A DNA stretch of 56,753 nt, filler included, from Dugesia japonica (Eukaryota): the NCBI GenBank assembly GCA_001938525.1. It is 5 parts of 5 records of this genome, joined end to end, with 100 filler letters (N's around TTAATTAATTAA, not from the genome) between each part and the next. Parts side by side here need not be neighbours in the genome. Positions count along the whole stretch, not along the records: positions 40,725 to 56,753 come from MQRL01626892.1; 4 more parts are not named here. One strand, written 5' to 3'. This document shows, piece after piece, positions 1-56,753 of this stretch. Below the pieces are notes generated by a model. It worked only from the letters and a program-made list of their open reading frames with translations. It did not search any database and was not told where the DNA came from. The position numbers were made by a program, and so were the translations under genes. Position 1 is the first letter of the stretch, and the number at the start of each line of letters is the position of its first letter.

Positions 1-5
1 TTATT

Positions 6-59
<54 letters not shown>

Positions 60-60
60 T
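1..60. repeat. (TTA)n microsatellite
   Basis: Near-perfect TTA repeats. Confidence 0.95.
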
Positions 61-1378
61 TTAGGGGTGACACGGTCGCTAGCTAATAAACTTTTTATTT
101 GTAGTTAATAATTCTTTAGTTTTTTTCTTCGAGGTTGATAAAGCTTCATTGTTTTTCATTTAATCAGATGTTGTTGCTGGAAAATGCTGTGTATTTTGAT
201 TGTGTTTAATTATTATCTTATTTGTTTCATTTGATAAGTTCTGAAAAACGTATTTGATAAACTGCATAATTTTGGAAAATTTTGACTTCGAATTTAACTT
301 TGTCGATTCTTATATTTCTTAAAGCTTCTTTATATTATTTTTATAAAAATATATTTGACTAAAATTTTGAATTTAAAATTAATCTAAAATAAGAAAAAAT
401 TGATTATAGTTTTCGTAATTATTTTTTCTAAAAAATGTTAATGATTTAAAATTGTTCTTAGAATTCATAAATCAAATTATTTTTCCCGGAGATAATTAAA
501 TTCAAAAATTTCACAACTTCTTAACAATATTAATTTTATTAAAATTTGAAACCAATAAACTACGAAAACAATTTAATTATTCTTTTTAATTAACTGCAAT
601 ATTTTTTTTTTAAATAAATAATTGAATGAAAAAAAAAATTAAAAGATTTTAAATAATCTATAGAAAAATATTTTTAATTCTTGAAAGAATTTGAATGGAA
701 ATATATAAAATTAATACTAAAAAAACATAATAAAATTAGATGAAAAAAATATTTTGTTGCCTTAGGCATAAAATTTCAGAAAAAAAAATTAATTCACAAA
801 TAGAAAGACGAAATTTTAATATTTTAACGAAATTTCTGTCTAGAAAAAATATTTCTGCTTACAAAATTTCAAGATTATTCTTTTAAAAAAAACTGATTTC
901 TAGTAAATTACTTTTGTTCTTATTAATTGGCTAATGAATATAAAGCAGTATTATTTATAATTATAATAAATGATTTATAATTTAATTATTTTTAGAAAAT
1001 TATTTTATGATATTAATTTAGCTGAATATTAATTGTAAGCAAAAAATATAGATTTAATTCAATTACTTTAATTATTTTATTATAGTAAATCAAACTTTAT
1101 TTTTTTATTCAATATTATTAATACAATAATTATTAATGAAATATTTTTCACTTTTTAATTGTATTCATCAAATACTAATCCCAATAGATTTTCAAATAAA
1201 TCTAATAGAAGAAACTAAGTGTTATCTCATCATGTAAGAACAAGAATTGATTTTAAAAGATACTACTGAATTGTTACGATTATCTTAGAATCAACTGCTG
1301 AACTCTTTTTTAACAACAAATAAATTTAATTATTTAATTATTTAACAAAATTCATAGATCAAAGTTGCTGTTCTATTT

Positions 1379-1711
1379 TCAATACTTCGGCATAGTCTTT
1401 TTCAGTGAATTCTTATTATTAATTTTGACATAAAAACAGATTTTAAATAAATTTGAGTAATTGATATCTACCTTCATACTCTCAAAGCATGGATCACATT
1501 TTATTTCCTTCATCAAGTTGTCGTCAAAATATTTACTAAATATAGTGATTCTATCTTCTGCGGTGATGCTACAAGCATCGAATAAATTTATAAATTCTTT
1601 GACGTTTTTTAAATGTTCTCGAATATTGACTGAACTTTCATTGTCCTTTCTGAACTTGAACAACTTAGCTTCTTTTTCTTTAAACATACGCCTTTGCTCA
1701 TTTGACGCCAC
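1379..1711 (-). pseudogene. Possible gag N-terminal fragment of an LTR retrotransposon, or an orphan exon
   Basis: 110-codon open frame starting at a PBS-like TGGCGTC; no diagnostic motif. Confidence 0.25.
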
Positions 1712-1857
1712 GTTATATAAATCTAAATATTAAATAATAAGATATTTAACAAGTTAAAATTATTTTTCATAAAACAGCAATATTAAAACAAATCAAATTC
1801 ATTTTAATATTTTGAATATTTAGTTTTAAATATTTAATAATTTGAATTTAGATATAT

Positions 1858-2075
1858 TTAAATATTGTCATAATTTAAATATATCACATCCCTTTGAACA
1901 TATCCAGAGCCGCCGTTATGCAAAAGTGGATTCTGATGAAACAAAAATATCTTTACTATTTTCATAACGCGTCTTAAGAACCGGGATTCTAATTCCAATA
2001 TCACTTGGTAATATGCATTATTTGCTAAGGTTTGCAATTCATTCAGTGCATCCAACATTTCATTGATATTTGACA
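1858..2075 (-). CDS. Possible host exon, product unknown
   Basis: Open frame SNINEMLDALNELQTL...GGSGYVQRD after a TAAG acceptor; composition is coding-like. Confidence 0.3.
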
Positions 2076-2999
2076 CTTAGAACTCTTATTGAAATGGTAC
2101 AGTATATATAATATTACATATGATATAAACAGAAAACAATACTATTATGAAAAAAATAATAGAACTGAAGAGTAATTTAAAATAAAAATATTAAAACAAT
2201 GAAAATATATAGCAAGTCAAAAAAGCTTAACAAACATATTAAAGTCATCACCTTGAACAAACGTTTTGGAATTAAATTTTTAAGATAGTTACTGTATTTG
2301 ACATCATTTACACCAGACAAATTCATTACAAAGTTTAACAATTCCTTATTACAAATAAACAGAATCACAAACATTATCAATAAAAATTAATTATTTATTA
2401 AAAATTAAATCATTGTATTACAATAATAACAAATAAATTACCACAACTGATTTCCAACAGAATAGAAAATTTAATATAACTCAAATGGTAAAATTTCTAC
2501 ACTTGCAAACGAAAACTTTTAATTAACACTTAAATAAATTCGCTAACCTCACTTTGAGTAATTTATTTTTACGGCAGTTAATTTATTAACTAGTCTATTT
2601 AATTTACAACAATCTATTTAATACATACGTGACTAACACGAGGCCCTCGGTAATTTTCATGGTAATTTTCAAAGGATTACTATGTTGGGATTTTAGGATT
2701 TGTTGTTTTAAATATTCGCTACTCTCACAATCTCCTTTGTATAATTAAACGTTCCTCGCACAATCTAGGGGCATACCTAAAATCCACAAGCGTTTATGTC
2801 AACTCTGTGGCATGCCCATTTCTTTCCACGGGTTCAGCGCGACTTTGCAGTATCGCGTCTTATGTATTACAGTGGTGCACCCGTACGGTGATAATCTCCT
2901 ATGCTCAGTACAAATAAATATGATACTTTCACTTTATTAATAGAATTTTTAACGAAATTCATAATGCTATAACCACAATCATTAACATTTATGAATGTA

Positions 3000-3331
3000 C
3001 ATCTCTATCCGTCAATCGGCGTCCTGGTCGACTGTCTGCTCGGTAGTTACACTCGCCTCTTCTGGGGATCTTTAATTGAGCCATAACGTTCGCAGCGAAA
3101 CGAACATGGAACCTTCTCGGTCCGCGTACGTTTTAATTATGTCAGCCATTAATCGATTTGCATGTTGAAGGGACAACTCCTTTTCCTTGGTTTGATTATA
3201 TTTGGCTACAGATTTCATAACCTGCCCTTCAACCTCAATATCTCATTTTTTAACTCTCGTCGCTCTTCTTTCCATCTTTGTGACCCGGTTTCCTCTCCTC
3301 TCGACATCTTTGCATCTTTCGATTTATTCAC
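3000..3331 (-). pseudogene. Degenerate coiled-coil-like ORF, last cassette of copy D
   Basis: TTATTAG|TG acceptor, then NKSKDAKMSRGEETGSQRWKEERRELKNEILRL, a frameshift, then GQVMKSVAKYNQTKEKELSLQHANRLMADIIKTYADREGSMF. Confidence 0.5.
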
Positions 3332-3653
3332 TAATAAATATCAAAATTTAATATCTTTAATCTTAGTAAGATTATAATAATTTTTAAATGAGATAAATAA
3401 ACAATTAAGTACAAGAACCCAAATTTATTTAACATCGACCGAATGTTATTGTTCTAGGAAGAATTTACTCTGTGTTCGTCTTACCAGAAACTTTAGAGTT
3501 GATGTAATGTGTTTAATCTTACTACTGCCTCTACAGACATAAAAAACTAATCACCATCGCGTGACATACATATCACCCAAATCTCTTTGATAGTTGAGAA
3601 AATACATAATAAAGAAAAACAAAACTAAAATTCCTTTACACCCAACATTTATT

Positions 3654-4057
3654 TATTATTGGTCGCAAGCGACGCCACTTTTATTATGACAGGTTGTTTA
3701 ATACTGATCGAATCTTTTGTACTTTCAGGTGATTGCACTAAAACCTGATCTTCAAGCGGTTCAAGCTGCATTCTACTTTCCGTTTGCTGCACAATCATAG
3801 TGGTCACACTGGTCTTGATAAGTTCCAGGCCTTGTCGGAGTTTTCTATTCTCTAGAATCAGCTAGCTGCTCTTTTACAAGGCGGAATTTTTACACTACTT
3901 TTCCACCCCGATAAAGTAAGCTCGATTTGTCTTTTTCGTACCTCGATTGCTGCTCCTCTAGCAATTCTACAGTGTTTCTCCAAGGAACCCAGAAGATTCC
4001 TTCATCATCATTGTTAGTGAGAACCAGCGGTATATAGGGTTTATAATACTCCGTCAT
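3654..4057 (-). pseudogene. Degenerate ORF cassette in copy D
   Basis: TTACAG acceptor followed by ATG: MTEYYKPYIPLVLTNNDDEGIFWVPWRNTVELLEEQQSRYEKDK..., with in-frame stops; AATAAA at the end. Confidence 0.45.
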
Positions 4058-4794
4058 ATTTCTGTAATAACATAAATAATGAAAATTATAAGATTATAAC
4101 AGCATAATTAAAAATAATTCCATGTAATAAATATTGCCTAAACCAAAACGTCTGTTCGGCCTGCGGCCTATTATTTCTGATTCCCCGCTCCTAACATGTG
4201 AACCAGGAAGATGCCGATTAGAAATCAACATCTTTCTTTGTCCTCATGTTTCTAGAGTTCTCGGACGGTTTACTAACAAGAAAACAATTCAACTCACGAT
4301 ATTATCCAGGTGAATTGAGTTAAGATTAAACTTCCAGCGAAATGAATTGCATTAAAGAATGTCATAAAAAATTAAATTCTCTGACCAAAACTTTACCACT
4401 CATTTCCACATTCGTCTCATGATTCAAATAAACTCATTGCTTCCCATTACTATTATGATTATAATAAAGTTATTAAATTATAAACGCANCTAATATTTAG
4501 CATAGAACATTTAATTGACAAAATTTCACAAAGTAAACAACAAAACAAAAAATAATCAAGTAAATATATAGTTAAAGTGGATAATCGAGCTCCCGCAGAT
4601 ATCTATTTCTTGTACTCGCACGTTTACACATTATTTTCATCAACGCTCTCTTGCACATCGGTGCAATTTCTCTTTATTTAGCCATTTTCTTAGTATCACA
4701 CTGATTTTGTTCGTTCATTCATAATACATTAACACCCGATTATTTCATAAACAACTAGATTCAGATGAACTAAATTCAATTCAATCTATTTAAA

Positions 4795-5005
4795 TTTCTC
4801 TATAGTTTGCAACAATTAAATTTCTCGCAACTACTTTCTCATTTCTCGACTCGATTTCAATTATTCTGTAGTTTGTAACGATTTAATTGCTCGCATCTAC
4901 TTTCTCATTTTCTGACTCGATTTCAGTTATTCTGATGTTTGTAACAATTAAATTTCTCGCATCTACTTTCTCATATTCCGACTCAATTTCAATTATTCTG
5001 TAGTT
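4795..5005. repeat. 66-bp tandem repeat, ~3 copies, inside copy D
   Basis: GTTTG(C/T)AAC recurs at 4805, 4871 and 4937. Confidence 0.9.
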
Positions 5006-5050
5006 ATGAGAGCACGCTTCATTATAATCTGGGCACTCAGCATCATTGGA

Positions 5051-5420
5051 TTTTATATAGGTTAATGGAAAATTAAAGTATTCGAATTTAAAAATTAATT
5101 AACCCTTCTCTTTATATCGACTAAATGAGTCCTTGCTTGTCTCCAAAATATTTCTGATGGATCCTTTCACTGTTGTTTCTAACGTAGAATCTTCAAATAC
5201 AACTTTCGTGTGAGTGAAATTAAATCGCGTTTGAAACAATTAGACTTGGAAAAAAGTTTTCTCAAATACAAATTTTTAACCAACAAATTGAATTGAAAAA
5301 AGTGTTAGTTTTTCTTCGGGTAGCCGGGTTTTATGGGGAATGTTAAGAAGAACAAACTGGTTCCTGATTGGTCAATCAATCATATTTGATTTTGTTGAAA
5401 CTTGACTCTCTGATTGGTGG
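5051..5420 (-). promoter_or_regulatory. Putative LTR promoter of copy D (CCAAT boxes + TATA)
   Basis: CCAATCAG twice (~5364-5371, ~5410-5417) and CCTATATAAAA (5051-5061) on the minus strand. Confidence 0.45.
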
Positions 5421-6111
5421 AGTTTGTGTGCATTCTTCTCTTCATAATTTTGCCAATTTTGGTGCACACCAACTTTTTGTACTGAATTTTATTTTTCAGT
5501 CACCTCGTGTGACCTCGATATAATTTNNNNNNNNNNNNNNNNNNNNNNNNNNNNNNNNNNNNNNNNNNNNNNNNNNNNNNNNNNNNNNNNNNNNNNNNNN
5601 NNNNNNNNNNNNNNNNNNNNNNNNNNNNNNNNTTAAGAGATAATAAATAATATTAAACGCTATACGGCGTTATTATAATAACTAAATTGGATCGTAGAGA
5701 CTCCTTAAATAATTTATTATAGTATTGTATTTAATTGTTATTATTCTACTAGTCACTACCTTTCTTCACATATACTTTTTATCTTTATTCCACCGAATTT
5801 GGGTCGTCCACGCCCGATTTTCAATTTTCGATATTTCTCAACAATTATACATACTAGTTATAATAATAATAATTTATAATAATAACCATCACATAATATT
5901 AATAATAATAATATTTACGACAACATTTCTGGTCCAGTTCCCTTTTATTATTACTTTTCTCATTCTCCTTCCTTACTTTCATTACGTAGTTTTCGCTTAT
6001 TTATTATTTTCAACGTGTTCTAACCCAACAACTAGATTGAATTATACATATCAAAGATTTGACTGGAAAATATAAAAAATCAAGTTTTGAAAAATCTGAT
6101 AACTTTTTTTA

Positions 6112-6183
6112 GGGAATGTAGTTTAGTAGTAGAGTAATCGATTTGCATGTTCAAGGTCTCGGATTCGATCCCCGGTATTTCTT
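6112..6183 (+). pseudogene. tRNA-Ala(TGC) pseudogene or tRNA-derived SINE head
   Basis: GGGAATGTAGTTTAGTAGTAGAG...TTTGCAT...GGATTCGATCCCCGGTATTTC follows the eukaryotic tRNA-Ala(TGC) pattern; the stems are mismatched. Confidence 0.75.
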
Positions 6184-6378
6184 TGATTTTACTAAATTTC
6201 AAATAATTTTCATAATGATTTAGTAATAAATAGATGATTTTGTCTTGAACATTTTTTGGTTCGCGATATTCATCAGACTTTTAGTAAAATATATATTTCA
6301 ATATAGTTTTTCAATAATATATATTTTTTAAATTTCATTTATATTTATATATTTATTATATATCATTTATATTTATAT

Positions 6379-7413
6379 ACTAGGTTGAAAAAAACGTTCC
6401 CAGACACTTTAAACTAAACATATATAAACAAAGTCATAAAACCATCAAAAACTTTTATTCATCAAAATAAAGTCCTTCGATAGTTAAGGTCTTCAACAAT
6501 CTATCAGCTAAATTTTGGAGTCCTTATTGATACCATTCTTGTGGTTTAGATTGCAAAACTCCAAGGACTCCACTTTCAACACTTGCTACTGAATTAAATT
6601 TCATGCCAATCAGAAAATGACTCATTGACCAGAATACAGGTTTCCATCTACAGTCCGGCCTTCTAGAATTAGCCATAATACAAGACCCTAAAAGTTCCAC
6701 CATATGTATAACATCATCTTGTGTTCGAACCTTTCCTTCTTGGCAACCGATGATGCCTTCTGACCTGACTGAGGCCACTGCCTTTTGATTAAAGGTTTTT
6801 GTGAGATATATTCACTTTTCATCACCAGTTATGATTCGTCTCCAGAACCTGTCATCATTAGAATTATTCAGCAATTTCTTTTAAATTTCTTTTCTACTTT
6901 GTGTTTGTTGATTAAAAAGTTCATACGAAACAAATCTGGGTTTTTTTATTGGCAAAACCAAGTTCATGAAGGTATCAAACAATGGTTGATTAAGACGTCC
7001 CAAGTTGAGTAGTCAGTATGGGAGTGCTGGTATCTGGCCTGTGTTGAATACCTTGCAACAAAGCTTCATTCATCAGTACCAATGGCCTTCCAGAACGGGA
7101 TTTGTCTTCCAGACTGGTATCGTCTTCATAAAAACTATGAAATCATTCTTCTACGGTTGCTTTTGTGATTATCCCACATATTTTCATGGCTGTTGCTCCT
7201 ACGCTTAGACCCTGTTTTCAAAAATAACGCCGGATACCGTTAATTATGATTTTTTTGTTCGCCATTTTGTGAGCTTCTACGATAATTATTTTTTTGAAAT
7301 TAAATCGATAATAATTGACTTACTATACACCATTTTTTTTAAAATAACGCTGCTTTTTTTAAATTAAAATAGAAAAAATAAAAATTGTCCGGGAACTTTT
7401 GATTCAACTAAGT
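6379..7413 (-). mobile_element. Internally deleted mariner (Tc1/mariner) element
   Basis: Imperfect TIRs TACTAGGTTGAAAAAAACGTTCCCAGACA / TACTTAGTTGAATCAAAAGTTCCCGGACA; decayed transposase with RIITGDEK*IY and FWSMSHFL. Confidence 0.85.
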
Positions 7414-7609
7414 ATTTATTATATTTCAGTTTTAGTGTCATATATTTTTTTACAATGTGCGTTTAATATCATTATTATTATATTATCAATGTTTACATTT
7501 AAGAATAATAGTAAACACAATAATATTAACTCATTATGTTACAATTTTTCACTCAAAAAAATGTCTATAGATTTAGACTTTAAATCTAAAATTTGGTTAT
7601 AATTTTATA

Positions 7610-7678
7610 TGCGGCCCGCGGAGTTATGATGCATTTCTAAAGTGGCCCTTAAGATCATTTGGTTTGGCCACTCATGGT
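7610..7678. mobile_element. hAT (Charlie-like) terminal fragment
   Basis: GCGGCCC subterminal motif and ...GTTTGGCCACTCATG end, resembling a CAGGGGTGGCCAAAC TIR. Confidence 0.5.
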
Positions 7679-9379
7679 GTATATATTTATTTGCAAACGT
7701 AGACCTTCAATTAAAAGCTTTTAATTAATTTGATTTTTATACTGAAATCAGTTTTTAATTGAAATGTATACTNNNNNNNNNNNNNNNNNNNNNNNNNNNN
7801 NNNNNNNNNNNNNNNNNNNNNNNNNNNNNNAATAATTCAACTGATTATTTGTATTAGTAAAATTAATATTTTTTATCTTTTCTTATTCTACATTGCTTCA
7901 TTAATTTACTAAAATTTCCTTTCCCGTTGTTATGATTTGAATTTGCAATTTTAATAAAAAAAGTTATATATATATATAGAAAATTTTGAAAAGAAAAATA
8001 NTTTTCAAATTTTCAATATTTTAATAAAAAATAATAATAAACTAATCGAAATATATAACTACAATTATAATGTTTTTTAAAATATTTTAATTATTTTTTA
8101 TTATTAATTATTAGCCAATTATATTTCACTAATCAGTGTGTATTGATGCATATATGCATCAAACACAATTTATTTAATATTTTACCACACATCAGAATAA
8201 ATAACAACTTATGCACTGCTCCTAACAGAAATAATACCTTTACGTTATAAATATTAAAATTTATAAAATAATATATATATTATTCACAAATGTATTTATT
8301 TTTTAAAAATATTTGCTTAAGGTTATTGCAAATTAGATGATATTGAAACAAAATAATATCTAAACTAAATAAATTATTAATTTATTAATATTATTAGATT
8401 TTTTAAAATGATTAATTATATTTTTTATAATTATATTTTATAATTATTATTAGATAAGTTTGAAGTACTTAAAGAATAATTAATTTCACAACTTGGTTAC
8501 ATTAAAAATTTATTCACAAAACAAAATCTATATCCATCATTATTTGTTTATTCAACCAAATTAAAACTCTATGCTTAGTTGAAAATCTTTTTTTAATTTA
8601 TTAAAATTTTAAATAAAAAATTTATTTTCTTATTTTTCAGTNAAACCTTAGTCTTGTGTTTAAGTTCTGAACTAAGGTTATGGAGCGGTAATCTATGAAG
8701 ACGATAAAAATTCTGAAGAAGAGACAAATGATGATGTTACTGACTATTATATGAATAATGAAGAAACGACTCAAGCAGATATTGATGAACTGTTTGCGAG
8801 AGATTATTTAAGATTTTTTCAGCTTAGGCATAACTTGATCATTGAACTGTAAACAACAATTTTAACCATTAAGCTTTATACAAATTTAATTAAATAATTT
8901 TTGGTAGCNNNNNNNNNNNNNNNNNNNNNNNNNNNNNNNTAAAATCACATTATAATGTATTTTGATTTGTTCGTTCTTTGAAATCAATCCTCGCATTATG
9001 TTTGCGTCTGGAAACTTCCATTAATTTATAGAATAAATTTCTATTCCTCGCGTTATTCTTGAGTATTTACAATATATAAAATAAAAGTTAATTAAGAAAA
9101 TTTTTAAAACTTTATACAATTTATTGTAAATTTATTATAATAAGATGAAGTCAAAAATATTTAAGGGTTTGTGCAAATCATTATGTTTTTATAAAAACGT
9201 CAAATAATATGAAAGAAATGACAGAGGACTTGTGAATATTACTTCCTAATAAAATGAAGGCTTTAAATATTATACATATTTTGATAATAAACTTCAATAT
9301 CTTCATTTTCAAAAAAAAATTGATATCTCATAATTTTAACTATTTTGATTATTAATAATTTTAATATAATACTTTATAA

Positions 9380-9389
9380 TTAATAATAT

Positions 9390-9452
<63 letters not shown>

Positions 9453-9568
9453 NNNNNNNNNNNNNNNNNNNNNNNNNNNNNNNNNNNNNNNNNNNNNNNN
9501 NNNNNNNNNNNNNNNNNNNNNNNNNNNNNNNNNNNNNNNNNNNNNNNNNNNNNNNNNNNNNNNNNNNN

Positions 9569-9635
<67 letters not shown>
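9380..9635. repeat. (AAT)n microsatellite spanning a gap
   Basis: Long perfect AAT runs on both sides of the Ns. Confidence 0.95.
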
Positions 9636-9636
<1 letters not shown>

Positions 9637-10439
9637 GATTACTAAAAGCCGATCAAAATTTTTATTCTTATTATCGTTCTTCTAAAGATTTGCTCAAATT
9701 TTGTCTACAGACGTAAATTAAAAGGCCAGAAAAATGAAATATTTTGACGCAAATAAGAGAAAATAAATCTTTTTTAATTATATCTTTCATTATAAAAGAA
9801 GTCTTTATTCTGATAGAAAATAAATAAACATTTAATGAAAAAATATATTTTATAAAATAAATTTTACTATGAAGTAAATATAAATTTTTGAAAAATAATT
9901 TCTGTATTTTGTTTTAATTATGGTTGAGATGAAAATTTTCTTTCTTTCATCATGAAGAATTTATAGGAGCAATTATATTTGTTAATATTTGTATATTCAA
10001 AAATATTTATTTTACTTTACATATTTGCTTGTTATTCTACATATAATGTTCAATTCTCATAGAGATAATTGTCCAATAATAAGTCAACATCCTATATTGA
10101 ATTTGATTTAATTACTTTGTATTTTATGAAATCTAGTATTCTTATTAATGAAATNNNNNNNNNNNNNNNNNNNNNNNNNNNNNNNNNNNNNNNNNNNNTT
10201 AATTAATTAANNNNNNNNNNNNNNNNNNNNNNNNNNNNNNNNNNNNNNNNNNNNTACTTTTAATTATATACATTTTTTTATGTTCTAACGATATTTTGTA
10301 TGGGAAATGAATTTACTAGAAAATGATATATCACACCTTATAAGCCATAAGTTAAGTTGCGTTAATTTCACAATTAGACTTCATTAAATTTCAAGATTTA
10401 TTTAAAATTAAAATTAAATAACTAAAATTTCTGATAATA

Positions 10440-13080
10440 TTTATACAAAAACTCTCCACTTTTTAAAAATGTCTTCCATTTCTTCAATCACTCTATTCTT
10501 TTATACTTTGCACCGTGAAGAAATTTGATTTCTAATTAAACTTCATTAATCTGATATGGTCCTTCATATTGGAAATCATTCTTCTTTCTTTTGTGTGGTC
10601 CAACGCGAACTAACACCCACTAGCCCACTTTGAAAATTCTTGGTCCACTCTTTTCCTTTTCAAAAGTTGCTATTTTTAGATAGCTGCTTCTGTTAAATTT
10701 TATCTAACTGTCTCTAGATTAACCATATAATTTTTGGAAATGATTTTTGTCTTTGCATGCAAATTTATCCGCCTTCCAAAAATAATCTTAAATGGTGAAA
10801 ATTTGGCCGACTTTTGAACAGTAGCGTTTATACTGAACTCAATTCTTAGAAGTAATGCATCCAGTTTTTCTGGATACGATTTCCTTTAAGTGACGTTGTA
10901 GTCATATATCTTATCGTCCAAATCATTCTTTCTACCAGTCCATTCAATTTGTGTTGTTACGGAGAGCTGAACTCTTGTTTAATGTTAAACTTTACTAATT
11001 TTTCTGACATGCATTTAATCTCAAACACTCTTCTCTGTCGGTTAATATGCTCTTTGTTTGCCAAAACAATATATCCATTTGTTCAAAATTATACCAAAAA
11101 TTGTTTTTTCATCTATTTTTGATACCACTGATATACTTACTAGCTTGCTAAACCGATCGATAATCACCACCATATACTTTTTCCCGATGACATTTTCTAA
11201 GTACTGAATTATTTATTTATTTTTCTATTTTTTATCTCTATAGCAATTATTTGTTTTGTCCTTCCTTGATCAATTTTCCTTTTTGCACAAATCACACAGG
11301 CATTCAAACGTTTTTAAAAGTATTTATCATTTCAGGCCAGTAATAGTTATTCTGCAAATATGAAAATATATTTTTTTCCTAAATGACATAATTCTTTGTG
11401 AATTTATCTGATCATTTCATCGATTATACTCGTTTTGACTATTAGGGTGTCCCATCAGTCTTTTCGTATTTTTATTCAATAAATACATACTAAATAAAAG
11501 AAGAACAAATAACTATTATGTCTCAAAATAAAAACCATTTGAATTAATGGTTTGAATTCATCTATCGGCAAGTTGCTGGATCTCGCGTTCATACCCGTCT
11601 TTGTCTTTGGATCTGAAAAAATCTTGGCACCCCTTTTGTACCTCATCCAAATTATTGAAACATCNNNNNGACCCAGATTAAATTTTCTGAACCAATTTTG
11701 AGCAACACGAATAGAAACAAAGTCTGCACCTTCCACCTCACATATTTTCTTGGCCCCTTGAGTTGCATTGACATTTTGTTTTCAAAAGTGTTTTAAAATT
11801 ACCCTAATTTCAAATTTATCCATATTTCTTCTGAATAAATTAAAACAATAATTTACAATTATTTAATAGATATTAATTTACCGTCTGATAAAGGATTTAA
11901 ATGTCTTTAAAATGATATATAATTATATAGATTCCAATATTTAAATNAATTACNAAAATTACTTTGAAATAATAAAAAAAAATACGAAGACTTATCGGAC
12001 ACCCTAATATAATCAAATTTTTATTTTCACTTTCGACGACTTATCTATTGTCAATTTTCAATTCACGATCAAGTTTACCCAAAAAATTTCCATGAATAAG
12101 CATATTAGTTACTCGTACTTCGTTTTGATTATTTCACTTCCTCCTTATATTATTAGGTCATCTTTCTGTGCCTTCCGATTTTTCTCCTGATGTTTACATT
12201 GTTTGTTTAATGTTAATATATTTTACTCAAGGTTTTTTTCTTGGCATTTAAATATACTGTTTTGCATTGAGAGCATAAACTTTAATTGATCCGTGATAAT
12301 CTGTCAGCATTGTTGTGCTCTCCTCCTTTTTGATATTTTAAGTCGAAATCATATCCTTCCAGATTTGTCAACCACATCTGAAATTGTGAGTTGCTCAATT
12401 TTTTATGTTATTTCAAAGCTTTGTGATTTGTTCTTGCTAAAAATCTCTTCCTATGCAAATACTGCTTGAAATGTACTACATATTACTGTACCACCAGCAA
12501 TTATTTTCTTGTTACACAGTAGCCCTTCTTATAAGCAGTGAGGTGTCTGAATCCATATGTTATCACCACCTCTTCACCATTTTCTGTTCTTTGGCTTAAC
12601 ACTGCACCGATGGATCCGGAACTTACATCAGTATCTAAGGTGAAAATTAAATTTTCCCTTGGATAATCTTGAATTAGTGCATTACATAACTTGTCGTTTA
12701 AGTTTTCAAAACTTATTCTGATTGCTTCTGTCTACATCAAGGTTTTGTCACATGCTGAAATAGTTTTATAAAGGCGTTGCAATTCTAGCGTAATCTTTGA
12801 TAAATCGGCTGCAGTTATTTCTTAAACCAAAAAATGACCTGAGTTTTGATAAGCATTATGGTTCTTCGGGATTTTTATTTTTTGAATATTGGGTTTGTTT
12901 GTTTTATTTCTTCTGCACTGATCGTATTTTCAAAAAAGACAAATTCCTTTTGGTAATATTTACATGTTTCTTAATTTATCCTCAGTCCTAATTTTGAGAT
13001 ACTAATGAAAATCTTCTTTTTCTAAATTGTCATGGTATCAGGTAAACTTTGTTTGCTTACATTGAATCTTTTAATTAAAT
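10440..13080 (-). mobile_element. Decayed Ty3/gypsy pol (RT C-terminus, RNase H, integrase), interrupted by a mariner
   Basis: Minus-strand motifs LRSFFGL...FIKDYARIATPL, FTLDTDVSSGSIGAVLSQ, YWPEM and VIIDRFSK, with many stops and frameshifts. Confidence 0.85.
11442..12007 (-). mobile_element. Internally deleted mariner nested in the gypsy integrase region
   Basis: TIRs TTAGGGTGTCC... / ...GGACACCCTAA flanked by TA; N-terminal HTH MDKFEIRV...AKKICEVEGADFVSIRVAQNWFRKF. Confidence 0.9.
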
Positions 13081-13520
13081 TGAGTATTTCAGTTTGGTTT
13101 GTATGATTTTAGTGGATTAATTTTTGTTATTTTCGATTTAAATTATATTAAAATGTTTATTCTATTTTGTTTAAGTTTTTATAAATGAGGTTTGACATTT
13201 CCTACTGACTTTGTATGAAATCAAGAACACAAAACAACACAAATAAAGATAACTAAACATTTCGATTTATGATTTCTACTTTTTTGAAAATTAAAAAACT
13301 GAGATCAATGGCTAAGTTAACAAGTTACTGTTAAAATAATTGTAAATGCAAAAAATTTTTAAACTTCTACTATCAGTTTGTAGTAGTATTAGAACTTTTA
13401 GTAAACTATTTTTATGTCAAAATGGCGAAGTTTCAGCAAATTAAATTCACAATAAATAATAATTTTAAAAAAAAATAAATAAATAAACTACTGCATAAAA
13501 ATATTAAAATTAAAACTCAC

Positions 13521-13700
13521 TGTTAGAGCTCGGTAAATTGCGGTCTTGTGCTTTGTTTTCTCTATTGCTACTATTTGTTTTTGGAAGTCTTGCATTAATC
13601 TATCATTTGAGTTTTGATCTTCAAGAGGAACAAGTGCTAATGTAGTAATGTTTGCAGCAGTATTAAATGTAACATTCTCTAAATACAGCATTTGAATGTC
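13521..13700 (-). CDS. Probable host exon (60 codons), possibly a VWA-like segment
   Basis: TTTTAG acceptor, GTGAGT donor, 180-nt stop-free exon DIQMLYLENVTFNTAANITT...KTAIYRALT. Confidence 0.55.
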
Positions 13701-13724
13701 CTAAAATAAATACAGGCTTATTAA

Positions 13725-13789
<65 letters not shown>
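13725..13789. repeat. (TTA)n microsatellite
   Basis: Perfect repeats running into a gap. Confidence 0.95.
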
Positions 13790-14583
13790 NNNNNNNNNNN
13801 NNNNNNNNNNNNNNNNNNNNNNNNNNNNNNNNNNNNNNNNNNNNNNNNNNNNNNNNNNNNNNNNNNNNNNNNNNNNNNNNNNNNNNNNNNNNNNNNNNNN
13901 NNNNNNNNNNNNNNNNNNNNNNNNNNNNNNNNNNNNNNNNNNNNNNNNNNNNNNNNNNNNNNNNNNNNNNNNNNNNNNNNNNNNNNNNNNTGAATAATCG
14001 CAGATCAAAGAGTTGCAAAATGAATGAGTCAAGTTGAAAATCATTGAAAATTGATACAATCATAATCATTTTGAAGAAGGTCACATCAGAAACATTAACA
14101 ATTCCAAGCAGAATTGATCTCCTAAAGAAAACAATAAGAAGTTTTGTTTCATAAATAAATCTTGTGGTAGTAGTAGTAGTAGTGTGTTAAATTATACAGT
14201 AAACAGTGCAGTAATTATTACAGTAAATGGTAAAAATAGTCATGAACCACTATTTTATAAGTCATCATAGCTAAATTAGTTTTTTTTTAAAATTGCAAGT
14301 AATAATAATGAAGATCATGTTTGTGATAAAAAGCGATCAAAGGTTTAGAAAGATAAATTTTTGAATGTTCTTGTTGGGGAAGAAAANNNNNNNNNNNNNN
14401 NNNNNNNNNNNNNNNNNNNNNNNNNNNNNNNNNNNNNNNNNNNNNNNNNNNNNNNNNNNNNNNNNNNNNNNNNNNNNNNNNNNNNNNNNNNNNNNNNNNN
14501 NNNNNNNNNNNNNNNNNNNNNNNNNNNNNNNNNNNNNNNNNNNNNNNNNNNNNNNNNNNNNNNNNNNNNNNNNNNNNNNNNNN

Positions 14584-15330
14584 AAAGAAAAATGGATTTG
14601 AATTAGATAGAAGTAGTAATGTTGGGTGAGATAACAACCGAAAATGTTATTGCGGTTATAGAAAGAGAATGGTTCAGCCGATTTTGTAGTCCACAAACAC
14701 TAATCACAGATCAAAGGAAGCCATTCACTTTATCAAAATTTCAAGAAATGTACAATAAAAATGCTTTCAATCACAGGACTACAATAGCATATCATCAACA
14801 GTGCAATGGAAAAGTCAAGAGTTTTCACAAATCTCTAAAAAACACACTCAAGACGCACTGAGTAAATGCTAAGAAAAAATGATGCAAAGATCTTCCAAAA
14901 GTAAGGCTGGGATTACGCAATTCAACAATATTAGACCACGGAGTTTCTCCAATACAAATAGTGTTTAGTTCAACGATTCAAATTCTAGGATAATTAAAAA
15001 ATCATCATTCAATTTAAAGAACTATAACCAAAATAAGTAGAAAAAGAGATCAAAATAAATGATAATCTACACCAGCCAAGAACGCAAAAATGAAAGACTT
15101 TTTTACTAATGAATTAAACGACTGCAAACTATTGTTATCAAGAATTGACAACCCGAATAAGTTTACAGTCTCCATACAAAGACTCATTCAAAGTAATCGA
15201 TAAAAGTGCCGACATGAAACTTTTCGAAATCAAGATCAATGGTGAAGTAAATAATGTATGCAACAATGAATCATACCGAAATAACTCCGTAATTCGGGTT
15301 GATGGCCAAGTTTCTTCTTTGAAATAATTT
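14584..15330 (+). mobile_element. Ty3/gypsy integrase fragment
   Basis: WFSRFCSPQTLITDQ...TTIAYHQQCNGKVKSFHKSLK core; downstream LQSPYKDSFKV (GPY-like). Confidence 0.85.
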
Positions 15331-17676
15331 GTTTTAATTAACAGTTTGTTATAAAAATACAATATTTAAATTTATTTAAAATGTTTCTTTGTTGATTCTC
15401 TTTGTTAATCATTATGTATGACACTTTGGAACACAATAACTTTTTAAAAACTATATAGAATTGTAAGATAGTTTTTAAAAGCAGATTTGTTAAATATTTG
15501 AAATTTTTTTACATTGTTTATAAAAAATTTAAAATAATCGGAATTAATAAAATATTTTTCAAAATGCTGATATTTTTTATTTTTCGTTTCACATATAATT
15601 TTTTTAATTTGTTTGAATAAAACAAATTTATATGTTTAGTTTTGTTTTATGAATAAATCTTTTATCGAAGCTAGTTTTGAATTCGAATCTTCTAACAAGA
15701 ATAATTAATGAAATTAAATAAATATTTAATTTGATTAAAAGATTTATAAAACAACCAATTTGAATTATATAATCGCTAATCTGGTTTCCTATTAAATCTC
15801 TTTCATTATCATATTCCGTAGGGAATATAACTGAATCAACTTTAAATTTTCATAATCTTGAATGATCAAATGTATATTTGAACTCTAATCTGAAAAGGTT
15901 TAAGTTTTCGTTTTAAATTTCATACTGCTGTTTGGGTTTAAAATAAATTAGTCTAATTATCATTGTCTAATGGTGATGAGTTGAAATAAAGATTTATATA
16001 AAAGTCTAAATTTTTGAAACATTTTTTGAAACTAAATTTTTTATTTTTTCAAAAAAGTTAAAATTTATTACAGAAAGAAGTTTAAAATTTCTGTAGCATA
16101 AACATAAAAATTAATAAATACAATTCATTGCAATTAAAATCCGGGATAGAACATATTAAACGGAGGAGATTCCATAAATCAATTTTATCAAATGAAGNNN
16201 NNNNNNNNNNNNNNNNNNNNNNNNNNNNNNNNNNNNNNNNNNNNNNNNAAAAAACATATTAACGTAATTTAATTGAGACCAGACTTATTTCAAAATATTT
16301 AAATTTAACAATATTTAAAATTGAAAAAATTTTTATGAAATATTTTCATTTTAAAAAGTTAACTTTGTCAAATATTAATAATTATAAAGTCGTTTCCGAT
16401 ATTTTGAAATTTTATGTAAATTTATTTCTTACTCTAGACACTTTAAAATAAATGATAAACTTATTGAATTTTTAGAGTAATCAATCAAAAAGAAATACAA
16501 TAAGCGAGTTCCTTATAATCCAATTCTAACATTGATTGATGTGATCCATAGTTCTAATAAATAATCCGCCTTTTTGAAACTTATAAATAATGTAGAAACT
16601 TGGCACTAACGTAATAATTTTGGAAATCATTGAATCAGATGCAGTCTCAATTTATTTCAACAATAATTTCAACAGAATCTCTGATTTGAAACTTAATGTT
16701 TAAAATTGATGATTAGCTTATTTATAGATTGTAGATTATAATATTGGTTTATTGATTGAATTCAATATTACGTCATATGACTAATTCAAATGTGTCAATT
16801 TTATTATTTTTTTACTTTATATTTTATTTTATTATTTTTTTCTTCTTAGTGAAATTCAACTTGGTTTGTGTATAGTTTTACAAAAGAATTGATCTTCTTT
16901 TCAAAATATTTAATCAAATGTTATTATTCAAAAATTATATATACTCAACTATTATGGCATGAAAAAGGTTAACCAATGTGGTCATAGAAATTATTTTTTC
17001 CAAAAAAATGATTTACAAAAGCCACCAATATTAATTCAGGTGAGATGAAGATCAACGAAAAAAACTGTGAATTCGGTGTTTTGACTTTATAAACAAAACG
17101 AAGAATTTACCTTAATATGAATAATCCAAGAAGAAGAAAAAACACTTTCTTAGTAAATAATTTAGTTAAAGTAACATTTGACCATGGAATTTCCGTAACT
17201 CTAAATAAAGTAAAGTTCTATCTGAAAAATGAGCATAACATGTACGAATTAATTGCCTACATTATATAGAGCAATCAAACAAATTATCTTGTAAGTTTAA
17301 AAAAAGAAACAGTATTTTATGTTTTACAACATTACAGCAGCTTCTTTAAAAAGTGTACAAATTGCCAACTTCAATAAATTATTTCAGTTATTTTTTTGAA
17401 ATCGAATTTTGTATTTTAATTTATGCAAGAGAAAATATAATAAAAGCCATTACCCATTGTCTGTGAGAATCTTAAATCAAAGAAATTAAAATTTGTATAA
17501 TGAATTCTGATCATTTATTTGTGCAATTCATTCATCAATAATTCAAATTAATTGTCAACATAAATAAATATCTCAATAATAATAAATGAGGAAAAAATAA
17601 ATTTGTTTATTGGAAATAAACCACTTGCGTATAAACGCTATGTGAATGATATATATTCTGGTTTTTAATAACCAAG

Positions 17677-17730
17677 TAGGGTTGCCAGGTAAAACCGTAA
17701 AAAATACCGGACAAAATTTTAAAATCAAAC
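17677..17730 (+). mobile_element. hAT-type left terminus inserted in the Penelope RT
   Basis: TAGGGTTGCCAG terminus with CCGGACA subterminal motif. Confidence 0.55.
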
Positions 17731-18034
17731 ATTTTTAAATAAAACTAAATTTTAAAATAAAACTATGCTTTTTTATTTTTTTTATATTTTTCATTTTGGG
17801 AAGTAGCTTTTAGCATTTTTTTATTTTTAGAAAATATTTCTCTTATATTTGCTATAAATAATTGCTCTATATTATATTAAGTAAAATTGTAAAAGTTAAA
17901 AATGATTTACAGAAATTATTTTGAAAAAATTATATGAATATATGTACTTTTTTAAATAGAAATCGATATATTTGAAATATTTTATTTTAATTAATTGAAA
18001 ATTAAANTTAAATTTCTAAGATTATTTATTTAAA

Positions 18035-18542
18035 TGGTTACATGACATTTAAACACGCGATAGATAATCACACGACACTTAAACACACGACATTTAAACA
18101 CACGGACATATATTCACAACAAAGTATGCATTTTAAACTTAACCAATACATTTTTTTTATAGCAACACAAGGTTATTTATAATTGTTTTATCAAGCCAAA
18201 ATTTAAGAATTTAAGAATAATTTGTATGTAGGCCTATAATTTTATCCAATACATATGAACATAATCAAACGAAAAGGTTGTAAAAGAGATTTGAAAATGT
18301 TTTGGTAAAAAACTAAGTTTTATTTTAAATTATTCAATAAATACTAATCGAGGATTGGCAGCAGGAATAAGAATTTTCAGTTGTCGGACGATCTTTGTTC
18401 TGAACCAGACAATACACTTGATATGTTGTTATTAAGTGTCGCATGTTAATCTGTCGCTGTTATTATACGTCCACGTGTTTAAGTGTCCGTGTGTTTAAGT
18501 GTCGTGTGATTATCTGTCGCGTGTTTAAATGTCGGCACACTG
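18035..18542. mobile_element. MITE with ~70-bp internally repetitive TIRs
   Basis: GACATTTAAACACGCGATAGATAATCACACGACACTTAAACACACG is mirrored at ~18475-18533; TTTAAA on both flanks. Confidence 0.85.
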
Positions 18543-19549
18543 TTTAAATACTATGGATTATTCTTCATATTTTTTAAACTTTGATCATACACTAGTGATA
18601 ATAAATAAAAACTTATGGATATTTGTGAGGTTATGAATTTAACTAATAATTATGAAACAGAGATTTGTCTCAAACCATCGATTACATGTTCGTATACATC
18701 TCTTGTTAGTTTTTGTGAATCTCGTTAAAAATACAACATGATTAAAGGACTGTTGTATAGATCATGAACTATTACCTCTTCATATTTAAAGTCTTGTGCT
18801 AATATTCAAAGTTTAACTTTTTTACTAAATAAAATTGGTTATTCTAAATCCATTGTGGATAAATTAAATCGCGAAACAATTGATAGGATCGTTTATAAAA
18901 ATAATAAGGAAAAAAAGATATCAATAATAATGTTAATAATATATTAAATTGTGAAAGTAATATCAAAGACCCAGATAAGATAGATAGGTTTAGTTACATA
19001 TTAACTATTATGTATTCGGAAGGATTTAAACAATTTAAGAGTGAGTTTTTAAAATATAGAAATAACTCTTTGAATTTTAAAATTGTTTTGCAATCATTTA
19101 AAATCATAAATATGTTTAATAATAAGTCTAAAACACCAATTCAATTGTGGTCTGATTTTGTTTATAAACATGAATGAAATGGATGTAATGCCACATACAT
19201 GGGAAAGACTTCCTGTCATGTCTGTATAAAACTTCAGGAGCATNATTGAGTTGGTATTAGAAGTTATATTGGTGAACATAATATTGATTGTAAATCAGTT
19301 ATTAGTATAAATTATTTTAAGATTTCTTGCAAAAATTTTAAAGATTATTTGGATAGTTGCGTATTGCAGATTAAATCAATTTATCCAAAAAACATTAATG
19401 TTCAAACTGGTCTTTCTAAATCTTTGTTGAATGTTTTTAATTAATTTGATTTATTGAAGAAATTACATCATTGATTACACAATCAGAATTTTTAAGATAT
19501 ATTTTTTTTCAAAAAATGGATTAAATATCGTTTTATAAAAGGAATAAAT

Positions 19550-19595
19550 ATTGAACCTGAAGATGATAGATATTCTGTCGAAACATGTAGAACAG
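19550..19595 (+). ncRNA. Hammerhead ribozyme (type I, Penelope-associated)
   Basis: CTGAAGA-T-GATAG/CTGTC stem II-GAAA-CATGTA palindromic stem III. Confidence 0.7.
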
Positions 19596-19761
19596 AAATA
19601 TATCTTGAAATGGCGATTCAGAGTTTTTATTAAAAAATTGCCATTTTTATTCAATTATTTAAATATTAACATTATTAAAAATAATATTAATGATAATTAA
19701 ATAAACAACGATGGCAAATGTTTGATAAAAATAAATAACGCCATTTAAAATTAAATTTAAT

Positions 19762-19801
19762 TGTCATATATTTCAACGGATCAAGCACAATCATCAGACA
19801 A
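19762..19801 (-). ncRNA. Degenerate hammerhead ribozyme
   Basis: rc GTCTGATGATTGTGCTTGATCCGTTGAAATATATGACAA; stem II is disrupted. Confidence 0.55.
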
Positions 19802-20027
19802 AAATGAAAGAAATGAGTTTATTCAATCTATATTATTTAAACAAAGATTTAAGCAATTATACTGAATATAAGATAGCTATAATCATAATTCTTAATTTTT
19901 AAATTTTTAATATTTTTTTAATAAAAAAATTATTTTATATTCTAATAAAGATTTTTCTATAATATTTTTTGTTTAAAATTACAATTTTGAAACCTATTAA
20001 AATCAAAAAATCTAAAAAATTAAAAAC

Positions 20028-20070
20028 TTTGGTCTGATGATGACGGTTGATCCGTCGAAATATATAACAA
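20028..20070 (+). ncRNA. Hammerhead ribozyme (type I)
   Basis: CTGATGA-T-GACGG-TTGAT-CCGTC-GAAA-TATATA-ACAA: intact core and perfect stem II. Confidence 0.85.
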
Positions 20071-21099
20071 TGGAAGTTTATTTTAAATGGCATTTTTTTT
20101 TATAAATGATAATAATAAAAATAATTATAAATAAAGTGATAATATTTAATTATTGTTTTATGTAATGTAAAATTCCGTGACGCAGTATGTCAAATACCAT
20201 ACTTATTATGTATGCATTGATTATATAATATGTCGAATTTCAATCTAAACTGGTCTAGTGTGTATGTATTTATTGTAAAAAACTATTTTTTAAATTTAAT
20301 TTAAAATAAATTCAATAAAGGCGTTAATTCCTGCTGATTACGTTTATTTATTCAGGTTTATTTTTGTATCATTAGATTCAAAATTAAAAATGACGTATAC
20401 ATTACATCAAGTGTAAAAATTGTTCTAGTAAACTTTACATTTGTGTGTATAATTGTATGAAGTATGTATATATTTTATTAAAATTAATATATATTTTCCA
20501 GAAATTAGTTAAATGCATAAAGAGTTTTAAAATGACATTATTGTGTAAAATGTGGTTATTATAATATGAAAATATTTGCAAAACTAAATTAATTTATTGT
20601 ATATTCGAAAAATACATGTGCACAGCTTATTAAAATCAATATATTTCTTATGTATAATGTACATGACCTATTGAAAAGTACATATGATAATGAAAGTAGG
20701 CTATAATTGTTGAAATTCAGTTATATTTATATGGAATTAGTGTATACATTTGTGTTTTGCACATCTTTTGTATGAAATCCTTATATTCTTTGATGAAGTC
20801 TGTAGAGAACTGATATTATTGTATCAAATTTGATTAATTTTTATAAGAAATTATTTATAGAACTAATGAAATTACTATTTGCTTCAGAAATTTATATGTA
20901 TGGTCTAATGAAAGTGATATAATACTCTTAAAATCTATATATTTTGTGAATAACTTAATGAAAAGGTACATAAGATAATGAAATTTTAATGACATTTGGT
21001 TATATTTGTATGAAATTAGTGTAAACATATAAGAATACTACATATTTTTTATTAAATTTACAAACTCAAAAAACATTGGCAATTTTTTAAAAAAATTAA

Positions 21100-22079
21100 T
21101 GAACACCATTTCATAAAATATTTTTTACTGCAATTAATTTCGACGGAATAACCGTCATCATCAGGCAATTTAATGATTATTAAAACAAAATATTTATAAA
21201 GTTTAAATGATTATATAATTTCAATTATGTAATCTCAATNNNNNNNNNNNNNNNNNNNNNNNNNNNNNNNNNNNNNNNNNNNNNNNNNNAATGATTATAT
21301 AATTTCAATTATGTAATCTCAATACATAATCAATAAAATAATTTTAAGAGCGATGTTGAATCCATCAACTGAACATTAATTTTAATATTTATTACCCTTA
21401 TCAACAAAGCATCACACACCATTCTCTCCCAATAATCATTAATCTTACTCTCTAATTTAGACAAGAAAATAGAATCTAATGTTGGAGCTAATGGGGATCC
21501 CATTGACACACCATCAACCTGTCTATACCATTCATCATTAAAAAGAAATTGAACATTCAATGTCGCAAATATTAAAAGATCACGAAACGCTAAATCACCT
21601 AAAGAAGATTTATTAGGATTAAAATAACTCCATATTTCACAACACATATCTATTGTCTCTTTTAATGGAACATTTTAAAGATATATATGAAAATACTTTG
21701 CTCTATTAGAAGAAAAGATTTGGACATATGTTTTTGGAAACATGTAATGAAGAACAGATTATTCCGGCTTTAATTTTTAAATCCAAACTCCATGAATGCC
21801 ACTCAAATGAGGCGAGGAAGATGCTCAGACGTATGTTAGAAACGGAGAAGAAAAGAAGGAATGATTTAGTTAGCCAACTATCAGTTTTGAGGCTTGCTCC
21901 TAATAAAGTGACCGGTGATTATTGTTTTCAATTTTGTATTAAAGTCTAGATTTTTAATTCTTTAAAATTACTCTCCAATAAGATCAGTAAGAAATTAATT
22001 AACCTCAGAAAATTATTTGACGTATATAAATTCAATATAAAATATACTGTTGTAAATATGAATGATATTAAATTAAATT

Positions 22080-22080
<1 letters not shown>
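21100..22080 (-). mobile_element. Rearranged Penelope-like element: RT fragment on minus, N-terminal fragment inverted on plus
   Basis: VPLKETID...FLFNDEWYRQVDGVSMGSPLAPTL (21330-21675, minus); FLETCNEEQIIP (21728-21949, plus). Confidence 0.85.
21128..21169 (-). ncRNA. Hammerhead ribozyme (type I)
   Basis: rc TTGC-CTGATGA-T-GACGG-TTATT-CCGTC-GAAA-TTAATT-GCAG, downstream of a Penelope RT fragment. Confidence 0.85.
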
Positions 22081-22112
<32 letters not shown>

Positions 22113-22212
22113 NNNNNNNNNNNNNNNNNNNNNNNNNNNNNNNNNNNNNNNNNNNNTTAATTAATTAANNNNNNNNNNNNNNNNNNNNNNNNNNNNNNNN
22201 NNNNNNNNNNNN

Positions 22213-25200
22213 CCTAATTATGATCTATTATTATCACCGGATCACTTTCAACAAGCAACTCACAACGTTATGAAAAAGATGTGGGGCAAATTCATTATAT
22301 TTAGCCATGCATTGATTATCGAGATTTAAATGCAAAGACAAAGAAAGACACCTATTCATTACCAGATATAAACGAAATGTTAATGTTATTATACAATGCA
22401 AAGATATTTACGACATAGGATTTACGAAGTGAATATTGGTAAATAAAAATAGAAGAAGCAGATAAAGAGAAAACCGCGTTTTTAGCAGGTAAAGATTTAT
22501 ATCCGTTTGTGAGGATGCCATTTCGACTAACAAATGCACCGGCATCATTTCAATGAGCAATGAATTTTGTGCACATGGAATACCTCAGAGTATGGTATAT
22601 ATCGATGATTTATTAATACTTTCAACGACATTTGAGGAACATTTAAAAGATTTGAGAAATGTATTTGTACGACTGAGAATGAGAAACCTCAAAGTAAAAG
22701 TGTGAATGGGCAAAAAATTAAGTAACATATATTTTGGTCGCTTATTATCAGATCAAGGAACACAACCAGATCCAGTGAATATTGAAAAGATAAAGAAATT
22801 ACCAGTATCGAAAACAGTAAATGATGTACAAGTATTTTTAGGCATGCCGAACTATTACAGAAAATTTATAAAAGGATTTGCAACGAAAGTTAAAACAATT
22901 CAATCATTAAAGAGACAAGATTTAAAATTTATTTGGAAAGACGAGCATCAAAAGACATTCGAGATAACACGAGTAAAGTTGATGACGGCACCAATATTAT
23001 TAGTACCAGATTTTAAAAAAACCATTTATATTGGCAACAGACGCAAGCGGATATACAATGGGAGCAGTATTGAGTCAGCTAGACAAAAAGGGTCGAGAAC
23101 AAGTAATCGGTTATTCTAGTAAACCCTTTCAAGGTGCAGAGAAGAACTACAGTACAATGGAACGAGAAATTTTAGCAATTGTGAAAGCAGTAAGGCATTT
23201 CAATCACTTGATACTTGGACACGAACTAATAGTTTATACAGACCATCAACTGCTTACAATGATTGGACAAAAATTTCTACAGATAAATTGAATGGCAAGA
23301 TGGGCAATGAAACTACAGGAATATGCACCATTAGTGAAATACAAATCGGGTAAAGCAAATGCAAATGCAGATATGTCAAGAGCGAGATTTATAGATGGAC
23401 TAGAAGAGAAAGCGGAAACTACAATTTAAGACAATGAAGAGATTAAGATTCAGCAATTAATGAATCGAGAAATACGAACTTTATGTATGATATTAGCAGA
23501 AAGTAAAGGTTTTACAGGTTTCAAAAAGGATCAAGATGCTGATGAAAAGATTAAAATAATTCTAGATTGTCTAAAACATTACGATCTGAGTAAAGTTGAA
23601 TGCAATAAAAGCAAAAAAGAATATTTGAAGGAAGAGGTGGACGATACGCAATAGTTAATGTATGGCTGATGATGAAAGAGAGTGACAAAATTTTGTTAGC
23701 AATACCAAAAAGGAGACGAGCAAAGATTTTGGAACAATATCATAATGGAATATTAGGATGTTATATGTCATCTAAAAAGACAGAATCAAATTTGAGAGCA
23801 AAATATTATTGGCCACATATAACGACAAGTGTAAAAACATGGGTGGAACAATGCCAGATATGTGCAGCAAGTAGAGGAACAGGAAAAAAATTCAGAGTTC
23901 CGCTACGACCATAGATATAATAGCAAGGGATATAATTGGCCCATTACCACCAACTGACAGTGGAAATATATATATATTTTTTAACAGTTGTAGATTATCT
24001 ATCAAAATTTCCAGAAGCATTAGCGTTAAGAGATCAGAAAGCAGCGACAATCACCAAAGTATTAGTGGACACAGTGTTTAGTCGTTATGGATCTCCAAAG
24101 AAAATAATAACTGATCAATGAAAGAATTTTATGAGCGAGCTAATGAAGGAAGTTACGAGTTTCTTCAATATTTACATATAACAAACATCAGCATATCATC
24201 CGCAGACGGACGGAATGACAAAAAGATTCAATCAAACTTTTACAAGAATGCTATTGAGCTATGCTTCAAAGGATCAAAGAGAACGGGGCAAGCATTTGAA
24301 TTTATGCATATTTGCATATAGAATGGGAGTACATCCAACAACAAGAGCAGCACCGTTCAGTTTCATGTACGAAAGAAAGTGTAATATGCCTATTGACCTT
24401 GAATATCAACCAAAAATTTCACAATACATGGATGAAGACGATTATCTGACAGGCATGATGGAGCGAATGAAAGAAATGTGGATATTGGCAAAAGCAAACG
24501 CAAGATTTAGTCAAGAAAGTTACAAAGAATTACACGATCTTAAAGCAGAAGATCCTATATTTAAGAAATGAGATCTAGTGTTAGTTAACACACCGATAAT
24601 TGATATTGGCAGAACAGATAAATTAAAGAGACCAAATAAAGGGCCACATATGGTAATTGAAACAATAGCAACACATTTAAAATGAAAAGAATTAAAAAAC
24701 CTTCAAAGAAACCAAGTATCGTGCATGTGTCAAGATGCAAATTGGCAGTCAAGGAGACGGAGACAAATAAAGAAACTTTAGTAGAAGCAGAACCAAAAAC
24801 AGGTAAAAGAAAACGAGTTAAATTTAAATTAGACGAACCTAATGATGAACAAAGGTATCCGATCAGATCAAGACATCGTGTATTGAGGTTTACCGCAAAA
24901 CCAAGAGAAGGAATTTTAGGGGCTCAAGAACCAAACAAAGAAACTAATCTGTGCAAAATTTGTAAAGAGATGAGACCAGAAAAATACCTTTGAAAAAGAG
25001 TCAATTGCTAAAAATGTGTTATCAATTTTTCGAACCACACAAGATAAAATCGTACATGTAGATAGAGAGATTAATCAAGTGTTTTTACAAATGTGGAGAG
25101 AGAAGACTGATGTTAAAAGCAATGTATGGAAGTGGCAATTAAATTAAATATACAAAAGAAAAAATGTAGACAATGGTGTATTAACAATTTAACAAATGCG

Positions 25201-26270
25201 AGACGAATAAATATTAGTGAAATTAGATGTTTTCAATCATTTAACATGCTTATCAGAAACAAAACCATTAAGACTAAATATTGAATTAAAAACTGAGGAG
25301 ATTATGAGAAAGTCTCAGCTAAATAATAATCTGACTATAATTGAAAAAAGACGAGATATACTTAATGAATATTGTCATTCAGTGGAAATTGGAATAATTC
25401 AAGAGAATCAAATATATGACAATCCAGGATGCGGACAATATGGACCGAAAGGATATAGAATGGCAGATAACTGGAAACCATTGTCTAAACCGTGTTTACA
25501 AATTTCACAGAGAATTACAATGCGACAACAAGAAAGATGGACATTTAATAAATCAAATCGATAAGAGATAAAGCGAAACAAGGAAGCTCATTCGCCATGG
25601 AATTTAGAAGGAAATTGTAAAAATTTCAGACCTACAAAATATCCAATCGACATGACAATCGCAAAGAAATTATGTGGAGGCTGAAAAATTAATCTACATA
25701 CAGAGATTCAGTTATCATAAAAAAATGTGGAACAAAAGAAACGATGATTAATAACTAGCAAAATTCAAAGTGAAATCAGATGCAAATATTGTAATAAAGA
25801 GCGCATAGAAGCCAGGGTCGTAATAACGGAAAACAAATTAAAAGAGGTATGTCTGAAATGTATAATAATAATATAACTACAATTGAAAGAAGCTGAAGAG
25901 ACAATATGGGATTTTATTGATATGTATAAAGTGCAACCAAAAGTAAAGAAGTGTAATCGATGTGTAGCAAAGAAACTTACTAAATGTCCGATAGTGGCAG
26001 AAGATTTAGAGAATTTATGTGATAAATGTTTTCAAAAGACAGAAATTGAAGTCACAGACTCACTAATCATAATAGCACGAAGGAGACGCTGGTTGATGAA
26101 CCATTCGGTACAAGATAATCGAGAATGTCTCAAATCTAAAGTAGAAGATATAGTATAGTATAGATTTACAATAATCGAATGTTACTGGAAATCAGTAGAA
26201 ACTACGCTTAGCGAGAAACAGCTTGGCAAATGTATAAACTTTCTGTCAGGAGTATCAAGTATAGTTTCTT
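22213..26270 (+). mobile_element. Decayed Ty3/gypsy pol (RT-RNase H-INT) with a long Cys-rich C-terminal extension
   Basis: CIDYRDLN, RMPF.LTNAP, YIDDLL, FLGMPNYYRKFI, TDASGYTMGAVLSQ, YTDHQ, YYWP..CQIC, VDYLSKFPEA, IITDQ and YHPQTDG motifs; then ~1.5 kb of purine-rich coding sequence with CxxC pairs. Confidence 0.95.
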
Positions 26271-29200
26271 AAAATAAAAATTCTAATTTGACTTTGACTT
26301 TGTGCTTTAAAATGACATGTATTGAAAACTCCATTTTAATAGGCAATAAAACAATTAGGATAGTAATATTTTGGGCAATTTAAAAGTATATTTTAATTTT
26401 GTGTTGAATTGTATAAATTTCAAAATGATACAACTAAAATTGAAGTTTTCAAATTTTTAATTTTAAATCGTAAATAATTATTAACGTTACATTTGCCAAA
26501 ATACTAAAGATCAAATTGATTTTCATCACAATTCCATTAATTTTCCTTCAACTTCATTCGACAACTTTCACATAGAAGATCCTTTGTTAATTGGTGTTTA
26601 AATGGCACCAAAACGAAGCACTTTACGATAGTAGTTTTTAAACCAATTCAAATATATAAATACTTGAATTATTTTAAACGTTGACTTGTTCCGCTGAGCA
26701 CAGAAAGTTATCATAGAAACGAAAGATTTTACGAGATAAGTTATCTGAGCAATGTATCAGACATTTGTATGTTTCATCAAATTCCCATTTTTAAAATTTT
26801 AAAAATATTCTCAACAAAAATATTAAAACCAGAAAATATTTCCTATAAAAAGCTGTAATGGAATACGCAAACAAGAATATGTTTATACCTAAATCTGGGC
26901 AAAACTCCAACCCTAAACACAAACTCCAGCACTTATATTATAAAGCAGACAATAATATTAACCCGAAATTCCAATATTAACAATAACACTAACCATAACT
27001 TTTATCCTTAATCTTAACACTAGCTACTAACACTAACATAGAACTATAACCATAATTCGATCAAATTGCAAAACGTTTCAACAAAAATAAAAAATTAAAA
27101 AATAAACCTGCAAATATTTTTGATTGTCAAGGGTTGGGGAGGAGGTGGGTATGACCTTAATCGCACCTTTCTACATGTGATAAGAGCCGTTACGAAATAC
27201 TTCAAAAAATAATTGTAAAGATTGTGAGTAGTTTAAAAGCGAGTTAAAATTTTTGTACTCTGGTTGGAAATTGTGTTTTAAAAAGCAAGTGATTTTGTTT
27301 TGAAAATTTTATAAAAGTTTTTATAAAATTTTTAAAGGATATGTTCATACGAATGTTTAATTTTTTGTTTTAAAAGTTTATGAAAATTTTAAAAGGTTTG
27401 TTATTAAAAATAATTATTTTCTGTAAAATTATCATATTAATTTAAATCAAGTTTTAAATTTTTGAAAAATAATTTCTGAATAAAGCATGGAGTTTTAATT
27501 TGTTTGATTAAACTAATAATGATGAATATAGTTTTTATTTTAAATAAATTTTATGGAATTGAATTTTGATGTTGATACTCCGAGTTCTCAACATTTATCT
27601 AATAAAGATTATGAAAAGTAAAGAACGTCTAAAGGAATGAAATTGTCTTTTATTTTGTTGTGACTTTTATTGTAATGTCATCCCAGTAATATTTTAACGT
27701 CAATACCCACCGGAAATATCTTATGTTCCTTAACTTCATCAGCACCAATTGCGTACGTTATTTATGCGTACTTGTTCAATTTATAAAATTTTAGTTTTTT
27801 CAATTTATTTCAAAGATAATAAAGTTTGGTGATGTTTTTTTAAATATTCTAGATCAGTGCAAAATTCTCTACTACACAGAAAAGTTGATGAGCAACTTCA
27901 ATGAGAAATATTTTATAAGAAAAAGATTTATCACAAAGAATACCAAGCAAAAAAATAAAAAAATCTTCATGTTTTGAAAACAAAAATTATTTTTGAAAAA
28001 AATTAGTTAATTTAAACAAAAATGTGATTTTTTACATAATTTCAGTGAAAATCAGGTTTTCTTTTTAAACTTTTTTTTCATTGTATTTCTTATAATGTGA
28101 TAAATGATACATTCTTTCTATTTGCCATTTTTTAAAGAAATAAAATAATGAATAAAATAAAAAAAAACAGTATAAAATTTCCCTACTTATAGAGTTGACA
28201 CAACACTTATCATATGTTATTGCTTACTATTGAGGAGAAAATATTCATTAAAAACACATTTAATGTATAATTTAAAGTACAAAAAAGAATTTCGATGAAA
28301 ACGGTAAAACGTGCATTTTTATTGTATGCCTGCATGTTGCATCTATGATAAGATAATGAAAAATGGATGATTTATTATTAAGGCAAATATATAAAAGAAA
28401 AATAAGTAAACATGCACCAAAAATGTTATTAATTGTTCGACGAATTCTAAATTCCTAGTTTACTACATAAAAGATAAATTAAATTCTTTTATATTTTTGT
28501 GAACTTCTTTTCTAGAAAAAAAGAATTTTATAATTATTTACAAATATTTCTTATTTTACTCATAATTAGTCAATATTTCCAGTTTATAATCAAATCTTTT
28601 CAATTCTTCCTTCAACATCTCTTCTTTTGTTTCGTGTTTCTTTTTAATGAAATATACTAATTCCTCAAAATGTTTTTCAATTTTTGATAACTAAAAATAG
28701 TTTTCAATTTGTTTATATTAAATAAAAATTCAAAAATATCTAATTAATTTATTATTTGAAATATTTTAAATTATTTAGTAAAATGTAAAATTATTATATA
28801 ATACAAATTTTGTAACAAATAAGATTTGCATTTAAATATATATTTTATAGTTGCATTAATAATAATAAATAAAGATATTTAAAAAATAAATAAAAGCAAT
28901 AATAATAAAAAAAATAATAAAATTACTTCAAAAATTAACCAAAAGTTTAGAAAAAAATAAAATACTAAAATAAACAAAATGTAAAAGATAAATTTAAAAA
29001 AAACCTTGTAAAAAATTTTAAAAATTAATTATAAACAATAAAATGAATAAAGAAATAAATAAATAAATAATTAAAAAAAACTACTTTAATGTATAACAAA
29101 TATTAAGTAAATTAATTTAAAAGAAAATAAAAATAAAGTTTGTAAAAGTAAAACAAAAAAAATACTTTAAAAAAATATAAACAAAGTATTTAAAATAAAT

Positions 29201-29320
29201 TAAATACGTAAATAAATAGAAAAATAAATAGATAATCGAAAATAAATTACCTAAAAAATTATTTGAAACATTTATTGATTGAAAGAAAGCTGATGATGAA
29301 TTTATGATATTTCAAATGAA

Positions 29321-30875
29321 TGTTGGGGTTTTATCTAGGTAAGTGTACAAATCTAGGGTAATTGTCATAATAAAAACCCGCGAAGAATTTAATCTGGTGT
29401 CCCCGAAAAATACAGATCTTCGGAATAGAGTCGTTGACTCGAAATTCGAGTACAGATTCGCATTCCTTTGGTTCGGGTTCCTATTACGTGATACTCGCTC
29501 GATCCTTTAGATCTACTTATTCCTTATCAGATAACATTTATTAATTTATTATAAATCCTTTATTATATTTTTATTTAACTAAAGTTTACTAATTGATGTT
29601 TATAAACGTTTGATGGTATTAGTTTATTCAAAAGTTCCATTTTAACAACCTATACTTTAAGTAAGTTCTAGAACCGAAGTTATTGGGTAGAACATAAAAC
29701 AAAAGAATTGAACTAGTGAAAAATATATTGGATATGGCAAATTTTATTTGTTATACATACGCTTAGTAAATACGACAATTAATAAAACTAACATGACCTG
29801 AATCCCGATCCGGAGCCGGCACAGTAACTGGAGCTGGACCTCTTCGGTGGCCATCAGCGACTTTAGTGGTACCCCATAGCTTTCCATTTTCGAGTCGGGA
29901 AATCGTTGCACCTCCAAAACGAAAATCGTAATTACCTTGATTGAGAGTTTCTAATTGTCTTTGAAAAGTGATGATTTTTTATGATTTTTGCATCGGTATT
30001 TATACCAGTTTTTTGCTACACCCTCGTTCTTTTCATTGGCTAATTTTCATTCTTTTGCGTCCTATTGGTTGGTTATTTTAATTTCATCACATGATTTCTT
30101 CTGATGGGCCAGAATTTTGGAATTTGAGTGCAACTTGTCACAATTTTGTCACAACTTGCTACCTAGCATTTTTGAATTCCCTGATTTTTTCTGATTCGTA
30201 ATTCTCTTATTTGACAATTTTGAATTGACGAAAAGTCTCCATTTTTCTCACTTTTGTTGAAAAATTTATTTTCTTCTTTAAAATAAATCATTTTAATTTT
30301 ATATGATTTATCTTATTTAAATAAATAAATAATTTTATTTTATTTTCTTCATAAAATTAATTCGATGTTCATTTTTCTTTCTGATTTAAACTAATTTTAA
30401 TTTTGTTGCCTACTTCCATTAATTAATTTATTTTTTCTTTCTTCGATAATTCCTACATTAGGATTTCCTTCTTTTTAACTAATGAATCAGTTCCTTAGCC
30501 ATCGTTTATTATTTTCCTTCTTCTGATTATCGCTTCTTTACTTAGTCGGCTTTTTTATTTCTTCGTTATCCTCTGCTGTAGTTCTAGTTCTTTAATCCTT
30601 CGCACGAGTTTTGACCTTCTAATCCAATTTTATCTTTCGTCATTCTTCTTTCCAACTAGATTATGCCCTTTTTGGGTCTGACTTCTTCATTTTCTTTTCT
30701 TATGTAGATTTTTCGAATTTCGTGTTTACTTACGCCATTTTATTTGCCTTAATNNNNNNNNNNNNNNNNNNNNNNNNNNNNNNNNNNNNNNNNNNNNNNN
30801 NNNTATGTAGATTTTTCGAATTTCGTGTTTACTTACGCCATTTTATTTGCCTTAATCCGGTGTTTCACCCCAACA
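29321..30875 (-). mobile_element. Solo-LTR-like element (copy E, 1.55 kb)
   Basis: TGTTGGGG...CCCCAACA ends; 5' end TGTTGGGGTGAAACACC identical to copy C; CCAAT/TATA at ~29995-30075; shared 3' module. No clean TSD (TGAA vs CAAA). Confidence 0.8.
29744..29887 (-). CDS. 47-aa small ORF with a hydrophobic C-terminal segment, in copy E
   Basis: MESYGVPLKSLMATEEVQLQLLCRLRIGIQVMLVLLIVVFTKRMYNK*, in a GC-richer island just downstream of the TATA box. Confidence 0.3.
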   Translation of the reverse strand: MESYGVPLKSLMATEEVQLQLLCRLRIGIQVMLVLLIVVFTKRMYNK

Positions 30876-31483
30876 CAAATACATGATAACATAGAAAATC
30901 TTTAGATATAATAATGAAATGGAATACAATTCAAAAGTTTTATAATGCTGAATTTTATAATTTTAAAAATGCTTTGGTTAATAATATACAAAGAAATTTT
31001 ATTTTACCAGTAATTTTTTAAACATGTGCATAATTATTCTTTCAATACATTTTTGAATAGAATTTATCTTAATAAAATGTCAAAAAAGCACATTCCGTAA
31101 TTTTATTACACAGTATTATTATTCGTAGACTGTAAAGATATATTGTGGTAAGAGCGAGGGGAGATCCAATGCGCTCGTATCTTCGAACTTTTATGCATTG
31201 CTGAGTAAATAAAAAATTGTGGTGCCAGATAATTAAAAGTGTTCTTAACTTTCTTCGAAATTCAATATAATATATATATAATAAATTATTTAAATATTTT
31301 AAAATTATTAACCTCAATTTGATACAAATTCATTATTACATGTTTGATCTGTGTTTTATTTCTTTGTACAAATGTAGAATATGATTCTTTTACTCTTATT
31401 GTTTTATCTCCAAATTCGAACCACCAAAATATTTTCTAAAATTTTTATTAATGGAATATATTTAAAAATTCACACAAAATTAC

Positions 31484-31871
31484 TGTAACATCATAATATG
31501 GCAAAGTTAACAGATAATCTGGTATTTTATAATCTATATAACAATCTATTGTGATTTCATTTCGTTTATCTTTATTGATTTCCTGTATTCTTTTATTGAT
31601 TTCATCAATACACAAAACTTTTAAATGTTTTCCCAATAATTCAATTACTTTAATTGAAATTTTTTCTTCGATATTAGAAATCATCTGCGGTGCATTTCCT
31701 TTATAACATTTACCATTATGATCAACAATTATTTCGAGTATTTCATATAATATTGTGTTTATTTGAAGATCATTTTTGCTATTTTCAATGTGCCTTTGAA
31801 CATAATTTAGAAAATAAGAATATTTCTCGGAAGCGATTTTTGTTTCGTCAATACTTTCTAACATTTTTATT
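31484..31871 (-). CDS. Probable host exon, product unknown
   Basis: TTTTCCTTTCAG acceptor, ~130 stop-free codons, candidate GTAATT donor. Confidence 0.5.
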
Positions 31872-32759
31872 CTGAAAGGAAAACAATGACTTTTTAGTAA
31901 TTAAGTTTTAATAAATAAAACTTAAAATTTTGCTGGAGTGCTTATTTAATGTATTTCATTTAGTTTTATAGTTTCTTAATTTCGTTAAAAATTTTATTCA
32001 TTACTAAATTTTATATATGACTTCAATTTAATGATAATAATCCATTCAGAATTTTTAATAAAATGAAAATCAGATCATACTAAAATATAATATTAATNNN
32101 NNNNNNNNNNNNNNNNNNNNNNNNNNNNNNNNNNNNNNNNNTTAATTAATTAANNNNNNNNNNNNNNNNNNNNNNNNNNNNNNNNNNNNNNNNNNNNAAT
32201 CAATAATAATAATAATCAATAATAATAACAATCAATAATATGCAATGATAACTACAATAATCAATAATAATAATAATATCATGAATTATTCATAAATTTG
32301 ATAAATATTTACAAAGCTGTTTCTACAAATTCATTTCTATTCATTTGCTAGCTCATTTTCTAGAAAATAGAATAAAATTAAATATCACAAGATAAAATTT
32401 GCTACAATATCAGTAATTTATTTCTTCGTGCTATTTGTTTTAATTGTAAAATAATTTTCTATGAAATACTGTTAATTAATTAATTAATTAATATTAATTA
32501 ATTTGGAAAATGACGAAATATTTAAAATTTTTGTTTTGAAAAATATTTCATGAATGCAGTTTTACATTTGTTTTACATCAGTTTGAAAGTAATCTAGATT
32601 TGTGATTCTTAACCTTTTATTTACCGCAATTTTCCCTTAATTTTCTTTGTTATAATGGTAGTTCTATTGATAGGCTATTGTATATTTGTTGTCTTAAAAA
32701 ATATGATCTATGGATTGTAAATTGCTTAACAAACATTATTATTACAAAAGTAAACAGAT

Positions 32760-33230
32760 ACAAAGTGTGACAATAAAGTTATCGGACTTGAGCAATAAAA
32801 GATCTAAGACAATATGTAAGATTACAATATATAACATTTTATCCTTCTAATTATTTCCCAATGACGTTAATATACGTCATACATCGTTGATGCAAATCTA
32901 AAGAACTGTTTTTAAAATCTTCTTTTGGAATTTTCTTCAATTGATAATAGTTTTCAGCTTTGGAAATAGCACGAACTCTGATAGAGCCAAATATGGTGGA
33001 TGGTTGATCATCATGACTCGTTTCTTGGGAAAAAAACGCTTTACAATAGTTGCCTTGTGAGCAGACTATGAAGAATAAATCGTACACAAATCTTTCTTTT
33101 ACCAAAATTCTTAATCATCATTTTCCGAATCGATTTTCTGATGATTTCTATATAAACTTCCATCATCCTTAAAGTGGTTCGTATATTGGTTCCAACAATT
33201 CCTGTAATTTTATTTTGATTTTCATGATTT
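32760..33230 (-). mobile_element. Mariner relic (deleted and truncated)
   Basis: ICVRFILHSL (WVPHEL equivalent) and C-terminal IPKEDFKNSSLDLHQRC. Confidence 0.65.
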
Positions 33231-33279
33231 ATGATGACTGATGGGCGTCTACTTCTTTCATTATCGATAATATCTTCGC

Positions 33280-36200
33280 AGCCTTTACGAAGACGAGAGT
33301 ACCACTCAAAAACAGTTCATCTTGATAGCCTATTGTTCTCACACACTGATTTTCCATTTCAAAACTGAAACAATACAATACAAAGATTAGCCAATAAAAT
33401 AAACTACATCTGTCTGAACATAAAATATATTTGCATGGTCTGCCGTTCTCAATATAGGTGCTGTCGTCAGCATTTCTTTTAATTTCTTGAAGCTCTCTTC
33501 ACATTCTGAATTCCACTTTACTTTATCACACATCTTCTTGCTAAAGAGATCTTAGGAGATCTCTTGCTAAAGAGATCTTAATGACAAAACAATGAAAGCT
33601 AAATTATTGGTATGAGCCCTATAATAATTCAGCATTCACATAAACTGGCGAACCTCTTTCTTTGATTTAGGGCGCGGGGGTCTTGTATTATTGTAAATTT
33701 GTCTGTCATTGGGGAAACTTCTCCATTCTCGATCATCTTACATAGAAACTCGGTTTTAAACATCATAAGCTTACTCTTTAAGACTAGTTGCTAATTATTC
33801 TTTTAGTACATTTTCCAAAGTTTCAATATGCTCTTGAGTCCTATGTGAATAAACTATAATATCATCTAAAAAAGCAGCACTATTAGGAATATTTTTAAGA
33901 AAACTATCCATCATTCTTTGATAAGTTGCTGGTGGATTTTAAAATCTAAATGACATTCTTTTAAACTGATAAAGACCAAAAAGGAGTCATAAATGCACTT
34001 TTAGATCTGTGCTGGAATTTTATTGGAACCTGATAATATTTATTCTTTAGATCAATTGTACTAATATATTTTGAATTTCCTAACGAATCGATAATTTTCT
34101 CGATCTCTGGCATCGGATGGCAGTCAATGAGTGTCTTCATTAATTTGCGAAATATCCTGCGCTAATCTTAGTGTTCCATTTTTTGGAACAAATAAGGTAG
34201 GACTGGCATACGGACTTGATGAATTATATCTTCCTTAAGTAATATAACGATTTAATTCTTCATGGTATCTCGAAGCGAATGTGCCAATGGGCTTGAGAGT
34301 TATTGGCTTATCTGTTAATTGAATATTGAATTCCGTTGACCTTGTCAATCCTGGTTCGACGGATAAACGTCTTGTTAAAGTTCTACCAATTTTTTAAACG
34401 TTTGAAATAATTTATCTGGTAGTTCTTCATTGAGTTGGACGGTATTCCAATTTGAGATTGCGGATTCAGATTCTAGAGCTGATTGTACGATTATTTCTTA
34501 CTAATTTATCCATGAGCTCAGAAGATTAACGTGAAATGTTCTATCTTTTCTTTGTCCTTCCTGTGTCAACTTTATAGTTAACGTCTCCAAATTTTTTCTA
34601 CAATTTTATAGGGTCCCCGCCATCCTGACATAATTTTATTCGCAGATGTCGGTAATAAAGCTAAAATTTCATCGCCTGGGACAAATTGTCTCTTGATTTT
34701 TTATCACACCATTTCTTTTTTGATTTTTTTAAAGCTTTCTTGCTGTAACTTGCATTAATTTATCTTTTAAGTTTAACACAAATTCGCAGATGTTTGATTC
34801 AACCTCCTCTTCACCCAAGATATCTGTGTCAGCTTACGATAAAGGCCTTAAACATAACGAACATAGTACAAAAGAACTAAATCCCAAATTTCCATGGATT
34901 GGGGAACAGTAAGCATAGCATAAATATGGCAAGAATTCATTCCAATCTTTACCATCGGTATCCGCTGATAATTGCCTTAGCATTGCCTTTAGAGTACCAT
35001 GGAATGTTTCACATGTTCTGTTAGTCTGAGGGTGATATGAGGAAGTTCTGATGTGTTTGATGCCAAGAAAATTATATAATTGCATCATTATTGAGCTTAA
35101 AGAGTTCGTTGCCTGATCAGTAAGAATCTCAGTTGGTATACCTACCTTGCAAAAATAATGAGAAATATCTCTAGCCACGGTTTTTAACCGCATATTTGCA
35201 ACTGGTATAGCTTCTGGATATATAGTTACATAATCAATTATAACGATTATAAACCTGCTTTTTCTGTTTGATAGATTTAATAGTCCAATCATATCGATTC
35301 CAACTCTGAAAAATGGTCCACAAATAGTTGGTGTTGTAACAAGTGGAGCTTTGTTAACAACTAGCTTTCTATTAGCTTTTTGGCATTGGTAGCAACCTTT
35401 ACACCATTGTTTAATATAGTTTCCAATTCTGGCCAATTGAAGAACTTTTCAATTCTCTTTCGAATTTTATTTATTCCTGGATGACCTGTGGTAGGTACAT
35501 CATGAGCTTATTCAATAATTTTTCTTCGATACCTTTGAGGAACAACAACTTCAGACGTTTTAGAATTTCTAAACATGAAAATTTCATTTTCTAAGAAATA
35601 ATTGAAATGTTGTTCTAATGTTTCAAAACTCTCTTTAAGTGATTCGTCATTATTTTCAATTTTCAGCTTCTCTGGGTTTATTTCAGAGAGTTCATTTTTG
35701 TCTTCCGGTAAGTGTTCAACTGATACATTTTTAATAATTTCAGCATCTGAAGGGTATTTGTCAAAAGTTTCAGGAGGAATATCATCGATCGATAATATCC
35801 TAGGTTTATTAAGTTTCTCTTCCAGTTTACTACTCTTATTTTCCTCATTAGCTTTTATCGACTTTGATCTAGTTATTATTTCACATATATGGTCGATCTC
35901 ATTACCTAGTAGAAAACCATGCTTGCTTTCCATTACAATTGCTCTAGTACTCATCGGGTTTTTCTTCAATTTCCAGTTCAACATTTTCAATATGCGCTTC
36001 ATCAATTTTCCCCTTAGTCAAATAATCACAGTTTCACTAGTTAGATCCGAATTTCTTGTGGGCAAAATAACCACATTGCTACTCATTTAGTGCAATACTT
36101 TGGTACATGTCGCTGAACTCCACACGTATAACATTTTATTGGTTGATCTTTGAAGATTTGAATTGATTGTATTATTTGAATATCTTTTAAAGCCATTGGC

Positions 36201-36955
36201 TGCATCAAATCTATCCGCGGCTTTTACCATTTCTTCAATATTCTGATGTTCTATTTCTTCGATTTTTCTTAAAATGGAAACAGTATTTTTTCGATATTGT
36301 TCTTCCAATATAATTTCTTTAATTGCTTCAATATTGTTTGCATTTCTAGATTGGAAGCATCTTGCTAATTCTGATTTTAATTTGTGTAGCCATTCTACGT
36401 GATTTTCTGACTCGAGGTTTCGTATTGATCGAAATGTTTTTCTCTATTGTTCTGGATTCAATTTGAATCTTTTTAAAATCGCATTTTTTATAATATCATA
36501 ATTTTTTAGTCATCCAATGGTAATCTTAAAAAGGCTTCTCTAGCTTTACTTGTAAGGAGGGATTATGGAATATACTTCATTTGTGATGTTTGATTCCTTG
36601 AGTAGTAGGCCAACTCTCAAAATGATCTAAATATATCTCAATTTATCACCTTCGACATATGGTTTGAGCAATACGTTCGACATATTACATTGAAGATTTT
36701 GGGTTTGTCTTGCTTCTATTGCTAATCTTTTTTCTTCAAACTGAAATTTTCTTTGCTCTAATTCATTTTCCCTTCTACACTCTTCCAGTTCGTCTGGCCT
36801 TCTACGTTCATCAAATTCATCTTGTCTTATACGCTCATCGAGTTCTTCTTGTCTTCTTTTGTCGTATTCTATCCTCTCGTTCTTGACGCTTTTCTTCCAC
36901 TTCAAATTCCAATATTTTCAATTCGATATCGAATTGATTAGCTCGTGACGCCATT
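33280..36955 (-). mobile_element. Decayed Gmr1-like Ty3/gypsy element (gag-PR-INT-RT-RH order)
   Basis: On the minus strand: coiled-coil/SCAN-like gag (36900-36100), protease remnant FLLGNE, integrase (AHDVPTTGHPG, CYQCQ, GIDMIG, ILTDQ, YHPQTN; 35510-34600), then RT (SPYASP, NPPATYQRMMD, AAFLDDIIV ~33860) and RNase H. Confidence 0.9.
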
Positions 36956-37081
36956 CTGACAATTTTCAAATAAATCTAGTTGAAAATCCAAATTCAAAAA
37001 TTTATTCTGCTACATAAACAAAAATTTTAAATTAATTGTCACACACACCTTGTGTTATATTATTTGCTATTATAACTGTGT

Positions 37082-37824
37082 ATTACGATGGTAAGAAAAT
37101 AATGACATTTTTTAACTTTTATTTTAAACTCGACCAATTCATGTCCAAATAACTTTTATTAATTGAAATAACACCTATTGCAATTGACACATACTTGCTG
37201 ACGGGAAATAAGTTAATGTATCTCGGTAGTATAGAATTCCTGTGTTTTGGATTCAATAAACTGTCGGAAATTATTTTAAGTTGCACTCTGGTTGTTAAAA
37301 ATTTTACCTTGCAGATAGAGTACATTTTTAAAAAAAAATGATGAGAAGTAGATGAGAAGTCCGGTGAAGAATGGTGTATGCTGCAAAATTTCGTACTCCA
37401 ACATACGCAACTTATTTTAATCGTTACTTGTGCAACGTGTGACTGTATATTGTTACGAAGATTAATAATACCTACTCTGTTGACCAATATCGGACGAAGA
37501 TTTTGCCTTTTTTTGCATCTTATCGATTTCCTGGTAATACTTATCTTTTGTAATTGTTTCTATAGGAATCAGAAAGTTATAATGAATAATGGATCTAACA
37601 TACCATTAAAATGGTGAGCATAATGTTTTAGTGAAGTTCTGTTTTTTTTGGAAAGTGTTTATGGGCTTGGTGCCGATCCAACCACTGAGGTGAAGACTTG
37701 CGATTTTCATCTATTTTTCATATGTCACTATACATTTCAAAATGCCGATTTTTTTGTTTCTCATTTATATCACACGGTACCAATTTTTCAAGTTTCTCAA
37801 CCTTGCCAAGCTGTTTCAGATAGT
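37082..37824 (-). mobile_element. Hsmar1/cecropia-like mariner, 3' part
   Basis: QWLDRHQAHKHFPK, SSPDFSSTSHHFF and LQGKIFNNQ...FRQFIESKTQEFY...LISRQQVCVNCN closely parallel the Hsmar1/SETMAR transposase C-terminus. Confidence 0.85.
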
Positions 37825-38378
37825 NNNNNNNNNNNNNNNNNNNNNNNNNNNNNNNNNNNNNNNNNNNNNNNNNNNNAATTGTTCACGGCAGATGGATGTC
37901 CCTGACCTTCTTTATCTGTTAGGCTTTCTTTTCCGCCTGTAAATCTTTTAAATCATCGTTGCATAGTGCGATTATTTACGGACTTTTGTCCGAATGTGCC
38001 GTTGACATTACGAGTAGTTTCTACAGCTCTATGGCTTAGTTTAAACTCGTATAAATAAATCGCACGCCATTACATGGAGGTTGATCTATTAATATTAAAA
38101 CAAAGACCAAATAAATATTATTTGGACCTGAGTTGTTTGAGTTAAAATCTAAAGGTTAAAAAACAACACTGTTTTTATTATACAATTTACTGAATTATTA
38201 TTGCAAAATATTCCTATTAATCAGCTTTAAAGTTACATTCTTGCGGTGCAATAGTTAATAACTGCTGATAAATTAAAATAGTTCTAGTAATCCATATTTC
38301 TGTGATTTTATTCAACCTGTAATTATGTTATGGAACAAACTTTAGCTTATCAAATTTTAGTTTCTTCAATCCAATAAT

Positions 38379-38633
38379 ATGATGAGTTATAGTTTATTGG
38401 TCGGTATTCATGACCCTGAAATGATGGGTAAAGTTGATAAAACTCCCAGTGATGAAGAATGTGCATTTAGTCCTGGTGAAGATGATGACACTGTCAATGG
38501 AGGCGCTGATGATGTTGTAGACTCTGCTGGTCATGAATCAGAGGGTGCAAATGTTACTTCGGATTCTGAAATTACTGGCGCTCTTCAGTCTATTAAACAG
38601 GGAGATAGTGCATGTAAGAACTTTGAATTATAG
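38379..38633 (+). other. Acidic ORF fragment, likely a DNA-transposon remnant
   Basis: D/E/S-rich 84-aa frame with no diagnostic motif. Confidence 0.25.
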
Positions 38634-38837
38634 GTCTGCACGGGTCGTGTTTAATCTTCGTATATATCTCATGAAATATCTCGATATTAGGGGTTCCAAA
38701 AAATCACCCAAAATAAAAAACCGGTTAATTAGTTTTCACTGGCTTCAGGAAATTTAATTTTTATATAAATTATGAAATATGCCAAAAAATAACTTTATTG
38801 AATTAGTTATTACTGATAATTTTTTGTATTCGGAAAT

Positions 38838-39499
38838 ATTAGGGTGGTAAATAAGTTCCCTTGTGTTTTCTTATTAAAATTATTTATAGAAAAAATCACC
38901 TATTATTTTATTATTTATAAATAACAAATAAATCAAATATATATTCACTATCATTGTTCAAGACTCTCCCACTTCTTGACTAATTTGTTGATGCCATTTT
39001 CTTCTTGGCTTAGAAGTGTGTCTCTTAAGTGTTCACTTCTTTCGCTGCTTCATTGACGTAGGGGCACCATTTTTCATCTTCCTTCACGATTCTGTACAGA
39101 AATCGTTACTTATGAACGCATGTCACTCGGTACCCGGACGAGATGTGAAACCGAAATTTGGAGAGATTTTCATTGTTTTCAAACAACTTCTCTCACACTT
39201 GATGAAGTACTAAGAGTTTTACTCCAAGTTAATAATAATCAATGTTCTAAAACTTGAAAAGTTGAGATAAGAGAGTTCGCCATTTTTAAAAACACCGGAA
39301 CGCGAACTGAAAATCTCAACCAACTTTGTAACACACAGTCAACACAATCAAGCCGACATCTATCGATTCTGAGAGAATCTCCTCTATTACATCAAATTTT
39401 TACAGAATAATTCGTTCAAGTAAACACTTTATCAAACAAATAACAAAATAGCGATGAAATAAAAATAAAAAACGTGGGAAATTTATTTACCAACCTATT
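38838..39499 (-). mobile_element. Internally deleted mariner
   Basis: TIRs TTAGGGTGGTAAATAAGTTCCC / GGGAAATTTATTTACCAACCTA; RIVKEDEKWCPYV and GINKLVKKWE remnants. Confidence 0.85.
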
Positions 39500-39566
39500 A
39501 GATTAAAATATAATAAAAAAAATTGTATTTGAGTAATACAAATAAATAACACCATTTAAAACTTTA

Positions 39567-39607
39567 TTGTTATATATTTCGACTGATCAACCGTCATCAT
39601 CAGACAA
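39567..39607 (-). ncRNA. Hammerhead ribozyme in a Penelope pLTR fragment (39550-39700; same family as 19740-19880)
   Basis: rc TTGT-CTGATGA-TGACGGTTGATCAGTC-GAAA-TATATA-ACAA; flanks align with 19740-19880. Confidence 0.8.
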
Positions 39608-39699
39608 AAATGAAGAAAAAGAGTTTATCCAGTCTGTATTATTTAAACAAATATTAATGCAATTATACTGAATATAAGACGGCTATTATTTTTAAATTT

Positions 39700-40624
39700 T
39701 TAATTCCTAATTAATTCCTTGTTTTAATTAATTATCTTGTCCTAATTAATTCCTTGTCCTAATTAATTCCTTGTCCTAATTAATTATCTTGTCCTAATTA
39801 ATTCCTTGTTTTAATTAATTCCTTGTTTTAATTAATTATCTTGTCCTAATTAATTCCTTGTCCTAATTAATTCCTTGTCCTAATTAATTCCTTGTCCTAA
39901 TTAATTCCTTGTCCTAATCAATGCCTTGTCCTAATCAATTCCTTGTCCTAATCAATTCCTTGTCCTAATTAATTCCTTGTCCTAATCAATTCCTTTTCCT
40001 AATTAATTCCTTGTCCTAATTAATTCCTTGTCCTAATTAATTCCTTGTCCTAATCAATGCCTTGTCCTAATCAATTCCTTGTCCTAATCAATTCCTTGTC
40101 CTAATTAATTCCTTGTCCTAATTAATTATCTTGTCCTAATCAATGCCTTGTCCTAATTAATTTCTTGTCCTAATCAATTCCTTGTCCTAATTAATTTCTT
40201 GTCCTAATTAATTTCTTCTCCTAATTAATTATCTTGTTCTAATTAATTATCTTGTCCTAATTAATTTCTTGTCCTAATTAGTTTCTTGTCCTAATTAATT
40301 TCTTGTCCTAATTAATTATCTTGTCCTAATTAATTATCTTGTTCTAATTAATTATCTTGTCCTAATTAATTTCTTGTCCTAATTAATTTCTTGTCCTAAT
40401 TAATTATCTTGTTCTAATCAATTCCTTTTCCTAATTAATTCCTTGTTCTAATAAATTCCTTGTCCTAATTAATTATCTTGTCCTAATTAATTCCTTGTTC
40501 TAATTAATTATCTTGTTCTAATTAATTATCTTGTCCTAATTAATTTCTTTTTCTAATTAATTATCTTGTTCTAATTAATTATCTTGTCCTAATTAATTTC
40601 TTGTCCTAATTAATTTCTTGTCCT
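39700..40624. repeat. 17/18-bp minisatellite (TTGTCCTAATTAATTCC / TTGTCCTAATTAATTATC), ~50 copies
   Basis: Direct tandem array running into a gap. Confidence 0.97.
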
Positions 40625-40798
40625 NNNNNNNNNNNNNNNNNNNNNNNNNNNNNNNNNNNNNNNNNNNNTTAATTAATTAANNNNNNNNNNNNNNNNNNNN
40701 NNNNNNNNNNNNNNNNNNNNNNNNTTAATTTAAGAGAAAACATTTAGTTGGTTTTGGATGCTTAAATTTCTGATTCTTGATATATAAACTGTATTTTA

Positions 40799-41167
40799 AT
40801 GCACTCATCTTTAAACCGATCACAAGCCCCAACGAAAAATTTACGCGAGGATAGCGAGGATAGAGAGATCACCTGGGACCTATATAAATTGGCCAAAAGG
40901 TGTTGGGAGGCAGAAATGGCCACCGCGAACGCTAAAGTAAGGCGGTACAAAGCCAAATGCATAAATGTCCGCGACGAAATGAAGCTATTCCAGGATCAAG
41001 AGCGGTTCTGGAAAGCCCAGGTGGAATCCTTCGCTGAAATTATCCGGTTCAGCCATAACCGCGAGAATAAACTGGTTAAAGATATTCTTGTTTTAAAGAA
41101 AAAATCTTATTTGGAGCCCCTTATGATTGACAAGGGCACTCAAACTAAACTTATCCCCCACGGTTGA
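40799..41167 (+). CDS. LTR-borne coiled-coil protein ORF-X (122 aa), unknown function
   Basis: HSSLNRS..P.K..RE.S.D.E.TWDLY.LAKR.WEAE.ATA...QVESFAE.IR..H..ENKLV.DIL...LEPLMI.KGTQT is shared with 50975-51342. Confidence 0.75.
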   Translation: MHSSLNRSQAPTKNLREDSEDREITWDLYKLAKRCWEAEMATANAKVRRYKAKCINVRDEMKLFQDQERFWKAQVESFAEIIRFSHNRENKLVKDILVLKKKSYLEPLMIDKGTQTKLIPHG

Positions 41168-41295
41168 TATTTTAAAAAATATATGCATTTTTCTGTTGAT
41201 TGGTATTAAATTTTATTGTTATTTCTTGGTTTAGTTCATTGTTAATTGTGATTTTGTTACGCTTCACTTTACCTTGTTGATTTTCATATATTTTA

Positions 41296-41679
41296 GTGCC
41301 ACGCATTCATTTCCCGAATAACCTTAGAAGATGTCATCGCAATATGCGGTGTCTTCTTCTGGAAAGTCACCTAAAACGTAAGGCTGACAGAGCCATATTA
41401 AAACACCTGGCGCAACGAGATCAGTTAATAAAAAAATTAGACATCATCATAAAGAAACAAAACGACCTTGCCACCCAGACCAAGGCATTAGAAGCCGAAA
41501 CGAAACAATTACTGTAGCGAAAAATCGACTTCTTGAAGCAGTATATCGCGGATCGGTCCCGACAAATTGGCAATCCCATTGTAGCGCCATGGCACGACAG
41601 CGATGATATAGCTGCTTTCAACCTCGTAGTAACGTCCCCTGATCAGTGGTTGGATCCGGGAGCTTTGGATTTACTTTAA
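41296..41679 (+). pseudogene. LTR-borne ORF-Y (~127 codons, one premature stop at 41515-41517)
   Basis: TTTTAG|TG acceptor; PRIHFPNNLRRCHR...KIDFLKQYIADRSRQIG...DDIAAF...PDQWLDPGALDLL*, homologous to copies B and C. Confidence 0.75.
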
Positions 41680-41926
41680 ATACGTTTATTTCGAATAAAA
41701 TATTTGTAATCAGAATTGTATTTTTTTTTGAACAATAATAGGGAAAATACAGAACCCGAAATCAAAGGTTTATCGGTGAGTACCTTCCATTAAGAGTAAA
41801 GTCAACCGCCATAAACTGAAAACCTACCACAGGGACGGTAGGGTAAATTCTTGAAAGGGTTCCCCTGAGGGCTGTTTTTCCCCAGCCACCTTTTTTCGTA
41901 GCGCGACTCAGGTGGAACCCCAACAC

Positions 41927-42853
41927 CTTGTTTAACTGAAAATTAGTATAATAATTTTTTGTAAAGTACTTAATTTTTTTTTAAATACTTTAGCTGTATA
42001 GAAGATTGTGGTTATTTGGTTGTTGATGATGATTTCTTTTTTTATATATATTTTGCTAAGTTCAGGGGTCCTTTTATAGGATTTTCTCATACACCCCGGC
42101 ATCATTCCTATTGGTTTTTTATTTTTAGTTTGAAATCACGGATTTTCATTGGCGTTGGTGCCACTTTTCTGAAATTTCGTGGAGTTTTTTGTGATTCCGT
42201 TGGCAGTTATTTTTGGATCATCAGGTGATCTTTTGTTCTTTGTTATATTTTTATTTTTAGATCNNNNNNNNNNNNNNNNNNNNNNNNNNNNNNNNNNNNN
42301 NNNNNNNNNNNNNTGGATCATCAGGTGATCTTTTGTTCTTTGTTATATTTTTATTTTTAGATCTCCTATTGGTCCGATCTTGGGGACTTGGCAGCAACCC
42401 TCTGGAAGGTGGTAGGCTTTTCTTCTTAGTAATTTTAACTGCATCTTGATATTTTCTTATCCTGCTTCTTTCTGATTTCTCTGAGTGAAATTATTCAGAT
42501 AAAACGAATTTTTTGTTAATTTCGCTTCTTTTTTTATTTAAAATTAATTAATATTTTTCTTCTGTTAATTGATTGCTTTCATACTGATTTTCTTGGTTTT
42601 TATTATTATTTAATAATTCTTCTCAATTCCGATACCGATATAGGTTGCTTTATAACACTTAGTTCGTTGAACCCACCTTCGATGGTATTTTATTCTTCTT
42701 TACTGATTATTTCCGTTACAATCTTTCCAAATTATAATCGCTTTCTTCTTTTGAATTCCATTACAAGTAAATTTACAGGTTCTAATGTTCTTCTTTGCCG
42801 ATTCTGGATTTTTTGGTCTTATTACCTTTCTTCAGGGGTGTTTCACTCCAACA
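41927..42853 (-). mobile_element. Solo-LTR-like element, 5' (promoter) part (copy F), abutted by copy A
   Basis: rc terminus TGTTGGAGTGAAACACCCC; purine-rich start, several CCAAT boxes, TATATAAA at ~42041. Confidence 0.7.
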
Positions 42854-43939
42854 TATATATAACATATAAATAACAAGAATTTTTTAAAGGTGACTGCGCA
42901 GCAACTTCACATTATATTATAGATGAACACTTAGAAAAATTATCAATTGAATTAGGAGACTATATTATTAACAACAGAAAACGATCACGATTAGAATTAA
43001 TATTTTTTAGTTCAAAATTTACATCATTATTCGAATCACAGAAAGTATCAAACACCACCGAAGTTTTCAGTTTATTTTATTTGCCACTGATTATTCCCTG
43101 GCTTCATATATTCAACTTTTTTGCTGGACTTAAATAATTAATGTTATTGTTTCAAGGTGTTGGGTATTTCAACTCAACAAAAATATTTTATGGTTCGTAT
43201 TTGATACTAGTAATAAAATAAATAATTTGTTTGTGATTTTACGGGTGTTGATTTTATCCTTGTGTATTTGTCAATACTATACTATATAATCAATATTTGA
43301 TGATGTAAATAGAGTTATATAGTGTGAATTACCTTATATAAATAAATAAATAAACAATTGTAAAAGTACCCTTTATTTGTTATGTATAAACAAATATTCT
43401 TATATATTAACACCTTATTAGCTCAATTTAATTTGACAGAAGACTGCTGCCAGAAGAGTTTAGAGTCTCTGCAAATGAGAATAGTCTGAAAAAATAATAA
43501 TTCTAATCAATATTTATAATGAATTTGATACACATATGTGCCTATAAGCACCATTCAAATCTACTTAATATTTCAAAAAATATTTCACACAGAAATAAAA
43601 ATAAAATCCACCTGCTTGCAAATTTTCACAAAAAAATAAAATAATAAATGTTTTTTTACTCACAAAAGTAAAATAATAAATTTTTGGATCAGGATTTTCA
43701 AAATGTGTAAATTAAAATCAGAATTATAATTGAATTGCAACATATAGTTAAATTAGCACAATGCTTTCTAATTGATTGATGATTGATTGGGTTGTTCTTC
43801 GAATATTGGCTTGAATCTGATGATTGAACTGTGTTGTTATTATATTTGCCTGTTACGTTATGTTCTGTGTGTTGGTGATTCTCAACAAAGGTATCAATTC
43901 GTTTCATTAGGTCGACGTGACTTTACGTTATTAATTTAT

Positions 43940-44380
43940 TGTTCATTATCTTTCAATAACTCATTTTAGTTAGCTCCTCATTAATAATTCGATTTTGATT
44001 AAATCTATTCAATAGGCCATTTTAGTAATTACTCTATGGATTCTATGTTGATAGACTCTACAATAATTTATTGTAGTAACTTCTTTATTAATTTAATGTT
44101 GATAAATAATTTTTAATCAATCATTCCAGTAACTTCATTCATTCTATGCCGATTAATTCTCTTTAATAATTATTTTTAGCGATCATCCTTTTATAATTCA
44201 ATGTTAATTCATTCTCTTTAATAATTCGATGTTGATTTATCCATAATTCATTGTAGTAACTTCTCTTTCAGTTAAGCGTTAATTAAATCCAATAATTTAT
44301 TTTAGTAACCTCTTCTTAATAATTCACTGTTGAATTATTCTCTTCTATAATTCAATGTAATAACTTCACCATTAATTTGT
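43940..44380. repeat. Degenerate tandem repeat with recurring TAATAATTC..TGTTGAT and TTGTAGTAACTTC units
   Basis: (G)TAGTAACT recurs at ~44022, 44073, 44128, 44253, 44302 and 44357. Confidence 0.7.
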
Positions 44381-44764
44381 TAGAGCTTCTAATCAGCAGA
44401 TTAAAGGCTCTAACAATGACAATAAACTTAATTTGAAATTATTTTTGTTTTATTGATTTTAGTTGTGCTAATATATATATATATATATATATATACTAAT
44501 AAAAAGAAACAAAAAAATTTAAAAAATTTTACAAAAAATGGGGGTTCCCCATGATTCATCACCCCCTATAAAAATTTTCGAAGGTGCCCAATGACTCACC
44601 AACCCCAAAAATTCGGCGATGCCTCATCAAGGGGTGGAGCATTCCCTTCGAGGGACCCTGATTTGGTGCGCTCATATCTACCTACTACTAGACACTATAT
44701 AAATGTGTATATATATATATATATTTTACCCTTATAAAATATAATAATTCGTACTTTGTAATAC

Positions 44765-45880
44765 TGTTATGGTTCCACCTGAGTTACGGTTAGAAAAAAT
44801 ATGGCTAGGGGAAAAGACAGCCTTCAGGGGACCCCTTGATAAATTTACCTAACGTACCTAGTTAGGTTTTCGGCGTGAAGTTGTCGACTCTCATCGCCTA
44901 TTTAGAATTCACACTTGCACACCTTTTATTCGGGTTCTCTATTCCTCTTAATTCATAAGAAACGAAATTAAATAAGAAAATATTTATTCAGCTAAAATCA
45001 AAGGCCCCTAGATCTAGCCATTTGCAGGGCGCGTCTCGTAAAGTCGAACGCGGCCTCGTCGTCTTCACTATGCCATGGTGACCAGTCTTCAATCTCGAGG
45101 CGGGAAGATAGATCCGCGATAACCCTTCAGAAAGTTATTTTTATTAATTAGGATTAGATTCGCGCGACTCGCCAGCTCCATTTGCTTTTTAATAATGAGC
45201 TGCACTTTCTTTATTTTTTGGTTTTGGTGCCTTAAGTGGCTGATAAGCGCTCGCTCAACGCTTAGAGTAACGACGTTCGAGGAGAAATTTCTGGATAAGC
45301 CTATAGCATCTCCTAAGACTTGTAGGTAATCTTAGCCTTGTAACTAAACAGTGTAAAACAATCAAGTTAAAATTTAAAAACAGATTAGAAAATATAACTA
45401 TTTTATTAACAAGACAAATTAAGCTCTTTCACCATACAGTGAAAAAAGTGACATCAAAAGTGACAATTTCAAGAGCGAGGTATCTGTGTTGTTTTATCAA
45501 CCATGAGTGGTTGCAAAAGAATGCGATCGCGCATCCCTACCAAATCAGTTACCAGTTTATTTTCACGGTCGTGGGGGACCGGATTACGACAGCGAGTTAT
45601 TCCAACTGTTGCTTCCATATGCGTTCATGGACATGGGAAGCTTCGGCCTATAAACGGTGTTCTCGACAACAAGACTTATCACGGCTCAACTTGGCTTCAG
45701 CAATAGCAATCTCGGCCTCCCACTTCCTTTTAGATAGCCAATATANNNNNNNNNNNNNNNNNNNNNNNNNNNNNNNNNNNNNNNNNNNNNNNNNNNNNNN
45801 NNNNNNNNNNNNNNNNNNNNNNNNNNNNNNNNNNNNNNNNNNNAGATAATGCAAGCAATGGGTATTTTTAATCAAGACTA
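44765..45880 (-). mobile_element. Solo-LTR-like element, 3' part (copy B, more divergent)
   Basis: rc terminus CTCAGGTGGAACCATAACA; frameshifted ORF-Y (LPTSLRRCYR...PWHSEDDEAAFDF...WLDLGAFDF) and ORF-X (YWLSKRKWEAEIAIA). Confidence 0.85.
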
Positions 45881-45939
45881 TTTAATAGGTTTTTAAAATA
45901 AAACTTAAAACTAAATAAAAAATAACTAAATTTAAAATA

Positions 45940-46410
45940 ATATGTTTTAAAAGCAAAAGATCAGAATTGTTGTTCTTATTTTATTCATTTTTCAATATAT
46001 CGGTTATGCATTCTTCAGGAATAATAGTTCAGTAAATTCTGATTATAAACTTTGAAATAGCAATTAAAATTAAATTCATTTGATTAAATTCAATTTTCAT
46101 TGGATATTATAACTTCGAATTCATTGAAAATATTTTTTATGGTTAATTGTTTGCCAACATTAAAATAAATCGTATTTTTTACAAAAAAATTTTAAAAAAT
46201 TTAATCACTGATCTGTGAAAATAACTAAATAAACAATTTTATTTTAAAAAAAATGTTTAAAAAGCAAAAGATCAGAATTGTTGTTCTTTTCTTCATTTTT
46301 CAATATTTCGGCTATACCTTCATAAAAAATAGTTCAGTAAATAAAATTTAATCAGATGAATTTAATTTTAATTTCTATTTCAAAATTTATAATCAGAATT
46401 TACTTAAAAT
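45940..46410. repeat. Direct repeat (TGTTTTAAAAGCAAAAGATCAGAATTGTTG...) plus an inverted segment; possibly a Penelope pLTR remnant
   Basis: 45940-46040 matches 46253-46340; 46035-46090 is inverted at 46345-46405. Confidence 0.7.
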
Positions 46411-46906
46411 TACTTAAAAGAAAATTTTTTAAAGATTTTTTCTCAAGGTAACGTGACTTATCAATGTCTTCGTTAAACTTGCATTCTAACTGCAGGTCTC
46501 TGCTTATTTTTTTCCCTATACACATAAACATAGTAACAAATTAAAGACGACCCAATTATAATATAATATGAATGATTAAATATTATTATAAACAAATTCT
46601 CATTCCCTTTTTTACGAATTAAAATAAAAATGAATCCGGATCAATTTGAAATGGAGGTACGCTGTCGCAGATACGTGCATTAAGCAAGCAGTTGAAACAT
46701 TTTTGAGAAAAATTTTTAGAGAAAAATTTGTAGGAAAAAGGAACGATAAAATACAAATCAAAACTTCCAACAATATGGAAAAATACAGGGGGTATCTTTA
46801 CGTTGAACTATAAGAAGTATTTGAAAACATGCAAGGTGGCAAGAAGAACGAAAATCGATAAATGATATCCATTAAACAATCGGGTTAACTTAATTTAATT
46901 CATGAT

Positions 46907-47886
46907 TTGAACAATATTGAAAATCAAACCACATCTGAAAAGATTCAAAGAAATTTGGTAAAGTTAGCAATGAATGGTAAAATTTTAATTGGGGGTTCTA
47001 TTGTAAATGAAAATTCTATTGTAAATGAAAATATAAGCAATCAGACTCCTCGCTTCATATTATCAAATGAACTTCGTGCCAAGGAAGTTTTCAAAGAATA
47101 TAGACAACTAAAACATTTTCTAAAAGTAATAATAATTGACAAGGATGAAACTTGGGGTTGTGATATTATAGATTTGGTTAAAAAAATCAACCGAGGGTTA
47201 TAGATATATTTTAGTTTGTATAGACTTGTATACAAGATTTGGTTTATTGTATTCCAATGAAAAATAAAAATCAAGAATCTTTAAAAAAAGCTTATGAAAA
47301 TATATTTGAAGAAAATAATAGAATTCCAAATAATATTTTGTTTGATAAAGAATATGCTATTAAAAGTAAATCCATGGATAAATTTTTTAAGGAAAAAAAT
47401 ATTAATTTGTATCATACTGAAAATGAGGGTAAATCAGTTTTTGCAGAAAGATATATTAGAACTCTAAAAAATAAAATATGGAAATATTTTACATTAACAG
47501 GAAATCAAAAATGGGATAATAATTTATTACAAAAAATTGTAAATGAATATAATAATACAATTCATAGTTCTATTAAAACAACACCAAAAGAAGCATCTGA
47601 AAATTCAAATGTAATAAAAGAAATTATTAATAAACATAATAATGCTATTAAATATGAATTAGGGTCAATGTCATTTAAACAGAAATTTAAAATTGTGGAT
47701 AGAGTTAGAATTTTCAAATATAAATACAAATTTGAAAAAGGATTTACAGCCAAATGGACAAGTGAAATATTTATTGTTACAAAGTTCTACAAAACAAAAC
47801 CATTTACATATGGAATTACTGATTTGGATAATGAAAAGATTCTAGGTAGATTTTATGATAATGAGCTTCAGAAAACAGTTTTATAA
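46907..47886 (+). pseudogene. Polinton-type (c-)integrase, frameshifted near 47200-47240
   Basis: DETWGCDIIDL, YILVCIDLYTR, ILFDKE, KSVFAERYIRTLK, YNNTIHSSIKTTP, FEKGFTAKWTSEIF, GRFYDNELQK. Confidence 0.93.
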
Positions 47887-47907
47887 ATTTAAAATTAAAA
47901 AATAAAA

Positions 47908-48024
47908 ATGGGAAATACACAAAATAAAAATGAAGATGTAAAACAAGATGAAAAACAAGATGTAAATGAAAATAAAAAACCCAAAACATTTTGGAAATGG
48001 TTAATTACTGATACTTCTGAATAA
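47908..48024 (+). CDS. 38-aa Polinton micro-ORF with N-terminal MG
   Basis: AAAAATG context; MGNTQNKNEDVKQDEKQDVNENKKPKTFWKWLITDTSE*. Confidence 0.5.
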   Translation: MGNTQNKNEDVKQDEKQDVNENKKPKTFWKWLITDTSE

Positions 48025-48189
48025 ATGACAAGATAACAAGAAATAAAAGAAATGGAAGAAATTCAATTTTTAAAAAATAATTTAAATTCAATAAATCAGA
48101 GTATGACAAATTTGGTTTTATTAAATTGGGCTATTTCTAAATTAAATTAAAATTTTTTTATAGAGTGTTTCAAATAGTTTATATACAAA

Positions 48190-48964
48190 ATGTTTAATAA
48201 TATAAATCAAGCTCTTTCGGGGCATAAACAAGAACCACTAATATGGAAAAATAATACTAGTAAATTTAAACATGAAATTTTCCCATCACAATTTAGATGT
48301 TTAATTATTGGGTCATCTGGTTGTGGGAAAAATGAATTATTATTAAGAATGTTATTAACTCCAAATTTTATAGATTATAATAATTTAATTTTATTTTCTA
48401 CAACAATTAACCAATTTGAAATTCAATTATTAAATTATGGATTTGAAGCAGTATTAACCAAACAAGATTTGTTGTTTATATTTGAAAAACAACATTTGGT
48501 TCCAGATGGTACTCCACAAGAAATCATTAAATGGTTTATAGATAAAAAGTACAGATTGCAGGGATAAAATTCAAATTACAATTAGTAATAAACCTAGTGA
48601 AATTATACCTTGTGATAAATTACCAAATTTTAAAAATTTGATTATTTTCGATGTCGTAAATGAAAAAAATCAACAGATTCAAAAATCTTATTTTACTCGA
48701 GGAAAACATAATAATTGTAATGTTATTTACATTTCACAAACTTATTATGATTTGGATTAAAACAGTATAAGAAATAATAGTAATTGTTTCATATTTTTTA
48801 AACTAGGTAAACGAGATAAGGATAATGTTTATCATGATTTGTTTAGTAATATTTTTTATAATAAAGATGAATATGATTTTGAAACAAAACATCATTGGAA
48901 AACAAAATATAATTATTTTTATTTGGATAGAGAAAAAGAAGTCTTCATGGATAATTTGTTTTGA
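48190..48964 (+). pseudogene. A32/FtsK-like DNA packaging ATPase, frameshifted
   Basis: RCLIIGSSGCGK Walker A, LIIFD Walker B (~48640), YFTRGKHNNCNVIYISQ motif. Confidence 0.92.
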
Positions 48965-49009
48965 TGTTTATCTACAATTGCAATGAAATTAAAAATGAAA
49001 TTGTAATTA

Positions 49010-49598
49010 ATGGAATTAAATTCGAATCATTAACAAAAATATAACAAACAAGTATCAAATTTCTTCAACCTTAAAACCTGTGTTGTCTGAAAATTTAAAT
49101 AAATTTAGTATAAATAAATCACGAATATCTCTTGTTGTAAAAGATGACAAAAAATATTTTTATATACATCATTTAAATAAATTTGTTCCATTTGATGATG
49201 AAATTTTAAAATTAATGTTTGGTCATGGTTCAGATGATTCAAAAGCTAGAAAAATTTATTTGAATGAATTTGATATAATATTTTATAAATCAAATTATTT
49301 AAATGCATGTAAACAAGATTTGTCATTTAATAAATATTTTAAATCAAAAGAAGATGTTGAAAATAAAGATGAACATGAAAATAAAAATGATGTTGAAAAT
49401 AAAAATGAACATGAAAATAAAAATGTTAAACAAGGAAATTCCATTAAACTATTTGAAGATTTGGTTAGATTAATTTCGGCCCAAAAAGCAGGACATACAA
49501 ATTTAGATAATGAAATTAAAAATGTGACTGGTGAATTATTAAATAGAAATTTAATAACAAGAGATAAATATGATAAATATAATATTAAGAAAGCTTAG
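49010..49598 (+). CDS. Polinton hypothetical protein
   Basis: Long ORF; the C-terminus LISAQKAGHTNLDNEIKNVTGELL resembles the AGN...NEI...EL motif I recall from uncharacterised Polinton proteins. Confidence 0.65.
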
Positions 49599-49746
49599 TT
49601 TATTGATGTTGTAAATTTACTTTTTAAATAACAATTTACATTTACAATAACAATTTACATTTTCAATAATAATTTACATTTACAACATCAATTATAAATT
49701 ATTATTGAAAATCTAATCAACCAAGCTCAGGCTTTGTTTAATAAAA

Positions 49747-50224
49747 ATGTCTCATCAATTTTTAATATTTGGTAATGAAAATAATTTGGAATTAAATTTA
49801 ACAACTGCTTTAAAATTACAAAGAGAATATGAAATTGGTTTAATTTGGTTTTCTACTTATAACATGATTTTTAACATTACAACTAAAAATAACAAGTATA
49901 CAATAAATAATGTAATAAAAACAATTACACCAGGTTCTTATGAAATTAAACATTTGGCTGAAAAGTTGGTTCCAGAAATTATACTAACTTGTGATGTTTC
50001 TACTAGAAAAAATGTAATTGAATTGAAAGAGAAATTAACATTTGAAACTACTAGTTTTTTTAATACAGTTTTGGGATTTGAAGTAAAGGAATATAAACCC
50101 ACAAAATATGAATCTCTAAATAAAGTAAACATTATAAATATAAATTCAATGAATATTACTTGTAATCTGGTTCAAGGTAATTATTTAAATTCTAGTGAAT
50201 ACAATATTTTACATTCTTTACCTT
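49747..50224 (+). pseudogene. Minor capsid (penton) gene, 5' part
   Basis: Beta-rich; YEIGL...YNMIFNIT..NN, PGSYEI, LGF, ITCNLVQGNYLN...ILHS pattern of Polinton pentons. Confidence 0.8.
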
Positions 50225-50464
50225 TGTTGGGGTCCCACCAGAGTTGAATGAAGATGTTTGTGGCTGGGGAAAAACAGCTCTCAGGGGAACCCCTTCAAGA
50301 ATTTGACCTAACGCCCCTAGGTTAGGTATTCAGCTTATGGTGGTTGACCCCTCACTTAATGGGAGATGCACGCCCACAAACCTTTGTATTTGGGTTCATT
50401 ATTTTCCATATACTTACACAAAGATTTAAGATAATGATATTTACAACATTTATTAAAATGACAA

Positions 50465-50864
50465 TTATAATTCGTCTAGCACGCCAGGGTCTAGCCACTG
50501 GTCTGGGTCGGGCATTAAAAAATGGAAGGCCGCGACATCATCACTGCCGTCCCATTGGACCCAAGTTGGCTGCCCCATCTGGCGGGAAAGGTCGGCGATG
50601 TACTGTTTCAAGAAATCTATTTTCCTTAACAGTATTTGCTTGGTCTCGGCCTTGGTTTGGTTTGCCAACTCATTTGGCAAAATGAGTTGGTTTGCCAACT
50701 CTGTTTTTTAACTGTCAAATCCAATTTTTTTATTAATCGATCCCGCTGAGTCAGATGTCTAAGAAGGGCCCGGTCTGTTTTATGCTTTTAATGGCACTCC
50801 ACCAACAGACGGCGCATGATACGATGGCATCGGTGGAGACTCTTAGGGAAATTGATACGAGGCA
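50465..50864 (-). pseudogene. LTR-borne ORF-Y (premature stop and small duplication)
   Basis: TTTTTAG|TG acceptor; PRINFPKSLHRCHR...KIDFLKQYIADLSRQMG...PDQWLDPGVLDEL*; AATAAA follows. Confidence 0.75.
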
Positions 50865-50974
50865 CTAAAAGAGATTTTGATTATTATAGGGTAACTTGAC
50901 GCAAGAATTTAAATGAAACCTTAAGATAAATTCGTAAGAAAATTTTAGACAACACATTTATTTACAATGAAAAA

Positions 50975-51342
50975 CTAATGCAATTTAGTTCCAGGGGTCT
51001 GAGTGCCCTTCTCGATCATCAACGGTTCGAGGGGTATACGTGTTCGGAGATGTAAGATATCATCGACTAGTTTATTTTCAAGGTCATGGTCGGACCGGAT
51101 AACTTCAGCAAAGGATTCAACCTGTCTTTTCCAGGTTCGTTCCTGCAGGTGGGAGGCCTCGGCTTCTTTCCCGAGAGCGATACATTTTTTCCTATATCTA
51201 GTCATCTTACTATAGGCAGTGGCTATCTCGGCCTCCCATCGGCGTTTTGCAAGTCGATATAGGTCCCACGTGAGCTCTATATCTTTGCTGGGTTCCCTCA
51301 TCGATTTGGAAGGAGCTGTGGAACGATTTAGCGACGAATGCA
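50975..51342 (-). CDS. LTR-borne ORF-X (intact coiled-coil protein)
   Basis: CTTTTAG|TG acceptor; homologous to 40799-41167; stop followed by AATAAA. Confidence 0.75.
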
Positions 51343-51624
51343 CTAAAAGAATTTGTAAACCATCAAACATCATAAAATGAACTATTATTTCTACGACGAA
51401 TATTTCATGGTGTATTTACAACAAAAAAAAATATATAAAAATTTCTTTTGTAAAGAACGTCTAATGAAAACAATTTGGAGACAACAGAATTATTTTATTG
51501 CAACCTACACAAAGTGCATAAACCCTTAAGGGGTGCTTGTAGAGTTCGAGGCCGGTGCGGAATTCTCAGAGTCCTCGCTACCCGAGTGCTCTTTTACTTC
51601 CCAGAGCAAATTATTGATGAATGT

Positions 51625-56753: not shown

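Follow-up and report, generated by a model that had tools for sequence, protein, structure and literature searches.

ORF-X and ORF-Y are best read as once-selected accessory genes of a multi-copy unit with TGT...ACA ends. This unit is likely a giant, 3.8-kb solo long terminal repeat (LTR) of a Gypsy-like retrotransposon, from which both genes are likely spliced to a common leader, with X a predicted binder of the host light chain LC8. We put the probability of this combined reading at roughly 0.55. From the DNA sequence we infer the LTR identity, the splicing and translation of the genes, LC8 binding and function.

The window, by which we mean the whole 56,753-nt stretch analysed, contains exactly three copies of the X and Y pair by self-comparison, with A on the plus strand and B and C on the minus strand (Table 1). 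The original prediction treated these frames as intact, which fails for four of the six: Y of A, B and C and X of B carry stops or frame breaks, and the intact frames are X of A and X of C. ORF-Y is thus broken in all three copies, with several frame breaks in B, while X of B has stops at 45650-45648 and 45599-45597 plus one frame break. The 5′ portion of B is missing, lost in an N gap. X and Y are unrelated when compared with each other (probability 0.1). Y has a basic N-terminal half and an acidic-aromatic C-terminal tail.

Table 1. Positions of the repeat units, their genes and their signal-like motifs along the window.
Feature	Position	Strand	Remarks
Unit E	29321..30875	-	1555 bp; same 5′ terminus; CCAAT/TATA; 47-aa ORF; no X/Y
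ORF-X, copy A	40799..41167	+	open, 122 aa
C-terminal block of X with LC8-type motif, copy A	41117..41149	+	conserved through silent changes
ORF-Y, copy A	41297..41679	+	starts behind acceptor-like TTTTAG ending 41296; in-frame stop 41515-41517
AATAAA of A	41694..41699	+	232 nt before element end
Folded non-coding 3′ end, copy A	41745..41925	+	ends CCCCAACA, then CCTT; U5-like (putative)
Unit D	41926..42853	-	5′ end related; has CCAAT and TATA boxes; truncated at the end of copy A; X/Y not visible
Copy B	44765..45746	-	X 45746-45469 broken; Y 45344-44988 broken; folded 3′ end 44945-44765
Decayed Polinton/adintovirus-like element	46889..50224	+	integrase-, ATPase- and penton-like ORFs
Copy C, only complete unit	50225..54065	-	3841 bp; ends TGTTGGGGT...ACCCCAACA
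Folded 3′ end, copy C	50225..50415	-	common fold with A, B and E
ORF-Y, copy C	50465..50865	-	stop 50790-50788; short duplication with frame break
ORF-X, copy C	50975..51343	-	open; behind acceptor-like TTTTAG
ORF-Z	51625..51873	-	82 aa, Arg-rich; ATG 2 nt behind acceptor-like site; single copy in window
34-aa basic ORF	52090..52194	-	ATG 3 nt behind acceptor-like site
Candidate splice donor, C	52515..52523	-	GTAAGC at 52522, preceding base A; 1 of 19 equal-score sites
Promoter-like motifs of C	52970..53040	-	TGACGTC (53037), CCAAT (53022); lacks a strict TATA match
A-rich 5′ kilobase of C	53089..54065	-	U3-like (putative); ends in inner AAAACCCCAACA at 53089

Selection on the encoded proteins is evident from the way the copies differ. 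Between A and C, nucleotide identity is 61% in X, 61% in Y and 33% in the spacer, and the mismatch fractions at codon positions 1/2/3 are 0.36/0.22/0.58 in X and 0.27/0.16/0.62 in Y. On ungapped segments, pN/pS is 0.34 for X between A and C (bootstrap 0.24-0.45; 116 codons), 0.41 for X in both the A-B and the C-B pair (83 codons each), and 0.19 for Y between A and C (0.14-0.26; 115 codons), with silent sites saturated (pS 0.72-0.93). In the five other frames the ratio is 0.84-2.37, except for the antisense frame with the same third positions (0.38-0.61). X of A and C are identical at 73 of 116 residues, compared with a mean of 39 and a maximum of 54 in 2000 neutral simulations, in which X was mutated at random to equal DNA distance; the frame stays open in 1.1% of such simulations. 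Conservation is spread over the whole of X, at 3-9 identities per 10 residues.

The protein conservation that the original prediction had seen across three divergent copies is therefore real, with pN/pS well below 1 in the codon alignment (0.19-0.41) and identities exceeding the simulations. The peptide signatures on which it relied are also present in the alignment, namely HSSLNR with third-position changes between A and C, and KR.WEAE.A.A and W...DD.AAF...WLD.G retained in B. Both proteins were under purifying selection in the lineages leading to the copies, a solid conclusion from these comparisons that does not extend to the present copies. Calling the proteins selected and functional was thus correct in its first half, for the ancestral lineages, and wrong in its second for most copies, with four of six frames broken. 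The further description of X and Y as coiled-coil proteins is weak: heptad periodicity appears in X at 57-98 and 1-35 (3 of 12 segments, p 0.03-0.04) and in one of eight segments of Y (p 0.02), all uncorrected. X has sub-threshold matches to BRE1 (E 0.012) and, among PDB sequences, to tektin (E 0.41).

Copy C defines the mobile unit as a single 3.84-kb insertion with TGT...ACA ends. The original prediction had recognised neither this bounded element as the carrier of the genes nor their acceptor-like starts. It is flanked by CCTT (50221-50224) and CTTT (54066-54069), which agree at three of four bases, and GC content is 0.41-0.52 inside its cassette versus 0.22-0.23 on both sides. Its inverted ends match exactly over 9 bp (about 17 with mismatches), with no longer alignment of the ends, and TG...CA termini with a short inverted repeat (TGTTGGGGT...ACCCCAACA) are found in both C and E. 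The 3′ terminus is common to A, B and C and the 5′ end to C, D and E, the first ~300 bp of the 5′ kilobase of C aligning to D. A, B and D have one end only, with CCTT behind the 3′ end of A, GTAT at B and TATA at D. E shows no target duplication (TGAA/CAAA), and its diverged 3′ folded end is recognised by nhmmer at E 1.2e-6. No transposase and no ORF longer than 132 aa was found in C, which therefore cannot mobilise itself. Summed contig depth in one DNA run reaches 26424 over X of A, 9896 in the next bin and 210278 in the 3′-end bin, and 3005-4124 over X of C with about 1100-1200 over the upstream cassette, where the single pieces listed have 4-16; these depths mark a large dispersed family, though they give no copy number.

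Copy C lies within a decayed Polinton/adintovirus-like element, whose last ORF it cuts at 50224. From 54066, AT-rich sequence resembles the cut remainder and is accompanied by a protease-like ORF. The Pfam matches of this element are under the cut-off (rve E 0.027, Pox_A32 E 0.031), and the names penton-like and protease-like are tentative, based on motifs. As a bounded insertion with defined ends, copy C argues that X and Y are not host genes. A host gene, or a locally duplicated host gene family, could account for the few partial RNA matches (13 reads at the Y end of A and 21 in X of C, in one run), but C interrupts another mobile element between defined ends, four of six frames are broken and the repetition is very high, which leaves this origin highly improbable. 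X and Y were also considered as Polinton/adintovirus genes and rejected: C interrupts a Polinton-like ORF and differs from it in GC, and the AG(T) termini and 6-bp duplication of such elements (PMC8097293) were not found. Further AT-rich ORFs lie at 49020-49598, 55371-56041 and 56181-56693 in the Polinton/adintovirus-like region (46889-56753). A separate GC-rich segment at 44540-44691 ends in CTACTACT, like a Polinton terminus (AGT motif); its depth in the DNA run is very high (48426 at 44661), and RNA reads match it.

From 5′ to 3′, the units consist of an A-rich segment, promoter motifs, ORFs, AATAAA and a folded segment. The first 0.7-1 kb is A-rich, and CCAAT/TATA in D and E and CCAAT with a CRE in C lie 0.7-1.05 kb into the unit. 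AATAAA precedes the end by 232 nt in A, 224 in B, 230 in C and 222-230 in E, that is, in all four units having a 3′ end. At the level of motifs only, this is the U3-R-U5 order of promoter, poly(A) signal and distal segment.

The most conserved part of the unit is non-coding, which the original prediction had missed. The stretch behind Y (41745-41925 in A) is 76% identical between A and C, compared with 61% in the genes and 33% in the spacer, and ends sharply in ...AACA in all three copies. For the last ~190 nt, three helices with 26 pairs are predicted, with 91% of 100 cells paired across four sequences; 8 of the 26 pairs are changed on both sides, a count as high in 4 of 500 shuffles, and slid controls are 28-52% paired. 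G-U variants point to the sense strand as the RNA. Single-copy folding z-scores are -2.6, -0.8, -1.2 and -3.1, and Rfam contains no match. The folded 3′ end is thus a moderately supported RNA structure, predicted from the same four sequences. In retroviral-type elements, U5 is the segment behind the poly(A) signal and is found in RNA only at the 5′ end of the full-length genome.

With a folded segment behind the poly(A) signal and TG...CA ends, a giant solo LTR is the best reading of this anatomy, and one that we hold with modest confidence. Excerpts of PMC6431247 describe solo LTRs of long-LTR Gypsy elements (Ogre, planarian Burro) that are similar in their TG...CA ends and short inverted repeat, in a short target duplication (imperfect in C, lacking in E), in internal promoter motifs and a poly(A) signal near the end, and in size, the Ogre LTRs spanning 1.9-6.5 kb. 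The extra ORFs described there for Ogre/Burro are in the internal region, whereas here several genes lie inside the unit and the gag-pol parent was not found. Several observations speak against a solo LTR. The four-base flanks of C differ at one position and those of E form no duplication, the solo-LTR model does not account for the inner CCCCAACA at 53089, and a gene-holding R region of about 2.5 kb would be very unusual. No PBS, PPT, gag or pol adjoins any of the seven ends of A-E in the window, and the full-length parent is therefore not seen, as expected for solo copies. No link to the unit ends was found for either Gypsy remnant (22.2-26.3 kb and 33.2-37 kb). The inner AAAACCCCAACA of C at 53089 equals the last 12 bases of unit E and may be the remnant end of a nested relative.

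A different element class would be a non-autonomous, integrase-type (Ginger-like) DNA transposon that has lost its transposase, with X and Y as accessory genes or 3′ exons. Ginger1 and Ginger2/Tdd, in the excerpts of PMC2836005, have TGT termini, a 4-bp duplication and spliced genes, with many families in Hydra, and introns and additional C-terminal domains are known from Ginger1 genes. The unseen parent LTR element and the sharing of both ends by the 1.5- and 3.8-kb units would also fit. Against this, the inverted repeats of 9 bp (about 17 with mismatches) are shorter than those of Ginger1 (40-270 bp) and Ginger2 (45-297 bp; same excerpts). The targets also differ: the flanks are CCTT/CTTT at C, CCTT at A and GTAT at B rather than the CCGG or CCGT/ACGG of Ginger1, and the RTATAY of Ginger2/Tdd was not found, AT-rich flanks occurring only at B (GTAT) and D (TATA). 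Pfam yields no OTU, Ulp1 or PHD match, and C has no Gypsy-integrase-like transposase, although this absence is expected for a non-autonomous copy. A sense-strand G-U fold behind the poly(A) signal is also easier to understand as U5. We regard a Ginger-like origin as unlikely.

For a solo LTR, the anatomy would imply the following scheme of expression. Transcription would start from a promoter about 1 kb inside the unit and terminate at the poly(A) signal, ~230 nt short of the end, and the cassette of the 34-aa ORF, Z, X and Y would sit between these signals in an expanded R region, each gene being reached through its own acceptor from a common leader. The folded last 190 nt would serve as U5, acting as RNA solely at the start (5′ end) of a full-length genome.

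The starts of the genes suggest how splicing may operate. In all three copies the homologous part of Y opens with TTTAG; that of X opens with TTTTAG in C, where A reads TTTTAA and so supplies its own ATG. Conserved codons are already found ahead of the first internal ATG. The two bases after the acceptor are TG in X and Y of both A and C, and TT in Y of B; within the window, 13 of 215 acceptor-like sites (6%) are followed by TG, and TTTAGTG occurs nine times on both strands. Since X and Y start with TG behind an acceptor, a leader ending in A would create both start codons. Splicing of X and Y to these acceptors is thus a prediction from motifs, and X could also be made without it, given that X of A, which lacks the AG, has its own ATG and that an in-frame ATG lies 10 codons upstream of X in C. 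RNA reads from three runs placed on the window number 67, 454 and 83, of which 92-93% fit only in part, and none was found at a joint among the 15 joints shown of 120. Diverged relatives are the source of the reads at the Y end of A and within X of C, and likewise of the 6-31 loose-ended reads over the 3′ end. An index of sequencing runs listed no RNA run containing this sequence.

A similar arrangement is known from the env gene of Drosophila gypsy and springer, a downstream gene without its own start that is reached through an acceptor and whose start is possibly made by splicing. Excerpts of PMC2585583 and PMC12992720 describe the gypsy env start codon as made by splicing AT to G, while X and Y would join A to TG in a splicing event that is itself predicted. 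The products differ as well: gypsy env is an envelope protein, whereas X and Y are soluble-looking proteins of 120-130 aa.

Alternatively, one coding exon farther upstream may be spliced in phase 1 to either X or Y as alternative last exons, in which case the real proteins would be longer, whatever the element class. Both acceptors are in the same phase, conserved codons precede the first internal ATG, and phase-1 donor-like sites occur in an ATG-led ORF of 45 aa at 52457. Such an exon would leave the TG start of both exons unexplained, at a frequency of 6% among acceptor-like sites, and protein searches found no longer protein containing X, a weak argument. This arrangement appears rather unlikely, and a start codon built from an A-ending leader and TG is preferred. 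Two small ORFs of the units have a hydrophobic stretch: the 47-aa ORF of E (29744-29887, minus strand), where it is C-terminal and the ORF lies directly behind a strong donor-like site at 29935, and the 45-aa ORF of C (52457-52320).

As the original prediction had noted, X of A and C carries a terminal KGTQT motif. It lies six residues before the stop, in a C-terminal block (PLMIDKGTQTK in A, PLMIEKGTQTP in C, PLMVDKTTQIP in B) in which most codons have silent changes. The motif cores are IDKGTQT, IEKGTQT and VDKTTQI, B retaining the motif as KTTQI with I at +1. In A, C and B, respectively, the residues are D/E/D at -4, K/K/K at -3, G/G/T at -2 and K/P/P at +2. According to excerpts of PMC6607443, LC8 binders have an H-bonding residue at -4, a basic one at -3, a non-bulky one at -2, branched ones at -1 and +1 and a strand-breaking one at +2. 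All three copies show these traits except at +2 in A, with a TQT-type anchor (TQT in A and C, TQI in B) whose outer residues, at -1 and +1, are branched. K.TQT arises by chance in 86 of 100000 shuffles of X (0.086%), a figure that ignores the other motifs one could have noticed. In one DNA run, 27 contigs cease matching right behind 41149, where the block ends.

Binding of X to host LC8 is therefore a plausible prediction and probably correct, being better supported by the match of -4, -3 and -2 in three copies, and of P at +2 in B and C, to the binder preferences. A serious but lesser possibility is that X does not bind LC8, KxTQT being an incidental feature of a folded C-terminal strand. Since conservation extends over all of X, a conserved pentapeptide is unexceptional; B carries I at +1, and many peptides with a TQT anchor fail to bind LC8 (PMC6607443, excerpts). 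However, -4, -3, -1 and 0 all fit in the three copies through silent changes, conservation ends directly behind the motif, and position +1 favours branched hydrophobic residues. The original prediction had gone further and linked X to dynein. This is less likely, as the same excerpts describe LC8 as a dimerisation hub rather than a cargo adaptor, and a role of X in dynein transport ranks far below LC8 binding.

If X does bind, LC8 may clamp two X chains together beside their helical region. X resembles KxTQT clients of LC8 (PMC6607443, excerpts) in having the anchor and its flanks at the end of a helical protein; it differs in being element-encoded, with binding predicted. The most likely use of the genes would be to regulate multiplication of the element itself, through counter-silencing or transactivation. 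In flies, LC8 also dimerises a transposon-silencing complex, and Panoramix is a host silencing factor (PMC7861614); the link from X to silencing is an analogy, Panoramix being a fly host factor. The layout of Y, with its basic half and acidic-aromatic tail, recalls viral transactivators, and the promoter of C has a CRE, which may serve as a lead only.

MMTV sag and HIV nef, small accessory genes that are expressed by splicing and associated with the terminal repeat, encode products that use short motifs to engage host proteins. The two genes lie in U3 upstream of the promoter, whereas X and Y lie downstream of the promoter motifs and have no sequence similarity to them. A stronger version of our account is improbable on present evidence: an LTR retrotransposon would have made its terminal repeat a gene cassette in R, with orphan proteins produced via alternative acceptors and splice-built starts, expressible from solo LTRs, and one of them recruiting LC8 against piRNA-type silencing.

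X and Y appear to be orphans in the libraries searched; these consist largely of microbial sequence and contain few animal repeats, so blanks are weak evidence of novelty. X, Y and Z had no match in Pfam (42 ORFs) or PHROGs (8 ORFs), X of A none among 5.8 billion proteins, the X alignment none among longer proteins and the Y alignment none in the protein library. A two-copy X profile gave one match among 1.84 billion representatives (E 6e-4), a long repeat protein with a methyl-accepting/HAMP look that was judged spurious. For X, the Atlas returned unnamed clusters at 0.90, with low recognition. Scans of viral, genome and metagenome contigs found no relatives of the family, and the 44 loci from the viral scan did not match the 3′ end, X or Y; one candidate was rejected as a bacterial contig matching within an unrelated enzyme ORF. 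A weak X-like match at 26212 in the window was discarded, as the profile did not recover it.

Long LTRs and extra ORFs are already known (PMC6431247, excerpts). The literature matches listed showed neither several genes arranged between the promoter and the poly(A) signal of a repeat nor an LC8 motif in a protein encoded by an element, and they included no retrotransposon accessory protein binding LC8, no genes inside retrotransposon LTRs and no account of this repeat family; Repbase may already contain the repeat. Accessory proteins of animal transposons are rarely described. If our reading is correct, an abundant repeat family carries orphan proteins in its terminal repeat, which solo copies could still make, and one protein engages a conserved host hub, offering a direct test of element-host conflict in a host that, judging only by AT content and repeat types, resembles an early-branching animal. 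If LC8 binding fails, the result would be an unannotated gene-bearing repeat family, mainly of interest to repeat curators.

Other repeats surround these units. At 22200-26270 (plus strand), a decayed Gypsy pol (RT, RNase H, integrase) continues into a long extension rich in Cys, which contains several CxxC pairs. The decayed Gypsy-like element at 33300-36950 (minus strand) has a weak SCAN match in gag (E 0.003) and an integrase upstream of reverse transcriptase, a Gmr1-like order. A 17-bp minisatellite of 53 copies (39705-40624) lies directly upstream of A across N gaps, and three MITE-like inverted-repeat pairs of 53-76 bp occur at 18044-18533, 37108-38163 and 46028-46407. An exon-like PIP5K match at 38379-38633 (plus strand; E 2.7e-5) is possibly a host gene amid these repeats.
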